A stretch of DNA of 57,373 bases from an uncultured Atribacterota bacterium (lineage in GTDB: Bacteria > Atribacterota > Phoenicimicrobiia > Phoenicimicrobiales > Stramentimicrobiaceae). Made by a program: the position numbers and the translations under genes. This document shows positions 1 through 57,373 of this stretch, piece after piece; position 1 is the stretch's first letter, and each line of letters opens with the position of its first letter. The notes under the pieces were generated by a model. That model saw nothing but the letters and a program-made list of their open reading frames with translations. It ran no database searches and was not told the origin of the DNA. The stretch is taken from positions 1 to 57,373 of the forward strand of contig CAZGKY010000001.1 in NCBI GenBank assembly GCA_964525625.1. The letters are read 5' to 3'.

Positions 1-113
1 AAATTTATAATTTCAGTTATTTATTGTTATAATAAATCAAAAAATATCTTCCTAATAAAATATTTAATACATCTAACACTATAATAATATTTTATTTTTT
101 AGAGGAATAAAAA

Positions 114-1613
114 ATGAGAAAGATAATATCAGCTGATATGCTTTACAATTATATCCAATGTCCTCATCGTCTCTATCTTGACCTATTTGAAGATCCAAGC
201 AAGAGAGATCCAGAAAGTGCTTTTATGAAATTGCTCTGGGAAAAAGGAATTGATTTTGAAAAAAAGGTAGTGGCTGAATTAAAAATACCTTTTATAGATT
301 TAAGTGCTTATTCAGGTCTAGAAAAAGAGATTAGAACCAGGAGGGCTATAAATCAAGGAGTACCATTAATTTATAGTGGTCGGATAAGTATCGATAATTT
401 AGTTGGTGAACCAGATCTCTTATTAAAACAAGAAGAAAAATATATTGCAGGAGATATTAAAAGTGGATCAGCATTAGAAGGAGAAAATAATGAATCAGAA
501 GGAAAACCAAAAATACATTATGCCCTACAACTATGCTTATATACTGATATTCTAGAAAAATTAAATTGTTCTTCCTTTAGAACTCCCTTTATTCATGATA
601 TTAAAGGAAGAAAGATTACTTATGATTTAGTTCAACCAAGGGGGAGACGTGATCAGACTACCTGGTGGGAGCTATATTTAAAAACTCTAACAGAAGTACA
701 ACAGGTCATACAGAAAAAGATTTCTACTTCTCCAGCTCACGGAGGAACCTGTAAACTATGTCATTGGAGAACATATTGTTTAAATTATCTCATTACTGTA
801 AAAGATTTAACACTAATACCAGAATTGGGTCGCCAGAAAAGAGATATTATGCGTCAACAAATAACAAGGTTTACTGATTTTGCCCAATTACCCTTTACGG
901 AATTGGTTATCGGCAAAAAGACAATTTTTCCTGGTATTGGTATAACAACCTTATACAAATATCATGCTCGTGCCAGATTATTAGCTCATATTGATAAACA
1001 GGCCTATACCAGAAAAAAAATAGTTTTACCACCAGCAGATACCGAATTATTTTTTGATATAGAAACTGATCCTATGCGTGATTTTTGTTATCTACACGGT
1101 TTTGTAGAAAGACATCATCAAGATTCAACAACAGAAAGATATGTACCTTTTTTTGCTGATCAAGCCGAGGAAAAACAAGAAGAGAGAATCTTTATCGATG
1201 CCTGGCATTATATTAAACAACATTTTCCTTGTAACGTTTATTACTATTCTCCTTATGAAAAGACTATCTGGAAAAGACTAAGTGAAAAATACCCCGAGAT
1301 AATAAAACCATCAGAATTAGAATCTTTTTTTAAGTCACCCTTGGTCATTGATCTATACAGTGATATTATTAAAAAATATACAGAATGGCCTACTTATAGT
1401 TACTCTATTAAAGATCTAGCACGATACCTCGGTTTCCGATGGCGAGAGGAAAATCCTGCGGGTGCTGAATCCATTGAATGGTATCACTGCTGGTTAGAAC
1501 AAACAAAGCCAGAAATTAAAAAACGCATCTTACAATATAATGAAGACGACTGTATTGCCATGAGGGTGTTATTAGAAGGTATTCTAAAGCTACCCTTAAA
1601 AAATATTCAATAA
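114..1613 (+). CDS. TM0106-family RecB-like nuclease (PD-(D/E)XK nuclease N-terminus, Cys cluster, RNase H-like exonuclease C-terminus)
   Basis: 499-aa ORF. GEPDLL...GDIKSG resembles the D...(D/E)xK nuclease motif. CKLCHWRTYC Cys cluster and C-terminal YNEDDC exonuclease-like motif. AGAGGAA RBS upstream of the ATG. Confidence 0.6.
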   Translation: MRKIISADMLYNYIQCPHRLYLDLFEDPSKRDPESAFMKLLWEKGIDFEKKVVAELKIPFIDLSAYSGLEKEIRTRRAINQGVPLIYSGRISIDNLVGEPDLLLKQEEKYIAGDIKSGSALEGENNESEGKPKIHYALQLCLYTDILEKLNCSSFRTPFIHDIKGRKITYDLVQPRGRRDQTTWWELYLKTLTEVQQVIQKKISTSPAHGGTCKLCHWRTYCLNYLITVKDLTLIPELGRQKRDIMRQQITRFTDFAQLPFTELVIGKKTIFPGIGITTLYKYHARARLLAHIDKQAYTRKKIVLPPADTELFFDIETDPMRDFCYLHGFVERHHQDSTTERYVPFFADQAEEKQEERIFIDAWHYIKQHFPCNVYYYSPYEKTIWKRLSEKYPEIIKPSELESFFKSPLVIDLYSDIIKKYTEWPTYSYSIKDLARYLGFRWREENPAGAESIEWYHCWLEQTKPEIKKRILQYNEDDCIAMRVLLEGILKLPLKNIQ

Positions 1614-1920
1614 TTCTTATTTATTTATTCTGATTATTTTTTCTTTAGTTTCTATTGAAATTTGTGAAAGAAAGAGTGTAATTTTAGCGTATTATAAGTG
1701 AATAAAGAACAATAAATAATTTTTGGATTTTTTGTTTTATTTTGAACAGCTCTTTACCTTAGTTTATGATCCTGATTATTTTTGGAGATTTGGTATATTA
1801 AAATATTAATATATTATATTTAAATAAACGATTCACAGAAATGAAATAGCATTTATTTATATCCTTGTAATTCTGGTAGTCACTTTGGAAAGTACTTTTT
1901 ACAGATAGAAGAAAGATTTT

Positions 1921-2511
1921 ATGGTAAAGATTTCTGATTGTGCGCAAAAAACAGATGCTCAGTTAGTTGCCCTGGCTTTAAAAAATCAGGAATATTACTA
2001 TTGTATTATGAAAAGATATGAATTAGCTTTAATGGGCTATATCTATAAGTTATCTGGAATGAATAAAATGGAAATTGAAGATGTCGTACAGGAAGTCTTT
2101 ATTCTGGCTTATCAAAATTTAAATGATTACAATACAAATTTTAAATTTTCCAGCTGGATTTATCGTATTGCTCATAATTACACTATTAGTGTGATGCGCA
2201 AAAATCCAAAATACTACCAAAATATCTCCTGGGATGAACATGACTTAGAACAGCTGATAGAATCAGATTTTAATCTGGAAGAAAATATGTTGCAAAAAAT
2301 AGATTACGAAAAATTACTTCATATTATTGATTCATTACCCTTAAAATATAAAGAGGTGCTCTTATTAAAATATTTAGAAGAAAAAGATTATCAAGAAATT
2401 AGTGATATCCTAAGAAAGCCTATCGGAACGATTGGCACCTTGATCAACCGAGCAAAGAAGATATTACGCAAAGAAATCGAAAAGTTCAAAGTAGGTATTA
2501 AATATGATTGA
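1921..2511 (+). CDS. ECF-type sigma-70 family RNA polymerase sigma factor
   Basis: 196 aa. Region-2-like QEVFILAYQNLNDY...FSSWIYRIAHN and region-4 HTH YQEISDILRKPIGTIGTLINRAKKILR. Confidence 0.85.
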   Translation: MVKISDCAQKTDAQLVALALKNQEYYYCIMKRYELALMGYIYKLSGMNKMEIEDVVQEVFILAYQNLNDYNTNFKFSSWIYRIAHNYTISVMRKNPKYYQNISWDEHDLEQLIESDFNLEENMLQKIDYEKLLHIIDSLPLKYKEVLLLKYLEEKDYQEISDILRKPIGTIGTLINRAKKILRKEIEKFKVGIKYD

Positions 2512-3241
2512 TATTAGTAAAGAAACTCTAGAAAAAATTAAAAAAGAAGGAGTACATCCTAAACCACGCTGGTATTTTTTAACTAAGAATTACTTTTTCT
2601 GGTTAATGTTTGCTTTAACTACAATTCTAGGTGGTATGGCATTTGGAATGATAATGTTTCTAGCGGGTGATCTGGATTGGGATATTTATCACTATCTTGG
2701 TATCAGCTTACCCAAAGCAATACTAATGAGTCTTCCTTACCTATGGATTATCTTATTGCTGCTTTTTCTGTTTATTACTTACTATAATTTCATCCATACC
2801 CGAACTGGTTATCGCTATCGCTTTGTAATGATATTTTTTATTGGCCTGTTCCTTAGCGGTTTAATGGGATTGGGCTTTTATCAATATGGCTGGACTGAAA
2901 CTGTAGATAAACAGCTACGAATGAGGATGCCAGGCTATCATCACTTAGTCTATAGCAGAGAGAGTCAATGGATGCATCCCGAAAAAGGTCTACTAAGTGG
3001 TATTATTGTAAAGATAAAGACAGAGGAAAAAATGATCTGGTTAGAAGATGAGTTGGGTAATCAGTGGAATATCGATATAAGCCAGGCTCGATTTAAGGGT
3101 GTTTCCTCTATAGAACAAAATATGCCTATCCGAATCATTGGTAAAAAATTATCTTCTAATTCCTTTCAGGCCATAGAAATTAGGGGAGATAAGGGTTTGA
3201 AACTGGGACCAGGAAGAAGAAAAATGATTAAATCTAATTAA
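2504..3241 (+). CDS. Multi-pass membrane protein, putative anti-sigma factor partner
   Basis: Overlaps the sigma gene stop by 8 nt, suggesting translational coupling. Several hydrophobic helices follow a short cytoplasmic N-terminus. No HxxxCxxC zinc anti-sigma motif was seen. Confidence 0.4.
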   Translation: MIDISKETLEKIKKEGVHPKPRWYFLTKNYFFWLMFALTTILGGMAFGMIMFLAGDLDWDIYHYLGISLPKAILMSLPYLWIILLLLFLFITYYNFIHTRTGYRYRFVMIFFIGLFLSGLMGLGFYQYGWTETVDKQLRMRMPGYHHLVYSRESQWMHPEKGLLSGIIVKIKTEEKMIWLEDELGNQWNIDISQARFKGVSSIEQNMPIRIIGKKLSSNSFQAIEIRGDKGLKLGPGRRKMIKSN

Positions 3242-3302
3242 ACCATATCATTAACTTTTTTTGTACTAATGACCATTATTCTTTATTATCTTCGGTCATT
3301 AA

Positions 3303-4025
3303 TCACTTTACTTGGTTTCGAGCTTTTTGCAAATTGGCATCCAGCTCATTAGTCTGAACAGAACTAGGCACAACTTTAGACTGACTAAAATCGATAACTA
3401 CCTTTTCTGCTCCTAAGTTTTTAGCTAAAGTTAAGAGGGTCTGTCGTGCTGAATTTTCAACTTCCGATTGTAATTTATTAACCACCCCTTCAGCCAGTTT
3501 AGCAGCCTGATTTTTTGCTTCTTCTTTTAAAAGATTTTTCTCTATTTCACTAAAACCGGAACCAAAGGCCCGGTTTAATAAATCAGGCAATAACCAGGGC
3601 AAAAATTTGGAATTCTGCTCATCATAAAAGCTTATATCACGAATATGCACCTGATAAAGACAAGGAGGCATTTTTAGAGTATATCTATGTTCACCTGATT
3701 GCTCAATCTTAAAATCAGGACTGCGTAGATCGTAACGAAAATCAATATCAAATTCAAAGATCATAGCCATCTTCTTGGTAGAAACTAACCATTGGAAGTA
3801 TCTCTTGCCAATATCACCAAACCAATGTTGAGAGGCAGTAACAATCTCCTTAGTGACCATCTTAAAGGCTACCAGTTCTCCTACCGAACGAAGTTGCTCT
3901 ATTGATGAATATATACGAACCTCCTTCCCCGAACCACGAGGGCGAAAGAATAACCACCACAAAGCTATAAAGAGAATAGATGATAAGACAAAACCAAGCA
4001 GAACAAAAATTATATTTTCCGACAT
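3303..4025 (-). CDS. DUF4230-like membrane-anchored protein
   Basis: 240 aa with an N-terminal TM helix. Pattern LRSVGELVAFKM...MIFEFDIDFRYDL...ARQTLLTLAKNLGAEKVVIDF matches my recollection of DUF4230. Confidence 0.5.
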   Translation of the reverse strand: MSENIIFVLLGFVLSSILFIALWWLFFRPRGSGKEVRIYSSIEQLRSVGELVAFKMVTKEIVTASQHWFGDIGKRYFQWLVSTKKMAMIFEFDIDFRYDLRSPDFKIEQSGEHRYTLKMPPCLYQVHIRDISFYDEQNSKFLPWLLPDLLNRAFGSGFSEIEKNLLKEEAKNQAAKLAEGVVNKLQSEVENSARQTLLTLAKNLGAEKVVIDFSQSKVVPSSVQTNELDANLQKARNQVK

Positions 4026-4221
4026 TAATTTTTTCCTCCTTGGTTGTTACTTATGCTTCTGAGTATAATTCCAAACTCATCTTACTAATTATTTTATGCT
4101 ATAATTTTTTGGCAGGTTTCATCTTATAAGCTAAGAAATAATTCTTCTAACTAAGTATACCATAAAAGTATAGTATAAGTTTAATTAATCATACATTTAC
4201 TAACCTTTCATTATTTTTATA

Positions 4222-5223
4222 TTATTTTACTAATAGCTCAGCAATTTGAACTGCATTTAGGGCAGCTCCTTTTCTGAGATTATCAGAAACGATCCATATT
4301 ACTAATCCTGGATGGAAGACCAGGTCTTTTCTTATACGCCCGACAAATACCTCATCTCTTCCTTCTGTCATTAAAGGAAATGGATAAAGAGATTTCTCAG
4401 GCTGATCAATTACCTTAAGCCCAGGGGAATTTGCTAATAATTTTCTGGCCTGCTCAGGAGTTATTTCTTTTTTTGTTTCTATATGCACATCTTCAGCATG
4501 AGATCGCAAAACAGGAACTCTTACTGTCGTTGCTGAAACATTAATATGATCATCATGAAGAATCTTTCTGGTTTCCTTAAGCATCTTTATCTCTTCTGAG
4601 GAGTAACCCTGTTCGTCAAAAGAACCAATATGAGGTAGTACATTAAAGGCAATTTGATAAGGATATACATTAATATTGATATATTTTTCTTCTAAAGTTG
4701 CTTCTGTTTGTTCTTTTAACTCCTCCAGTGCTTCTTTTCCTGTACCAGAAACTGACTGATAAGTAGAACAGATAACATTTTTGATACCTACCGCATCATA
4801 AATTGGTTTTAAAGCAACTACCATTTGAATAGTAGAGCAATTAGGATTAGCAATAATACCATGGTGTTTTTGAACATCATCCGGATTAACTTCTGGAACA
4901 ACCAGAGGAACTTCAGGGTTCATCCTGTAATATTTACCATTATCTATGACCACTGCTCCAGCTTGAACGGCAAGAGGAGCAAAATATTTACTAACTTCAT
5001 CTCCTCCAGAAAAGAGAGCTATATCAATACTGGTAAATGCTCTATCTTTTAGTTCTTTAACTTTAATTTTTTCACTCTTAAAATGATATTCCTTTCCCTT
5101 TGAACGATGAGAAGCATATAGCAACAGGTTTTTTACCGGGAAATTCCTCTGTTCCAAAACTTTGATCATTTCTTCCCCTACTGCACCTGTAGCACCTACT
5201 ATTGCTATATTATAATATTTCAT
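4222..5223 (-). CDS. asd: Aspartate-semialdehyde dehydrogenase
   Basis: 333 aa. N-terminal IAIVGATGAVG Rossmann motif and active-site NPNCSTIQ. Lies immediately downstream of thrB-lysC. Confidence 0.92.
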   Translation of the reverse strand: MKYYNIAIVGATGAVGEEMIKVLEQRNFPVKNLLLYASHRSKGKEYHFKSEKIKVKELKDRAFTSIDIALFSGGDEVSKYFAPLAVQAGAVVIDNGKYYRMNPEVPLVVPEVNPDDVQKHHGIIANPNCSTIQMVVALKPIYDAVGIKNVICSTYQSVSGTGKEALEELKEQTEATLEEKYININVYPYQIAFNVLPHIGSFDEQGYSSEEIKMLKETRKILHDDHINVSATTVRVPVLRSHAEDVHIETKKEITPEQARKLLANSPGLKVIDQPEKSLYPFPLMTEGRDEVFVGRIRKDLVFHPGLVIWIVSDNLRKGAALNAVQIAELLVK

Positions 5224-5225
5224 TT

Positions 5226-7370
5226 TTATTCTTCCTCCTCTAATTGAAATTCCTGATGTACGGCTCTAACAGCCGTCTCTATATGTTTTCTATGAATCAG
5301 ACAGGATATCCTTGTACCAGAGGTGCTAATCATATCAATATTGATATTATTGCGAGCTAAGGCTTCAAACATGCGTGCGGCAATTTGAGGATCTGAAGTA
5401 ATACCTGCTCCTATTATAGATATCTTAGCAACTTCATTATCAGAAAGTACTTTAGGAGCACCAATATCTATAGCCACTTTCCTGGTTATGCTAAGTGCTT
5501 TTTCTAAATTATCCTGGGCTACGGTAAAAGCAATATCATTGACCTTATTATGTTCTGCGCTTTGAATAATCATGTCAACAATAATCTCCTCTTTAGCTAA
5601 TGCTCTAAACAATTGGGCAGCAATTCCGGGTATATCGGGAACACTTTTGATAATAATTTTACCTACCTTATCCTCGTGAGTAACTGCTCTTACATGAACT
5701 TTTTCTAACATAGGTATCTCCTCCCCTGTTTTAATAATAGTACCTTCGCCATCATGAAAACTTGATTTTACTAATATCTTAACATCATGATTTCGAGCAA
5801 TATCAATTGCTCTATAATATAATACTTTGGCACCTAAGATAGCCATTTCTGACATTTCATCATGTGAAATTTCTTTTATTTTTCTGGCTTCCGGTACTAA
5901 GCGGGGATCAGCAGTAAAAACCCCATCTACATCAGTATAAATTTCACAACGTTCCGCCTTCATTCTGGCAGCCAGAGCAATGGCAGTAGTATCAGAACCA
6001 CCTCTTCCTAAAGTAGTAATGTTCCCTTCATCGTCTATACCCTGAAATCCTGCCACAATTACAATCTTACCTTTCTTTAAAGCATTTTTAATTCGCTGTT
6101 CATTTATGCTATTAATTCTAGCTTTTGTATAAGCACTATTAGTTCTAATTCCAGCCTGAGCACCAGTAAAAGAAATTGCCTCTTTGCCCAGGGCTTGAAT
6201 GGCCATGGTCACCAGAGCAATAGATATTTGCTCTCCAGTGGACAAGAGCATATCCATTTCTCTCTCACTGGGATTTGCTAAAATTTGGCGAGATTTCTTA
6301 ATTAACTCATCTGTCGTCTTACCCATTGCCGAAACTACCACAATCATGCGATTACCTAATCTTGCTTGTTCTACAATTCTTTGTGCCACCATTTTGATCT
6401 TTGGGATATCGGCAAGAGAACTTCCCCCATATTTCTGCACAATAATGGGATAATCCATTCCCCCCTTAACTACTCTTGCCCCATCTAAATCAGGATCCAG
6501 CACTCTCACCTGTCCTTCTATATCCGCTTCTGAAAATGTTTTTTTCATGATTTTAATAATCTCTTTTTCCAACCCCTCTTTTACCAAGGAAATAACTGTA
6601 GGCCCTGAGCCACTCAATGCTACCCCAGCAATACCACTTTTTTGCACCTCGGTAAAAATATTCTTAGCTCCTTTGATAAAAGGGAGGCGAAAGGGTTGAT
6701 GGAGACGGTCCTGCATGGCCTCCGGAATAAGTTCCCATTTCGATTGTTGTAAGGCATTTACCAGTAAGGCAGATTTACTTAGATTATCTACGGCATCCTG
6801 AAGAGAAACCTGTTTGGGTAATACCTTACGCATCTCTTCGGTGCTCAGGGTAAAAGAAGGAATGCCAACTACCGCCCTCAGGTCAGGAGGAACCTCTAAT
6901 TTTACCCATCTAATCTCACCCTTCTGGTCTCTATAAGAAATAGTAAATCCACCAATAAGTGCCGGAACAATATTATCCAGATGCCCTTCTAAGGTAAAAG
7001 CCATCTGTAATATCTCTTCCCTGCTCAAATTTAACTCATAAAGCTGGTTAGCCCCCATGATTCCCCCAATAATAGCAGCAGCACTGCTTCCCAGCCCTCT
7101 AGCTAGGGGTATCTCGTTTTTAATGGTAATTTTTAAACCCCTCTTATTTGAACTTATCTTAGCCTTATCCATAACCAGGCAAGCTGCTCTATAAATTAAG
7201 TTACTGTTATCAGAAGAAAGGGTTTCCACTCCTTCTCCTTCGGCCTGGAAAATAAATCCTTCTTCAATGTGCTCCATTTCTACCTCCAGGTATAAAGACA
7301 AAGCCATTCCTAAGCAATCAAATCCTGAACCCAGGTTGGCTGTAGTCGCTGGTATTCTCACTTTAATCAT
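5226..7370 (-). CDS. Fused homoserine kinase / aspartate kinase (ThrB-LysC in one reading frame)
   Basis: The N-terminal ~305 aa look like GHMP homoserine kinase (PATTANLGSGFDCLG, PLARGLGSSAAA, ends DGARVV). The rest is aspartokinase (IVQKYGGSS...) with two ACT-like repeats. Start moved to ATG 7370 behind AAGGAG; the track ORF starts at 7394. Confidence 0.85.
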   Translation of the reverse strand: MIKVRIPATTANLGSGFDCLGMALSLYLEVEMEHIEEGFIFQAEGEGVETLSSDNSNLIYRAACLVMDKAKISSNKRGLKITIKNEIPLARGLGSSAAAIIGGIMGANQLYELNLSREEILQMAFTLEGHLDNIVPALIGGFTISYRDQKGEIRWVKLEVPPDLRAVVGIPSFTLSTEEMRKVLPKQVSLQDAVDNLSKSALLVNALQQSKWELIPEAMQDRLHQPFRLPFIKGAKNIFTEVQKSGIAGVALSGSGPTVISLVKEGLEKEIIKIMKKTFSEADIEGQVRVLDPDLDGARVVKGGMDYPIIVQKYGGSSLADIPKIKMVAQRIVEQARLGNRMIVVVSAMGKTTDELIKKSRQILANPSEREMDMLLSTGEQISIALVTMAIQALGKEAISFTGAQAGIRTNSAYTKARINSINEQRIKNALKKGKIVIVAGFQGIDDEGNITTLGRGGSDTTAIALAARMKAERCEIYTDVDGVFTADPRLVPEARKIKEISHDEMSEMAILGAKVLYYRAIDIARNHDVKILVKSSFHDGEGTIIKTGEEIPMLEKVHVRAVTHEDKVGKIIIKSVPDIPGIAAQLFRALAKEEIIVDMIIQSAEHNKVNDIAFTVAQDNLEKALSITRKVAIDIGAPKVLSDNEVAKISIIGAGITSDPQIAARMFEALARNNINIDMISTSGTRISCLIHRKHIETAVRAVHQEFQLEEEE

Positions 7371-7447
7371 TATTTTTTCTCCTTTAGGTAGCATCTATGG
7401 GAATTAGTATAATCTATCTTAAAAAAATCAAATTTAGAATACAAGAT

Positions 7448-7486
7448 ATTCAGGGGAAGATTCCCCTGAAACCCCTGAATTAAAAA
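7448..7486. repeat. REP-like hairpin repeat, copy R1
   Basis: attcaggggaaGAttcccctgaaACCCCTGAAttaaaaac: a hairpin followed by a second copy of its 3' arm. Lies in the hom/thrB spacer. Confidence 0.6.
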
Positions 7487-7619
7487 CAAACAATAATATT
7501 ATATTATTAATTTCTTTATTATCTAGTATTTATATTTATTGTAATAAATTTTCTTTAATACAAAACAATCCTAGTCATTCTAATGCAAAATAATATAGCT
7601 AATACTGAATTATTTTGCC

Positions 7620-8933
7620 TTAGAATGACTTATTTTTTGCATTTCTATAAACTTCTAGATAATTTATGGTTCTGATGTAGCTTAATTCTTTTATTTCTGA
7701 GCAGATTCTTTTAAATCTACTTTCCTCTGCTAAATCAGTTATGATACCCATGGTTAAGCTATTATCTCCATCTTCATTTCTTATTTCCGCAGTTTTTTTA
7801 ATGAAAAGACTATTCTTTGAGAAAATATTTCGAATATTTTCTTTATTTTTTTCTCCATTTTCTAATTTTACTTTTAAAAAATACTGATTTTCTAACTGAT
7901 CAAACCTCTGAATCTTGAGTTCCTCAGAATCTTTTAACAAAAAACCATATTCAAAATAGTGAGGTTGCCTGATAATTCTTATGACATCACTGATAATCAT
8001 ACTAGCCCCGGCAATCCCTCCGGCACCAGCTCCAGAAAAAAATAGATTCCCATAGCCATAGCCTGATAAAAATATACCGTTATCAGCTCCATGTATATGA
8101 GCCAGTAGCTGGCCATCTTCAATTAGAACTGGACTAATACAGATGTCTACTTTACTTTCTTTCCGCCGGGCAGTTGCCAGCAATTTAATCCGATAAGCAA
8201 GTTGCTTTACTAATTGAACATCCTCCAGCGTAATTTCATTAATACCAGAATAACTGATCTGGTTTAGATTTAATCGCGCTCTAAAGCCCAGGGAAGCTAA
8301 AATAAAAATTTTATAAAGTGTATCCAGCCCCATAATATCCTTGCTAGGATCAGCTTCTGCATAACCTTTTTCTTGGGCTTTAATCAGGGCTTCCTGCTGA
8401 CTCATATTATCTTCCCACATTAAATCCAGGATATAATTGGTAGTACCATTCAATATCCCGCTAATTTCCCCCAGTGGACCAGAAGTTAACATATTTAAAA
8501 TTACACCTAGAATAGGAATGGCGCTGCCTACCGAAGTCTCAAATAAGAATTGGACCTTATTCTGGTGAGCTATAGCAAGTAATTCATAGCCATGTTTTGC
8601 AACCACCTCTTTATTGGGTGTAACTACATGTTTCCCACTCTGTAAGGCTTTTTTAATCAACTCATAAGCAGGATACTCGCCACCAATTGCCTCTACCACA
8701 ATCTGTATATCCGAATGGTCAATAACCTCCTGGGCGGAAGTAGTAAAGAAAGGATTATCTCTATTTGGCTCAGGTTTTCTCCCAGCATCCAAATCGGATA
8801 TACCTATAACCTTTATTTTGTGAGGAGATATTTCTTGCTCAATAAAAGCTCGGTGCTGATCTAAGATTTGCAGGACTCCTCCCCCCACATGTCCTAAGCC
8901 CAAAATCCCAATACCAATTTCCTTCTTCTCCAT
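7620..8933 (-). CDS. hom: Homoserine dehydrogenase
   Basis: IGIGILGLGHVGGG NAD-binding motif, a central homoserine dehydrogenase core and a C-terminal ACT-like region. ATG 8933 follows GAGGTG; the track ORF starts at GTG 8942. Confidence 0.9.
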   Translation of the reverse strand: MEKKEIGIGILGLGHVGGGVLQILDQHRAFIEQEISPHKIKVIGISDLDAGRKPEPNRDNPFFTTSAQEVIDHSDIQIVVEAIGGEYPAYELIKKALQSGKHVVTPNKEVVAKHGYELLAIAHQNKVQFLFETSVGSAIPILGVILNMLTSGPLGEISGILNGTTNYILDLMWEDNMSQQEALIKAQEKGYAEADPSKDIMGLDTLYKIFILASLGFRARLNLNQISYSGINEITLEDVQLVKQLAYRIKLLATARRKESKVDICISPVLIEDGQLLAHIHGADNGIFLSGYGYGNLFFSGAGAGGIAGASMIISDVIRIIRQPHYFEYGFLLKDSEELKIQRFDQLENQYFLKVKLENGEKNKENIRNIFSKNSLFIKKTAEIRNEDGDNSLTMGIITDLAEESRFKRICSEIKELSYIRTINYLEVYRNAKNKSF

Positions 8934-8993
8934 CACTAACACCTCATTCTCATTATTAACACTAAATTTCTATTACATTACCTTGCTTTCCAA

Positions 8994-9040
8994 GATATTC
9001 AAGGGGAATCCTTCCCCTTGACAACCCCTAAAATTAAAAT
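8994..9040. repeat. REP-like hairpin repeat, copy R2
   Basis: gatattcaaggggaaTCCttccccttgaCAACCCCTAAAattaaaat, in the hom 5' UTR. Confidence 0.6.
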
Positions 9041-9130
9041 GTTTTGATACTAATATTTTTATTAATCTTTTTGATACTTTGATATATTGTCTTTAATATT
9101 TTAAGAATATCGAAATTGCTTTGCAATTCC

Positions 9131-9176
9131 GATATTCAAGGGGAATCCTTCCCCTTGAGAACCCCTAAATCAAAAT
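9131..9176. repeat. REP-like hairpin repeat, copy R3
   Basis: gatattcaaggggaaTCCttccccttgaGAACCCCTAAAtcaaaat, nearly identical to R2 and 137 bp away from it. Confidence 0.6.
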
Positions 9177-9274
9177 CTATATTGATATTTAGTAATAGCA
9201 ATCTCTCTTATCTCTCGAAGGGAGAGGGTTAGAGTATATTATTCCTAATTTAAGAAAGATTATCTTTTGATAAT

Positions 9275-9313
9275 AAAAAAAGCCTTCCGTTCTATCTAAA
9301 GACGAAAGGCTTC
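9275..9313 (-). terminator. Intrinsic terminator of the T-box leader
   Basis: Minus strand GAAGCCUUUCGU-CUUUAGAUAGA-ACGGAAGGCUU followed by UUUUUU. Its 5' arm is shared with the antiterminator. Confidence 0.7.
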
Positions 9314-9468
9314 TCTTTTCGTGGTTCCACTTTACTTCTTAAACAATTGAAAATATTGTTTAAGCACTTCTTCTCTTTCTCTAAAATAACCTCGGGGTCG
9401 GTTTTCGGATATCCAAAAACGTTTTAGTCTACCCTACTCTTCCCTTCTTTGGTCTAGCTATATAAATT
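9275..9468 (-). promoter_or_regulatory. T-box riboswitch leader upstream of hom-thrB/lysC-asd
   Basis: The minus strand reads ...AGAGUA...; stem III CUUAAACAAU/AUUGUUUAAG; then AAAG-UGGAACC-ACGAAA-loop-UUUCGU-CUUU. This is the canonical A1 helix / 7-nt UGGNACC bulge / A2 helix antiterminator. It overlaps a terminator hairpin plus U7. Confidence 0.7.
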
Positions 9469-9475
9469 TTTTGTT

Positions 9476-9504
9476 ATTTTACCATTGAGATTTCAATTTG
9501 TCAA
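9476..9504 (-). promoter_or_regulatory. Sigma-70-type promoter for the T-box leader
   Basis: Minus strand TTGACA, a 17-nt spacer, then TAAAAT, about 8 nt upstream of the leader. Confidence 0.5.
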
Positions 9505-9575
9505 AAGAAAAAATAAATTTTTGTGAATATTTTATGATAATGTCACCTTATTAATTATCTTGATAAAATGTCACT

Positions 9576-10925
9576 ATGAATAAAGAGGTACATTATCCGA
9601 TGTCTCAAAAACAACTTAGTAGGTATGTGACTATTTCTAGGCTGATAGAAAACAAGCTAACAGTAAAAGAGGCAGCCATATCTCTGGGGCTTTCTATCCG
9701 ACAAATCCTTCGCCTCAAGAAAGGAGTCAAAACATCTGGGGCAAATGCACTGATGCACAAAAATACTGGTAGGAAACCACATCATGCTATCTGTAGCAGT
9801 CTAAGAGAAAAGATCATTGCCTTAAGAAATTCCCCTACCTACTCTAATGCCAACTTCTGCCACTTTCAAGAATTACTGGCAGAATATGAAAATATTAAAA
9901 TCAGTTATTCAGCCTTGTATGCCCTCTTAAAGAAAGCTGGCATCTCAAGTCCCAAAAAGCGCAGGCGCTTTCGGGAACATCGCAGAAGAAAACGCAAAGA
10001 ACAAGAGGGATTACTAATACAGTTAGATGCCTCTCCCTTTAGCTGGTTAGAAGACGGCAAAACATATCACCTGCACGGAGGGATTGATGATGCTACTGGT
10101 CAGCTAGTGGGATTGTATCTGGCCGAAAGTGAATGTCTGGAAGGATATTTCCAAACCATATATCTTATGCTGGAGTTATTTGGTATCCCAGTCAGTACCT
10201 ACTCAGATCGGCATAGTATCTTCTTTTCTCCCAAGTGCGATAAACTATCCCTGGAGGATCAATTGGCCGGAAAGAGGGTGAATCTGACTCAATTTGGACG
10301 GGCTATGAGCCAGTTGGGAGTTCATATGATTCCTGCCCGGTCACCTCAAGCGAAGGGTCGAATTGAAAGGTTATGGCAAACCCTGCAGAGTCGACTGACC
10401 GTAGAGCTGAAATGTCAGGGAATTAAAACCCTACAGGAGGCCAATATCTTTTTACGGGACTACATTCCCAAATTCAATGCTCACTTTGGAGTAGAAGCGA
10501 AAGAAGAAAGCGCATTTAGAGCAGTTCCCGAAGGAATGTGTCTTGATCATATCTTATGTGTGATCGAAAAGCGCACCTATGACCAAGGAGGAGTCTTCTC
10601 CTTCTACCATAAACACTTTCAAATTCTAGAAGATAAAAATCTGCCCCGCTTAGCCCCCAGAGGGCCTATCGAGGTACTGGTAAGTCCTCGTTTTGGCTTA
10701 AAGGTAGCCTATAAGGGAAATATCTATAATACAGTCTCCTGTTCTCTACCGAAAGCTAAAAGGGCGAATAAACCGATTAAAGAAAAGAAGGTATGGGTTC
10801 CAGATGACCTCCATTATTACAAATACGGTCATCAATTGAGGGCCAAAGCAAATTTGGAAGAGAGTGACCAGGAGATCCTACAGATGTTAGGAGAACTGTT
10901 TCTCTCGAAAGTAGACCGAGAATAA
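9576..10925 (+). CDS. DDE (rve-type) transposase, ISNCY-like
   Basis: 449 aa. N-terminal HTH (LTVKEAAISLGLSIRQILRLKKG) and candidate D-D-E residues in IQLDASPF, TYSDRHSIF and AKGRIERLWQTLQ. Confidence 0.75.
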   Translation: MNKEVHYPMSQKQLSRYVTISRLIENKLTVKEAAISLGLSIRQILRLKKGVKTSGANALMHKNTGRKPHHAICSSLREKIIALRNSPTYSNANFCHFQELLAEYENIKISYSALYALLKKAGISSPKKRRRFREHRRRKRKEQEGLLIQLDASPFSWLEDGKTYHLHGGIDDATGQLVGLYLAESECLEGYFQTIYLMLELFGIPVSTYSDRHSIFFSPKCDKLSLEDQLAGKRVNLTQFGRAMSQLGVHMIPARSPQAKGRIERLWQTLQSRLTVELKCQGIKTLQEANIFLRDYIPKFNAHFGVEAKEESAFRAVPEGMCLDHILCVIEKRTYDQGGVFSFYHKHFQILEDKNLPRLAPRGPIEVLVSPRFGLKVAYKGNIYNTVSCSLPKAKRANKPIKEKKVWVPDDLHYYKYGHQLRAKANLEESDQEILQMLGELFLSKVDRE

Positions 10926-10982
10926 TAACACCAATCTCGTTGTCTAAAACAATGACCTTGCTGTTGTTATTCTCTTTATAGA

Positions 10983-11947
10983 TTGGTGAAACGAAAACCA
11001 GCTGACACCTGTAGATTGTTTAACTTATCCAGAACGGTCTATTACAAGTGGATAAAAAGGTTCAATAAGTTAGGATATTCAGGTTTACTAAATAGGCAAA
11101 AATCCAAACCCGAGAGGCCCAATCAGATCAAGCCTGAATATGAGAAGATCATTTACAATTACATACGAGATTATCCGACCCATGGACCCAGAAGGATTTC
11201 CAATGAGCTGAAAACCCAGGGTATCCTAATCAGTAAAACCGGTGTCTATAACGTCTTAAGAAGAGGTGGACTTAATCGTCGCCTGAACTGGCTGTTTTAT
11301 GCCCAGGAGAATCCTGATAACCCAGTTATCACCGAAAGGTATCTCAGAGAGGTTGAAAAGAAAAAAGAAACCTATATTGACGCCTTCTACCTAGGAGGTC
11401 TGTTTGGTCAAGATACCTTCTAGATGGGCACCATCAAGGGACTGGGTAGAATCTGAAAGCAGTCTGGGATTGAGGCCTATGCCAATTTCGGCTTTGCCAA
11501 GGTCTATACCAATAAGAAGGCAGACAATACCATTGACTTTGTCGAGACGAAAGTAATACCGGTCTAGGGCATCTTTGACCTTCCCTTAGATCGTATCTTC
11601 ACCGATAATGGCAAAGAGTATACCACTCACTGGGAAAATGGTAAACATGATTATGAAAAACATTTCTGGCCAAGCGTGGTATCACTCATACTAAGATTAA
11701 GCCCAGATGTCCTAAGAGTAACGGGATGGTAGAAAGATTTAACAGAACACTGTGAGAAGAGTTCTACCAAGTTGCAATGATTAAGAATGTCTATACCTCT
11801 TTGGATGAGTTACCGGATGATCTGGATGAGTTCATTTGCTATTACCATTTTAAAAGAAGGAATCAGGGTTACCGACTAAAGGGAAAGATCCCTTACCAGA
11901 AATTTATCGATGGTAAGCGTAAATTCACTTTACCTAAACCAGGATAA
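10983..11947 (+). pseudogene. IS481-family transposase pseudogene (5'-truncated, with stops and frameshifts)
   Basis: HTH part is LFNLSRTVYYKWIKRFNKLGYSGL. The downstream frames give ...TDNGKEYTTHW... and ...YHFKRRNQGYRLKGK..., interrupted by several stop codons. Confidence 0.65.
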
Positions 11948-12176
11948 ATAGTATCCTATTTTTATAGGAAAGAACTAGATGTGTAAACCCATCATGAAAT
12001 TAATACATCTTATTCCTAAAGGTGACATTTTCTAGCGATAATTAACTACCCTTTTAGGTGACATTTTCTAAAGTTATTGACAAAGAAATTTACACTATGT
12101 CTGTGTCAACTTTTTGGGGGTAGTTTTTTTTGCTGTAAAAATTCCTTCTGGTTTTAGGTAGACCTACCTCTTTAGA

Positions 12177-12726
12177 ATAGACACTCACGCCCTTACAGGC
12201 GTGGTGCTCTCAAAATTCAAGCTGTGCTTGTCCTGTATCTTCCTCTTCTTGCATCCGGACGTATGCTTGGATGATTTTCTCGTTGATCCCCACTGTAGAG
12301 ACAAAATAACCTTTCGCCCATATCCCTTTATCGTCCCAGTAGACCTTTTGCAGGAAGGTAAATTTTTCTTTCAGTGCTCTACTGGTATTGGACTTGATAG
12401 TTTCCACCACCTTGCTTACCGCATACTTGGGAGGGATCAACATATACAAATGGATGTGATCAATATCGATGCCAATCTCCAGATATTCCCAGTCTGGATA
12501 GTACTTTCTAATCTCTAGAAGCTTTATCTTCAGATAGTCTTTGACTCCCCTAAGGAGTATCTTCCTTCGGAAACGGGTAATCCAGACGATATGATATTGG
12601 GTCTGGTATACGGTATGGGACGATTTTCTGAGTCTCATATCATTATTATATCAAAGTACGAACGGAAGATACAGGAACATGCTCTCATCCCCACCCTTAC
12701 AGGTGGGGAGTTCCCGCTGGATTAAA
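12177..12726 (-). mobile_element. IS200/IS605-family element (tnpA only), copy 1, intact
   Basis: Subterminal hairpins ccccaccTGTAAGggtgggg (LE) and caccacgccTGTAAGggcgtg (RE) flank tnpA. No inverted repeats, as expected for this family. Confidence 0.85.
12210..12638 (-). CDS. tnpA: IS200/IS605 family Y1 (HUH) transposase TnpA
   Basis: 142 aa with YHIVWITRFRRKIL, the HUH motif DHIHLYM and C-terminal GYFVSTVG. Confidence 0.9.
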   Translation of the reverse strand: MRLRKSSHTVYQTQYHIVWITRFRRKILLRGVKDYLKIKLLEIRKYYPDWEYLEIGIDIDHIHLYMLIPPKYAVSKVVETIKSNTSRALKEKFTFLQKVYWDDKGIWAKGYFVSTVGINEKIIQAYVRMQEEEDTGQAQLEF

Positions 12727-12826
12727 GCCGTTAGTAATGGCTCAAAATAAGCATAAAATACCCTAATTTATTACCTTTTCTGTTATACATACTTAACACA
12801 TACCTTCTTTAATTTTTTCTTCTTTA

Positions 12827-13449
12827 TTAGCCAATCTCTAGTTCAGTTAATTTCCGCAAAACACCTACCCAGGGTCTTCCTTGATGAGGACCTTCCAGGG
12901 CTGGTATCCTCACCTGAATCACAGCAGATGAGGAAGCCTCCTTGGTAAAGTAAGAGGCAGGTAAGGGTGGTTTGAGAGGCTTTATCTGAAGGGGATGATA
13001 TCTTTCCTTCTGCCACCAGGTATTCCACCTGCCATTTAGGATGGTCTCTTTCACCTTCAGTAAGGATAAGGCTCCTTTTTTACTCCAGCTCCTACCCTGC
13101 TTCTTAAAGCGGGTGGCAATAGCCACATTGACATTGGACTCAATGGCCCCGATCATGGCAATATCTTTGTCCTTTAGGGTCACCTGGTTGCTGATCCCCT
13201 GGCGGTTGTGGGAGAGGTAGGAGTAAAATTTACTCAGGAGCTCTTTTTCCTTCCGATCATAAGGATGAAGCAGGAGGGAATTGATCCTCTCTAAAGCCTT
13301 CTCAATCTGATTAGAGAGTAGTAAATCCTTGATCAGCTTCTGTTCTGGTTTCCTTCTGGCTAAGGATTCCCGAAGGTGCTTGTTAAGATGGAAACGACAG
13401 AGTAGGTAGGTGGCATTGGGGAAGTAATCCCTAAGGCCAGAGGTAATCC
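12827..13449 (-). pseudogene. ISLre2 (UPF0236)-like transposase C-terminal fragment
   Basis: ...LCRFHLNKHL...AIESNVNVAIATRFKKQGRSWSKKGALSLLKVKETILNGRW. It is fused in frame to an unrelated IS21 fragment. Confidence 0.5.
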
Positions 13450-13872
13450 AGTATTCTGCCCAATCAAACTGTGATAGAACTCCAGGATTTGTTTCATATC
13501 TTAAGCTTAATTTTGAGATATTTACCTGACCCTTTAGCCTTCTTAAGTAATCATAGAAAGCTGTTTTTGAACCACTATATCCCAGCTTTCTTAGTTCAAT
13601 AAATATTGGCAACCAATAAATTTGTCCTTAATAAGCATTTCCAGTATTTTTTCATGATATGCCGAAACATTTGATCTTGATTTTAAAATATCATCTTTTT
13701 TATCACCACTATACTCCTTAAAACTGTCACTTCTTAGAGCTTTTCTTACCGTATTTTTACTCATCTTTAAAAGCCTTGATATTTCTTTAATACCATGACC
13801 CTTTTCCCTGAGTATTTTTATGCTTGCCCATTCATCCAAGGTTAACATCCCCTTTCCTTCTTTGAACATCAA
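13450..13872 (-). pseudogene. IS21-family IstA N-terminal fragment (frameshifted, truncated)
   Basis: HTH ILREKGHGIKEISRLLKMSKNTVRKALR, then LRKLGYSGSKTAFYDYLRRLKG...ETNPGVLSQFDWAE in a second frame. Confidence 0.55.
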
Positions 13873-13910
13873 TATTTATGGTCCAAAGGATAATAAATAT
13901 TTAACATCTG

Positions 13911-14324
13911 TTGCAATTAAAAAGTAGACCCAGACACAGCAATGATAATGCTTTGATAGAGACTAAAAATGGCTGGGTAGTAAGGAAGTGGTTAGGCTAT
14001 AGCCATATCAGGAAAGAGCATGCCTCCAGCATTAATGAGTTTTATTTCGGCTTCTTTCAGGAATATCTCAACTTTCACCGTCCCTGTGCCTTTCCTACAG
14101 AGGTTATAGACAGCAAGGGAAAGATGAAGAAGAAATACCGATACCAGGACTATCAGACTCCCTATGAGAAGCTAAGGAGTATTCCTGATGTGGGGAAGTA
14201 TCTCAAAGATGGTATCACCCTTAAGATGTTAGATAACATAGCTCACCGATACACTGATAATGAGATGGCTGAAAAAGTTCAGCTTGCAAGAGATAGATTA
14301 TTTGATAAAATAGTAGCAGCATGA
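13911..14324 (+). pseudogene. C-terminal fragment of an rve-type transposase
   Basis: RPRHSNDNALIETKNG resembles the third catalytic-region segment of DDE integrases. There is no N-terminal part or proper start. Confidence 0.5.
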
Positions 14325-14339
14325 CTCTTGTTTCAGGCT

Positions 14340-14941
14340 CATATTTTGATTAGAAAAGACTGTGGGGGAAGTTTAGAATAGCAAATTGTTTCTGAAGGTA
14401 CTTTTTGTCGATGGCTTTGACTGTCTTCCAGTCCAGGTCAGGGAGCTCTGCTACTTGCTTGAGACTGGCTATCCGACAGAGCCAGGAAACTAGTTCCTCA
14501 AATCTGGTGGTGCATCGGGAGTAAGGATCAGCAAAGTCGAGTCTTTAAATCTTCACTCCACAGTTGGGGCAATTGGTGCGATGTTTATCCAGGACCAGAT
14601 AGGTCTTAAACTTAAAGATGGACAGATCCTTGATTCTGGCTTCCCGGCAGTCCCAGCTCCAGAAAGACATCTGACCACAGCTAGAACAGGTGAATCCTGA
14701 GGAGTAGTCTCGGTGAAGATGGATTTCGGTAGAATCACCATGAGTGATTGCCCCATCAAATTTTACACTTGGCAGATTGAGCCAGTCTGCTATAATAGTA
14801 GTAGGCATCTTGTCTCCTCCCTGTATTTGTTTATTATGGTTTTTTAAGTATAAACTATACAGGAAAGGCTAGATGCCTTGCAATATTAAGTTTTCAAAGA
14901 ACTATTTTCTGTGGATAACTACACTTTTTGGAGAAGAACCG
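14340..14941 (-). pseudogene. ISL3-family transposase N-terminal fragment with left terminal IR
   Basis: zf-ISL3 motif CSSCG...CPNCG, then an in-frame stop followed by DFADPYSRCTTRFEELVSWL. The IR GGTTCTTCTCCAAAAAGTGTAGTTATCCACAG ends at 14941. Confidence 0.6.
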
Positions 14942-15057
14942 ATTTAACTCTGGATGTTGCAATTATTTCTTTCAACTTTATACATTTAATTATTGCAAAA
15001 ATATTTTATTACCCTACTAAATTTTAAACTAAAAGAATGGAGAACAATCAAATAATA

Positions 15058-16563
15058 CTACTTCATCGATCCCCTTTCCATGAATCTTTGATGCCAGGAT
15101 AGAGCTTCTTCTATTAAATGAGGGGTATGCCCTCCTTTTTTGATAGCCTCATTGAGGTAATGTTCTAACTCTGATCTATAATCAGGGTGGGCACATTGAC
15201 TAATAATAACTTTTGCCCTTTCTCGTGGAGATAATCCTCTTAGGTCAGCCAGCCCTTGTTCAGTAACAATGATATGCACATCATGTTCGGTATGATCTAC
15301 ATGAGAGACCATGGGAACAATACAGGATATAGTGCCATCTTTGGCCGTAGAGGGGGTCACAAAGATGGATAGATAGGCATTACGGGTAAAATCTCCTGAA
15401 CCACCAATACCATTAACCATCTTAGTTCCCATAATATGGGTAGAGTTAACCTGGCCAAAAATATCTGCTTCGATAGCGGTATTCATGGCAATGGAACCTA
15501 ATCTTCGAATAATTTCCGGATGGTTGCTTATTTCCTGAGGGCGTAAGATGATCTTTCTTTTGTATTGTTCTAAGTGCTCCCTAAATCTCTTTTGTCCTTC
15601 TTGAGAAAGAGTTAAGGAGGTGCCGGAGGCAAACCTGAATTTTCCCTCATCAAGTAAATCCAGCACTGAGTCTTGAATGACCTCAGAATAAAAATCAAGG
15701 TTTTCAAAAGAGGAATGGAGTAAGCCAGCTAAGACTGCATTAGCTATGCTACCCACTCCGGACTGGAGGGGAAAAAGGTTAGTAGGTAATCTACCCAGGC
15801 GAACTTCTTCTTCTAGAAAATGAATGATATGTCCGGCAATCTTCTGGCTACCCTCATCAAGAGGAGCTAAAGGCGACCCTTGGTCTGGGAGATCAGTGAG
15901 CACTATGGCTTTAATCTTAGCAGGGTCAGTGGGAATATAGGTTGTTCCTATCCGCTCATCGGGTCTAGTAAGAGGAATGGGCTGGCGATGGGGAGGGTCC
16001 TGAGGTTGATAGATATCATGGATTCCTTCTAATTCTAAAGGATGGTATTGGTTGATTTCTACAATGATAGATTTTGCTCTATCTACGATGGTTGGTGAAA
16101 CTCCTACTGAGGTGCTGGGAATTATATTCCCTTCTTCATCAATGGCAATAGCCTCAATAATGGCTAGATCAATCTCTCCCAAAAAACCGTAGCGTAGCTG
16201 CTGGGCAAAATGGCTAAGGTGAATATCAGCATAAGCAGTCTTACCCGCATTGATATTATCCCTGAGTATTTTATTGGTCTGATAAGGGTAACGTCGGCCA
16301 ATAATGCCAGCCTCTGCTAAGGCTCCATCTAATTCTTCACCTACAGAAGCACCGGTAAATAAGGTAAGCTTTAATTTTCCCTTATTCTCTTTTACTCTAT
16401 TAGCTAAAGCCAAAGGGACTGCTTTGGGATAGCCGGCGGGGGTAAAACCACTGGTGGCGATGGTCATTCCATCGGTGATTAAAGCGGCAGCTAATTCAGG
16501 ACTTTTTAATTTTTTTTGTAATTTAATATCTCTTATTCTTCGATTGTTATTTTCTGTATCCAT
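15058..16563 (-). CDS. Acetyl-CoA hydrolase/transferase family protein (succinyl-CoA:acetate / Cat1-type CoA-transferase)
   Basis: 501 aa with GMTIATSGFTPAGYPKAVP near the N-terminus and VNGIGGSGDFTRNA (GxGGxxDF) near the C-terminus. Confidence 0.8.
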   Translation of the reverse strand: MDTENNNRRIRDIKLQKKLKSPELAAALITDGMTIATSGFTPAGYPKAVPLALANRVKENKGKLKLTLFTGASVGEELDGALAEAGIIGRRYPYQTNKILRDNINAGKTAYADIHLSHFAQQLRYGFLGEIDLAIIEAIAIDEEGNIIPSTSVGVSPTIVDRAKSIIVEINQYHPLELEGIHDIYQPQDPPHRQPIPLTRPDERIGTTYIPTDPAKIKAIVLTDLPDQGSPLAPLDEGSQKIAGHIIHFLEEEVRLGRLPTNLFPLQSGVGSIANAVLAGLLHSSFENLDFYSEVIQDSVLDLLDEGKFRFASGTSLTLSQEGQKRFREHLEQYKRKIILRPQEISNHPEIIRRLGSIAMNTAIEADIFGQVNSTHIMGTKMVNGIGGSGDFTRNAYLSIFVTPSTAKDGTISCIVPMVSHVDHTEHDVHIIVTEQGLADLRGLSPRERAKVIISQCAHPDYRSELEHYLNEAIKKGGHTPHLIEEALSWHQRFMERGSMK

Positions 16564-17068
16564 ATTCTACACTCCTTAATTTTTATTAATTTGTTTTTTT
16601 TTGTGAAATTTAGAAATTATTTAATAAATATCAAGACATAGTGAACTCTTTCTAATGATATTAAAATATTAATCCAGCGGGAACTCCCCACCTGTAAGGG
16701 TGGGGATGAGAGCATGTTCCTGTATCTTCCGTTCGTACTTTGATATAATAATGATATGAGACTCAGAAAATCGTCCCATACCGTATACCAGACCCAATAT
16801 CATATCGTCTGGATTACCCGTTTCCGAAGGAAGATACTCCTTAGGGGAGTCAAAGACTATCTGAAGATAAAGCTTCTAGAGATTAGAAAGTACTATCCAG
16901 ACTGGGAATATCTGGAGATTGGCATCGATATTGATCACATCCATTTGTATATGTTGATCCCTCCCAAGTATGCGGTAAGCAAGGTGGTGGAAACTATCAA
17001 GTCCAATACCAGTAGAGCACTGAAAGAAAAATTTACCTTCCTGCAAAAGGTCTACTGGGACGGTGGAA

Positions 17069-18463
17069 GAGATACTGTCAAATGTTGTGGATGAATAAAT
17101 TCACATCCTTTGGAACATTAACCGTTATGCCACTTTATCTACCAGCTCTCCATCCCGGAATTCTTTGTTCTCTAAGACCAGTGGAATCATTTGATATCCC
17201 CTAAGCCGCCGCCAGTTCTTTTGGGCCTCCTGGGCCAATTTGAAGACCATACTCAAGGTAGCCTTTCGGGATCCACAGCCTTTGGTCCGTTTGGTTCTCA
17301 ATCGTACCGTGGCAAAGGTAGACTCGATCGGATTGGTGGTCCGAATAGGCATCCAGTGTACGGCCGGAAAATCATAGAAGGTAAACAGATCTTCAGAGTC
17401 TTTACTCAGACATTCGGCTGCTTTGGGATATTTATCACTATAGGAAGCCAGGAAATGATCATAAGCCTGTAATGCTTCTTGTTTTGTTTCAGCCTGATAC
17501 AGCTCATGGATCAGGGATTTGGCCTTGGACTGGATAGCCTTAGGTAGTTTATCTAAGATGTTGGCTGTCTTGTGTACCCAGCAGCGTTGCCGGCGGGTTT
17601 GAGGGAAGACCTCTGCTAGGGCTGCCCAGAAGCCTAAGGCGCCATCACCGATCGCCAGTTTGGGCATCTGCTGTAATCCTCTTTCTTTCAGATCCAGTAG
17701 CATCTCCCGCCAGGCGATCTTGCTTTCCCGATAGCCGTCAGAGAGGGCAATGAGTTCTTTGTTACCCTCAGCATCTGCTCCCATGATGAGGAGGATACAG
17801 GAGCGCTCCTCATCCAGTCGGACCTGGAAATAGATGCCATCTACCCAGAGATAGACATAGTGTTTATGGGATAGATCCCGTTTAACCCATCTTTCATATT
17901 CGGCTTCCCAGCATCTCTTGAGCCGCACGATATTGGCCGGAGAAAGTCCTTTTACCCCTTCTCCTAAGATGGCAGTTAGAGCCTGGGGAAAATCATTGCT
18001 GCTGATGCCCTTCAGGTAAAGATAGGGAATGAGGTTATCCACACTGGGCATTCTACGCAGATACTTGGGCAGGATCGTACTGGTAAAGCGCTTCTGCTTC
18101 CTTCGATCATCGACCCGTGGTTGTCTGATAGGAATAGGACCTATTCCAGAGATAATGGAACGACTAGGATGGTAACCGTTACGCACCACGGTTTTTCTTC
18201 CCAAAGAATCTCTATCTTGCCTATGTGCTTTTATATATTCTTCCACTTCTAATTCCAAAGCCTGCTGTAACATCTTCCGTGCTCCTTCCCTGGCTAGCTG
18301 TTCTAATACCGACCAGGTTTCACTTTTTTCTGGACAAAAGTCCATCTCTTGAGTATACTGACTCATAAGCATATCCCTTTCTCATTTGGAAATATTTTTA
18401 TTGAACATACTTTCCAAAGGATATGCTTTTTTTATCATTCTGTCCACAACTTTTGATTATAAC
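17069..18463 (-). mobile_element. IS256-family insertion sequence with 9-bp target duplication
   Basis: Imperfect IRs GAGATACTGTCAAATGTTGTGGA and GAGTTATAATCAAAAGTTGTGGAC. Direct repeat ACGGTGGAA at 17060-17068 and 18464-18472. Confidence 0.85.
17125..18372 (-). CDS. IS256 family (Mutator-type) transposase
   Basis: 415 aa intact ORF with YLWVDGIYFQVR, RCWVHKTANILDKLPK and TTNPIESTFATVRLRTKRTKG. Confidence 0.9.
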   Translation of the reverse strand: MLMSQYTQEMDFCPEKSETWSVLEQLAREGARKMLQQALELEVEEYIKAHRQDRDSLGRKTVVRNGYHPSRSIISGIGPIPIRQPRVDDRRKQKRFTSTILPKYLRRMPSVDNLIPYLYLKGISSNDFPQALTAILGEGVKGLSPANIVRLKRCWEAEYERWVKRDLSHKHYVYLWVDGIYFQVRLDEERSCILLIMGADAEGNKELIALSDGYRESKIAWREMLLDLKERGLQQMPKLAIGDGALGFWAALAEVFPQTRRQRCWVHKTANILDKLPKAIQSKAKSLIHELYQAETKQEALQAYDHFLASYSDKYPKAAECLSKDSEDLFTFYDFPAVHWMPIRTTNPIESTFATVRLRTKRTKGCGSRKATLSMVFKLAQEAQKNWRRLRGYQMIPLVLENKEFRDGELVDKVA

Positions 18464-18472
18464 TCACGGTGG

Positions 18473-18512
18473 AAATCCCATGGGCAAGCCCATGGTATTC
18501 TGCCCTTCGGGT
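18473..18512. repeat. 46-nt two-hairpin mini-element, copy 1 (first 6 nt at 17063-17068, split by IS256)
   Basis: gtggaa|atCCCATGGGcaagCCCATGGtattctGCCCttcgGGGTta. It is absent from the otherwise collinear tnpA of IS200 copy 1. Confidence 0.6.
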
Positions 18513-18680
18513 TAATAAAGGTATATGGGTGAAAGGTTATTTTGTCTCCACAGTGGGGATCAACGAGAAGATAATCCAAGCATACGTCGCATACGTCCGA
18601 ATGCAAGAAGAGGAGGATACATGACAAGCGGAGCTTGAATTTTGAGAGCACCACGCCTGTAAGGGCGTGGGTGTCTATGT

Positions 18681-18956
18681 GGTCAGACCTCCCTGGGTAA
18701 GAATAATAGCCTTCACCCCATCTACCTGCTACATCTACTACACCATCTTTGGGCAGTATCGGATTTTGTTTTGACTAGCAAACTCATCCAGATGATATAG
18801 CCTCCTATGCAGTTCGTGTTCCTCAGGCCGGGACTTTGCCGCCGACTTCCTTCAGATTCCATCTCACGATGGACACCCTTGTCTTGGGCTAATGGTTGCT
18901 ACTGCCAACCCCATAACAGACTTTCACTGTCAAGTGATTACTCACGCCGGGCGCAA
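18681..18956 (-). mobile_element. 5' fragment (domain I) of a second group IIC intron copy, truncated by IS200 copy 2
   Basis: The minus strand starts UUGCGCCCGGCGUGAG and contains CAAGGGUGUCC...AUGGAAUCUGAAGGAAG...CUGAGGAACACGAAC...GGAUGAGUUUGC...CUUACCCAGGGAGGUCUGAC. These blocks match the O. iheyensis IIC intron as I recall it. Confidence 0.7.
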
Positions 18957-18998
18957 TCGAGTAGGAGGTAGATGATTAATTCATCTACCGTCCTCTCA

Positions 18999-20839
18999 GT
19001 CGAGTAGCACAGTGCAATTTCACCTCTATGCTCTCACGGAACCGTACGTGAACCTCTCAATTCATACGGCTCTTATCATTCTACCTTATGGTAATATCCC
19101 AAGAGACCAATGTAAAAACATAGCGGGCTCTCTTTGGGCAAGTTTCCTTAACCACTCACTAGCTCTACGTTGATGATTCTTGAAACGCTTGTATTTACAC
19201 ATTGCCCATTTGATCAATCTGCGGTTGACCCAATCCATCGTATATCTGACAGCAGAAAAATTAAATCTTCCAAAGTAGTTCAGCCATCCCCTGATCAGGG
19301 GGCTTAATAATTCCGCCAGCATTTCAATTTTGCATCCTGTCCTAAGATGTATGTTCAAAGCTTTCAGTTTATCCCGAAAGGCTTTCGCTGATTTCCTGCT
19401 TACCGAGGCTAAGAAGTTGAATTGCAGTCTACCCAATCTATCCTTTATGAATATTCTTTTGAATGTGTATCCCAGAAAATCAAACTCCGTATGGGGATAA
19501 TTTTCTGTTCTATCTTTATCCTTACAGTAGATTATCTTGGTCTTTTGGGGATGTAATTCCAGCTTACATTCTGTTAATCTCACCTTCAATGCTGCCAGAA
19601 TTTCTAGCGCCCTTTGTTCAGATATACAGTGTATGATGGCATCATCTGCATACCTCTCAAAGGGAGCATCGGGATAATTCCTGGTTATCCATCTGTCAAA
19701 GGCATAGTGCATAAACAAGTTGGCCAGTATTGGACTTACGACACCGCCCTGAGGAGTACCACTTTTCCTTGCTATTACTTCCTTCGTTTCGGTAATGAAT
19801 GGTGTTTTCAGCCATCTTTCGATATAGAGAATGATCCACGACTGTTGGATATGCTTCCTTACCGCCCTCATCAGCAGTTCATGGTCAATGTGGTCAAATA
19901 GACCCTTAATGTCCAATTCAATCACATAGTCATACCTCCAGCATCTTCTTCTGGCTTGACCTATGGCATCCAATGCTGATTTGTGAGGTCTATAGCCATA
20001 GGAGTCTTGATGGAAGATAGGCTCAATCAGGGGTTCAAGGTATAGATTGACCACCATTTGCGCAACCCTGTCACTGACTGTGGGTATCCCTAACATCCTA
20101 GTTCCTCCTGATTTCTTTGGTATCTGGACTGCTTTTACCGGTGGAGGGAAGTAACTTCCCGAGCTCATTCTGTTCCAGATTTTATACAGGTTTCCTTTCA
20201 GGTTCTGCTCAAATTCTTCTAAATCCTGTCCATCAACTCCACAACTTCCTCTGTTTGCTTTTACCTTTTGATAAGCAGTCATGACTACTTGCTTAGAAAT
20301 TTCATAAGGTTTGCTGTCTTTCATCGGTTCCTCCTGTCTTTTGACAGTTGTCTTTTGAATCCAGCCAAATGATACAATCCCTTTGCTCGGTTGTCATTAC
20401 GGCAACTTCTTCGCTACTACGGATTGTTCCGCCCCTGTACTATACCTCGCTATTTCGGCCTCGCCTTTCTGTGACTTGCGCCTTTTCGCTTATCATTACA
20501 ATACAGGTTCCTGTGTTTCGCAATAGAGCCTGTCGTACGCTCATGCCGTCTTCATACCGGTTGCCAAGTAGACAGCGATCAGGTTTACCTCTACTCTTAT
20601 CCTTAACCAGTGGTGAGAGTTAAGTTTTGACAACATTTTACGTTATCGATACTTCCTAGACGGTTCACTTTCGTTCATCTTCGTACAACTTACATGACTA
20701 TTTTATGAATAGCCTTTTCCTTAATCGCTCACTACCATGCCTCTTAGGCACAGCAGCATTAAGGTTGTTTGGTGAGTTTGCCTGTACAATCCTCATCGAA
20801 GGGCCTTCCTTTATCTCTCTTGCAACTTGCACAGCACAC
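18999..20839 (-). mobile_element. RT-encoding group II intron (inner intron B)
   Basis: 5' GUGUG at 20839. DIII-like ...CCGUAGUAGCGAAGAAG.... RT ORF in domain IV. Domain V GAGCCGUAUGAAUUGAGAGGUUCACGUACGGUUC (19039-19072). DVI has a bulged A, and the intron ends ...CUACUCGAC at 18999. Confidence 0.75.
19086..20324 (-). CDS. Group II intron reverse transcriptase/maturase (no endonuclease domain)
   Basis: 412 aa with GVDG, LGIPTVSDRVAQ, GTPQGGVVSPILANL, YADD and a maturase X-like C-terminus (LIRGWLNYFG). GGAGGAA RBS upstream. Confidence 0.92.
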   Translation of the reverse strand: MKDSKPYEISKQVVMTAYQKVKANRGSCGVDGQDLEEFEQNLKGNLYKIWNRMSSGSYFPPPVKAVQIPKKSGGTRMLGIPTVSDRVAQMVVNLYLEPLIEPIFHQDSYGYRPHKSALDAIGQARRRCWRYDYVIELDIKGLFDHIDHELLMRAVRKHIQQSWIILYIERWLKTPFITETKEVIARKSGTPQGGVVSPILANLFMHYAFDRWITRNYPDAPFERYADDAIIHCISEQRALEILAALKVRLTECKLELHPQKTKIIYCKDKDRTENYPHTEFDFLGYTFKRIFIKDRLGRLQFNFLASVSRKSAKAFRDKLKALNIHLRTGCKIEMLAELLSPLIRGWLNYFGRFNFSAVRYTMDWVNRRLIKWAMCKYKRFKNHQRRASEWLRKLAQREPAMFLHWSLGILP

Positions 20840-21488
20840 CACCACCGTACATACCGTTCAGTATACGGCGGTTCGTTAAGAATAAATTACTTGTGCATGT
20901 CATTCTGTAGAATAATAGAATATGCATTTTCACTGTTTCTTCGGTTATCTGACGCCGAAGGAATACTAAGCACTTTTCCAATATCTGAGGCTTCCAGCCT
21001 ACTCTTTTGGAAATAGCCTTCCTAAGAAGTTGTCTGCTTTAATCGTATTTCTCTCGAGTCCTTCAAACTTCCAAAACCTCTTAACGTTCAGCCCTTCAGA
21101 TAGCACTACTTATCATTGAATGCCATCCTACTATGGCCTCTGCTGACTTCTGACAGTTCAGGCACACATCACTGTGTGGGTTGTTGTCAATCCATATTCA
21201 CAACTTACCTGTCAGACCTCCCCGCTTAAGAACAATAACTTTCGTCTCATGTCACCGCTACATTTACACCGTGGAATTCGGGTAGTGTTGGACTTTGTTT
21301 TGTTAGGCAAACTCGTCCATTCCACATATGCCTTCTATGTAGTTTCTGTTCGACGGTGCAAGACTTTGCCTACAGCTTCCTTCAGATTCCACCTCACGGT
21401 GGACACCCTTGCTGTTTGGCTAATGGTTCCCACTACCAAGCCCATAGCAGACTTTCACTGCCAAGTTATTGCCCATGTCGGGCGAACC

Positions 21489-21525
21489 TAGACATCCACC
21501 ACGCCCTTACAGGCGTGGATGTCTA
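21489..21525. repeat. Solo IS200-RE-like extended hairpin abutting the 5' end of intron A
   Basis: tagacatccaccacgcc-cttaca-ggcgtggatgtcta. The core ccacgcc/ggcgtgg and the loop are the same as the RE hairpins of both IS200 copies. Confidence 0.7.
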
Positions 21526-21774
21526 TTAAAACCAGGTCTTTCCCTTACCCAGACTCTGGTAAATCTCTTTGAGAGACTCACCTTTTAGATACCTTCTAAT
21601 TGTCTTTTTTTAACTCTTCTATAATTATATACTGACCTACATATTACTAAGTTCAGTATAGAATATCTAGGCTAATAGTTCGCAATGTGTGTAAACTTTT
21701 TTTCACTAAGGTTCACGATGTATATAAATTTGTTAACTGTTATTTAACAAGATGTTAATTAACAACAGTTCCAA

Positions 21775-21815
21775 AGATAATCAGGGGGCTCCGCCCCCCC
21801 CTGAAACCCCCTTAC
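21775..21815. repeat. REP-like hairpin repeat, divergent copy R4
   Basis: agataatcagggggCTCCGccccccctgaAACCCCCttactc, with the same architecture as R1-R3. Confidence 0.45.
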
Positions 21816-21842
21816 TCTCTTCCAGAAGAGCTTTCATCTTAT

Positions 21843-22076
21843 TTAATCTTCATCTTCCCCATCTTCCAACCTCACACCTTGTAGGTAAATCTCGGTAAGC
21901 TCTGTTTGACCAACTTCGGTCAGTTCCACTTCATCTAAGGTTAACGGCCCACAGTGAGGACACTTAATCTGATTTTCAAACTGAGGCCTTCCCTCGACTA
22001 ACTCAAAGCTTATCTTACCTACCTCAAAGTCAAACACCCTTTTACATTCTTTGCATTTAAAGTTAATAAATGGCAT
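21843..22076 (-). CDS. Small zinc-ribbon protein (FmdB-like) with acidic tail
   Basis: 77 aa. CKEC...CPHCG pair of CxxC motifs and an acidic C-terminus (EDGEDED). Confidence 0.45.
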   Translation of the reverse strand: MPFINFKCKECKRVFDFEVGKISFELVEGRPQFENQIKCPHCGPLTLDEVELTEVGQTELTEIYLQGVRLEDGEDED

Positions 22077-22086
22077 AATATCTCCT

Positions 22087-23305
22087 ATGGAAATTCTATC
22101 ATCTCAACCTAAAATTTCAATAAAGAAAATTTTTAAAGATTACTGGCCAGATTATTTAGCCACTCACCGAGATTCTATCCTGGACTATATCATCATCACC
22201 ATAAAGAAGATGCTTTCCGGTAGAGATCCAGAAAAACTTGGTTATCATAAGTATGCCTGTCCCGAGCATCCCGACCAGTATATAGTTGTTCCACATTCCT
22301 GTAAATCTCGCCTCTTAATACCTGTGGCAGGATTCTTACCGATAAATGGGTAAAAGAGGTTAATTCCCTCTTCCCCGAGCACCCTTTCATCATCTTTGTT
22401 TTACCCTTCCCAGAGAGCTAAGAAAGCTTCTAAAAGATTATAGGTTTTTATTTGACTGTCTTTTTACCGCCTCCAAAGAGACAGTTCTCTCTTTTTGTAA
22501 AGAAAATTTCTTCCGGCAATTGTTTCTTCTCTTCATACCTTGGGAGGAGACCTTAAAGATAATCCTCATATTCATATGCTCATCTCTTCCGGTGGTATTG
22601 ACCTAAAAGTAAGAAGACAGAATAGATGGAAAGATCACTCCTTTTTCCCCTTTAAGATGCTTCATAAAAGAGATAGGTTTCTTTTGGTCAAACATCTTAA
22701 AGAGAAAGTATTACCCACTATCTTAAAGAGCATCCTGAAGAAAAAGGGGAGTTAAAAGTATTTAAAGCCAAACAAGTTTTGGATGCTTTCTGTAACCCTT
22801 TCTTAAAGATAAACTGGTATGTTTATGACTCAACTGACTTAGAGCCAGAAAGGTTTACCGTAGGCTATATTCTTCGCTACGCAAAAAGGCCAGCCACCCT
22901 TAGCTGAATGTAGAATCTGCCAGTATGGAGAAATAAAAGGAAAAGAAGGTAGCTGGGTAACTTTTACTTATAAAGAAAGAGAAGCTTCTGAAGTAAAATA
23001 TACTGTCTTAAGTGGAAAAATTCATTACTCTCCTCATTCAACATATCCTTCCTCCCAATTTTAGGGTAGTGCGTTACGGTGGTCTTTTATCAAGTAGGCT
23101 TAAGGATAGATATGAAAAGATAATCCACAGGCTTTCTAGATGTGAGGCGGAAAGAGAAAAACTTAAAGGGTGGAGAGCGAGACAGATTCTTTTTACCGGA
23201 AAAGACCCCCTAATTTGTCTTACTTGCGGAAATGAGATGAAACTGGTAGAAGTTGCCTTTCTCTCTTCTAAAGAGGGGGAAATGGTAGTTTATGAACCTC
23301 CTTAG
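22087..23305 (+). pseudogene. IS91-family (Y2/HUH rolling-circle) transposase pseudogene, multiply frameshifted
   Basis: Three frames are needed. They carry a zinc-binding-domain-like YACPEHPDQYIVVPHSCKSR, then PHIHMLISSGGIDL, then LPPNFRVVRYGGLLSSRLK...CLTCGNEM. Confidence 0.6.
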
Positions 23306-23546
23306 ATTTTTTTCTTCTTTAGATTGTCAAAGAGCAAAAAGCATATATTTACAAAATTTATAAAGGGAGAGTACGCCTTTTTTCTCTAATTTCCCTTTAT
23401 CCCCATCTTTTTCTATTATTTTTAGCTCTCGATTTTTATATTTTTTCTTATCTTCACCAAGAGTTTTTCGAAAGGCTGTAAAAAGCTCCTAAATTTTTCT
23501 ATTTTTCTCTCTTTTAAAAGATTATTGAAATTCCGAAGCTTGAAAA

Positions 23547-24830
23547 TTATCTTGCAAGATTAGGAATGAACATAATTATATCTGGCAATAATATTAATAA
23601 AATCATTATTAAAGTAGAAAGAAATATAAAAATAAGCAAATTAATGTTTATTACTTCTTTAACATCTGCATTACATAGTCCTGCTGCAACAAATAAATTC
23701 ATTCCTACAGGAGGGGTCACCATACCTATCCCAAGATTAACAATCATAATAATACCAAATACAATTGGATCTATTCCAAAATATTCTGCAATTGGAGCAA
23801 GTAATGGAGAAAGAATAATAATTGCTGGAGGAGTATCCATGACCATTCCAACAATAAACAATAAAAACATCACAATAAGCCAAAATTTGCTTGGACTATT
23901 GCAAATTCCTAAAATATATTCTGTAATTCTTGTAGGAATATTTTCCATTGCTAAAAAATGTGCAAAGAAAGAAGCTGTTGCAATAACAAACATAATCATG
24001 GAAGAAGTTAAAACAGATTCTTGTAAAATCTTAAAAATATCTTTTAAAGCTAAATCTCTATAAACAATTAAACTAACAAGCAATCCATATAAAACAGCGA
24101 CTGCAGCTGCTTCAGTAGGAGTAAATATACCTCCATATATTCCACCCAAAACAATAACAGGCATAAATATTGCCCAAATTGCACCTTTAAAAGATTCCCA
24201 AAGATCTTTTAAAACAAATTTTTTTCTTTTAATTACATCTTTATGTCTTACACCATAATAAATTCCATAAATTGACATGCCTCCAGCAAGTATAAAACCC
24301 GGAATAAACCCCCCTAAAAACATATCTCCTACAGAAACGCCTCCAGTTGAAAGTCCATATAATATCATTGGTATACTAGGGGGAACTATAACTCCTAAAT
24401 ATCCACAAATAGCAATCGCTGATAATGAAAAGTTTAAAGGGTATCCTTCTTTTTGTAACGAGGGCAACATAATTGTTCCTATTGTTGCAACAGTAGCTAC
24501 AGCTGAGCCAGAAATCGCTCCAAAAAATGCAGCTCCAAAGAATACCACTACAATTAAACCTCCCGGAAGCCATCCAAATAATGAATTTACAAAATTTACT
24601 AAACGTCTTGAAAGGCCACTTCTACCAAGCAAACCTCCAGCAATCAAAAAAAATGGAATCGCCATTAATCCAAATGAATTAGTTGCACCAAAAAACTTTT
24701 GTACAACCATAGCCATATTAAAGTCTCCAAATATTAAAAATGCAAAAGTTGCACTAATTCCTAAAGATAATGCAATTGGAACACCTATTAATAACAGCGT
24801 AAAAAAAATACCAAAAACAGTTGCTATCAT
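23547..24830 (-). CDS. dctM: TRAP transporter large permease subunit (DctM family)
   Basis: 427 aa, highly hydrophobic with about 12 TM segments. Typical DctM N-terminus and GGF/GIYGGIFTPTEAAAV motif. Confidence 0.88.
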   Translation of the reverse strand: MIATVFGIFFTLLLIGVPIALSLGISATFAFLIFGDFNMAMVVQKFFGATNSFGLMAIPFFLIAGGLLGRSGLSRRLVNFVNSLFGWLPGGLIVVVFFGAAFFGAISGSAVATVATIGTIMLPSLQKEGYPLNFSLSAIAICGYLGVIVPPSIPMILYGLSTGGVSVGDMFLGGFIPGFILAGGMSIYGIYYGVRHKDVIKRKKFVLKDLWESFKGAIWAIFMPVIVLGGIYGGIFTPTEAAAVAVLYGLLVSLIVYRDLALKDIFKILQESVLTSSMIMFVIATASFFAHFLAMENIPTRITEYILGICNSPSKFWLIVMFLLFIVGMVMDTPPAIIILSPLLAPIAEYFGIDPIVFGIIMIVNLGIGMVTPPVGMNLFVAAGLCNADVKEVININLLIFIFLSTLIMILLILLPDIIMFIPNLAR

Positions 24831-24916
24831 ATTATTTCTTTCCTTATTCCTTCCTTATCTTTTCTTTAAATTTTGAAAACATTACTTTTTATTAGCAATA
24901 TCAACTAAATGTTGTA

Positions 24917-25689
24917 CTATCTTCGAGTTGTCTTTACTCTGATCTTTCCCCAATCCCAAGGACAGCAGGTACTCAACGAACTCAGGTGATCTCTTCCTGA
25001 ATTTCTAGGGAAAATAGGTGTTTCCTCTATCGGTGCCCAGCCATAGCCCGGAAGCACATTGCGAATCACATGCACTATGTCAACAAAGTAAAGCCACTCT
25101 GTCTCCCCTAGTTCTTCCTTCGTCTGTTCATGGCTCTTCAAAAAAAACTTTTTGTGCCTACAGGTCTGCTTGTGTAGGTACAATTTTCAACTTCTGGAAA
25201 GTGAGTCTCTGGCAATTCAAAAGCTTTTGTATTCCCCTCTCCAAATACTTCACCTCAAAACGCTCCTCCATAAAAGTCCCTACTCCCTTAGCATTGTGAT
25301 ACACTTGACAGCTAATCTCTGCCTTCAATTCCTTTATCTATTTCAAGGACAACCTACCGGGATCACCACCATAAGAAAGCTGGTACAAAGCACTCAAGCC
25401 TCTCTTTTGATAAATCTTCCATACCCTCCATACCCTCGCTAACCCCAAGAACCCTGCCAACCATAAACGCTCAGCTATCTTTCGGTCGCTCTCGAGTCTC
25501 TCGATAGCGCTTTTGAATGGCGGCTGTTGCCTCTGCAGATGCAGAAAGCTCCGACCTTTCAAAGTATTGACACATGGTAACAATCCTTTCGGATGTAATC
25601 ATCCTTAAAACCTTTTTAGAATATCTTGAACTGAATGTCAAGTAATTCGCTATTCTCGAGGACGTACATTTATATAAAACTTTTATCAT
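24917..25689 (-). pseudogene. IS630/Tc1-mariner-type transposase relic inserted between dctM and dctQ
   Basis: Fragments in three frames, including EWLYFVDIVHVIRNVLPGYGWAPIEETPIFPRNSGR (DDE region) and HTH-like N-terminal pieces. Confidence 0.5.
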
Positions 25690-25716
25690 CCTCTTTTTGT
25701 ATTCAATTGGAATAAA

Positions 25717-26244
25717 CTATTCTTTAAAATTAAAATTATTGTAAAAAACCATTAAAGCTCGAATAGTACAAAATATAAAGCCTACTACAAGAGGAACATA
25801 AACATACCACATGGGGACTAATAAAGCAGGCGATATTTGGTTCGTCGACTTTACAAATAAACAAAAAGAAATGGAGCAATAAGCAAAATAAGCGTATGCA
25901 ATAATTTCGATTAAAGATCTTAAAGTATTAAGTACATTTTTAAAAAATTTATTAGGCACGGCATCTAATAAAAAAGTAAATCCTAAATGTTTTCTTTGTT
26001 TAACACCCATACTAATCCCTATATAAATTCCTGTTATCATTAGATATCTTGAAGCCTCTTCTACCCACTTAAAGGGAATGTGTAAAATAAATCTTGATAT
26101 AACCCCTGCTAATACTAAACAAGTCATTGAGACAAAAGCAAAAGTAGTAATAACATTTTCAAAAATAGACATCCCTTTATCTAATAAAATAATATACTTT
26201 TCTATCTGTGTTTTCTCTAAATATTTTAAAAACTCTCTCTTCAT
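25717..26244 (-). CDS. dctQ: TRAP transporter small permease subunit (DctQ family)
   Basis: 175 aa with four predicted TM helices, lying between dctP and dctM. Confidence 0.8.
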   Translation of the reverse strand: MKREFLKYLEKTQIEKYIILLDKGMSIFENVITTFAFVSMTCLVLAGVISRFILHIPFKWVEEASRYLMITGIYIGISMGVKQRKHLGFTFLLDAVPNKFFKNVLNTLRSLIEIIAYAYFAYCSISFCLFVKSTNQISPALLVPMWYVYVPLVVGFIFCTIRALMVFYNNFNFKE

Positions 26245-26389
26245 AAAAACACAAATCCTCTCTCTTTGTTAAACTTAAATCTAATATTTTGAACAAAAAT
26301 AAGGAGATGTGTAAGCTAAATATATTTTATATATTATTAAATACACATCTCCCTTCGTGATTATTTAAAAAAATATCTCTTATCAATAA

Positions 26390-26435
26390 GTGGAAACCCC
26401 GTGAGCAAGCCCATGGTATTCCGCCCTTCGGGTTA
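26390..26435. repeat. 46-nt two-hairpin mini-element, copy 2
   Basis: gtggaaaccccgtgagcaagcccatggtattccgcccttcgggtta. 42 of 46 positions are identical to copy 1. Like copy 1 it is followed by ATAAA. Confidence 0.6.
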
Positions 26436-26447
26436 ATAAATTATTTT

Positions 26448-27461
26448 TTAATATTTTGTATTTTTTACTTTGTTTATTTCTTCTTGCGTAAAATACTTCG
26501 GTATTAGCATAGGATATGCCTTCTCCTCCATAGTTTTCATCCATTGTTTCTTTTCTTCTTCAGTGTATGTAACAATATTAACACCTTCTTTTCTCATCCG
26601 TTCAATCATTTTACCTTCTTGATAAGCAGTATAAGCTCTCATAAAATCTCTGGCTTCAATAGCGGCTTTTTCCATAGCGTCTTGAATATCTTTCGGTAAT
26701 TTATCCCATTTTATTTTACTTATAGTAAGAGGTAATGGAGAATAAGTAACATTTAATCTAGAATAATTATTGGCAACTGTATATATTTTATTAAAGTAAA
26801 CAGTACAAATTGGCAAAATAGTTCCATCTACAGTTCCATTCTGAATTGCAACAAATACTTCGCCCCAAGCCATGGGAACAGGATTAGCACCTAATGCAGC
26901 AATCCAAGTGGTTGTTATTGGTGTTTCCATACAGCGAATAGTCCTACCAACTAAATCTTTAGGCTCTTTAATAGGATTACCACTATTAATAAAGCCAAAA
27001 AATCCGCATTCCCAAAAAGCTAAACCTACAATTCCATAATTTTCCAAGCTTTTTAGCTTCTGCTGTCCAAATTCACCATCTAATACTGCATAAGCATGTT
27101 GTTTATTTTCAAATAAAAAAGGCATATCAAATATTGCATAGCTAGGATCAAAATTAACTAATGGAGAAGTAGTGCTGCAAGTCATATCAAGAGTTCCCAT
27201 TTGTAAACTTTCATACATTTCTCTCTCGCTGGGAGATAATTGACCACTAGGATAAATTTCTATTTTTACTCTACCATTTGTATATTCATCTACAAGTTGA
27301 GCAAAATATTCTGACGCAATTTGATAAGGATGTTCTGGATTTAAACCATGAGACAATCTAAGTTTCCAAGACTCTTCATTTGCAATACCATTAAGACCCA
27401 TTGAACATAAGATAAAACATAATAATGTTATGACTATTAAATTCTTCAATATTTTTTTCAT
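26448..27461 (-). CDS. dctP: TRAP transporter substrate-binding protein (DctP family)
   Basis: 337 aa with a signal peptide/TM at the N-terminus. DctP-like LRLSHGLNPEHP...FDMPFLF. Confidence 0.88.
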   Translation of the reverse strand: MKKILKNLIVITLLCFILCSMGLNGIANEESWKLRLSHGLNPEHPYQIASEYFAQLVDEYTNGRVKIEIYPSGQLSPSEREMYESLQMGTLDMTCSTTSPLVNFDPSYAIFDMPFLFENKQHAYAVLDGEFGQQKLKSLENYGIVGLAFWECGFFGFINSGNPIKEPKDLVGRTIRCMETPITTTWIAALGANPVPMAWGEVFVAIQNGTVDGTILPICTVYFNKIYTVANNYSRLNVTYSPLPLTISKIKWDKLPKDIQDAMEKAAIEARDFMRAYTAYQEGKMIERMRKEGVNIVTYTEEEKKQWMKTMEEKAYPMLIPKYFTQEEINKVKNTKY

Positions 27462-27691
27462 AATATTCTCCTTAAATATAATTATTTTATATTTATTATA
27501 TTATTATTAAATAATAAACAACAAACCCTAAATATTACATTACAAGTATTTTAAAATATATTCATTGTTTATTCACCTCTCCCGTTTTAAACATTAAATG
27601 AAATAAAAAAATTCTGCTCAAATATCTTTTTTTCCTATTTTTTATCTGGTTTTTTTACAAAGCCAAGAGAAAAACTTCTGAGCTTGTCAAG

Positions 27692-29078
27692 TTTTTAGTT
27701 GAAAATATTTGAGTGGCTCTCATCAAACTGCTACCCTATGCCACTAATACGGCAGTCTCTATATTTTCTTCTGCCTCAATATTCTTGAGCACTTCTGGAA
27801 TAAAGGCATATCCTTTAACTCTCCTAAATCTCCTCTCAGCATCTAGGAGAGCAGAGGCCAGCCACCTCTGCATCTTCTTACTTCCTCTATATCTCTTTAC
27901 TCTACTCTCGGTATCTCTCACCATAGAAAACATACTCTCTATAGGATTGGTGGAATGTAAAGTCTTCCTCAGTAGAGCAGGAACTTTCAAGCGAGGTAAG
28001 GTAAGTATCTCTTCTAGAGCCTCTAATAGAGAATCTGCTGCAGATTCATTTATATCTCTTAGCCATTTCTCCATCTCCAGCAACATCTGCCGAGCATCAT
28101 CGTAGCTATTCTGTTCTAAAGCATTCTTAAATCTGAAATGGGCTTCTTTTCTATACTTTTTAGCCAAATGCTGCTGGATGTTTCTATCTTTATGGATAGT
28201 ACAACGTTGATGGATTAGTTTTACCAAATCTATCTTTTAAGGCTTTAATTATTCCTTTGCCTCCATCGGTTACCCAGATGATCTTATTGGAAAGTGGTAA
28301 TCCCCTCCTCTCTAAATCTCCCAATAGTTCCTCAGCTAGCTCCTGGTTCTCAGTGGCTCCTTGCCAAAAACCTAAAGCCATCTTTCTCCCACTTAGGTCT
28401 ATACCTAAAGCAATGATGAATACTTCTCCTCCTCGATGAATGGTATCTAAGAATAGGGCAAAAGGTTTAAAATCTTCTAAGTTTCGTTCTTTGAATTCTT
28501 TTAACTTTCTAGCAGTAACTTCGATGATATGCCGGGATACGGAAAAGGCTGATACTCCGAAAGCTTGAGCAGCATCTATTATTGTCTCTTGATACTTTTG
28601 ACAGGATATACCACTCAGTATTTTGGTTAATAACTCCTCCGAGAACTGTTCTGGTTCTTTTAGTTTCTGGTAACTCTTAAGTGGTATCTCTGCGCTTCTA
28701 CTTCTAATCCGAGGACGATTTACTTTAATCTTCTGGTCTCCTAGATAGACTAAGCCAGTTTGACTTGCCCATTTGTAGATACCTGGATTAGTAGGCTGAT
28801 AGTCAGGACCTGCTATTTCCTCCCTTTCTATATACATAATGGCCTCTACTACCATTCTACCCAATTCCCTCATCAGAGAATCAACTTCTTGCTTAGCAGT
28901 TACCAAGTATCCTATACATCCCCCTCACCATCTCTTCTTTCCCATAAACTTCTTTCATTTTGGCTATTGACTTTTTCCTCTTTTTGGTGTTTCCTTTCTA
29001 TTAAATACTTTTTCTCTATTTACACTACTACGTGGATTATCCCACGGGGAGCCACTCTTTTCAATTTCAACTAAAAAT
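27692..29078 (-). mobile_element. Second IS256-family element with frameshifted transposase (27736-28906)
   Basis: IRs TTTTTAGTTGAAA...GAGTGGCTC at both ends. The transposase is split into two overlapping ORFs (28190-28906 and 27736-28227). The C-terminal part has CTIHKDRN...STNPIESMFSMVR. Confidence 0.75.
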
Positions 29079-29138
29079 AGTATAACCTCAAATATTTCTT
29101 AAAAACTTATAATTATAATATAAGACTATAATTTAAAT

Positions 29139-29855
29139 TTATGGATAAACATTGTGCGAAAATACTTTAAAATCATGTCCTGGTAATATAAAGTCAGCTG
29201 CTTTTTCTAGCTTTGTATAACTTTGATAATACTCTTCAATATTAATATGTAGACCATTGATAAGTCTAGGTTTTGACTCCCAACATTTATAAATAGGAAC
29301 TAAATCTCCTGTTATTGCGTATTTCCCTTCCTTGGTATTTACTAAAACAGTCTGTGATCCGTTTGTATGTCCAGGTGTTAAAATGACAGATAGGCCATCT
29401 ATTATTTCAACATCACCATCAATTATCTCGTATTCTGTCTTAAACAATACTTGTAAATTATAATATTTCTTGTGAATCTCAATAGGAGTAACAGCATATT
29501 GCATTTCCCTTTTTTGGACATAAAATTTATTTGCATTTTTAAATAAATTATTATTCCCAGAATGATCCCAATGCAAATGAGTTAATATAACAATAGTAAT
29601 TTCTTCTGGTCTTATTCCAATATTAAATAATGCTTTATCTAAGAACTGATCTTGAGTTTGACTATAAGGCATGTGTTTTATCCCATCAGCTGGTTCACCT
29701 GCTGTATCTACAATAATTTTTTCCTTTCCGTCTGAAATATACCACGATATCAACGGTTGCCTTAAGGGAATCCCTGGATTATATTGATAAGCGACTCCAG
29801 AGCTATCTCTAACCACTTCACCCACTAAAAGTGGATAAATTGAAAATTTGTTCAT
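29139..29855 (-). CDS. MBL-fold metallo-hydrolase, N-acyl-homoserine-lactonase-like
   Basis: 238 aa with the HLHWDHSG (HxHxDH) motif and a downstream TPGHT. Overall size matches AiiA-type lactonases. Confidence 0.75.
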   Translation of the reverse strand: MNKFSIYPLLVGEVVRDSSGVAYQYNPGIPLRQPLISWYISDGKEKIIVDTAGEPADGIKHMPYSQTQDQFLDKALFNIGIRPEEITIVILTHLHWDHSGNNNLFKNANKFYVQKREMQYAVTPIEIHKKYYNLQVLFKTEYEIIDGDVEIIDGLSVILTPGHTNGSQTVLVNTKEGKYAITGDLVPIYKCWESKPRLINGLHINIEEYYQSYTKLEKAADFILPGHDFKVFSHNVYP

Positions 29856-30028
29856 ATTTTCCTCTCTTTTTATTATTATTCAAAAATCCAAAACATAATG
29901 AATTTATGATTATCATTTTGAATATATTATGTCACCTCTATCTTCTTCAAGCTACTAAATACATTATTATCCTTAAATAAGGTTTATTTTTAAGAACGGC
30001 TAAAAATAATTCGCTTAACAAACAAGCT

Positions 30029-31300
30029 CTATAAGTGTTTATTTTTGACCACCCCAATGATACCTTCATTGATTAGTTTATTTATCTTCTCATCTGAGTA
30101 ATCAAGCTGTTTTAAAATTTCTACAGTATGTTCACCAAGTAATGGCGCTCTATTATAAACTTTAGGCTTTGTTTTAGAAAACTTATAAGGTGTTCCTGCA
30201 ATTTTAACTTTCTTCTTGGTAGTAGGATCAGCTTCAACTTCTACTAACATTTCTCTGTCTAAAACATGATCTGAATGAAATAAATCTTCTGCAGTATTAA
30301 CTTGGGCTACAAGACATCCATTTTTTTTAAGTCTTTCTACAACTTCTTGTTTTGTATATTTTGTGGTCCAGTTTTCAATAATCTTATCCAATTCTTCTCT
30401 GTGAGCAACTCTCTTGTCTTTATCTGTAAACCGACTATCTTCTTTTAGTCCTGGAATATTTGCTGCCTCTACAAATCTTTCCCAATATCTTTCAGGAAAA
30501 CTTGCGAGTACAATTGCACCATCACTCGTGTGATAAAGGCTATAAGGATGATATAAAGGATGATTATTTCCAATGGGTTTTGGTGAAACTCCAGTATATG
30601 AATATTGGAATAGAATACGTTCACAAAGTAACATTGTTGAATCAAGCATTGCAATATCAATGAATTGGCCTTCACCAGTATTTTTTGCATTTATTAAACC
30701 TGCCAACAAAGCTGTAATCGCTAATGTCCCTGGAAATATATCTCCAACACCTACACCAACTTTATATATATCTCCTTTTGGAGAACCTGTTACACTCATT
30801 AAACCACTCTCAGCTTGTATCATCATGTCCACTGTAGGTCTACCTTCAAATCTAGAAGGTACAACTCTATTAGTGCCATAACCACTTATTGAGACATATA
30901 CAAGCTTTGGATTGATCTTCCTAATGGTATCATAGTCTAATTTAAACTTTATCATAATTTCTGGAGTCGCAAAATTTAATATTATAGCATCAGATTCCTT
31001 TGCTAGTTCCTGAGCTATTTTTTGTGCTTCAGGCATCTTTAAGTTCAGTACAATACTTTTTTTATTTCTATTAATACTACTAAAAAAACCACCTAAATTA
31101 CTATCCTTATTAGTATTATCTAAGTATGGACCTAGTAGTCTACTTGTATCACCATCAGGGGCTTCCACTTTTATAACTGTCGCACCTAGATCTGCTAAAA
31201 GCATTGATGCAAAAGGACCAGCTAAAGCCCTAGTGAAATCTAAAATCTTTACTCCGTTTAATGGTCCAGATCTTTCATCGGTTTTTATTTTTGAAGTCAT
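30029..31300 (-). CDS. Family III (CaiB/BaiF) CoA-transferase
   Basis: 423 aa. GPLNGVKILDFTRALAGPFASMLLADLGATVIKVE is a hallmark N-terminus for this family. Confidence 0.88.
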   Translation of the reverse strand: MTSKIKTDERSGPLNGVKILDFTRALAGPFASMLLADLGATVIKVEAPDGDTSRLLGPYLDNTNKDSNLGGFFSSINRNKKSIVLNLKMPEAQKIAQELAKESDAIILNFATPEIMIKFKLDYDTIRKINPKLVYVSISGYGTNRVVPSRFEGRPTVDMMIQAESGLMSVTGSPKGDIYKVGVGVGDIFPGTLAITALLAGLINAKNTGEGQFIDIAMLDSTMLLCERILFQYSYTGVSPKPIGNNHPLYHPYSLYHTSDGAIVLASFPERYWERFVEAANIPGLKEDSRFTDKDKRVAHREELDKIIENWTTKYTKQEVVERLKKNGCLVAQVNTAEDLFHSDHVLDREMLVEVEADPTTKKKVKIAGTPYKFSKTKPKVYNRAPLLGEHTVEILKQLDYSDEKINKLINEGIIGVVKNKHL

Positions 31301-31490
31301 GGCTCTTACTTTTAAGTATAAACATAAAGAATAAATACTATATAAATTTAACTTATTTAAAGTAAATTAACCAAACATGCATGATTATAATTAATCATAA
31401 TTTACTTTATTTACTCCTTATATATTATACTTTAACTACCTCCTTTATATATTCTATTTATTATTCTTGACTGAATTTCAATACTTATTT

Positions 31491-31916
31491 TTAGCAATTA
31501 TCTAATTCAAATTCTATCAAAACTGTTCCATCTAGAGTTTCACAAAAACCAATTAACAATGGAGAATCGAAATGCGCTTTAGAAACATCTTCCTCAGACA
31601 TTCTACCAGTTATAATATGACCTTCTGCCAATTTTGCTATAATTACAGTATAAGGAACATCAGGATAAGGCTTTAAATACACCTTATGGAAGGTTACCTT
31701 AGACCATAAAGTTGCTTTACCAGAACATTCGATCCACTTAACATTATTAGAAAGGCATTCGATGCAAACTGGAGATGGTGGAAATTGAGTATGTCCACAA
31801 TCGTTACACTTCTGAATCATTAACTTCTTATTTTGCAAACTTTCCCAAAATACTTTCTCAAAATCTGTAATTATTGGCAATAAAGAGCTTATATTTTCAC
31901 GTAGTGAATCTTTCAT
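31491..31916 (-). CDS. DUF35 (Zn-ribbon + OB-fold, acyl-CoA-associated) protein
   Basis: 141 aa with the rubredoxin-like CNDCGH...PSPVCIEC followed by an OB-fold-like segment. It lies 11 nt downstream of the thiolase-like gene. Confidence 0.8.
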   Translation of the reverse strand: MKDSLRENISSLLPIITDFEKVFWESLQNKKLMIQKCNDCGHTQFPPSPVCIECLSNNVKWIECSGKATLWSKVTFHKVYLKPYPDVPYTVIIAKLAEGHIITGRMSEEDVSKAHFDSPLLIGFCETLDGTVLIEFELDNC

Positions 31917-31927
31917 ATTTTCTCCTC

Positions 31928-33088
31928 CTATATTCTAGTAAAAATATGGCCCGAAACAATAGGGGCAGCACATATATAGAGAGATAATTTTGCATTAGCA
32001 ACTTGTCGGTTACCACATTCATGTCTCAATTGTCTAATGCACTCTACTTGATGATTAAAGCCTTGCATATATGATTCTGAGGTATGTCCACCACTAGTAT
32101 TAACTGGCCTTGGGCTTTTACCCAATGTAATTCCAACATTATCTATATATTCTCTAGCACCACCACGCTCACATAAACCAATTCCTTCCAAAGAAAACAT
32201 AACTGTTGCTGTAAAATTGTCATAAATCTGTAGATTATCTAAATCTGTAGGTTTTATACCGGCAACAGTATAAAGATCTTTTGCCACTTTACATAGAGAA
32301 TTATAAAAGAAATCTTCCTTCAGATAAGTAGAACTCATATCTCCACAACTACTTGTGGCAATCATTGCAACTACCGGTTTTTTAAGATCTTTTGCACGTT
32401 CTATTGACGTTAAAATTAGAGCAACTGCACCATCATTAATTAAACAATAGTCATATAATCGCAAAGGCTCAGTAATATAACGAGCACTTATATATTCATC
32501 CATAGTAATCGGCTCTTTAAAACAACTTTTTGGGTTTAAAGAAGCATGATATCTATTTGAAATCGCTATCTCTGCAAGGTATTTTTCAGAAACATTAAAT
32601 TCATACTGATAACGAGCAAACATGGCTGCAACTTGTGCACCAGGAGAAGTCATGCCATGAATAATTCCATAAGGATCTGCACTATCTCCTGTACTTCCAT
32701 AATTATATTTCCCAGTACGACTATTATTAGCATAAATAACTAAAACATTTTTTACTATACCAGCATTTATTGCCATAGCAGCATACTGTAACGCTAACCC
32801 ACTCATCCGTCCTGAAGATTCCAATCCATTTACTAATCTGGGTTGCTTTATCCCAACCTTGTAGCAAAAATACTCATATTGCCTAACATCCCTGACACAA
32901 ATAACCCCATCAATATCATCTCTTTCAAGTCCACAGTCATCTAATGCGTTCTTAAAAGCCTCGGATGCCATTGCATAAGGATCTCTAGGATAATGGAGAT
33001 TACGTTCCTGATATAGTTTTCCATAATCAACATCTCCTACTCCAGCTATAGCTACTCCTTTTGGAAATATTCTACTCATTTGTGACAC
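31928..33088 (-). CDS. SCP-x/Ltp2-like thiolase-fold protein lacking the nucleophilic cysteine
   Basis: 386 aa with EPLRLYDYC, IYDNFTAT and NTSGGHTSESYMQGFNHQVECIRQLR. The position of the thiolase Cys reads GLESSGRMSGLAL, with Gly or Ser in its place. Confidence 0.7.
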   Translation of the reverse strand: MSQMSRIFPKGVAIAGVGDVDYGKLYQERNLHYPRDPYAMASEAFKNALDDCGLERDDIDGVICVRDVRQYEYFCYKVGIKQPRLVNGLESSGRMSGLALQYAAMAINAGIVKNVLVIYANNSRTGKYNYGSTGDSADPYGIIHGMTSPGAQVAAMFARYQYEFNVSEKYLAEIAISNRYHASLNPKSCFKEPITMDEYISARYITEPLRLYDYCLINDGAVALILTSIERAKDLKKPVVAMIATSSCGDMSSTYLKEDFFYNSLCKVAKDLYTVAGIKPTDLDNLQIYDNFTATVMFSLEGIGLCERGGAREYIDNVGITLGKSPRPVNTSGGHTSESYMQGFNHQVECIRQLRHECGNRQVANAKLSLYICAAPIVSGHIFTRI

Positions 33089-33216
33089 CTCCTCTTATAT
33101 TATTTTCAATTAACTCTTTTCGTAGCGGTCATATTTATAAATAATTGATCATACTTAAAATTTATTTTATTTTTTCAATTTATTTTTCAATTCTTTTTCT
33201 ATACGGATAAATCGAA

Positions 33217-33321
33217 TCAAGATCCCTTGGCAATCTCCACAAGATAGAGAGGATCAGGGGATGACAAATAAAGACCTAAAATTGGGCCTTCTTGATCAAA
33301 TAACTCATTAAAACTTTTCAT
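33217..33321 (-). pseudogene. Relic of an HpcH/HpaI-family aldolase (N-terminal 34 codons only)
   Basis: MKSFNELFDQEGPILGLYLSSPDPLYLVEIAKGS* fits the family N-terminus (F..L....p.iG.w....p...E.la.aGfD). The next residues, FD.., are out of frame. Confidence 0.35.
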
Positions 33322-33323
33322 AT

Positions 33324-33965
33324 TTACCTTCCTTTAAAATAATCATAAAATGCTTTAACAAATAACATTCCTGCAGCGGCTCCTGGATCTTCTATTCCTT
33401 TGGATTTTTCTCCATACCATTTTGCTCTGCCATATTTTGAAACTAAATCTTTCGTGGCTTCAAAACCACTCTTTGCTTTTTCGTAAGCTTCTTTAAAACT
33501 ATCTTTTAAATTTCTATTTTTAAGAGCAGACTCTTTCAAAGATTCTGCTGCAGGATATAAAGAATCAACCAATGTTTTTTCACCAAATTTAGCTATTCCC
33601 GTCTCGATGATTCTGTTAACAAACTCCGTGAAAAATAATGATAAATCTGAAAGGCTAACTTCTGTTTTATCATTTAAAACCATTCCAGCTTTTATCAGTC
33701 CATCAGCAATAAGGGTACCCACTGTTGAAGGGGAAGCTTCAGCCAAAGCCATACCAGCTTTAACGATAACCTTTCCAATTTTATCTTCAGTATAGTTATG
33801 CAAAGCGTCCTCAACCTTGGTAAAGCCGTTTACCATAGTTAATCCGAGATCACCATCACCAATTACTGAATCTAAATTAAATAAAAAGTCCTTATTTTCA
33901 ATCATTACATCCTTAATTTTTGAAAATATCTCCCTTATTTCTTTACTATTTATATATTCCTTCAT
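33324..33965 (-). CDS. dhaL: Dihydroxyacetone kinase subunit L (ADP-binding)
   Basis: 213 aa with GDGDLG and DPGAAA motifs. Confidence 0.88.
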   Translation of the reverse strand: MKEYINSKEIREIFSKIKDVMIENKDFLFNLDSVIGDGDLGLTMVNGFTKVEDALHNYTEDKIGKVIVKAGMALAEASPSTVGTLIADGLIKAGMVLNDKTEVSLSDLSLFFTEFVNRIIETGIAKFGEKTLVDSLYPAAESLKESALKNRNLKDSFKEAYEKAKSGFEATKDLVSKYGRAKWYGEKSKGIEDPGAAAGMLFVKAFYDYFKGR

Positions 33966-33978
33966 GTTATCCCCTTTT

Positions 33979-34986
33979 CTAAAGTTGTGCTTGTTGGAAA
34001 AAAGGTGTCTGAGCAGGCTTCTTTAACAAATTTTTTAACTCATTATCAAGTTTAAATAGCGATATAGACATTCCAGCCATTTCCATAGAGGTGGCAAATT
34101 CACCAATATAAGGATGGTATATTTTTATTCCCTTTTCCTTTAATATAGAAGCAACTTTTCTAAACACGATATATAGTTCTTCTAAAGGAGTCGCACCTAA
34201 TCCATTAATAAGAACAGATACTTCATCATCTGCTTCAAATGGTAAATCTGTTAATATTGAATTCATCATCTTTTCCACTATCTCGTTAGAAGGCATAAGT
34301 GTACTTCTGCCCATACCAGGCTCACCATGTATTCCAATACCTATTTCCATTTCATCTTCGCCAACTTCAAATGTAGGCCTACCCATTTCAGGGATGATAC
34401 AGGGAGATAGACCTACTCCCATTGTTCGTACGTTATTATTGGCTTTTTTAGCAACTCTTTTTACTTCCTCAAATGACTCCCCTTCTTCAGCATAAGCACC
34501 TGCTATTTTATATACATAAAAAATCCCGGCAATACCTCTTCTATTTTTTTCTTTTCCTTTAGGTGAAGAAGCTATATCATCAGTTACTATAATCTGATCA
34601 ACTTTTATATTTTCCATACTAGCTAGTTCAGAAGCCATTCTTGAATTCATTATATCACCACTATAGTTTCCAAAGATATGCAGAACCCCATTACCATTAT
34701 TAATTGCTTTTGTAGTTGTAAACATTTTATTAGCGCTAGGAGAGGCAAAAACATTTCCTACAGCACAGCCATCCATCATTCCTTTACCCACATACCCTAA
34801 AAATAAGGGTAGATGTCCAGAACCTCCACCGGTTAAAAGTCCTACTTTACCAGGTCTAATATTATCTGAACGGATTATACATCTTAAATCATCATCTATA
34901 CTTTTTAGCTGATCAGGATGTGCCGCTAAAATTCCTTGTAGCATTTCATCAACAAAATTTTTGGGGTCATTTATTAGTTTTTTCAT
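33979..34986 (-). CDS. dhaK: Dihydroxyacetone kinase subunit K (substrate-binding)
   Basis: 335 aa with KKLINDP, GGGSGHLP and GNVFASPS. Confidence 0.9.
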   Translation of the reverse strand: MKKLINDPKNFVDEMLQGILAAHPDQLKSIDDDLRCIIRSDNIRPGKVGLLTGGGSGHLPLFLGYVGKGMMDGCAVGNVFASPSANKMFTTTKAINNGNGVLHIFGNYSGDIMNSRMASELASMENIKVDQIIVTDDIASSPKGKEKNRRGIAGIFYVYKIAGAYAEEGESFEEVKRVAKKANNNVRTMGVGLSPCIIPEMGRPTFEVGEDEMEIGIGIHGEPGMGRSTLMPSNEIVEKMMNSILTDLPFEADDEVSVLINGLGATPLEELYIVFRKVASILKEKGIKIYHPYIGEFATSMEMAGMSISLFKLDNELKNLLKKPAQTPFFQQAQL

Positions 34987-35243
34987 TTAAAAATTTTTCC
35001 TTTCCAACTAAATATTGCTATGAATATAAGAAAATAAAGATAAACCATTTTATTTATTCAAAAATTTACTTAATTATTTTTTATAGAAAACCAACCTTAC
35101 TAAAAATTATTAAATTCCAATATAGACAGCAAATATTTAATTTAAAATAAATATATACTTGAGTAAATTTAAACAAAGGTCAAACATAAGAAACAGAAAA
35201 AAAATTATTTTCACATCCTTTGTTTACTCTTTATTAGGTTTAA

Positions 35244-35723
35244 TTAAACATATTTATTTTCTTTAAGAGCATATTCTTCTCTAAATTCGATAACAATACC
35301 CCCAGGAGTAGTATCAAAATAACACCAACGTTCACCCTGATAGACTGCAGCTACAAGTAGATTATGACCCTGAGCTTTGAATATATCTACCATTTCATCA
35401 TAATTTGATACACCGAATGCAAAATGATGTATGCCTTCGCCTTTTTCTTTAATAAATTTAGCCCAAATTGATTTATCATCCATAGGCTGTAAAAGTTCAA
35501 TAAAAGTAGGGCCAAATTTTATTAATACTATTCTTACTCTGAATTGTTCACCTGCCATAAGATCTTTTGTTTCTGGTTTATAATCATTAATAATTTGGCC
35601 ACCAATATGCCATACTGAAGATAAAAAATTTACTGTATTTTCAATGTCTTTTACAGCAACGCCAATATGACTTAAATTTGTAAGCGGAATCTTATTTAAT
35701 TTTAAATCTTTATTATCTATCAT
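35244..35723 (-). CDS. VOC (glyoxalase/epimerase-fold) family protein
   Basis: 159 aa. LSHIGVAVKDIE...GEGIHHFAF, a paired beta-alpha-beta-beta-beta metal-ligand pattern like methylmalonyl-CoA epimerase. Confidence 0.7.
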   Translation of the reverse strand: MIDNKDLKLNKIPLTNLSHIGVAVKDIENTVNFLSSVWHIGGQIINDYKPETKDLMAGEQFRVRIVLIKFGPTFIELLQPMDDKSIWAKFIKEKGEGIHHFAFGVSNYDEMVDIFKAQGHNLLVAAVYQGERWCYFDTTPGGIVIEFREEYALKENKYV

Positions 35724-36114
35724 TTATATATTCCCCCATTTTTGGTGTTTAAAAATTTTTAATTAAAATATAGACCATTTTCTATTTGTCTTTATTAACT
35801 ATAATGCTTCGTTGAAAATATTTTAGTAATCTTCAAATTTTAACTCAATTGTTTTTTGATTTTAATAAAGCTTTAATAGCAAGCTAAAATTGCGTGCTAC
35901 CGTAATAATATTATTCAATATTTATTCAATTATATAAAAATATGACTAACGAAATTCGCTTTTCATTATATGAATTATTTATACTACTAATATAGTTAGA
36001 TGTCAATATGCTGACCGAGAATTTTTATCAATAATTCTATATATGGATGAACATTTGGAAAATAAAATGGACAATTTACCTTAATAGATATATTTTTTCC
36101 TTTAGTATTAGCTT

Positions 36115-36320
36115 TAATCATAAACCATCATTTTACACATCTTCTTGAGATTCTATGCAATACACATCAGTCTAAATTCATCCTTTACTTTCTCCTGTAA
36201 CCTTAAGAAGAAATGACGATATCCCAGATTGTATTTAAGTTGCCCAAAGAAGGGTTCGATAGTTCAAAGATGTTGCAGATATTTTTTATGTCCAATTTCA
36301 GTCTTCAAAGTGTATTGCAC
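36115..36320 (-). pseudogene. IS1182/IS5-type transposase C-terminal relic
   Basis: The minus frame reads IEPFFGQLKYNLGYRHFFLRLQEKVKDEFRLMCIA*NLKKM, which is the conserved C-terminal block of this family. Confidence 0.55.
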
Positions 36321-36399
36321 CCTACTCATTGGACATCTTTTAAAAAATAAAACTTCCGGTATAATGAAATAACCAAGAAAGATGAGAAATAACTTAAGT

Positions 36400-37130
36400 G
36401 GCAATGGGGCTTCAAAAATAATATACCAAAGAACAAAAATAAGAGCTAGTCCAAGCCTTGCTAAACGGTAAACTAATCTCAGGCTTAGGAGGCATTATCT
36501 AAAGATATATCTAAATGGTAATAATGATAACCATGAAATAAAACGGTTACGGATACAGATTGCCAAGATAGAACAGATGGCCGAGAAATTAACCATTGAG
36601 AACTATATATTTTAAAAAAAGAAAGTTCATTCATCATCACCGGTCCTTATTTCGCGCCATCTAAAAAGAATGCAAATAAATTGATATTAAAAAATCAACA
36701 TTCTATTATCAACTCAAAGACAATTAGGGAAAAAGCAACACGCGGCTTCCCTCAAAGAGAAGATCAAGAGATCAAGCAGATTGCCTATCGCTATCCCTAT
36801 TTACGGTTACCGGAGAATCACTGCACAGTTACCAGGGAAAAGATCAAAGTAAATCATAAACAAACAGGTACTTAAAATGATGCGCCACTGGGGATTTAGG
36901 CAAGCATCAACCAGGTCTGGTGTAGTGATATTACCTATATCAACATTCTTTCCAGCTTTGTCTACCTGGTTGTCATTATAGGCATTTATTCTTGCAAGAT
37001 AGTAGGCTATGCTAACTGCCGTATATTCCAGATAACTGGTAACAGCTACCGGATTAAAAATAAATAAAGGATAAAAATTCTTGATTGGAGGTAAAATTAT
37101 GTATAATGTACTTAGTAGAGTCAAATAAAA
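36400..37130 (+). pseudogene. IS3-family transposase relic (orfA tail plus orfB head, frameshifted)
   Basis: Frames give ...RLRIQIAKIEQMAEKLTIEN... (leucine zipper) and ...YGYRRITAQL...VNHKQ..LKMMRHWG.., interrupted by stops. Confidence 0.5.
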
Positions 37131-37212
37131 ACTGAAATCAATAGCCAGGATGATAATGCTTTAAAATTATTTTTTAATTCAGTAAATAAAATAAATTTTT
37201 TTCTATTAATTC

Positions 37213-37971
37213 TTAATTTATATATCCTAATCTTTTAGAGGCTTCTTTTGCGCTTTTTTTCACTATTTTTGATAATTCATCTATTCTATTATCTGTAATT
37301 GATGAAATATGACCAGCTATATTAACTGAAGCAACGACTTTGCCATTATAATCGAAAATTGGTGCTCCAATACATCGATGACCAATAGCATACCATTGGT
37401 CATCCATTGCATATTCTTTTTCTTTCACTTTTTTTAATTCCGTTCTTATTTGAGTTTCATTCTTTAGTGTATATTCTGTATATTGGATAAAATCAATTTT
37501 GCTTATTATTGAATTCAATTGCTCTTCATCTAAATAGGCTGCCAAAACTATACCTGCTACACAACAATTGATATCAACTATAGCTCCTATTCCTGGTACA
37601 TTAATTAAATTATCGTGTTTTTTAATTACATCTAAAAACAACACTTTCCCTTTATAAAGTACACCTAATTCAACAATCTCTTTAGTTTCTTCTGCTAAAT
37701 TTTCTAATATATCTTTTATTTCATTTCTAACGTCTAATTTTGATAATATACTAGTGAAAAGATTCAAAATTTTTAAATCTAGTTTCCATAAATCTTCTGC
37801 TTCATTCCTATATTTATATACATATCCTAAATCCATTAATGTATTTAATATTCTATAAATTGAGGATCTAGAAATATGTGTTTCCTTGAAAATATCCTCA
37901 ATAGATAACGGTCCGAATAATGAAAGTTTCTCTATTATCATTATTCCTCTAGTCAATAAATTTTCTTTCAC
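37213..37971 (-). CDS. IclR-family transcriptional regulator
   Basis: 252 aa with an N-terminal wHTH (LSIEDIFKETHISRSSIYRILNTLMDLGYV) and a C-terminal effector domain. Confidence 0.88.
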   Translation of the reverse strand: MKENLLTRGIMIIEKLSLFGPLSIEDIFKETHISRSSIYRILNTLMDLGYVYKYRNEAEDLWKLDLKILNLFTSILSKLDVRNEIKDILENLAEETKEIVELGVLYKGKVLFLDVIKKHDNLINVPGIGAIVDINCCVAGIVLAAYLDEEQLNSIISKIDFIQYTEYTLKNETQIRTELKKVKEKEYAMDDQWYAIGHRCIGAPIFDYNGKVVASVNIAGHISSITDNRIDELSKIVKKSAKEASKRLGYIN

Positions 37972-38143
37972 CTTTAATAACCCTCGATATTAAAATATAG
38001 AATTTGATCCATATTTCTAGTAATATTCCTCTTGCCCAGAGTTTTAGAAAAAATAAACTTTTGCCAAATTACTTTACTCTTTATGGTTAAACTATTTTAT
38101 TTGACCATTATAATATCCTTAAAATAAAGAAATTGGAAATACA

Positions 38144-40669
38144 TTAATCTATGACCTGGGATTGAGGAACAGTAGCTACACTAGCCACTTTGTCATCTTG
38201 GTCTAGATTCATAACTTTGACTCCCCTTGAATTTCTGCCAGTTTTACTTATTTCCTGAACTGGAACCCTGATAATAATACCTTTTTGACTTATAATCACC
38301 AGTTCATCTCTTTCGTTTACCACTTTAACAGAAACTACCTTACCTCGCTCCTTGCTTAAGTGAATTGATTTAACTCCCTTGCCTCCTCTATTTTTGGAAA
38401 GAGGATAGAGCTTTAGCGGCGTTCTTTTACCAAAACCATTTTCTGTAATCAGTAGCAAGTCTTCGTCAGAATCTGGCTTAACTAAACTGATATCAATCAA
38501 GTAATCATCTTTAGCAAGAGTAATTCCTCGACATCCCATAGCAGACCTACCCATGGGTCGAATATTTTTTCCAGAAAAATAGGCAGATTTTCCTTGATGA
38601 GTAGTTAAGATAACATTTTCCTCTCCACTGGCCAATCTCACTCCTATTAGTTCGTCACCATCATTGAGAGAAATGGCAATAATTTCTTTGTTTTTTAGGT
38701 TAGCAAATTCATGTAGAGGAACTTTTTTAACCTTTCCCTGTCTGGTAGCCATATAAAGAAACAAACCATCTATTTCGCGCGATCTTTTAAATTCTGTTTC
38801 ACGAATAGGAATAACTGTGGTAATTCTTTCCTTTTTCTCAATACCTAACAAATTAACTACCGCAATTCCTCGAGAGGTTCTGCCACCCTCTGGAATTTGA
38901 TAGGCTTTCCTTCGGTAGACAGTGCCTTTGTTGGAGAAAAATAAGATGTCATGCAAATTGGTAGTAATATAAAGATTATCAACCAGGTCCTCTTTTTTAA
39001 CCCCCATTCCAATAATTCCTTTACCACCCCTTCTCTGTTTGCGATAAGTATTTAAAGGTAATCGTTTTAAATATCCATCTTTGGTATAAGTAATTACAAT
39101 ATCTTCTTCAGCAATAAAATCTTCCACTTCCAACTCTTTTTCTTCTTTGACAATCTGGGTAAGTCTATGATCGGCATATTTACTCTTCAAATCCAATAAT
39201 TCATCCTTGATAGTGAGCATCAGTTTTCTTTCATTTCCCAAGATATCCTCCAGATAGGCAATTCTTTTGATCAGCTCTAAATACTCTTCTTCCAGTTTTT
39301 TGGTCTCCAGAGAGGTTAACTTCTGTAAACGCATATCTAAAATAGCTTGAGCCTGTTTTTCACTGAGCAGGAAGCGACTCATTAAGCTTTGACGAGCGGT
39401 ATCAACATCCTTTGATTTTTTGATAATCTGCACCACTTCATCGATATTAGCTAAAGCAATCTTAAGTCCTTCTAGAATATGCGCCCTTTCTTTAGCTTGT
39501 TTTAATTCATATCGGGAACGGCGCTCCACAACTGTCTTACGATGTGCCAAAAAACAATGTAGTGCTTCAGGTAAGGTGAGCAATTTTGGTTTCCCATCCA
39601 CTATAGCTAAAAGATTAATTCCAAAAGTGGTTTGCAAATTAGTATGTTTAAATAAATTATTGAGAAGCACATTGACATTAGTATCTTTTCTCAAGTCCAG
39701 AACAATGCGCATTCCATTTCGATCTGACTCATCTCGCAAGGCAGTAATTTCAGTAATTTTTTTATCCTGCACCAAGTTAGCTATATCTTCAACCAAACTT
39801 GCTTTATTAACCTGATAAGGTAACTCTTTTACCACCAACACTGAGGCATTCTTACTTTTTTTCTCAAAATTTTCCGATACCACTTTGGCTTGTAAAGTAA
39901 TTATTCCCTTTCCAGTTTGGTAAGCCTCTTTAATTCCAGATACACCGTATATGGTAGCACCGGTAGGAAAGTCAGGTCCAGGTAATACTTTCATAATTTC
40001 TTCTAATGTTGCCTCTGGATTTTCAATAAGTAGCACACAGGCATCGATAACTTCTCCTAGATTATGAGGGGGAATATTAGTAGCCATACCAACCGCTATA
40101 CCGGAAGAACCATTAATCAGTAATTGAGGAATGGGGGCAGGTAATACCGATGGTTCCTCTAGGGAATTATCAAAATTAGGAATAAAATCAACGGTATCCT
40201 TTTTAATATCAGCAAGCATCTCCTGAGCAAGGGGTGACATCCTGATTTCGGTATAACGCATGGCGGCTGCTGCATCACCATCAACGGAACCAAAATTCCC
40301 TTGACCATCCACCAGAGGATAACGGTAGGAAAAATCCTGAGCCATTCTCACAATAGTATCATATACCGCCATATCACCATGAGGATGATACTTTCCCAAG
40401 GTATCCCCTACAATCCTGGCTGATTTTTTATAGGGCTTATCGGGGGTATTTCCTAGCTTGTACATAGAATAGAGAACACGCCGGTGTACTGGTTTTAAAC
40501 CATCTCGCACATCAGGAATAGCCCTTCCCACGATTACACTCATCGCATAATTAAGGTAAGATGTTTTAATCTCATCAGTAATATCAGTAGGCAATTCCTG
40601 AGGTCCAGTTACCTTTATTGTTTCTCTTTCTTCCTGATTTTCTTTATTTTTATCTAAATCATTACTCAA
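38144..40669 (-). CDS. gyrA: DNA gyrase subunit A
   Basis: 841 aa with [17 protein letters not shown] (active-site Tyr) and C-terminal beta-pinwheel repeats. Confidence 0.97.
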
Positions 40670-40720
40670 TTTTTATTTACCTGACTTTTAATTTTAACTT
40701 TTTGCTATTTAATAAAATTA

Positions 40721-42724
<2,004 letters not shown>

Positions 42725-42876
42725 TTAACATTATATTTAGTATATAATTTTTTTATATAATACTATATAAAAGGTTTTTTGTCAATTTTCACAACGGATC
42801 ACGTTTTATTTAATATTTAAATTATTTTTAACTATTTTTTATATTAGCATATATAATTTATGTATACTATAATTTA

Positions 42877-43194
42877 TTACTTATTGATAAAGTTATTGGA
42901 ACTTATTTTTATAATTATTTCCTCTATATAGTTCTGACCAATACTCTTGTTAATAATATTTATTATCTCTCCTTTACGAACTCTTACTTCATTAGCCCAA
43001 ATATGATTTTTTACCATTAAAAAAAGAGTATTATTCTGTATTTTTATCGGTTTTGTATTGAGTGCAAATTTAGGCGGAAAAAGACCTCCCCAGTTTTTAA
43101 ACAGATGGTATCCCTCAATTCTTTGATTCCAATTACGTTTCTTTAAAAAATTTTTTATAACCTCATTTATGTGTATGGGTTCGTTATTATTCAT
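42877..43194 (-). CDS. DUF721 (DciA-like) protein
   Basis: 105 aa in the conserved position between recF and gyrB. It overlaps the recF stop by 4 nt. Confidence 0.7.
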   Translation of the reverse strand: MNNNEPIHINEVIKNFLKKRNWNQRIEGYHLFKNWGGLFPPKFALNTKPIKIQNNTLFLMVKNHIWANEVRVRKGEIINIINKSIGQNYIEEIIIKISSNNFINK

Positions 43195-44339
43195 TGCTGT
43201 TCTTTTACTATCCCATTATTAACTAAAAATATTTTTGATTGTTTAATGCTATCATATTGTATCAAATCATGTAAATCAATACTGGTAATAAATGTTTGGA
43301 GTGACCTGTCACTAATTAATTTAATTAAAAATAGTCTTCTTTCAGAATCAAGCTCTGATAAAACATCATCTAATAATAATGGTGGATACTCCTTATCTTT
43401 TTCTCTTATTAATTCTAATTCAGCCATTTTGAGAGCTAACACAGCTGAACGTTGCTGTCCCTGTGAGCCATATATACCTAAATCTATTAAATTGTTCATG
43501 ACCAAATAATCATCTCTATGAGGACCAACAGTGCTCATTTTAAGTCGATAATCCTTCTCTTTATTATAATTAAGTTTTTGGATAAAAGCATTCTGTATCT
43601 CTTCCTTATTTTCAGTATAACTTGTTATTACATTGCTATTATATTTCAGCTTTAATGTATCTTTGTTCTTGGTCATCATATGATGAATAATTTTGGCTTT
43701 TTGATTCATTAACTGTAATGTTTTAGCTCTATATAAGATAATTAAACTGCCTAATTCCACCATTTTTTGATTCCAGATGCTTAAATGTCTATCTAAATTA
43801 GTCTTATTCTTTTCAGATTTCAATAGGATATTTCTTTGAAATAATATCCTATTATAGTCTTTTAAATGCTGTTCATAAATGGGATGGAGATTAATAATTA
43901 CCTCATCAAGAAATCTTCGTCTTACTGCAGGAGAGCTTTTAATAATTTGTAAATCTTCTGGGGTAAAGATGACCGGGGTAAATCTTTCTTTAAGCCATGA
44001 TTTTTGCTGAAATTTTTTGTTTACTTTAATTGTTTTTTTTACTCTTTTCGCTAAAATATCTGTTTGATCAACATTCTGGAACAAGATATTAATTTGGAAA
44101 TATTCCTTTGCCTTATCAACTTCACCTAAAAGATAACATTTTTTTTCATTCCAGTTAATTAAATTGGAATCATCTTTTGTTCGATATGAACTCCCCCTTA
44201 ATAAAGTATATATTGATTCAATAATATTTGTTTTCCCCTGAGCATTATTTCCGATAAAAATATTCAGTGAATTATGAAAAAGAATAGTAACATCTAAAAA
44301 ATTCCTGAAATTAATCAATCTAATTTTATTAACATTCAA
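43191..44339 (-). CDS. recF: DNA replication/repair protein RecF
   Basis: 382 aa with Walker A GNNAQGKTN, a signature-like GSQGQQRS and Walker B LLLDDVLSELD. Confidence 0.93.
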   Translation of the reverse strand: MNVNKIRLINFRNFLDVTILFHNSLNIFIGNNAQGKTNIIESIYTLLRGSSYRTKDDSNLINWNEKKCYLLGEVDKAKEYFQINILFQNVDQTDILAKRVKKTIKVNKKFQQKSWLKERFTPVIFTPEDLQIIKSSPAVRRRFLDEVIINLHPIYEQHLKDYNRILFQRNILLKSEKNKTNLDRHLSIWNQKMVELGSLIILYRAKTLQLMNQKAKIIHHMMTKNKDTLKLKYNSNVITSYTENKEEIQNAFIQKLNYNKEKDYRLKMSTVGPHRDDYLVMNNLIDLGIYGSQGQQRSAVLALKMAELELIREKDKEYPPLLLDDVLSELDSERRLFLIKLISDRSLQTFITSIDLHDLIQYDSIKQSKIFLVNNGIVKEQQ

Positions 44340-44361
44340 GAGAGGCTTCCTTCCCAGTATT

Positions 44362-45534
44362 TTAATCCATTCTTACTGGCATCAAAATATAATTATATTG
44401 CTCCTCTTTTTCCACTGGATTAATCATAGCAGGATTAAGATTCTCATTTAGCTTTATCTCCGTTTGGTCTGTTTTAATTACTCTCAAAACATCAATGATA
44501 TAACGAGAATTAAAAGCAATTCCCACATAATCGCCTTCTACTAAACAGGGAATTTGTTCTTGAGCCTCTCCAATATCAGGAGTTGTGGCCTTTAAGATTA
44601 ATTCTCCCTTATGTTCTCCTTTTTGTTGAGAATAAATATTAACCTCCATTTTAATAGTATTAAAATCCTCTTTTACAAACAGAGTAATCCTTTCCATTCT
44701 TTGCCTAAACTCTTCTGTATCTATTTTGACTATAGTTTTAAATTGCTGAGGTATGATCTGATGGTAATCTGGATATTGTCCATCAATTATACGAGAGAAT
44801 AGTCTAATCTTATTCTTTTCGCCTTCTGGATTTAGAATAAAGACTACCTGCTTCTCCCCTATAGTAATCTCTACTATACTATCTTCTTCATAATTTAGTA
44901 GTTTGAACAATTCAGATAATGCCCGCTGAGGAATAATAACTTCAAATGGATTATCTGTTTCGATGGTATTTTTACCAGATAATCTAATCTTCTTCAGAGC
45001 CAATCTATGACTATCAGTTGCAGCAACTTCTAATCCCTTTTCTACCCTTTTAAATAATACACCATTTAAAAAAGACCTGTTTTCATCTTTTGCAGAAGCA
45101 AAAATTACTTCCTGAATGGTATCCTTTAACACCTTATTTGTTAATTTAATTCTTATTTTACTTTGAATTTCAGGAAAGGGAGAAAAATCCTCAGCAGAAA
45201 AACCAAGAATCTTATAATTTGATAAATCTTCTTCTCTAATATAAATTATATTATCTTTATCTACTTCAATTTCAATATTTCCTTCTGGAAACTTCCTTAT
45301 TAAATCAACAAAAATTTTATTGGGAATAACTACTGCACCCTGTTCAATAATCTGAGCTGAAATATAACAGTCAATTCCAATTTCTAAATCGGTGGAAAAT
45401 AAATGAATTCTATTATCTTTGGTAACTTCAAAAAGAATTCCACTAAATATAGGAAGACCTAATTTTGTAGTAATGGCTTTTTGTACTATTTGAGTTCCAT
45501 TTTCTAAACTTTTTTGTGAACATATTACTTTCAT
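44362..45534 (-). CDS. dnaN: DNA polymerase III beta sliding clamp
   Basis: 390 aa, in conserved synteny after dnaA. C-terminal ...NYILMPVRM is typical for this protein. Confidence 0.93.
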   Translation of the reverse strand: MKVICSQKSLENGTQIVQKAITTKLGLPIFSGILFEVTKDNRIHLFSTDLEIGIDCYISAQIIEQGAVVIPNKIFVDLIRKFPEGNIEIEVDKDNIIYIREEDLSNYKILGFSAEDFSPFPEIQSKIRIKLTNKVLKDTIQEVIFASAKDENRSFLNGVLFKRVEKGLEVAATDSHRLALKKIRLSGKNTIETDNPFEVIIPQRALSELFKLLNYEEDSIVEITIGEKQVVFILNPEGEKNKIRLFSRIIDGQYPDYHQIIPQQFKTIVKIDTEEFRQRMERITLFVKEDFNTIKMEVNIYSQQKGEHKGELILKATTPDIGEAQEQIPCLVEGDYVGIAFNSRYIIDVLRVIKTDQTEIKLNENLNPAMINPVEKEEQYNYILMPVRMD

Positions 45535-45945
45535 TATTTTTCTCCTATCAATAAAGTTAAATATATTTCCTGTGGATTAAATATCAGTACCCAGATGGTC
45601 TATTAATTTTTAAACTTTTAATTTGATAATAATAAAAAAACTTCTTGGTAATAGTATCTTTAATACTTATTTTTACTAATTTTAGATTTAATGAGAATTA
45701 GTATTAATAGTAATAACGATGTTCATTATGTTAATAATGATAGCAGTCCTTTATTATTTGATAAAAAAATATGTGAATATTATTCTTAATAACCGTTGTA
45801 TTTTTTTAACAGTATTCACATTTTATTTAATTAAAATTATTAGATCATTAGACTATATATTTTAGTTATTAGTAAATGAGAATAATTTTTTTGCAAAAAG
45901 ATAATAAGAGATAAAGGACTATAATTATTTAATAGAATTTATTAT

Positions 45946-47310
45946 TTAGGAACTATTTTGTATTTTATTGATCAAGCGGTCTATATGTAATTTAAGTTTC
46001 TTATCAGTCTTTAATTGCTCCTTAATTTTATTACAGGAATGTATTACTGTAGTGTGATCCTTCCCACCAAAAAAGTCACCTATCATTGGAAGAGAATAAT
46101 CTGTCAATTCTCTTGAGAGATACATAGCAATATGGCGAGCAGTAACTATATTTTTTGTTCTTTTTTTTGATAGTAATACACCTGGCTTAATATTAAAATA
46201 TTCTGCTATGAATTTTTGAATTAATTGAATAGATATTTCTTTGTCTTCAATGGGAATAAAATCTCTTAATATCTGTTTTGCCAGGGTAAGATCAATCTCT
46301 CTTTGAGCAGTTAAAGTAATATAGGCATTTAGTTTATTTAAAGCTCCTTCTAATTGGCGAATATTAGAAGGAATTTTATTGGCAATATAATTAATAATTT
46401 CCTCTGATAGTTCTAAATGATACCCTTCTGCCTTTTTTTGTAATATGGCAATTCTAGTTTCTAAGTCAGGAGGTTGAATATCTGTAATTAAACCCCACTC
46501 AAATCTGGAAATTAGGCGACTTTCTAAGTTAGTAATTTCTTTTGGTGGACGATCAGAGGTAATGACAATTTGTTTGCTGGCATTATAGAGAGAATTAAAA
46601 GTATGAAAAAATTCTTCTTGAGTCCTTTCTTTACCAGCTAGAAATTGTATATCATCAATAAGTAATATATCAAAATTTCGGTATTTTTCTCGGAAAGCCT
46701 CTGTTGCATCATCTCTTATAGAATTAATTAGTTCATTAGTAAATTTTTCAGAAGAGATATAAGCGATATTGATAGAATGAATAGAATTTTTATTAACAAT
46801 GTAGTTGCCTATGCCATGCATGAGATGTGTTTTCCCTAAACCGACACCTCCATAGACAAATAGAGGATTATAAGATTTAGCAGGAGATTGAGCAACTGCC
46901 AGGCAAGCAGCGTGTGCAAAACGATTACTGTCTCCTACTACAAAATTATCGAAAGTATATTTAATATTTAACTCAGTTTCTTCATATCTTTTCTGAAGGA
47001 GGTCTTTATTTAACCTTTCCGGGTTATCTTTACTAATTCTTTGGTTTTGAGATGATTCTATATTAAATTTTATTACCATATTATCGTCAAAACCAAACTG
47101 GTCAATAAGAATATCTTTAATTAACTGGTAATAGTTTTTTTCCAGCCAATTTTTGCAAAAAGTATTTGGAACAGCCAAGTATAGTTCATTATTTTTAAAA
47201 TCGATATATTTAATTTGGGAAAACCAGGTATTATACATTTGAGGGCTTAATCTTTCTCGAATTATATTCAAGACATCATCCCATTTTTTATTAAATTGAT
47301 AATAATTCAT
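45946..47310 (-). CDS. dnaA: Chromosomal replication initiator DnaA
   Basis: AAA+ motifs GGVGLGKTHLMH and LLIDDIQFL, plus the C-terminal DnaA-box binding domain (DHTTVIH). ATG 47310 follows GAAGGAA; the track ORF starts at TTG 47331. Confidence 0.96.
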   Translation of the reverse strand: MNYYQFNKKWDDVLNIIRERLSPQMYNTWFSQIKYIDFKNNELYLAVPNTFCKNWLEKNYYQLIKDILIDQFGFDDNMVIKFNIESSQNQRISKDNPERLNKDLLQKRYEETELNIKYTFDNFVVGDSNRFAHAACLAVAQSPAKSYNPLFVYGGVGLGKTHLMHGIGNYIVNKNSIHSINIAYISSEKFTNELINSIRDDATEAFREKYRNFDILLIDDIQFLAGKERTQEEFFHTFNSLYNASKQIVITSDRPPKEITNLESRLISRFEWGLITDIQPPDLETRIAILQKKAEGYHLELSEEIINYIANKIPSNIRQLEGALNKLNAYITLTAQREIDLTLAKQILRDFIPIEDKEISIQLIQKFIAEYFNIKPGVLLSKKRTKNIVTARHIAMYLSRELTDYSLPMIGDFFGGKDHTTVIHSCNKIKEQLKTDKKLKLHIDRLINKIQNSS

Positions 47311-48382
47311 AATTATTCCTTCAATAAACAATAAACATTATTAATAAGATTAGTTTTGAGTATTTTTATAAATTTGTCTGATTTATATGGACAAATTATG
47401 ATTTAATTTATCATTTTTTAAAAATTATTAACATTATTAACATTAAGCTGTGGAAAACAGTTTCTATTTCTATTGCTGCTGAATAAAAAGCTTTTCGAAA
47501 AGTATCTACTTTTTTAGAAAAAAATCCATCAGGAATATTTAACAAAATTAAAGGGTTTTCAGTTAATTCACAGCTTATTAACAATTGTGGAAAAACTAGA
47601 TTAAAGTTTAATTTACACAAAAATATGTAACATATAGTAACCATAAAACATTCTTCAAGACATTCAAGGTTAAATCTTCTAATCATAATCACAACTTTAA
47701 TATCGGAGAAAATGATTCTGTAATTTTTGCTAAAACAAAAAAATTATATATTCCGTATTTAATTATTGCTATGGGGTTTCATAAAATAATAAGAATAAAA
47801 ACAAGATTTAATTATTTTACAATAATAGTAATCTAGTTTCTAATAAAAGACAAGTGTAATTTTATGATATTATTATACTACTAATATTAAATTATTAGCG
47901 AAAATTGACAAATAAAAAAAGCGTAATTTAGTTGATCCAATTCTACTGGAATATAGGCGTCAACTCTCTATTAATATGTTCTTCCCGATTATTTAGAATA
48001 GAAACTTATATTGTTTCCCTTTAACAAAAGGATGAGTTTAATTTAGAATAAGCTTACAATTGTAAAGGATTTGATTCTCAGATAATACCACAATAATAGT
48101 TCAGTGAAGAAAAGTTAAGAGTATTTCTGGAGAACTTATTCTTTAAAATTATTAACATAAGCCTGGCAAGAGTTATATTTGACATAGCTACAATTTAATA
48201 GTTATAATAAAAAATTATGATAATATTATAATTAAACCATAATAAGGCAATATTGATTTTAACACTTTATATGAGATAGAATTTAAAGTACTTTCAATTC
48301 ATAGTATTTATAGTATAAATTATAGTATTATTAACATTTAGAAAAAAGAATGATAATTTATTTGAAGGAGAGAAGATTATAA
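47311..48382. other. Probable oriC region (dnaA-rpmH intergenic)
   Basis: About 1.1 kb, very AT-rich and non-coding, between divergently transcribed dnaA and rpmH. TGTGGAAAA (one mismatch from the TGTGGATAA DnaA box) occurs at 47449-47457 and 47585-47593. Confidence 0.55.
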
Positions 48383-48523
48383 ATGAAACGCACTTATCAG
48401 CCTAATAACCGAAAAAAACTAAAGGTACATGGATTTCGTAGTCGTATGAGTACGAAAAGTGGAAGACTAATTTTAAAAAGGAGAAGACAAAAAGGAAGGA
48501 AGAGATTAACCGTTTCCGGTTAA
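48383..48523 (+). CDS. rpmH: 50S ribosomal protein L34
   Basis: Not in the ORF track. [46 protein letters not shown] (46 aa). GAAGGAGAG RBS upstream. Confidence 0.95.
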
Positions 48524-48531
48524 ATAAGACC

Positions 48532-48867
48532 TTGGAAAAAGAAGGTTTAAAAGGCAGTAGTGAATTTAAAAGAGTTTTTTCTAAAGGAAATCGCAAATCA
48601 GGCAGATACATTACCGTATATTTATTATCAGGACAGCAGGGAAATAGTAAAGTCGGGATTATTATTAAAAAGAGTATAGGCAAAGCAGTACAACGCAATA
48701 AAATTAAACGAAGATTAAGAGCGATCTGGCACCGAAAATGTAAAAGAATAATATCTGGCTGTTATGTTATAATTTTAGCTAGAAGGGAAATTTTACAGGC
48801 TCCCTTTACAGAAATTGAACAGGAGTTGCTAAGACTATTACAAATAAATAATATATCAAAACATTAA
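48532..48867 (+). CDS. rnpA: Ribonuclease P protein component
   Basis: 111 aa, basic, with the RNR-like motif AVQRNKIKRRLR. Lies directly after rpmH. TTG start. Confidence 0.88.
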   Translation: MEKEGLKGSSEFKRVFSKGNRKSGRYITVYLLSGQQGNSKVGIIIKKSIGKAVQRNKIKRRLRAIWHRKCKRIISGCYVIILARREILQAPFTEIEQELLRLLQINNISKH

Positions 48868-48911
48868 AGATAATAATATTATAATAAAAATATTAGTCTG
48901 ACATAAATAAA

Positions 48912-49136
48912 ATGAACAGATTGTTAATAAGAACAATTATATTTTATCAAAAGTATATTTCCCCCTTGAAACCCTCCACATGTAGGTTTTATCCTACATG
49001 TTCAGAATATGCTATTAGTGCTATTAAGAAATATGGTTGCATCAGGGGAACCTTTTTATCCCTAAGAAGAGTATTGCGTTGCCATCCCTACCACCCCGGT
49101 GGTTATGATCCTGTGCCGGATAAATTTATTAACTAA
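48912..49136 (+). CDS. yidD: Membrane protein insertion efficiency factor YidD
   Basis: 74 aa with [21 protein letters not shown] and HPGGYDPVP. Confidence 0.93.
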
Positions 49137-49216
49137 AGAAGAAATAAATTATTAGTAAAGAATATGTTATGAATATTGGAATGAAGCAAAGTTTTTAAGA
49201 AAAGGAGAGCAATGTT

Positions 49217-50158
49217 TTGGGAATCTGGAATTCATTAATAAAATTAGTTGAACAGTTACTTAGTATTTTATATGGTATTACTCATAATTATGGATTAGCC
49301 ATAATTTTATTAACCATTATTATACGAATTATTATGTATCCACTAATGCAAAAACAGATGGTTTCTATGCGGGAAACACAAAAGATACAACCACTAATGC
49401 AGGAAATACAGAGAAAATATAAACACGATAAAGAAAGAATGAATCAAGAATTGATGAGGCTTTATAAGGAACATAAGGTCAATCCCATGGGAGGGTGCTT
49501 ACCTCTAATAATTCAGATGCCTATCCTGATTTTGTTCTTTCAGGTACTAAGAGGATTTGAATATTTCATACCTAATACCGAGATCATTGATGGTGGTTTT
49601 CTTTGGATTAAAAACGAGGTTATGTATCAAGGAGAAATGGTTGCAGGATTAGCTGCCCCTGATCAATTATTTGGTGTAGTTGGAAACTATAGTATTGGTA
49701 TTTTACCAATCTTAGTAGGGGTATCTATGTATTTTCAACAAAAACTAACTATGCCACCTATGCCCGTAACTAGTCAGGGGGACAGTTCTTCTAGTCCTGC
49801 TGTCAATACTCAAAAGATGATGGGAACAATTATGCCAGTCATGATTGCCTTTATTAGTTTTAGCTTGCCTTCAGGATTAAGTTTATATTGGTTTACCTCT
49901 ACTCTTTTTGACATTGTACAAAAGCTTTTGATTAATAAAAAAGAGCCAGAAATTAAAAAGGAACCCGATAGCTCTCCAGACAAAGAAACACTGAGTAAGA
50001 AAGAAGAGAAAAAAGAAGAACATAAAGAAGAAAAAGAGATTAGACAAAGGGATAGCGAACAAGAATTTTCTTGGATACCAGGGTATGAAAAAGATACTAC
50101 CAAACAGAATAAAAAAGTTAGTAGAAAGTCAAAACCTCGAGGAGTTAAGGGGAATTGA
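49217..50158 (+). CDS. yidC: Membrane protein insertase YidC (short, Gram-positive-like form) with lysine/glutamate-rich tail
   Basis: 313 aa with YGLAIILLTIIIR, PLMQEIQRKYK and GGCLPLIIQMPI. TTG start 10 nt after AGGAG. Confidence 0.9.
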   Translation: MGIWNSLIKLVEQLLSILYGITHNYGLAIILLTIIIRIIMYPLMQKQMVSMRETQKIQPLMQEIQRKYKHDKERMNQELMRLYKEHKVNPMGGCLPLIIQMPILILFFQVLRGFEYFIPNTEIIDGGFLWIKNEVMYQGEMVAGLAAPDQLFGVVGNYSIGILPILVGVSMYFQQKLTMPPMPVTSQGDSSSSPAVNTQKMMGTIMPVMIAFISFSLPSGLSLYWFTSTLFDIVQKLLINKKEPEIKKEPDSSPDKETLSKKEEKKEEHKEEKEIRQRDSEQEFSWIPGYEKDTTKQNKKVSRKSKPRGVKGN

Positions 50159-50227
50159 TTAAAAGGGTTGTTATGGGGATATTGTATAAAAATAAATTTG
50201 GTAATAATAAGAAAGAGGGATTTTTTA

Positions 50228-50740
50228 TTGGATTTTGAAAATATGGAAATAGAATTTAATGAACAAGACAAAAAAGCCTTACATATTCTTTCCAAAATTG
50301 TAAAATCTATAAGTGCTGATGCAGAAATAAGAGCAGTATCTTCTGATAATATTTATACTATTTTTGAAATTATCAAAGCTGACTCTGGTATTATTATTGG
50401 AAAACATGGACATACTCTTGATGCTATTCAGTATTTGGTTAATCTAATTGTTAACCAGGATAAACAACCAGGCACTCATAAAATCTACTTAGTAGACATC
50501 AATGGTTACCGTAAAAGAAGAGAGGAATCTTTAAAGCGATATGTTAGAGAAAAGGCTGAAATAGCAAAAAGAAAGGGTGAATCCATACCCCTTTATTTTA
50601 TGAATAGTATTGAGAGAAGGATAGTGCATATGGCTCTTAAAGAAGATTCTGAAATAACTACCTATAGTGAAGGGCAGGAACCTTATCGGAAAATTATTAT
50701 CAAACCCCTTTTCATTAAAAACAAGAACAATGAAAATTGA
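50228..50740 (+). CDS. jag: Jag/KhpB RNA-binding protein (KH + R3H domains)
   Basis: GKHGHTLDAIQYL (KH-like) and ERRIVHMAL (R3H). TTG 50228 lies 7 nt after AGAGGGA; ATG 50243 is an alternative start. The track ORF start at 50168 is unlikely. Confidence 0.85.
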   Translation: MDFENMEIEFNEQDKKALHILSKIVKSISADAEIRAVSSDNIYTIFEIIKADSGIIIGKHGHTLDAIQYLVNLIVNQDKQPGTHKIYLVDINGYRKRREESLKRYVREKAEIAKRKGESIPLYFMNSIERRIVHMALKEDSEITTYSEGQEPYRKIIIKPLFIKNKNNEN

Positions 50741-50961
50741 GAAAATAATAAGTAACATTTTGATAATATAAATAATAAAAGATTTATGATAAAATGAGCA
50801 GATAAATTAAATTAGTTTAGAATATCTTAACAAAAATCCTCAAAGCAATATTTTTCATTATTAACAATCAAATATAAAAATACCAAAGAAAGCAATAGAA
50901 GGTAAAAAATATTTCACCTAGTATTTTTTTAACCATAATGGCCACCTTCTTAGAAACTGGC

Positions 50962-51177
50962 AATGTTTAAATATATTGACTTATTAGGAAAAAGATTAAG
51001 AAAAACTACAAGATAATTTTTACACCTAATCTCTAAGGTAAGAAGTTGAGTAACCAGAGAAATATTTTAGTCCAGTAAAATTTAAGGAAGAATAGCCTAA
51101 CAAAAGATAAACAAGAAAGAGTCCAATCTCTTGGAGAGGTTTGAAGCTACCTGCTATGCAGGAGAGCAGCTTACTTG
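50962..51177. repeat. ~215-bp internally deleted derivative of the IS relic found at 53332-54314
   Basis: 50962-51000 matches 53332-53371 (aatgtttaaata..tattaggaaaaagattaag). 51106-51177 matches 54230-54314 (cctaaca..aaacaagaaa..caatct.ttggagagg..cttacttg). Confidence 0.55.
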
Positions 51178-51363
51178 ATTATATAAATAATCCTTCTCTT
51201 AATACATATAAATATAATAAATAATAAGCATTTAAATAACACTATAAGATAATAAATTTCTTAAATTAACTATTTTAGAAAAACACTTTATTTTAAAAGA
51301 GTAAGGGAAAATTTTTAATAAGAAGATATATTGAGAGATATTTAAGCGAAAAAGGACAAAAAA

Positions 51364-52797
51364 ATGACCGAAGATAAATTCCAAGAACATGGGATAGAAG
51401 AAGATACTATTGTAGCTATTTCCACACCGATAGGTATGGGTGGTATTGGCATTATCAGAATGAGTGGTCCACGTTCCATTGAAATTGCGAGCAAGATATT
51501 TCGTTATCAGGGAAAAAAGAAAAAAGATCCTTGTGACTTCCAAAGTCATCGTATTTATTATGGAACCATTGTTTACCCAGAGCAAGAAATAATGGTAGAT
51601 GAGGTTCTATTAACTGTTATGCGCAAACCAAAAACATATACCAGAGAGGATATAGTGGAAATTAACTGTCACGGAGGTTACTTGGTGGTGAATAAAGTTT
51701 TAGAAATTGCACAAAAGATGGGGGCTAGAATTGCTGAACCTGGGGAATTTACTAAAATAGCCTTCTTAAATGGTAGAATAGATCTTAGTCAAGCTGAAGC
51801 AGTTATTGATCTTATAAAATCTTCTAATGAGAAGAATATGAATTCTTCCCTCTTTCATCTTTCGGGTGGTCTTAAAGAAAAAATACTTCACTTAAAAAAT
51901 AAAATTATTGATTTAAACAGCAGGATTGAAGTGTCACTAGATTTTTCAGATCAGGGCATTACTGAATTAGAAATTACGAAGATTATAAAAATCCTGAAAG
52001 AATGTCAAGGAGAGATAAATGAATTATTAGATACTGTAAAATATGGACAGCTTATTAAAGAAGGAATTAATACTTTAATTCTGGGTAAAGCTAATGTGGG
52101 TAAATCGAGCCTGTTTAATATGTTAATAAAGAAAAATAAATCTATAGTAACTTCTTTACCCGGAACTACTAGGGATTTAATCGAGGGATCTATAAATATT
52201 AAGGGGTTTACTTTTAATCTAATTGATACAGCAGGATTAAAAGATCCAGAAAATATTATAGAGAAAGTAAGTTTAAAGAAAGTGAGCGATTATATGGAGT
52301 TTGCTCAAATTTTCTTGGTTCTTTTTGATTATAGTAGACCATTTGATTCCCATGATATTAAGCTTATTGAAAAAATTAAAAAATTCGATAATCGTAATAT
52401 AGAAAAAATAATTATATTGAATAAAATTGATCTTCCCAAAAAACTTGAAGAATCAGAATTACAAAAGAGATTTGGGCACCATAAATTGATTAGAATTTCA
52501 TTAAAGAAAAAGGTTGGTGTTGACCTATTAGTAGAAGAGATGGTAAATAAGGTTCTTTCTGATATTAGTATCCCGCAAGAAGGATTGATAATAAGCAATA
52601 AAAGACATCTGGAATATCTGCTGAAAGTAAAAGATTGTCTAGATAGTCTAATAACTAGTTTAGAAGAGGGGATTCAGATTGATTTTATAGCAATGGACTT
52701 AAAGTATATTGTTAATCAATTAGCTTATATTACTGGAGAATCATATGATGAAGAAATGCTTAACCGTATATTTTCTCAATTTTGTATTGGTAAATAA
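51364..52797 (+). CDS. mnmE: tRNA modification GTPase MnmE
   Basis: 477 aa with DTIVAISTP, the G-domain GKANVGKSSLFN and DTAG, and the C-terminal CIGK tetrapeptide. Confidence 0.95.
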   Translation: MTEDKFQEHGIEEDTIVAISTPIGMGGIGIIRMSGPRSIEIASKIFRYQGKKKKDPCDFQSHRIYYGTIVYPEQEIMVDEVLLTVMRKPKTYTREDIVEINCHGGYLVVNKVLEIAQKMGARIAEPGEFTKIAFLNGRIDLSQAEAVIDLIKSSNEKNMNSSLFHLSGGLKEKILHLKNKIIDLNSRIEVSLDFSDQGITELEITKIIKILKECQGEINELLDTVKYGQLIKEGINTLILGKANVGKSSLFNMLIKKNKSIVTSLPGTTRDLIEGSINIKGFTFNLIDTAGLKDPENIIEKVSLKKVSDYMEFAQIFLVLFDYSRPFDSHDIKLIEKIKKFDNRNIEKIIILNKIDLPKKLEESELQKRFGHHKLIRISLKKKVGVDLLVEEMVNKVLSDISIPQEGLIISNKRHLEYLLKVKDCLDSLITSLEEGIQIDFIAMDLKYIVNQLAYITGESYDEEMLNRIFSQFCIGK

Positions 52798-52937
52798 ATT
52801 AGAACAAATATTATAGTAATATTAATTTCTATTTCCATATTATATTTGAACAATCTCTTAAATAATTTTTGGTTAGCGATATTTCTCTCTGTTAACAAAA
52901 TGCTCTACTGTTCAATCAGTTTTTTTAGTTGTTTAGA

Positions 52938-52953
52938 AGTTCCACGTGGAACA
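52938..52953. promoter_or_regulatory. parS centromere-like site
   Basis: AGTTCCACGTGGAACA. 15 of 16 positions match the palindrome TGTTCCACGTGGAACA (Bacillus-type parS is TGTTNCACGTGAAACA). Confidence 0.8.
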
Positions 52954-53331
52954 TAAATTATAAGATGTTTATACAATATACCCTCAACTTGTTATAAAAA
53001 CCTTAGACAATTTTCTAAAAATAGATAAGCCAGAGTAGGCATCTGATTCATATTACATTATTCTTGCTTCACTTGGCTAAAATATGGGTTTTCTCAGTAG
53101 ACATTAATAGGTGAATATATTCTGCTTAACAGATCTATTGTTTCAGAATAACAAACAGGTGTGGCTGGTATGAATATGATTCCATACTAAAGCCCATTCT
53201 CTCCCAAAAATTTGAGACTATTGGCAGAATAGTATAACAAAGGAAGACAATCATTAGGTAAAATGGTAAACTCTTTCTTAGTATAGAGATAGATATCTAA
53301 ATATTTTGTTATAATTTATATTAGAAGGCGT

Positions 53332-54314
53332 AATGTTTAAATAAATTAAAGTATTAGGAAAAAGATTAAGCAAATATATATAGAACAATTGTAATGCTCC
53401 CTCTTAAATGAACAATTTTTAAGTTAGCACTTGCTCTTTATTTTTACTATGTCTTGATAATATTGACCATGAGCCCGCTAACCTGGTCCATGATGCGTAT
53501 AGTACTGGTTACAGTTATCGATCTACTTATCTTATGCTCTTTGAAAATCAATAGGATGATCCCGGTCCTATGGCCAAATAAGGTCTTCCTTTAAGGTTCT
53601 GATCACTCTTTCTATATCGGCATTTCCCTTTGGGATTGGACTAGCTGGTAAAGATCTGTTTATTGCCCAGAACCGAACAGGCCTTCAGATAAGAAAGAGA
53701 TGTTGGCTGATAGCCGTTATCACTGACTAGAAAAAGCAATTCTATCAAATTGTCTTCCATTCCTTTAGAAAAACATTTAGCAACTACCTCCTCTCATGCT
53801 TCTTGCCAGTCTTTGCTTTTAGACTGTAAGCTTAAATGATTGCCAATGCTCTTCTTAGGATACCAGCCTAAGACAACTATCAGGTAGTACCATTCCCAGA
53901 GGCTCAACTCTACCTTGGTCAGGTCCGTACCTCAGACCTGATTGGGGTAGATAGCCTTGAACTTGGGATAAGAATTCTTACCTTGGGCCAGGTACCTCCT
54001 CTGGGTGACCAACAGATCGTTCTCTTGTCTTAGCCGCTAAACACAACTCTGTTTGACTGGTATGCCCTGCCGAAAGTAGAGATAAGCCCAGTTTCTGTGG
54101 CACCTCATAAGGGATAGTCGGTCTTTTGTTAAAGGGGAGCAGTATAGAATTTTGCACCTGTTCTCTAAAATAAGGAAGTAGTAACAACCAGAAAAATGTT
54201 GTAATCCAATAGAATTTCAGGAAAAAGAACCTAACAGAAAGCAAACAAGAAAAGAAGGCAATCTATTGGAGAGGATTTTAAAGCCACCTGATTTGTGAGT
54301 GCATTGCTTACTTG
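53332..54314 (-). pseudogene. IS3-type (rve) transposase relic occupying the position where mnmG is normally found
   Basis: Minus frames read PNQV*GTDLTKV..., ...LVSDNGYQPTS... and GNADIERVIRTLKEDLIW, with stops and frameshifts. Confidence 0.6.
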
Positions 54315-54494
54315 TGAAAAAACTGTGGAAAAATAAATAATGGAATAAAATAATTAATTGGAGATAAAATATTAAGAGATTATTGTAAAGAGATATCTAG
54401 AAATATTTGTAGAGTCACTATTATAAAAAGCTTAATAAATAATATCTTCTATCTTAATAGGCCAAATATCGATAGTTAGAAAATTTATACTTAT

Positions 54495-55319
54495 TTGGGT
54501 AGAATAGATAAAAAGGGGAGTTGTGGAAAAACTGTGGAATATTTAAATTGGGAGAAAGTAAAAGATAGGGAAGAAAATTTAAGTCAATACCTGAAAGTAG
54601 GTGCACTAGCTTTAGGGATAAACCTGAAAGAGGAGATTATTAAAAAATTTATAATTTATTTAAAAATGATAAATTCATATCAAAAAAAGGTAAATATTAC
54701 CTCAGTTCAGGACCCTTTTGCTATTATCAAGAAACATTTTTTGGATTCACTTTCCTGTATCAATATCATAGATAATTTATTTAAAATATTTCCAACTCCA
54801 AAGAATATAAGAGTTATTGACTTAGGCAGTGGTGCAGGCTTTCCTGGGATTCCGGTAAAGATTTGTTTATCTGATATTAAAATGGTTCTATTAGAAGTAA
54901 GACGAAATAGGACCATGTTTTTAAATGATGTTATTAAAAAGTTGGAGCTTACTAATATACATGTGATACAGGATAGGGCTGAAAATATTGGGAAAATGAC
55001 TGCTTTTAGAGAGAAATACCACATTATCTTATCACGAGCTGTTGCCTCTCTCAATGTGCTATGTGAATATTGTCTTCCTTTATGCCAAGTAAATGGTGTC
55101 ATGATTGCCTTTAAAGGTAGCTCTTATTATGCAGAGCTGGAAAACAGTAAGAAGGTAATTGAAGTATTAGGTGGAATTATAGAAAGTATTAATATAATCA
55201 AAATACCTTATTCAGATATTTTTCGCTATATTTTAGTTATTCGTAAAATAAAACCAACTCCAGAGGAATATCCCCGAAGAAATGGTATTCCTCAGAAAAG
55301 ACCTTTGTATTTTGAGTGA
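54495..55319 (+). CDS. rsmG: 16S rRNA (guanine527-N7)-methyltransferase RsmG
   Basis: SAM-binding motif VIDLGSGAGFPGIP and HFLDSL. The start is uncertain (TTG 54495 has no RBS; GTG 54534 is an alternative). DnaA-box-like motifs overlap the 5' end. Confidence 0.88.
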   Translation: MGRIDKKGSCGKTVEYLNWEKVKDREENLSQYLKVGALALGINLKEEIIKKFIIYLKMINSYQKKVNITSVQDPFAIIKKHFLDSLSCINIIDNLFKIFPTPKNIRVIDLGSGAGFPGIPVKICLSDIKMVLLEVRRNRTMFLNDVIKKLELTNIHVIQDRAENIGKMTAFREKYHIILSRAVASLNVLCEYCLPLCQVNGVMIAFKGSSYYAELENSKKVIEVLGGIIESINIIKIPYSDIFRYILVIRKIKPTPEEYPRRNGIPQKRPLYFE

Positions 55320-55487
55320 TTTTTTGATAATATTAGATTACTTCTGATTAAAAAGTTATTTTTTGGAGGAATGAACTGTTTTTAAATAAATTATTTTTAA
55401 AAATAAACAATCGAAGAAGGTGAGAGTTTTTAGAAAAAAGGTAAAGAAGTAAAGAGTGAAGGGCTAAGTTTTAGTAATATAAGGATA

Positions 55488-55503
55488 TGTTCCACGTGGA
55501 ACA
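55488..55503. promoter_or_regulatory. parS centromere-like site (perfect palindrome)
   Basis: TGTTCCACGTGGAACA, 30 nt upstream of parA. Confidence 0.85.
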
Positions 55504-55532
55504 CTGATTTTTTACAAGGGGCAAAATTAATA

Positions 55533-56294
55533 ATGAGTAAAATTATTGCTATCAGTAATCAGAAAGGTGGGGTGGGAAAGACAACCACTGCCATTAATTT
55601 AAGTGCTTTTTTAGCTTTAGAGGGAAAGAAAGTGTTGTTAATTGACATTGATCCTCAGGGGAATGCCAGTAGTGGAATAGGAATAGAGCGCTCAAAGATA
55701 GAAAAAAATATATACGATTGCTTGATAAACCAGGTTCCAGTCCAGGAGGTTCTAGTTCCCAGCCAGATTGAAAATCTTGATGTTTTACCTTCTACGCTAC
55801 AATTAGCGGGAGCTGAAATTGAGTTAGTAAATTATATTTCTCGAGAAAATCGTCTAAAGCAACTTATTCGACCAATTAAAGAGAAGTATGATTATATGAT
55901 TATTGATACACCTCCTTCTCTTGGTTTGCTTACCTTAAATGCTCTTAATGCTGCCCATTCAGTTATTATCCCCGTACAATGTGAATATTATGCTTTAGAA
56001 GGAATTGGACAATTATTAAACACAATAACTCTGGTAAAAGAAAATCTGAATCCTAGCTTATCCATTGAGGGAATTTTATTAACAATGTATGATCCCAGAA
56101 ATAATTTATCTAAAGAAGTGGCTGAGGAGATTGACAAACATTTTCATGGCAGTATTTTTCAAGCAATTATCCCTCGTAATGTACGATTAAGCGAGGCCCC
56201 TAGTTATGGTCAACCAATTGTCCTCTATGAGGCAAAGTCCAGAGGTTCACAAGCTTATCAAAAGTTAGCACAGGAGGTAATTGCTCATGGTTAA
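55533..56294 (+). CDS. parA: Chromosome partitioning ATPase ParA/Soj
   Basis: 253 aa with the deviant Walker A NQKGGVGKTTT, and IDIDPQGN. Confidence 0.95.
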   Translation: MSKIIAISNQKGGVGKTTTAINLSAFLALEGKKVLLIDIDPQGNASSGIGIERSKIEKNIYDCLINQVPVQEVLVPSQIENLDVLPSTLQLAGAEIELVNYISRENRLKQLIRPIKEKYDYMIIDTPPSLGLLTLNALNAAHSVIIPVQCEYYALEGIGQLLNTITLVKENLNPSLSIEGILLTMYDPRNNLSKEVAEEIDKHFHGSIFQAIIPRNVRLSEAPSYGQPIVLYEAKSRGSQAYQKLAQEVIAHG

Positions 56295-57129
56295 AAAAGG
56301 CCTAGGAAAAGGTTTAGAATCGATAATACCAATTTCTAATATAAAGGATCGAACTTATGTAATGGAGGTGGATATCGATCAGTTAACACCTAATCTCTAT
56401 CAGCCAAGACAGGGTTTTGATCAAGAAAAAATGAATGAATTAAAGGAATCGATAAAAGCTCATGGAATTATTCAGCCTATTATTGTCAGGGAAACAGCTC
56501 AAGGTTACGAAGTAGTAGCAGGAGAAAGGAGATTAAAAGCTGCCCGGGAATTGGGTTTGAAAAAAATCCCAGTTATTATTAAACAATTCAATAATCTTAA
56601 AACTTTTGAAGTTGCTTTAGTAGAAAATATACAGAGAGAGGATTTAAATCCCATTGAACAAGCGTTTGCTTTTAAAAGATTGGTTGAGGAATTTAACCTT
56701 ACACATCAAGAGCTGGCAGCAATAACGGGAAAGAGCAGGGCTTTTATCAGTAATACTATACGATTACTTAATTTAGATGATTGGGTTAGAGACAGAGTTG
56801 CTTCAGGTAAAATTAGTTTTGGACATGCTAAAGTCTTGTTAAGTCTAGAAGAGAAACAGGTACAACAGGAATTGGGAGAGAAAATCCTGGAACAAGAATT
56901 GTCAGTAAGAGAATTAGAAAAGTTAATAGAGCGCTGGAGAAAAAAGAAGGATAAAAATATTAGATCTGAAAAAAAGAAAATACAGTACTTTCCTGAATTA
57001 GAAAAGAAACTGATGGCAAAATTTGATACCAAAGTAAATATTAAATTTGGGGGGAAAAGAGGTAAGATTACTATCGAATTCTATAACACTGAGGATTTAA
57101 ATAGAATTTCTGGTCTTATATTAGATTAA
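56281..57129 (+). CDS. parB: Chromosome partitioning protein ParB/Spo0J
   Basis: 282 aa with the ParB box GERRLKAA, IQPIIVR and an HTH (HQELAAITGKSRAFISNTIRLL). Overlaps parA by 14 nt. Confidence 0.95.
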   Translation: MLMVKKGLGKGLESIIPISNIKDRTYVMEVDIDQLTPNLYQPRQGFDQEKMNELKESIKAHGIIQPIIVRETAQGYEVVAGERRLKAARELGLKKIPVIIKQFNNLKTFEVALVENIQREDLNPIEQAFAFKRLVEEFNLTHQELAAITGKSRAFISNTIRLLNLDDWVRDRVASGKISFGHAKVLLSLEEKQVQQELGEKILEQELSVRELEKLIERWRKKKDKNIRSEKKKIQYFPELEKKLMAKFDTKVNIKFGGKRGKITIEFYNTEDLNRISGLILD

Positions 57130-57217
57130 TATTTACATTCTAGAATTTATTTGCTAATTGATTTAATTAGCGATAGCAATAATCAAATAAATATAGTTAG
57201 AGAGGTTTTAGTTTAAT

Positions 57218-57373
57218 ATGAAAGAAAAGGTTTTTAACAATATAATATTTTTTTTACTAATTATTTTTTTATTAATATTTTCTTTGAAATGTTTTTTAAT
57301 ATCTCTTAATATTATCAAATTAGAATATTTAACTAAAATGATAAATAAGAATATGTATTTAATTTATTCTAAT
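57218..57373 (+). CDS. Hypothetical membrane protein, 5' partial (runs off the window)
   Basis: ATG 12 nt after AGAGAGG. MKEKVFNNIIFFLLIIFLLIFSL... is a hydrophobic N-terminus. Confidence 0.3.
   Translation, partial: MKEKVFNNIIFFLLIIFLLIFSLKCFLISLNIIKLEYLTKMINKNMYLIYSN

Follow-up and report, generated by a model that had tools for sequence, protein, structure and literature searches.

The minus strand of the window, the whole 57,373-nt stretch of DNA that we analyzed, carries two separate sets of group II intron domains, with one reverse transcriptase (RT) ORF lying between the second pair of matches (Rfam and Pfam). The first set is of group IIC type (D1D4-3, RF02001, 21403-21231, 153 bits; D1D4-1, RF01998, 21183-21091, 70.7 bits), while the second comprises D1D4-2 (RF01999, 20812-20693, 90.5 bits) and a match to the domain V-domain VI (DV-DVI) model RF00029 (19074-18999, 60 bits). 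The IIC set belongs to intron A (21487-18956, minus strand), an ORF-less group IIC intron split 1 nt past DV into a 5′ segment (20840..21487) and a 3′ segment (18956..18998). Between the two lies the RT-encoding intron B (18999..20839, minus strand; 1841 nt), whose limits come from nhmmer mapping against ~45 homologous loci. An earlier note on this DNA had proposed just this placement, and it is borne out by the two domain sets and by a 691-nt alignment described below; the Rfam covariance models returned two sets rather than one contiguous intron. The locus as a whole is very probably a bacterial group II twintron, in which B retrohomed into the two-nucleotide DV-DVI linker of the non-autonomous IIC intron A. 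The theme of twintrons is already known, and the case in the window is a variant of it, real and instructive.

Intron B is a complete group II intron. Such introns are recognized by a GUGYG 5′ end, six domains, a DV with an AGC triad and a 2-nt bulge, a DVI with a bulged A, and a 3′ AY. B begins with GUGUG at 20839, has the DI match given above, a DV with an AGC triad (19072-19039) and a DVI whose bulged A at 19005 is unpaired, and ends in ..CUACUCGAC, i.e., ..GAC, at 18999. Its ORF (20324-19086, minus strand) encodes 412 aa with RVT_1 (E = 1.3e-43) and GIIM (E = 4.5e-19) matches in Pfam, so that the Rfam and Pfam matches agree with the earlier description of B as an RT/maturase intron with these same features. 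The YADD motif is intact and the endonuclease (En) domain is absent. The best solved relatives of the RT are IIC RTs (E about 1e-46), and identity to a IIC RT is 31%. The EBS1 loop CACCAC (20615-20610) forms a perfect 6-bp pairing with GUGGUG (20845-20840), an IBS1 made up of the last five bases of the DV 3′ strand of A and the first linker base. CACCAC is invariant in 29/31 distinct aligned B-type sequences, and in one ectopic copy (L029) a changed EBS1, CAGCAC, matches that copy's own IBS1, GUGCUG.

Intron A is a compact ribozyme whose catalytic and branch-site domains are reunited when B is removed. Its 5′ segment consists of 5′ GUUCG, DI, DII-DIII, a 216-nt DIV (21090-20875), a DV with a CGC triad (20874-20841), and G at 20840 as the first J5/6 nucleotide; the RF02001 and RF01998 matches place the 5′ ~650 nt, which had been likened to class C DI-DIII, within that class, and the segment is colinear with three metagenomic relatives (L137, L141, and L101). 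DIV contains neither an ORF nor an RT remnant detectable by tblastn, as the absence of a domain IV ORF noted earlier would have it. A therefore lacks the class C RT that characterizes DIV of class C introns (ORF scan, tblastn), and is a non-autonomous derivative. Past B, the 3′ segment, delimited by its fold, by covariation, and by RF00029 in L137, consists of the J5/6 U and a DVI with basal helix GAG/CUC, a distal 9-bp helix, loop AUUAA, a bulged branch A at 18962, and a tail GAU. It ends ...CUCGAU at 18956, and 17 family members whose downstream sequences differ all finish in the same CTCGAT. The DVI-like hairpin that had been seen here is indeed the DVI of the host, although it spans 43 nt to 18956 and not 42 nt to 18957.

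Uninterrupted homologues support the restored structure. Spliced in silico without B, A measures 691 nt, and all of positions 1-691 align with the uninterrupted L137, L141, and L101 at 90-91.5% identity with no gap at the junction, in keeping with the proposal that excision restores GGUGGUG/UGAGAGG. B is thus complete and the halves of A are contiguous in homologues that lack B. The spliced DV and DVI of the window fold canonically at -38.2 kcal/mol (z = -6.6), and in a consensus fold (RNAalifold) of 25 spliced outer DV-DVI sequences DV is canonical, DVI has a bulged A, and 14/26 pairs show compensatory changes. The CGC triad, the 3-bp DVI basal helix, the bulged A, and the ..GAU end are all of IIC type. 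In the Rfam scan of 17000-22000 the proposed DV (20874-20841) had no RF00029 match even at E ≤ 10, which does not argue against it because here DV is separated from its DVI; where the two are contiguous, in L137, they score 47.6 bits (gathering score 40), and the match stops at the 3′ end inferred for A. Failure of this hairpin to score as a DV had been named as grounds for doubt, and it does go unscored in the window but not in its uninterrupted relative.

Intron A itself adjoins a third intron. Directly after its last base begins a 5′ fragment of intron C (18682..18955, minus strand), about 275 nt of DI (RF02001, 145 bits at 18873-18702) that is 75-83% identical to DI of A at a constant offset of about 2530 nt. 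This second IIC intron abutting A was absent from the earlier note, as was the large target-specific lineage around B. C opens with UGCGCCC directly at the end of A and so lacks G1, while stand-alone relatives of C begin GUGCGCC. L137 and L141 have the same GAU/UGCGCC junction, and in both the second intron has a IIC RT ORF. C may have its displaced first nucleotide in the G at 21488. Probably A was inserted one nucleotide into C, and the nest would then read C>A>B. The 5′ exon of A is a target stem-loop (21497..21526, minus strand; core CCACGCC-TGTAAG-GGCGTGG, then ..TCTAG), a 15-bp hairpin followed by UCUAG/ at the insertion point, and the same hairpin plus TCTAG precedes the A-type introns of L141 and L137. 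Its 20-nt core is 100% complementary to 18651-18670, in an end hairpin of an IS200/IS605-like element (16684..18678, plus strand; end hairpins 16684-16713 and 18649-18678) that truncates C. The Y1 transposase ORF of this element (16756-17094; Y1_Tnp, E = 5.7e-20, Pfam) is interrupted by an IS256/Mutator-type element (17094-18433) with its transposase at 18372-17125 on the minus strand (Transposase_mut, E = 3.2e-66, Pfam). The IS repeats comprise hairpin family D4 and terminal inverted repeat I3. As a DI directly trails a DVI here, we also considered a circularly permuted group II RNA (PMC8637638), and rejected it on two grounds: normal introns align colinearly with A, and the DI downstream belongs to another intron.

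These layers of insertion could mean that all three introns are inactive remnants without present function, B having inserted once in an ancestor and nothing splicing now. We regard this as unlikely, if the most credible of the alternatives. It would fit the interruption of C by an IS200-like element that in turn carries an IS256-type insertion, the atypical GUUCG at the 5′ end of A, and an exact-sequence look-up that returned no record of the B protein elsewhere. Against it, the B ORF is intact with YADD present, all ribozyme modules of B score well above Rfam thresholds, EBS1-IBS1 pairing is perfect, and the modules of A score as full-length matches. GUUCG, moreover, is common to A and intact family members (L137, L141, L101, and L123). 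A on its own may nevertheless be inactive at this locus, because its 5′ end is GUUCG instead of GUGYG and what follows it as 3′ exon is an intron that is itself broken.

B-type introns share one insertion site and appear to reach it independently of their hosts. Among 38 genome loci with an RT at least 61% identical to that of B, the flanks ...GGUGGUG/intron/UGAGAGG... are kept in 36 (34 assigned automatically, with L011 and L041 added by eye); of the other two, one is ectopic and one of uncertain placement. The same junction occurs at 6/6 further loci, and is conserved over about 45 loci. An assembly artefact was ruled out by the identical junction in the complete genomes CP021780 and CP022572. 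Paenibacillus donghaensis and Neobacillus mesonae are among the hosts of intact composites. Within one genome, the outer introns diverge by as much as 8% around inner copies that show no differences. For example, L002 and L003 have 0/1838 inner and 147/1857 outer differences, and L005 and L006 have 0/1841 and 7/1829; between different species (L005 and L007), the counts are 42/1841 and 590/1850. Inner uniformity alongside outer divergence, together with the shared flanks, argues that B-type introns home independently into the IIC DV-DVI linker. Their hosts include ORF-less IIC introns (the window, L001, L008, and L023) as well as ORF-containing ones, among them L003-L007, where outer introns related to A each have a 420-aa IIC-type RT. 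By these sequence comparisons, the lineage of B is mainly one of Bacillota with the IIC DV-DVI linker as its natural homing site. In the literature searched, coverage of which was partial so that an earlier description is possible, we found no description of IIC DV-DVI twintrons.

Intron A belongs to an abundant family of its own, to judge from metagenomic relatives: ORF-less IIC introns of 656-690 nt whose insertion sites follow stem-loops. In an occupancy-neutral pattern scan, the DV-DVI site was empty in 54/54 ORF-less metagenomic relatives, which occupy many different terminator-like sites, so the A-type family spreads without B. Each insertion point lies past a hairpin that runs into ..UUUAU/ or ..UUUAG/. 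A scan of viral contigs for ORF-less A-type introns gave 0 matches. A retains the 5′ part of DIV in common with ORF-containing IIC introns, and in L137 and L141 an A-type intron stands in tandem with an RT-encoding IIC intron.

These observations bear on a suggestion of the earlier note, that the ORF-less host borrows the maturase of its guest. In its strongest form, A would rely on the RT/maturase of B and the two would move as a co-adapted unit. The lack of an ORF in A, the pairing of an ORF-less outer intron with a B-type guest in several hosts, and the occurrence of the whole composite in identical form at two sites in P. donghaensis (L003 = L004) speak for it; since the two composites are identical, outer and inner introns may have been co-mobilized there. 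We nonetheless consider such dependence improbable: the A-type family manages without B at many sites, the RT of B has the low identity to a IIC RT given above, the 5′ DIV part of A is still that of ORF-containing IIC introns, inner copies vary far less than outer ones, and B invades IIC introns with or without an ORF alike. From the tandem arrangements, the IIC RT of the partner intron is the likelier helper for A-type introns than the RT of B.

Least credible is an arrangement without nesting (a truncated IIC intron ending at DV, an independent B and an unrelated hairpin, or one intron with duplicated DV/DVI), for although the DV of A is unscored by RF00029 in the window and repeated DV/DVI modules are known in introns such as the alternatively splicing C. 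tetani intron (PMC4424553), the 43 nt past B are colinear with DVI and the 3′ end of uninterrupted homologues, DVI covaries across loci, B has its own 5′ GUGUG, DI-DIII, and EBS1, and the junction is identical in about 45 loci.

The nested arrangement in the window resembles several known systems in part. Sequential splicing is known from Euglena chloroplast twintrons, e.g., psbF (Copertino and Hallick 1991, as cited in PMC4424553), in which, as in the window, the inner intron splits an essential part of the outer ribozyme, so that folding and splicing of the outer intron depend on prior excision of the inner; the same dependence would be expected here. As outlined in PMC4424553, those twintrons are organellar, lie in protein-coding genes, usually lack an RT, and are not a target-specific mobile lineage, whereas A and B are both retroelements of bacteria, lie in non-coding DNA, and meet at the IIC DV-DVI linker. 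The Trichodesmium group II twintron (Pfreundt and Hess 2015, PMC4649490) is bacterial, with sequential splicing reported in the title of the paper, but it is cyanobacterial and its host is not known to be IIC. Thermosynechococcus elongatus TeI3 in TeI4 (Mohr et al. 2010, PMC2882425) is likewise a bacterial mobile intron that homes to a conserved site in another, with identical inner and diverged outer copies as in B-type loci. TeI3, however, has no ORF and homes into DIV of the RT-encoding TeI4, at a point that separates the first two ATGs of its ORF, and the two are close relatives of one family (PMC2882425). In composites of the kind seen in the window, the RT belongs to the guest, the host may have no ORF, the target is the catalytic core, and the two introns are of different structural types. 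The YADD-homing introns M.a.I5, UA.I3, P.l.I2, and B.th.I3 are also an endonuclease-less lineage; their IBS1/IBS2 is the best-conserved stretch of other retroelements, which produces nested introns and a perpetual homing site (PMC2504315, PMC4424553), although their target is the protein-coding RT active site and that of B is RNA-structural, the DV 3′ strand.

Comparison with IIC introns (O.i.I1, B.h.I1, and GsI-IIC) supports the class of the host. A and C share their DI, A shares their DII-DIII modules, and A lies after a stem-loop. The DV of A, GAACCGCCGUAUAC.., is identical over its first 14 nt to the O.i.I1 DV primer, which goes on CGA where A has UGA (PMC4748821), and the 3-bp DVI basal helix and G at -3 fit the IIC description (PMC4748821). 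Unlike these three introns, A has no ORF, starts with GUUCG, holds B inside, and follows an IS200-type hairpin instead of a classical terminator.

A probable course of events would account for this architecture. A would have inserted after the IS200-type hairpin and, most likely, a single nucleotide into C at its 5′ end; the IS200-like element truncated C later. B would target the IIC linker by pairing of EBS1 CACCAC with GUGGUG at the DV 3′ strand and linker. This stretch is among the most conserved IIC sequence; GUGGUG is hard for a host to mutate and so offers B a renewable target. B would be spliced first, helped by its own maturase, after which DV and DVI of A would be juxtaposed for branching and 3′ splice-site choice. 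By analogy with the Euglena and Trichodesmium twintrons, obligate sequential splicing, inner before outer, is a reasonable expectation. Because IBS1 lies within the DV helix, exon binding by B would compete with folding of DV in A, and sequestration of IBS1 in the outer helix could hinder splicing of B. A would be served in trans by a IIC-type RT, not by that of B. More tentatively, and with the balance somewhat against so full a picture, B-type introns may be obligate "parasites of parasites," a widespread lineage, undescribed in the literature searched, whose sole regular niche is J5/6 of IIC introns and whose excision gates branching and mobility of the host; the nest would then be three deep (C split after G1 by A, and A in J5/6 by B) and resolved in ordered steps B, A, C.

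To our knowledge, bacterial twintrons are rare, and in the small number of cases studied the target is DIV or RT coding sequence. The lineage of B as a whole aims instead at the DV 3′ strand and DV-DVI linker, the best-conserved RNA element of a different class of intron. It offers a natural system for how a ribozyme tolerates or exploits a 1.8-kb insert between catalytic hairpin and branch site, how an invading intron recognizes a target locked in a stable hairpin, and how layered selfish elements regulate one another. For annotation, such composites matter because they carry two RT genes, or one RT gene plus orphan ribozyme halves, and the intron-finding pipelines described in PMC4028801 and PMC8919778 by their own statement overlook nested introns or put them aside. 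For the study of non-autonomous group II elements, the 656-690-nt ORF-less family and its tandem arrangement with RT-encoding IIC introns offer a further starting point.

A second exon-binding site in B is less clear than EBS1. Two EBS2 candidates, at alignment columns of about 187-200 and 343-356, at first looked as if they could pair with the exon, but their covariation shows them to be partners in an internal helix. A third, tentative candidate is an RCGUA loop that could pair with exon positions -14 to -10, at an unusual spacing.

Two group II introns lie one inside the other on the minus strand. The outer intron (A, 21487-18956) is a group IIC-type ribozyme that starts with GUUCGCCC at 21487, downstream of a 15-bp hairpin (21526-21497) and UCUAG, and it matches the Rfam models for domain I (DI; 21403-21231, RF02001, 153 bits) and for DII-DIII (21183-21091, RF01998, 70.7 bits). 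Its DIV measures 216 nt, with no ORF and no RT remnant by tblastn, and precedes a 34-nt hairpin that bears a CGC triad, in the position of DV (20874-20841). One base beyond this hairpin the inner intron (B, 20839-18999) begins with GUGUG and continues through its own DI (20812-20693, RF01999, 90.5 bits), an ORF for a 412-aa RT/maturase (20324-19086; RVT_1 1.3e-43, GIIM 4.5e-19), and DV-DVI (19074-18999, RF00029, 60 bits). The 43 nt that follow (18998-18956) fold as the DVI of intron A, in which the A at 18962 is bulged; their 3′ end is CUCGAU.

The earlier note had proposed this nesting of an RT-encoding intron in an ORF-less IIC host and counted a failure of 20874-20841 to score as DV against it. 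In the Rfam scan the hairpin was indeed unscored by RF00029, even at E ≤ 10; this does not refute nesting, because the model covers DV plus DVI, which here lie 1.84 kb apart. We joined 21487-20840 to 18998-18956 in silico, and the resulting 691-nt spliced A aligned from base 1 to base 691, gap-free at the junction, with uninterrupted metagenomic introns (L137, 91.5% identity; L141, 90.6%; L101, 89.9%). RF00029 matches the contiguous DV-DVI of these three homologues, in L137 with 47.6 bits (gathering score 40), the hit ending exactly at the base equivalent to 18956. The joined DV-DVI of the window folds at -38.2 kcal/mol versus -17.5 ± 3.1 for shuffles (z = -6.6), and RNAalifold on 25 joined outer DV-DVI from different loci recovers a canonical DV plus a DVI in which one A is unpaired, with both-sided changes preserving 14/26 pairs. 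Together, colinearity, RF00029 matches in homologues, fold, and covariation confirm that A is interrupted by B. The spliced-A alignment, fold, and covariation exclude both a single intron with a duplicated DV/DVI and a truncated IIC intron followed by an unrelated one.

Residence in the IIC linker is a trait of the B lineage rather than a peculiarity of the window, whose copy is one ordinary member. Relatives of B's RT number in the thousands; we collected genomic contexts by exact-protein look-ups and by scanning a single genome for each species, and mapped intron ends with nhmmer profiles. At every locus from the initial look-ups, the B-type intron is preceded by IIC modules. The homing site is conserved: among 38 genome loci with an RT at least 61% identical to that of B, 36 (34 counted automatically, plus L011 and L041 by eye) have the flanks ...GAACCGCCGUAUACCGAACGGUACGUACGGUGGUG / GUGUGC...CUACUCGAC / UGAGAGGnCGG-hairpin-CCUCCUACUCGAU, where slashes mark intron boundaries; of the other two, one is ectopic (L029, see below) and the second is interrupted by the end of its contig. 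Among the hosts are Neobacillus, Paenibacillus, Cohnella, Metabacillus, Clostridium, Lachnospiraceae, Oscillospiraceae, Lutispora, and Syntrophomonadaceae, as well as a few non-Bacillota MAGs (Sphaerochaeta, Porphyromonadaceae). Among RT relatives of at most 56% identity (Actinomycetota, Proteobacteria), flanks are non-IIC in most of those with mappable ends, and are still IIC-type in L043 and L046. Two loci, in a Clostridiaceae MAG (L019) and in Lutispora saccharofermentans (L021), at about 2427-4345, run from IIC DI-DIII to a B-type RT ORF, B's DV-DVI, and an outer DVI. They look like deletion chimeras from which the outer DV and the DI-DIII of B have been lost, probably in one event since the flanks of the two are identical.

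The EBS1 of B pairs with an IBS1 in its site. The loop UCACCACU (window 20615-20610) is the same in 29 of 31 distinct B-type 5′ regions that we aligned, and its CACCAC is perfectly complementary to GUGGUG, the final six exon bases 5′ of B. Five of these six bases are the last of the 3′ strand in the host's DV helix, base-paired to the strand that carries the CGC triad, and the sixth is the first base of J5/6. The sole loop variant, CAGCAC, is common to two near-identical copies: L025, in an IIC intron with GUGGUG, where it leaves one mismatch, and L029 (Lachnospiraceae MAG, about 2489), which lies outside any IIC intron after ..AUGUGCUG, so that its own flank GUGCUG matches the altered EBS1. 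L029 looks like an ectopic retrotransposition. B's RT has no endonuclease domain; En-minus introns prime from replication forks (PMC4424553), and B would do likewise. Within B's DI (window 20650-20490), two distant segments (alignment columns about 187-200 and 343-356) show strong covariation with one another in the 31 sequences (for example UUGUACGA with GCGUACGA, AUAUGCA with UGCAUAU). Their mutual covariation marks a long-range helix and rules them out as an exon-binding site.

Comparison of inner and outer introns shows that the former spread independently. Two composites in one P. donghaensis genome (L002 and L003) differ at 0/1838 inner and 147/1857 outer positions, and two in one N. mesonae genome (L005 and L006) at 0/1841 and 7/1829; between two Neobacillus species (L005 and L007) the differences are 42/1841 and 590/1850. 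The same inner-uniform, outer-divergent signature in T. elongatus was taken as recent independent insertion of inner introns into already diverged outers (PMC2882425). Some copies may also move as a unit, since L003 and L004 are identical throughout the composite at two different terminators.

Most outer introns themselves encode an IIC-type RT (about 420 aa), which is 31% identical to that of B. In L087 (177-1591), an outer IIC intron with a guest 94% identical to the window's B, the outer RT gene is in two ORFs (216 and 245 aa) and looks to be decaying. An ORF is lacking in four outers, those of the window, L001, L008, and L023, whose DIVs are homologous and whose 5′ ends are unusual (GUUCG or GUACG). 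We scanned metagenomes with a pattern running from a DIV motif through the end of DV, which matched occupied and empty copies alike because it stops at the insertion point. Of 64 matching stretches, 54 are IIC introns by blastn, and all 54 continue with UGAGAGG.., the empty site; the occupied continuation GUGUGC was found in 0/54. Full-length copies measure 656-690 nt, include a structured DIV some 200 nt long, and lie 3′ of many different terminator-like hairpins followed by ..UUUAU or ..UUUAG, the next base usually being U. This places A in an abundant family of non-autonomous IIC introns whose members spread in the absence of B, and these 54 B-free introns at many different hairpin sites give no support to the earlier suggestion that the host borrows its guest's maturase.

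Splicing of the composite would be ordered. A's DV and DVI would come together only once B has been excised with its own maturase; before that, A could do no more than 5′ hydrolysis, a reaction that IIC ribozymes readily perform in vitro (PMC4748821, PMC1702495). Because IBS1 lies within A's DV helix, exon binding by B and DV folding by A would be mutually exclusive, which would set a kinetic order for the two splicings. The site may favor B because DV cannot drift. Twintrons and intron-into-intron homing are already known: Euglena outer RNAs can often fold and splice only after inner intron removal (PMC4424553), T. elongatus twintrons have their insertion site in DIV (PMC2882425), introns of Methanosarcina as well as the introns B.th.I3 and P.l.I2 sit at RT YADD codons (PMC2504315, PMC4424553), and sequential splicing is reported for Trichodesmium (PMC4649490). 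In contrast to these, the target here is a structural RNA element in the core of IIC introns, the guest bears an RT while the host, often RT-bearing, is RT-less in the window, and the lineage is broad. A partial literature search found no published description of B-type introns in IIC introns, and the lineage is apparently unreported.

The last base of A is followed immediately by another IIC intron, which begins with UGCGCCCGG (C, 18955-18682, minus strand; DI match at 18873-18702, RF02001, 145 bits; 75-83% identical to A's DI). The junction CUCGAU/UGCGCC and the upstream ..UCUAG/GUUCG recur in L137 (883-) and L141, where the second intron of the tandem has an IIC RT ORF, and stand-alone relatives of that intron (L119, L117) start GUGCGCC. 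The simplest reading of these sequences is that A entered a resident C between its G1 and U2, in which case the G at 21488 would be the first base of C; the proposed site agrees with the A-family preference, hairpin...UAG/U. We infer a nest C>A>B from the three tandem and two stand-alone cases, which also suggest that the tandem RT-encoding intron is A's helper.

The remainder of C is absent beyond 18682, where it meets the 18649-18678 end hairpin of the IS200/IS605-like element that truncates it (16684-18678; end hairpins with a TGTAAG loop), which has a Y1 transposase ORF (16756-17094) and contains an IS256/Mutator-type element (17094-18433; 22-nt inverted ends). One hairpin family has three copies in the window (16684-16713, 18649-18678, and 21497-21526), of which the copy upstream of A matches the IS end at 18651-18670 exactly, in inverse orientation. 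IIC introns also lie immediately 3′ of homologous IS-end hairpins in L141, L137, and L119, and this IIC family seems to target IS200-type end hairpins besides terminators. A small Zn-ribbon ORF (21843-22076, minus strand) overlaps a plus-strand ORF (22051-22353) that carries the zinc-binding domain of an IS91-type transposase; both are more mobile-element debris beside the intron cluster. Between the two IS ends, the short stretch 18450-18493 resembles part of an IIC domain I (..CCACCGUGAG..); the likeness may be fortuitous or mark one more small intron remnant.

Follow-up and report, generated by a model that had tools for sequence, protein, structure and literature searches.

Class IIC group II introns recognise a 5' exon made up of a stem-loop and an IBS1-EBS1 pairing of only 3-4 bp, and a CGC triad serves as a criterion for the class (PMC1702495). 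According to a 2015 review, the targets of bacterial group II introns are sequence homing sites, terminators and attC sites (PMC4424553), and in a survey of intron neighbourhoods class C introns were described as homing to terminators, their flanking features being unbiased (PMC7306698). Furthermore, some IIC introns are reported to follow 'other inverted repeats' and possibly REP-like sequences in Pseudomonas. A different association of introns with transposons is known from the IStrons, in which a group I intron joined to an IS200/IS605 element travels with it as a single transposon (PMC4227781). The literature searched, most subscription papers being outside the scope of the search, yielded no description of IIC introns at IS200/IS605 ends.

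A stretch of 57,373 nucleotides from an uncultured Atribacterota bacterium (assembly GCA_964525625.1, contig CAZGKY010000001.1), referred to as the window, was analysed, together with related loci from other genomes and from metagenomes. The IIC introns concerned are of two types, termed A-type and B-type. The right-end (RE) structure of IS200-family elements is likely to be the main natural homing site of the B-type IIC clade, a conclusion inferred from sequence alone and without experiment; what is directly shown are positions, recurrence, different flanks and base-pair covariation. The system can be regarded as a variant form of hairpin homing by IIC introns, on a par with the IIC-attC introns; no published description of it was found.

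The hairpin and the nested introns of the window

The 5' end of a group IIC intron (GTTCGCCCG) lies at position 21487 of the minus strand, with 2 nt between it and an extended hairpin of the IS200 right-end type (Table 1). Folded as DNA, the hairpin reaches -13.4 kcal/mol (z = -6.5), and none of 200 shuffles was equally stable. The window holds three copies of its 20-nt core (CCACGCCTGTAAGGGCGTGG), where none is expected by chance: at 21499-21518 (-) and 18651-18670 (+) without mismatch, and at 12185-12204 (-) with one. Compared with the bona fide REs, the core agrees at 20 of 20 positions with IS200 copy 2 and at 19 of 20 with copy 1. The likeness continues past the stem into the tail, which reads GTGTCTA in the IS200 copies of the window and GATGTCTA at the intron, ..GTCTA being common to both. 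The gene of copy 1 encodes a 142-aa Y1_Tnp protein, and the RE core lies just past its stop codon; this RE reads ...GGCGTGAGTGTCTAT, with the tip ...GTGTCTAT, and carries no intron.

Table 1. Positions of the elements discussed, counted from the first letter of the window (RE, right end).
Feature	Position	Strand	Remarks
IS200 copy 1, intact	12177-12726	-	left-end hairpin CCCCACCtgtaagGGTGGGG; tnpA 12210-12638; RE hairpin 12185-12204
IS200 copy 2, span	~16669-18678	+	nested IS256-type element with Mutator-family transposase ORF 17125-18372 (-)
IS200 copy 2, RE hairpin and tip	18651-18678	+	tip GTGTCTAT; after the 3' end of the IS200 tnpA; without intron
B-type IIC intron, 5' fragment	18682-18955	-	begins TGCGCCCGG, first G absent; cut off by IS200 copy 2
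Outer ORF-less group IIC intron (A-type)	18956-21487	-	GTTCGCCCG...CTACTCGAT
A-type intron, own RNA	21487-20840 and 18998-18956	-	domains I-V and domain VI, respectively; inner intron in between
Domain V of the outer intron	20842-20871	-	CGC triad typical of IIC; CCGCCGTATACTGAACGGTATGTACGGTGG
Inner RT-encoding group II intron	18999-20839	-	GTGTGCTG...CTACTCGAC (GTGTG...CTCGAC); RT ORF 19086-20324
Rfam group II intron models	21403-21231; 21183-21091; 20812-20693; 19074-18999	-	first match RF02001, 153 bits
Putative EBS1 (CTA)	21304-21306	-	8-nt terminal loop GCCUAACA of the domain I stem-loop GUUU/AAAC
IBS1 (TAG)	21488-21490	-	last 3 nt of the 5' exon; pairs with outer-intron EBS1 CUA
Extended hairpin, IS200 RE type	21490-21524	-	35 nt; AGACAT CCACGCC tgtaag GGCGTGG (tgg) ATGTCT
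Hairpin, 5' half and loop		-	AGACAT 21524-21519; CCACGCC 21518-21512; loop TGTAAG 21511-21506
Hairpin, 3' half		-	GGCGTGG 21505-21499; TGG bulge 21498-21496; ATGTCT 21495-21490; then AG 21489-21488
Truncated unrelated IS, 5' part	21530-21736	-	~200 nt; encodes the first ~30 residues of a helix-turn-helix transposase

The intron touching the hairpin is an outer, ORF-less element of the A-type, whose architecture was read by alignment with four metagenome contigs sharing its 5' sequence. It is ~89-91% identical to uninterrupted copies of ~690 nt in four loci (L102, L105, L121 and L127), and the Rfam model RF02001 scores 153 bits on it, 145 bits on the B-type fragment and 155 bits on L125. In the window, the outer intron is interrupted by an RT-encoding group II intron inserted 2 nt past the outer domain V, i.e., also after a hairpin. 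The domain V of this inner element (GAGCCGTATG...CGTACGGTTC) is of the AGC type and does not meet the CGC-triad criterion of class IIC, and its RT is only ~32% identical to the B-type IIC RT. Because the RT ORF lies in the inner intron and is so dissimilar to the B-type RT, it is not the RT of the intron that touches the hairpin. The same nesting was found in L023 and, judged from junction sequence, also in L045, L048 and L049. The 80 loci retrieved with this RT are relatives of the inner element, and a reading by which the relatives sit after ordinary terminators was withdrawn. Likewise, a second candidate exon hairpin ('hairpin 2', 18956-18998) was rejected, as it is domain VI of the outer intron.

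Beyond the outer intron follows the 5' fragment of a B-type intron, 88% identical to positions 3-276 of the B-type intron of L125. The A-type/B-type junction, TCTAG^GTTCG...CTCGAT^TGCGCC (carets marking intron boundaries), is present in the window and in the four loci with uninterrupted A-type copies, behind different IS200 or PATE contexts. Whether the window hairpin is a remnant or not, this junction is identical to that at loci where the hairpin is borne by an IS200 or a PATE.

An earlier note, made from the window without database searches, had stated that the intron lies directly 3' of an IS200-type hairpin with a gap of 2 nt and that the hairpin core is shared with the REs of both IS200 copies. 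The first statement held in every detail and the second held as well (0 and 1 mismatch). Two points had to be corrected. What had been called a class IIC intron is a twintron, and the RT belongs to the inner intron. In addition, the window hairpin belongs to no IS200 and no PATE, neither an IS200 tnpA nor a left-end-type hairpin being present within 800 nt upstream.

Recurrence at other loci and pairing with the exon

Public metagenomes were scanned for the RE hairpin followed, after 35-65 nt, by GTGMAAGTC. The scan yielded 30 loci, 23 of which are IIC introns joined to an RE at a fixed place. At each IIC junction examined, a hairpin ends 2-8 nt ahead of the intron. Three types of junction occur. 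B-type introns, with the 5' end GTGCGCCYGGCATG..CAGTGAAAGTCTG, follow ...GGCGTGGGNNTCTA^GTGCGCC, also written ...GGCGTGGG(N)(N)TCTA^GTGCGCC; A-type introns are joined as ...TCTAG^GTTCGCC; the third type, ...GAATCGA(T)^GTGCGCC, belongs to an IS200 subfamily with a different tip. An IS200 tnpA lies upstream at 11 of the 23 loci, most of which also have a left-end hairpin at about -508, and the other 12 are PATEs, ~150 nt long, which lack tnpA and have their left-end hairpin at about -78. Apart from two duplicate pairs, the flanks beyond the left ends of these elements all differ among the 23 loci, and outside mobile elements the metagenome contigs share almost nothing with the genome of the window. 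Altogether, the same intron lineage is found at an IS200-type hairpin in more than 30 other public DNA contigs, which marks transposon ends as a regular landing site.

Since the metagenome scan was conditioned on the hairpin, a second sample was drawn by RT similarity alone. The intact B-type RT of L125 served as the query. The B-type RT (470 aa) consists of RVT_1 and GIIM only, without an endonuclease domain, and the B-type domain V (CCGCCGTATACCGAACGGTACGTACGGTGG) carries the CGC triad. Among ~65 relatives at >=80% identity, 11 were picked for long contigs or for their number of contigs, and 14 5' junctions were resolved. Eleven of the 14 lie at end hairpins of the IS200-family type: five at IS200 elements with tnpA (two of these an IS200 variant with the RE hairpin CCACGGG-N4-CCCGTGG), two at PATEs, and four at a mini-element whose hairpin, CCACGGG-N4-CCCGTGG-GTATCTA, is the RE of the IS200 variant. 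The remaining three are at unrelated hairpins. The PATE structure, i.e., a left end and a right end without transposase, was also seen in L171-L175. One identical RT (P0046) occurs behind three RE types, namely those of a PATE, the IS200 variant and a standard IS200 (L175, L176, L178). Short metagenome contigs across a repeat of 1.85 kb can be chimeric, and L175 and L176 have a common 3' exon and different 5' exons; the 5' junctions themselves fit inside one read length. Locus L164 resembles an A/B recombinant.

Closer relatives of the window add few cases. The genome of the window is a 2.2-Mb MAG in 209 contigs, with five hairpin copies and one further, unrelated intron (on contig C140), and no second intact hairpin-intron junction was found in it. 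A relic is present on another of its contigs (C92), in which the 5' part of an IS200 is fused to the last ~250 nt of a B-type intron, both in the expected order and orientation. An intact B-type RT is absent from the assembly; as both IS200 REs of the window are also empty, the array is probably a fossil. Genomes of the same order hold one further occupied RE (G050), and four of the seven lineage members with a readable 5' end are found there at unrelated hairpins (L142, L143, L147 and L148). Across the phylum, only two of 86 genomes have an occupied RE, those of the window and of G050. Such low occupancy in assembled genomes counts against RE homing as the main mode, but it is probably an undercount because MAG assembly breaks at repeats. 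Viral contigs scanned for the intron 5' motif gave 0 matches. Furthermore, an outgroup intron (Kyrpidia spormannii, RT 61% identical) follows an ordinary terminator with a T run. This hints at the possibility that RE homing was derived within the clade, although it is a single case.

Right ends without an intron provide the comparison for occupied ones. Empty IS200 and PATE REs read ...TCTAT in 14 of 18 cases, ...TCTAA in three and otherwise in one, followed by unrelated DNA; in relatives, some 20 hairpins of the RE type stand without an intron. The introns follow TCTA or, in one IS200 subfamily, TCGA or TCGAT. The 3' exons at occupied sites always begin with T or C, as expected for a one-base IBS3; because some begin with C, the sequences do not discriminate between TCTA^ and TCTAT^ as the tip. 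The introns are therefore placed at the transposon tip or 1 nt inside it, the exact tip being unresolved. Reading the tip from the insertion of IS200 copy 2 into the B-type intron was also considered and gave no decision, as the target is a variable loop and the rest of that intron is deleted. The intron is co-oriented with tnpA in every case, from which it follows that the top-strand hairpin of the transposon is the one used.

The putative EBS1 lies in a loop of the form GC-NNN-NNA, which occupies 21308-21301 in the A-type intron (Rfam structure line). The loop triplet pairs with the last 3 nt of the exon in 24 of 24 introns, in eight distinct EBS1/IBS1 combinations (CTA/TAG, CTA/TGG, TAG/CTA, GAT/ATC, GAT/GTC, CGA/TTG, GGT/ATC and ATT/AAT), and the EBS1/IBS1 score was reached 8 times in 20000 class-level permutations. 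This pairing marks each junction as a product of reverse splicing. It also explains an offset of 1 nt between the two intron types: B-type introns have EBS1 UAG and insert after ..CTA, and A-type introns have EBS1 CUA and insert after ..TAG. The A-type thus inserts past the first G of a resident B-type intron, so that every A-type is followed by a B-type starting TGCG, not GTGCG. Since its IBS1, UAG, spans the junction of RE and B-type intron, the A-type appears to be adapted to that junction. Introns sharing EBS1, and even the RT, are found at hairpins whose stems differ by compensatory changes and whose loops vary in length, the tail being common; two hairpin sequence families are related by compensatory stem changes, and loops of 4 nt and 6 nt occur. 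Variable stems and loops with a constant tail fit recognition of structure plus IBS1.

These results bear on the remaining claims of the earlier note. The insertion site needs correction, as the IIC intron stands after TCTAG, and an older resident intron, of the B-type, is inferred to have once begun with the G now at 21488. The proposal that IS200 and PATE hairpins act as landing pads for IIC introns is supported by many independent loci outside the genome and by EBS1/IBS1 covariation. The note had further proposed tabulating such junctions across the genome; the outcome is one relic (C92), empty RE sites and no second intact junction. With 209 contigs and five hairpin copies, such a tabulation within one MAG has low power.

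Proposed mechanism and competing explanations

In the proposed mechanism, the homing site would consist of the subterminal hairpin and, ~7 nt on, ...TCTA (TCGA or TCGAT in one IS200 subfamily). The intron would read the folded hairpin on the top strand of the transposon, which is the tnpA strand and the strand on which TnpA acts, and, by way of its EBS1 loop, the three exon bases of IBS1; it would reverse-splice at the transposon tip or at most 1 nt from it. Single-stranded DNA at replication forks is the inferred target, and nascent strands are inferred, as for IIC introns without an endonuclease in general, to prime cDNA synthesis.

The history of the window can be put into an inferred order of five steps. 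A B-type intron would have entered the hairpin site at ...TCTA^, and the ORF-less A-type (EBS1 CUA) would then have inserted after TCTAG, 1 nt into the B-type. Subsequently, the different RT-encoding intron may have inserted 2 nt past domain V of the A-type. IS200 copy 2, with the IS256 inside it, would then have truncated the B-type intron, and a rearrangement may finally have joined the hairpin to the truncated unrelated IS.

A bolder reading, which remains no more than possible as one joint claim, is that IS200/IS605-family transposons have a dedicated hyperparasite in this IIC clade. Under this reading, the intron would use the same top-strand hairpin and tip bases as TnpA and integrate exactly at the point of right-end cleavage by TnpA. 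Occupied copies would be immobilised or altered in their excision, and new transposon or PATE copies would supply fresh homing sites. As a third tier, the EBS1 of the ORF-less A-type would have evolved to recognise only the junction created by the first intron at a transposon end.

One rival concerns the window only and is compatible with the main explanation. It holds that the hairpin is the leftover of an IS200 or PATE that lost its body once the introns were in place, and so was never a free-standing pad. In its favour, hairpins of this type are part of an IS200 or PATE at all 23 of the loci found by pattern and at seven of those found through the RT. The gene of the unrelated IS upstream also breaks off at ~21527-21530, where the hairpin region starts; this IS is repeated in relatives, and its 3' remainder is nowhere in the assembly. 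Against it, neither IS200 (TTTTGAGAGCA) nor PATE (GTGAGYA) sequence is matched by the 5' arm with its flank (AATAGACAT), which resembles an intergenic hairpin that stands free in a congeneric genome (L008: TATAGACAC CCACGCC...GTGTCTA). Moreover, the stem extension co-varies (AGACAT/ATGTCT versus AGACAC/GTGTCT). The evidence tips neither way between a remnant, which the hairpin may well be, and a free-standing copy, and the assembly joint at 21529/21530 is unverified. The surroundings of the hairpin are a pile of decayed elements, which has also been counted for a remnant. Remnant status would not refute the landing-pad reading, because elsewhere the hairpin is part of an IS200, a PATE or a mini-element with the RE of the IS200 variant.

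A second rival, considered unlikely, is opportunism: IIC introns would take any stable hairpin followed by a 3-nt EBS1 match. IS200 and PATE REs would merely be plentiful repeated hairpins with CTA at their end by coincidence, and the association would reflect the supply of targets rather than an evolved preference. It is favoured by lineage members at unrelated hairpins, which include L154, L163 and L166 besides the four from the same order. The clade is not exclusive to IS200 ends (three of the 14 RT-guided junctions being elsewhere), and recognition by IIC introns generally rests on structure and 3-4 bp (PMC1702495). However, 11 of those 14 junctions are at IS200-family-type hairpins even though such hairpins are few per genome (five in that of the window). 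Terminator-like hairpins are generally expected to be far more numerous per genome than IS200-type hairpins, although they were not counted. In addition, EBS1 tracks the tips of IS200 subfamilies (TAG for TCTA; TTG, ATC or GTC for TCGA/TCGAT), and the sole outgroup examined sits at a T-run terminator.

It is very unlikely that IS200 or PATE and intron form a composite, i.e., a single IStron-like unit moved by TnpA. In favour of such a unit, IS200 and intron lie side by side in one orientation in every case, and the IStrons are a precedent (PMC4227781). Nevertheless, the flanks diverge right after the intron 3' end ...CTCGAT, with no RE-like hairpin beyond; the same REs occur without the intron and the same introns without the IS, and an identical RT lies behind three RE types. 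The EBS1/IBS1 pairing at each junction, the mark of reverse splicing, also speaks against it. Pure chance as the source of the association was considered and rejected.

Significance and comparison with known systems

If homing to transposon right ends is true as proposed, an IIC clade living mostly on IS200-family REs would constitute a further natural target class beyond the three of the review. Two unrelated mobile families that depend on folded single-stranded DNA would be coupled, with the intron occupying the very point at which the transposase must cut, and the transposon and its miniature derivatives would seed safe, multi-copy and horizontally moving homing sites. The natural series of hairpin families, loops and EBS1/IBS1 combinations would offer a data set on how IIC ribonucleoproteins read hairpins. 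Furthermore, such homing would explain an annotation pattern, that of an RT gene just downstream of an IS200 tnpA or of small palindromic repeats, and the growth of such regions into nests of tandem and nested introns.

Several described systems resemble the locus in part. PATEs are themselves derived from IS200/IS605 elements; the 12 occupied metagenome sites without tnpA are PATEs, while the window hairpin, lacking a left-end partner, is not. As in the IStrons, a self-splicing intron is physically joined to an element of the IS200/IS605 family (PMC4227781). There, however, the left end is occupied by a group I intron that TnpA moves as part of the transposon, whereas here a group II retroelement stands at the right end and would arrive by reverse splicing instead of being carried along. 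The nested and tandem introns of Methanosarcina acetivorans and the bacterial twintrons share the repeated homing of intron into intron without a host gene (PMC4424553). Deletion by recombination between copies is a further likeness to the Methanosarcina arrays, L164 resembling such an A/B recombinant (PMC4424553), whereas the anchor of the present array is a transposon-end hairpin.

The terminator-homing IIC introns, such as B.h.I1 of Bacillus halodurans and O.i.I1 of Oceanobacillus iheyensis, agree with the present introns in the CGC triad in domain V of a compact ribozyme, insertion a few nt past a DNA hairpin, tandem copies and, as regards the B-type, an RT that lacks an endonuclease domain. 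Common to both are also an IBS1-EBS1 pairing of 3-4 bp and a stem-loop that replaces IBS2, with no EBS2, although the absence of EBS2 was not examined on its own (PMC1702495, PMC4424553). In contrast to theirs, the hairpin here is not an intrinsic terminator and has no T run; it is the RE hairpin of an IS200-family element or PATE, and IBS1 is the transposon tip (..TCTA or ..TCGA). The IIC-attC introns (S.ma.I2 and relatives) likewise represent a IIC sublineage living on a folded hairpin that is the single-stranded-DNA substrate of another system's recombinase. Homing to attC depends on features of a bulged stem. The present introns are not members of that group, as they use a transposon end and not attC, and the gene content read around the locus includes no integron. 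The recombinase whose target hairpin is occupied is the integron integrase for the IIC-attC introns and the Y1 transposase TnpA here.

Mobile-element remnants and possibly recombined copies

Between 12 and 23.5 kb the window is a mobile-element graveyard, in which an IS91-family remnant, two IS200 copies, an IS256-type element and three introns are brought together. An unrelated IS is represented by its 5' end, which recurs in several related genomes, in many cases where a contig ends; the window copy is truncated, and its 3' part is missing from the assembly. In addition, contig C92 of the window's own genome carries an IS200 left end with a decayed 5' part of tnpA, joined directly to the last ~250 nt of a B-type intron, a group IIC intron encoding a 470-aa reverse transcriptase (RT). 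This remainder comprises the RT C-terminus, domain V, domain VI and the terminal ..CTCGAT, and the fusion probably represents a junction between an IS200 right end and an intron that was wiped out by internal deletion.

Exchange between intron copies was also considered. The mixed intron of metagenome locus L164 is best read as a recombinant between tandem copies of the B-type and of the A-type, an ORF-less IIC intron adjoining an IS200-type hairpin. Furthermore, the same intron is carried by the contigs L175 and L176, and by L155 and L157; in one of these pairs the 3' exon is identical and the 5' exons differ, and in the other the reverse holds. Two readings fit these mismatches: chimeric assembly across the 1.85-kb repeat, or recombination between copies.

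Coordinates of the features discussed (a slash marks an intron boundary)
Feature	Location	Strand	Details
Inner RT-encoding group II intron	window 20839-18999	-	AGC-type domain V, 412-aa RT
Two-hairpin mini-element	window 18473-18512 and 26390-26435		..TTAACCCGAAGGGCAGAATA CCAYGGG N4 CCCRTGG..; coordinates from the earlier note, read from sequence alone
5' end of unrelated IS	window 21530-21736	-	transposase start ~MEKLRKKAIKRYLNGESPKEIYQSLGKGKTWF
Decayed IS91-family transposase	window 22051-23305	+	Zn_Tnp_IS91 and Y2_Tnp fragments, different frames
IS200/B-type fusion	C92 ~5130-5650
Free-standing hairpin	L008 (G005 C42 ~2528-2560)		TATAGACAC CCACGCC TGTAAG GGCGTGG GTGTCTA; perfectly paired
Different IIC intron	L112 1-70	reverse	GTGTGCCGGGCATG..
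Mixed intron	L164 ~900-1000		A-type 5' end (TCTAG/GTTCGCCCGACATGGGCAATAACTTGA); body, RT and EBS1 (triplet pairing with the 5' exon) B-type
Head-to-tail related IIC introns (two)	L181 ~2380-2400 (Kyrpidia spormannii)		junction ..CTCGAT GT GTGCGCCC..
Hybrid intron arrangement	L034 / L036 3011-4850

Hairpins beyond the standard IS200 ends

The small two-hairpin mini-element carries no intron in the window and is directly followed by a B-type intron in four metagenome loci (L162, L164, L165 and L167); its second hairpin and tail match the right end of an IS200 variant (L155, L176) exactly. The free-standing hairpin, without an IS200 or PATE body, lies in an intergenic spacer ~50 nt past a gene end in a genome from the window's genus, and its stem extension co-varies with that of the window hairpin. 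At L112, the hairpin CCCCGCC TGTAAG GGCGGGG followed by TTCTTCA, with a stem similar to those of IS200 left-end hairpins, precedes a different IIC intron; the contig stops there, leaving the wider context unseen.

Nested, tandem and hybrid introns

In the window and in four other loci (L023 and, as judged by the junction sequence, L045, L048 and L049), an RT-encoding group II intron was found inserted 2 nt past domain V of the ORF-less IIC intron. The nested junction (..GTACGGTGGTG/GTGTGC..) was found again in contigs labelled Bacillota and Lachnospiraceae. Since the same junction occurs in several contigs, IIC domain V may, tentatively, itself be a recurrent landing hairpin.

In the outgroup Kyrpidia spormannii, a canonical terminator precedes the tandem IIC introns, which are separated by only 2 nt. 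Tandem arrays are thus general in the RT clade to which these introns belong.

In the hybrid arrangement, a classical terminator is followed by IIC domains I-III, an RT, an AGC-type domain V/VI and an extra IIC-type domain VI hairpin. A CGC domain V is absent from this arrangement, and its RT shares 66% identity with the inner RT of the window. The hybrid resembles a twintron that has collapsed through deletion.

Follow-up and report, generated by a model that had tools for sequence, protein, structure and literature searches.

A candidate CoA-dependent retro-aldol pathway with a Dha kinase in an uncultured Atribacterota bacterium

What pathway is encoded by a gene cluster in which a thiolase-fold protein and its DUF35 partner stand beside a CoA-transferase, a lactonase, a TRAP transporter and a Dha kinase, and which acid does it consume? 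The cluster is found in the window, a stretch of 57,373 nucleotides from an uncultured Atribacterota bacterium. Domain profiles confirmed the identities of its eight intact genes (29139-37971) and of DctPQM, all on the minus strand, as an earlier note had assigned them. The note knew of no characterised pathway with such a gene combination, and we found no description of one in the searchable literature. With modest confidence, and judging from sequence comparison, we read the cluster as a retro-aldol pathway that depends on CoA, is redox-neutral and degrades a polyhydroxy acid able to form a lactone.

The thiolase-fold protein and its DUF35 partner

The thiolase-fold protein (31928..33088, minus strand; Thiolase_C_1), a predicted Ltp2-type retro-aldolase, had been described as Cys-less and Ltp2-like, and PDB match, motif alignment and predicted-fold comparison all bear this out. 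Its best NCBIfam match is "lipid-transfer protein", its top PDB sequence match is 6OK1, Ltp2-ChsH2(DUF35) (E=1e-48), and Foldseek again placed 6OK1 first for the predicted model (pLDDT 80.7; TM 0.82-0.83). Among 119 aligned homologues Cys is absent from the nucleophile region, where an invariant GR[MQ]SG is found instead, and the residues matching Ltp2 Tyr294 and Tyr344 never vary (119/119); in the window protein these are Tyr289 (in YDNF) and Tyr340 (in SYMQ). The roles of the two tyrosines in the Ltp2 mechanism have been described (PMC12329534). The signature GR[MQ]SG / DYC / YDNF / xYMQ marks the clade down to ~37-40% identity and is lost below. One difference counts against our main reading: in Ltp2 the His of YDHF forms the oxyanion hole, whereas the window protein has Asn at that place. 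The DUF35 protein (31491..31916, minus strand; zf-ChsH2 E=1e-11, OB_ChsH2_C E=8e-7) combines a Cys4 zinc ribbon (C-x2-C-x10-C-x2-C) with an OB fold; its gene adjoins the aldolase gene in every orthologous locus, and it is expected to be the structural partner of the aldolase.

That this pair is a true thiolase or a Claisen-type acyltransferase (BbsAB- or PhlABC-like), acting on 3-oxoacyl-CoA or an aromatic acceptor, strikes us as very improbable. Weak family-level matches to BbsB and BbsA would suit such an enzyme, as would the presence of PhlC, MucABC and BbsB among the structural neighbours, but both BbsB and PhlC have much lower scores than Ltp2, the catalytic pair is that of Ltp2 and unlike theirs, the thiolase position with its invariant motif is without the nucleophilic Cys, and the core clusters are without a 3-hydroxyacyl-CoA dehydrogenase. 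The alignment supports the catalytic make-up of an Ltp2 retro-aldolase, not of a thiolase.

An IS-rich genomic island

The whole cluster lies in a 28.6-kb genomic island (9511..38121) inserted close to oriC, with hom on one side and gyrA on the other. In a close Atribacterota relative (L103; GyrB identity 92-93%), against which the breakpoints were set by blastn, gyrB-gyrA is followed directly by hom-AK-asd and the island is absent. The cluster was acquired horizontally. The island is rich in IS and group II intron sequences, which favours a fortuitous adjacency: VOC-DhaK-DhaL would be a self-contained kinase module for triose or erythrulose, joined in a mosaic island to aldolase, DUF35, CoA-transferase, lactonase and TRAP genes of a separate pathway. 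We regard this as improbable on the evidence of related loci given below.

The IS630 relic in the TRAP operon and the IS256 relic, from which the earlier note had argued that the cluster is visibly decaying, are both present. The former (HTH_33 E=5e-7) lies in the 886-bp gap between DctQ and DctM; the latter, an IS256-family (Transposase_mut) transposase split in two ORFs (27736..28906, minus strand; Pfam profile positions 18-248 and 249-376), separates the lactonase gene from DctP, whereas in L002 and L016 nothing separates the MBL gene from DctP. Six-frame translation with Pfam revealed transposase relics at 35724..37212 (DDE_Tnp_1_6 on the minus strand, E=4.5e-11; IS3-like HTH_21 on the plus strand, E=0.007), so that 1.5 kb of IS relics lie between the IclR gene and the operon. 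Decay is apparent in the intergenic spaces but not in the genes; all catabolic ORFs are full length against their orthologues. IS insertions lie between regulator and operon, between the lactonase and transporter genes, and between DctQ and DctM; this could impair expression, which counts against our main reading.

A further IS91-type transposase relic, not in the earlier note, was found at 22051..23305 on the plus strand (Zn_Tnp_IS91 E=1e-6, Y2_Tnp E=1e-4). It occupies the place of an MmgE/PrpD-like gene in the syntenic L002 and L016, and tblastn detected no PrpD relic.

Two supposed members of the cluster were not retained. The "HpcH-type aldolase relic" between DhaL and the thiolase-fold gene is without statistical support: the 34-codon frame in this 235-bp spacer (33089..33323, minus strand) has no Pfam match at E<=1 and no PDB match at E<=10, and in orthologous loci DhaL directly abuts the thiolase-fold gene, with nothing between them in L001 or L004. 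The Cat1-type CoA-transferase gene (15058-16563) is present as reported, but it is unrelated mobile cargo and no member of the pathway. It is missing from every related locus, and it is located ~7 kb past DctM where G+C rises to 41-43%, surrounded by group II introns and by elements of the IS200, UPF0236 and IS256 types.

Related loci and the Dha kinase

A core of aldolase, DUF35 protein and family III CoA-transferase recurs in about 12 independent contexts, which come from Atribacterota, a MAG labelled Betaproteobacteria, Synergistales, Oscillospiraceae, Peptococcaceae, Salirhabdus, Microbacterium and metagenomes. Beside it stand lactonases that belong to three or more unrelated folds, namely MBL (window, L002, L016, L023), SMP-30/SGL (L001, L003, L025, L026, L032, L036) and PTE (Microbacterium), along with carboxylate transporters and stereo-handling enzymes (PrpD-like, VOC, LarA-like). 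In the orthologous contexts the genes around the core include neither a MaoC/ECH hydratase nor an acyl-CoA dehydrogenase; the substrate therefore probably carries the 3-hydroxyl from the outset, as a sugar acid does.

DhaK (33979..34986, minus strand; Dak1 E=7e-123) matches PDB 3CT4 at E=4e-79 and carries the motifs GGGSGH, NYSGD and GIHGEPG, and DhaL (33324..33965, minus strand; Dak2 E=8e-41) has the DGDLG motif and scores above the TIGR02365 cut-off (144.6 against 138.3 bits). They are the substrate-binding and nucleotide-binding subunits, respectively, of a dihydroxyacetone/glyceraldehyde-type kinase. The reported lack of dhaM was confirmed, with no DhaM (EIIA-man) domain among the scanned window ORFs (cluster, island and both flanks). 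Because none of the related loci possesses DhaM either (two of them encode DAK fusions), and the closest homologues of DhaK also sit in ABC-DhaK-DhaL clusters without it, its absence is probably a normal feature rather than a sign of decay.

A Dha kinase is encoded close to the aldolase, a few genes away at most, in 6 of the 12 contexts and in three architectures: split DhaK and DhaL (window, L001, L003, L004), an L-K fusion (L010) and a K-L fusion (L026). It is absent from L002/L016, L005, L012 and L014, which counts against our main reading, as do FAD_binding_2 proteins in L004 and L014 that have no role in the proposed scheme. Where DhaK is missing, other genes suited to handling an aldehyde or aldose take its place: Microbacterium has a FucI-like isomerase and an FGGY kinase, and Salirhabdus an Aldedh and an ADH; in L010 a FucI-like isomerase is paired with DAK.

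Absence from half of the related loci would also fit an independent kinase module, and the nearest DhaK homologues (67-79% identity) belong to CUT2 sugar ABC-DhaK-DhaL clusters without a thiolase-fold gene. The window DhaK shares 55% identity with the DhaKs of L001, L003 and L004 and 72-79% with DhaKs of other clusters, which argues for repeated recruitment. A typical genome, however, has one or a few DhaK/DAK genes, making adjacency to the aldolase in six independent contexts, across different phyla and three architectures, very unlikely by chance. Further evidence against a fortuitous arrangement is the identical gene order VOC-DhaK-DhaL-aldolase-DUF35-CoA-transferase in the window and L001, where the spacer is ~20 bp. 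Orthologous clusters in unrelated taxa lie outside steroid, aromatic and mevalonate pathways, which favours the earlier note over the counter-case that it had named, and their recurring gene sets, with lactonases, carboxylate transporters and Dha kinase, indicate that the lactonase/CoA-transferase/aldolase-DUF35/DhaKL linkage is conserved and not accidental. The mechanism suggested in the earlier note is well supported by this comparative genomics.

Proposed pathway and candidate substrates

The genes that would handle the incoming acid are DctP (26448-27461; Pfam DctP E=2e-80), DctQ (25717-26244; Pfam DctQ E=6e-26) and DctM (23547-24830; Pfam DctM E=2e-109), together with the lactonase, CoA-transferase and VOC genes, all on the minus strand. 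DctP has as its nearest solved binding proteins 4P47, CxaP 7BBR and binders of erythronate or pantoate; these solved relatives bind sugar acids, erythronate or pantoate, but the likeness to sugar-acid binders is only moderate (E ~1e-47 to 1e-51), which counts against our main reading. The MBL-fold hydrolase of the lactonase subgroup (29139..29855; Lactamase_B E=5e-22) best matches the NCBIfam models for AiiA (103 bits) and 4-pyridoxolactonase (92 bits), both below cut-off, and PDB AiiA entries at E=4e-19; L002 and L016 have orthologues of 59% identity in the same position. The family III (CaiB/BaiF) CoA-transferase (30029..31300; CoA_transf_3 E=2e-112) would activate the free acid. For the VOC-fold protein (35244..35723; Glyoxalase_4 E=1e-13), the sole NCBIfam match is methylmalonyl-CoA epimerase TIGR03081 (56 bits against a 115-bit cut-off) and the PDB matches are 3GM5, 3OA4 and methylmalonyl-CoA epimerases; an orthologue of 65% identity occupies the same position in L001. 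This metalloenzyme would be accessory, perhaps a C2 epimerase of an acyl-CoA, or an isomerase or lactonase. The IclR-family protein (37213..37971, minus strand; IclR_C E=1e-36, HTH_IclR), with sub-threshold matches to BhcR, PcaR and KdgR, is probably the cluster regulator; regulators vary among related loci (LysR, LacI).

The same CoA-transfer and Ltp2-type retro-aldol chemistry could act on a branched di- or tricarboxylate that bears a hydroxyl group, and on the corresponding lactone; examples would be itatartarate, whose lactone is 2-hydroxyparaconate, and acids resembling citramalate or hydroxycitrate. The products would be acetyl-CoA and a 2-oxo acid (hydroxypyruvate or pyruvate), with DhaKL acting on hydroxypyruvate or a derived triose. 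The aldolase would then be a non-homologous replacement of a CitE/HpcH-type citramalyl-CoA lyase. We consider this rather unlikely: no member of the Dha-kinase family is known to accept a carboxylated substrate, FucI-like aldose isomerases and an FGGY sugar kinase (L008, L010) better suit a neutral aldose, L001 and L008 have LacI-type regulators, and the window DctP is nearest to binders of monocarboxylate hydroxy acids. In its favour, the CoA-transferase best matches dicarboxylate enzymes in NCBIfam and PDB (succinyl-CoA:mesaconate, succinate-glutarate, SUGCT; nearest PDB entries SUGCT 9BR7, 4ED9 and YfdE), and some related loci point to dicarboxylates or 2-oxo acids, with AAE (Asp-Al_Ex), TctC and TAXI-TRAP transporters and, adjoining the core in L012, a PFOR-like 2-oxoacid:ferredoxin oxidoreductase. 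MmgE/PrpD proteins are known to isomerise free branched dicarboxylates (PMC12290011), and the 2-hydroxyparaconate lactonase of Pseudomonas is a small VOC protein (PMC9875883).

Returning to the polyhydroxy acid, the substrate would most likely be an acid derived from a sugar or deoxy-sugar, and a 2-deoxy-aldonate may be one candidate among several. The acid would be imported by the TRAP system, any lactone form would be opened by the MBL lactonase, and the CoA-transferase would attach CoA, with the pathway's own short acyl-CoA product as the probable donor. Stereochemistry would possibly be corrected by the VOC protein, or by a PrpD-like or LarA-like enzyme in other genomes. The aldolase/DUF35 complex would then split the C2-C3 bond of the 3-hydroxyacyl-CoA, with Tyr289 deprotonating the 3-hydroxyl and Tyr340 protonating the enolate. 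This would yield a short acyl-CoA of the acetyl- or glycolyl-CoA type, together with glyceraldehyde or dihydroxyacetone as the alpha-hydroxy carbonyl. DhaK/DhaL would phosphorylate the carbonyl, probably with ATP, and so deliver a triose phosphate to glycolysis.

The nearest parallel is the deoxyribonate route proposed for Klebsiella, which has genetic support and shows that sugar-acid CoA esters occur in nature (PMC6365646). That route is CoA-bound and oxidative. As far as the searchable literature shows, the route by which the cluster most likely degrades its hydroxy acid, from CoA attachment through a steroid-type aldolase split to phosphorylation of a three-carbon product, has not been described before.

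The catabolic cluster and its genomic setting

Open reading frame calls and domain searches placed the intact genes of the cluster on the minus strand, as the earlier note had described them: an IclR regulator (37213–37971), a small VOC protein with a distant likeness to methylmalonyl-CoA epimerase (35244–35723), DhaK (33979–34986), DhaL (33324–33965), a thiolase-fold protein (31928–33088; the aldolase), a DUF35 protein consisting of a zinc ribbon and an OB fold (31491–31916), a family III CoA-transferase (30029–31300) and an MBL-fold protein nearest to AiiA and 4-pyridoxolactonase (29139–29855). The transporter genes dctM, dctQ and dctP were located by domain search at 23547–27461. Promoter and terminator scans of the cluster gave no excess over shuffled sequence, and Rfam detected no riboswitch upstream of it, group II introns being the sole Rfam matches.

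The mobile-element relics reported previously are real, namely a split IS256-type transposase (27736–28906) and an IS630-type winged-helix relic within the 886-bp gap between dctQ and dctM. DDE_Tnp_1_6 and HTH_21 relics lie between the IclR and VOC genes, and an IS91-type relic missing from the earlier list lies downstream of dctM. The decay read from such relics is confined to the intergenic DNA, because the catabolic ORFs all match their orthologues in length. The IS91 relic stands where two syntenic loci (L002 and L016) have a PrpD-like gene; a PrpD remnant was considered and rejected, as tblastn with three PrpD-like proteins found none in the window. The proposed relic of an HpcH-type aldolase was likewise rejected: it corresponds to a 34-codon frame in the 235-bp spacer between the DhaL and aldolase genes, the 34–40-residue frame has no Pfam match at E ≤ 1 and no PDB match at E ≤ 10, and the orthologous loci have no gene at this position.

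The window covers the oriC region: its minus strand encodes dnaA, dnaN, recF, gyrB and gyrA, and its plus strand yidC, jag, mnmE, rsmG, parA and parB. GyrB, which is 92–93% identical to those of Atribacterota MAGs, identifies the host as a member of this phylum. A close relative (GCA_028717805.1; L103) has hom, an aspartokinase gene and asd immediately after gyrA. Comparison by blastn showed that window positions 9511–38121 (28.6 kb) are absent from this relative and form an insertion between hom and gyrA, beside oriC, with flanks of ~82% nucleotide identity. Within the island lie the whole catabolic cluster, the TRAP genes and the Cat1 gene, along with six or more IS relics and sequences of group II introns.

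The Cat1-type acetyl-CoA hydrolase/transferase gene (15058–16563), which had been listed alongside the pathway, was rejected as a member and falls outside the system, because it occurs in none of the related loci and sits in a mobile sub-segment of 41–43% G+C (12210–18372). This segment, which is probably separate mobile cargo, includes an IS200 transposase gene (12210–12638), a UPF0236 fragment (12827–13612) and an intact IS256 transposase gene (17125–18372) as flanks of the Cat1 gene. Cat1 and the HpcH relic apart, the observations of the earlier note were largely confirmed.

Several other features of this region were recorded. Rfam places two group-II-D1D4-3 domains together with D1D4-1, D1D4-2 and Intron_gpII at 18702–21403, with a reverse-transcriptase/maturase ORF among them (19086–20324); these appear to be two tandem copies or fragments of group II introns. 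At the left edge of the island, a 449-residue ORF lacking any Pfam match (9576–10925, plus strand) is followed by an IS630-like HTH ORF (10983–11423). A 722-residue ORF (5226–7394, minus strand) combines a GHMP-kinase (homoserine-kinase-like) N-terminal half with an aspartokinase carrying ACT domains; the homologous DNA of the relative L103 is called as a 406-residue aspartokinase only.

A cysteine-less thiolase-fold protein and its DUF35 partner

To our knowledge, the only role established so far for Ltp2-type thiolase-fold aldolases is in the breakdown of steroid side chains by bacteria. The aldolase of the window contains a Thiolase_C_1 domain (Pfam) and has an SCP2-thiolase-like fold. Its top PDB match by phmmer is the Ltp2–ChsH2(DUF35) complex of Thermomonospora curvata (6OK1, E = 1e-48), which also ranks first in a Foldseek search with the AlphaFold model (pLDDT 80.7, pTM 0.86) at a TM score of 0.82–0.83, followed by Sal, SCP2-thiolases, BbsB and PhlC. 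The nucleophilic cysteine of thiolases is absent, and residues 91–97 read SSGRMSG instead. Among 119 homologues spanning 47–84% identity, this stretch is kept as G-R-[MQ]-S-G in 118, and a cysteine occurs anywhere within it in one. Ltp2 itself works without a nucleophilic cysteine, using Tyr294 of its YDHF motif as the base and Tyr344 as the acid (PMC12329534). The equivalent residues, Tyr289 (YDNF) and Tyr340 (SESYMQG), are conserved in all 119 homologues, in agreement with the earlier description of a Cys-less, Ltp2-like protein. The oxyanion-hole histidine of Ltp2 (His296) is replaced by Asn291, again in 119 of 119; in Ltp2, replacement of His296 lowered catalytic efficiency only 14-fold (PMC12329534).

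Across 100 loci, the signature GR[MQ]SG / DYC / YDNF (in a few cases YDSF) / xYMQ persists down to ~37–40% identity, below which it gives way to YD[A/S/C]F / xxHMY / DCC; relatives at 30–36% identity have different active-site motifs. The match in catalytic residues, the match in fold and this signature boundary therefore argue for membership in a discrete clade that would be Ltp2-like in its working and is no orthologue of Ltp2. The clade may be large: 2018 proteins score E ≤ 1e-40 against the aldolase, the paired-tyrosine signature was present in all 119 that were checked, and current annotations include “acetyl-CoA acetyltransferase,” “thiolase family protein” and “lipid-transfer protein.”

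The DUF35 gene adjoins the aldolase gene in the window and in all orthologous loci. Its product combines zf-ChsH2 and OB_ChsH2_C domains with a C-x2-C-x10-C-x2-C pattern and is expected to be the complex partner of the aldolase. Ltp2 and Sal, each with a DUF35 partner (ChsH2 and Shy, respectively), are thus the closest known enzymes, sharing the Cys-less SCP2-type thiolase fold, the paired catalytic tyrosines at equivalent positions, the obligate DUF35 partner with its Cys4 zinc ribbon and the predicted reaction class, in which a 3-hydroxyacyl-CoA is split by retro-aldol cleavage into a carbonyl compound and a short acyl-CoA. Such retro-aldol activity on a 3-hydroxyacyl-CoA is only predicted for the window protein, which is no more than 27–28% identical to Ltp2 and Sal and has YDNF instead of YDHF. 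The DUF35 protein is free-standing here, whereas in the Ltp2 system it is the C-terminal domain of a MaoC hydratase. Unlike the Ltp2 system, the cluster lies near neither steroid genes nor genes for a hydratase or an acyl-CoA dehydrogenase, the ChsH1/ChsH2 MaoC hydratase and the ChsE dehydrogenases being absent; the clade instead has lactonases, carboxylate transporters and triose kinases as neighbours, and its hosts include strict anaerobes.

Gene neighborhoods of the core and the Dha kinase

A genome scan, a metagenome scan and 12 exact-protein look-ups, with orthologues taken at ≥40% identity, yielded about 12 independent contexts in which the aldolase, the DUF35 protein and the family III CoA-transferase form an invariant core. 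The order VOC–DhaK–DhaL–aldolase–DUF35–CoA-transferase is the same in the window and in a MAG labelled Betaproteobacteria (L001). Neither the window nor the ~12 related contexts have a MaoC, ECH or ACAD gene beside the core. Steroid, aromatic and mevalonate contexts, which the earlier note had set against its proposal should they lack a Dha kinase linkage, are rejected by these neighborhoods for the clade at ≥40% identity.

Around the core lie lactonases of unrelated folds. An MBL lactonase accompanies it in the window, L002, L016 and L023, an SMP-30/SGL β-propeller lactonase in six other loci (L001, L003, L025, L026, L032 and L036) and a phosphotriesterase-like lactonase in Microbacterium ulmi; L012 and L014 have amidohydrolases that may likewise act as lactonases. 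The MBL protein of the window matches Lactamase_B (E = 5e-22) and carries the metal motif HxHxDH as THLHWDHSG. Its best models are AiiA and 4-pyridoxolactonase, and PDB entries for AiiA are matched at E = 4e-19, yet its score of 103 bits falls well short of the 375-bit cut-off for the equivalog of AiiA (N-acyl-homoserine lactonase); it resembles a lactonase and is not an AiiA orthologue. Carboxylate transporters of many types surround the core (DctPQM, TAXI-TRAP, TctC, AAE and MFS). The nearest solved binding proteins to the DctP of the window bind sugar acids (CxaP, 7BBR), erythronate or pantoate (PMC11668362), a likeness that weakly suggests a polyhydroxy monocarboxylate as substrate.

Enzymes of three unrelated families that handle stereochemistry are found: MmgE/PrpD-like proteins in eight loci, all scoring far under the PrpD cut-offs, a VOC protein in the window and L001, and a nickel-pincer LarA-like isomerase in L012. 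The VOC protein of the window has the VOC fold and the H…E/Q…H…E ligand pattern, and scores 56.4 bits against a cut-off of 114.95 for the methylmalonyl-CoA epimerase equivalog TIGR03081. In L012, the LarA-family isomerase gene (NCBIfam group 22) lies with ferredoxin and 2-oxoacid:ferredoxin oxidoreductase genes (18308–21152) directly downstream of the core and a TAXI-TRAP transporter, which hints that this variant handles a 2-hydroxy or 2-oxo acid.

A Dha kinase stands beside the core in half of the contexts (6 of 12) and in three architectures: as split K and L subunits in the window, L001, L003 and L004, as an L–K fusion in L010 and as a K–L fusion in L026. A FucI-like isomerase adjoins the kinase in L010. 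Among the loci lacking DhaK, Microbacterium has a FucI-like isomerase with an FGGY kinase and Salirhabdus an aldehyde dehydrogenase with an alcohol dehydrogenase, modules that we interpret as alternative means of disposal for an aldehyde or aldose.

The window encodes both the Dak1 (DhaK) and the Dak2 (DhaL) subunit; DhaL scores above the TIGR02365 cut-off, and DhaK reaches 398.7 bits against the TIGR02363 cut-off of 406.25. The nearest solved structure to DhaK is that of Lactococcus lactis (3CT4). Both PTS-dependent DhaKLM systems and single-chain ATP-dependent Dha kinases share the Dak1/Dak2 His/Asp motifs and the Mg-binding DGDLG with the window proteins. Unlike DhaKLM systems, neither the window ORFs scanned, as the earlier note had remarked, nor the related loci contain DhaM (EIIA-man domain), and sister clusters have fused kinases, which makes ATP the likely phosphoryl donor. 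A DhaK lineage dedicated to aldolase clusters was rejected, since the window DhaK is 54–55% identical to the DhaKs of sister clusters and 67–79% identical to those of CUT2 sugar ABC–DhaK–DhaL clusters, likewise without DhaM. This suggests that split pairs of this type function without a cluster-encoded DhaM. Because the window DhaK is nearer to those of the ABC clusters, separate DhaK lineages have therefore joined the aldolase core more than once, and such repeated recruitment is better evidence that kinase and core are functionally linked than a gene order merely inherited by descent would be. The closest relatives of the DhaK/DhaL pair (67–73%) belong to conserved CUT2 sugar ABC transporter–DhaK–DhaL clusters (L097–L100) from Actinobacteria MAGs and other MAGs, which have no DhaM and include BtpA and an FGGY kinase in L097 and L098.

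Downstream of aldolase–DUF35–DhaK–DhaL–SGL in an Oscillospiraceae MAG (L003, 6215–8284), a 483-residue fusion of a KASIII-like protein with a ChsH2 zinc ribbon is followed by a thiolase gene (Thiolase_N), recalling the archaeal HMG-CoA synthase/thiolase/DUF35 arrangement. Microbacterium ulmi (L008, 11617–14238) encodes a double-length CoA-transferase of 873 residues with two CoA_transf_3 stretches, of which a metagenome locus (L029) holds a 58%-identical relative. A fumarate-reductase/KstD-like FAD_binding_2 flavoprotein of 533–535 residues lies directly upstream of the core in L004 (1498–3105) and L014 (8325–9926) and has no part in the scheme proposed below.

A predicted redox-neutral route and its substrate

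The absence of a MaoC/ECH hydratase or acyl-CoA dehydrogenase from the flanks of the core implies that the substrate would already bear the 3-hydroxyl needed for the retro-aldol step, as a sugar acid does. In the route we propose, the TRAP system would import an acid, any lactone form of which would be opened by the lactonase. The acid would be activated by the CoA-transferase, with the recycled acyl-CoA product as the probable donor, and an optional epimerase would set the stereochemistry. The aldolase/DUF35 complex would then cut between C2 and C3 to give a short acyl-CoA and an α-hydroxy aldehyde or ketone, which DhaKL would convert to a triose phosphate. The interpretation offered in the earlier note gains independent support from the catalytic residues and the gene neighborhoods; we infer the reactions and the substrate, and consider the general mechanism of a CoA-dependent retro-aldol route somewhat probable.

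Full-text literature searches returned no description of this gene combination and nothing relevant on CoA-dependent retro-aldol cleavage of sugar acids. The closest known pathway is the CoA-bound oxidative 2-deoxy-D-ribonate route of Klebsiella michiganensis, proposed from fitness data and comprising a CoA synthetase, 3-hydroxyacyl-CoA dehydrogenase, thiolase, CoA-transferase, glycerate kinase and lactonase (Price et al., 2019; PMC6365646). Both routes would use a lactonase, CoA activation of a deoxy-sugar acid and a CoA-transferase, split the CoA ester between C2 and C3 to yield a two-carbon acyl-CoA and a three-carbon unit, and pass the latter into glycolysis through a kinase. In Klebsiella, however, the 3-hydroxyl is oxidized and a true thiolase yields glyceryl-CoA, and from it glycerate for glycerate kinase (PMC6365646), whereas the proposed route is redox-neutral, lacks both a dehydrogenase and a Cys thiolase and would deliver an aldehyde or ketone to a Dha kinase rather than to glycerate kinase. 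Domain searches found no 3-hydroxyacyl-CoA dehydrogenase, Cys thiolase or glycerate kinase in the window cluster.

Candidate substrates are 2-deoxy-pentonates, predicted to give acetyl-CoA and glyceraldehyde; pentonates, predicted to give glycolyl-CoA and glyceraldehyde; apionate, which would give glycolyl-CoA and dihydroxyacetone; and 2-C-methyl aldonates, which would give lactyl-CoA and glyceraldehyde. The main rival keeps the same chemistry and replaces the sugar acid with a hydroxylated branched dicarboxylate such as itatartarate and its lactone 2-hydroxyparaconate. It draws on the CoA-transferase, which is most like dicarboxylate enzymes, on TctC and AAE transporters in related loci, on a PFOR-like enzyme adjoining the core in L012, and on the precedent of the itaconate/methylsuccinate cluster of Pseudomonas and Cupriavidus (Ict, Ich, Ccl, an MmgE/PrpD isomerase and the VOC lactonase PA0880). 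There, the MmgE/PrpD-family protein is a methylsuccinate isomerase (PMC12290011) and the VOC protein of Pseudomonas a 2-hydroxyparaconate lactonase (PMC9875883). Like the system proposed here, that cluster combines a family III CoA-transferase with a lyase that splits a 3-hydroxyacyl-CoA by retro-aldol cleavage, a stereo-isomerase of the MmgE/PrpD family that works on the free acid and a small lactone-linked VOC protein, but its lyase is a CitE/HpcH-type citramalyl-CoA lyase in place of the thiolase-fold/DUF35 pair, and it has a MaoC hydratase and an acyl-CoA dehydrogenase and no kinase. We judge the dicarboxylate substrate unlikely. Sequence data alone do not discriminate between 2-deoxypentonate, pentonates, apionate, 2-C-methyl aldonates and itatartarate, and any single one of them is held with much less confidence than the mechanism.

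Our working hypothesis, tentative and at slightly less than even chances, is that the widespread YDNF/SYMQ Ltp2-type clade, whose members range from the Atribacterota to the Actinobacteria, uses polyhydroxyacyl-CoAs that are small and hydrophilic as substrates and, with the family III CoA-transferase and a lactonase, forms an undescribed redox-neutral CoA-dependent retro-aldol route from (deoxy-)sugar-acid lactones to a short acyl-CoA and a triose for a DhaM-independent two-subunit Dha kinase. Two cultured organisms, Salirhabdus salicampi (GCA_024259515.1) and Microbacterium ulmi (GCA_039529555.1), carry related clusters, which makes the hypothesis directly testable. If it is true, sugar acids would be cleaved by a third type of route, besides those that pair a dehydratase with an aldolase (Entner-Doudoroff, Weimberg and Dahms types) and those of oxidative β-keto cleavage; this third type would need no redox cofactor and would be apt for strict fermenters. 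The Ltp2/DUF35 aldolase family would extend beyond steroid metabolism, a large and miscellaneously annotated clade would gain a function, and C–C bond-forming biocatalysts for hydrophilic CoA esters would become available. DhaK/DhaL pairs without DhaM would acquire a physiological role. For the Atribacterota, which have very few cultured representatives, the cluster would constitute a substrate-utilization trait gained by horizontal transfer.
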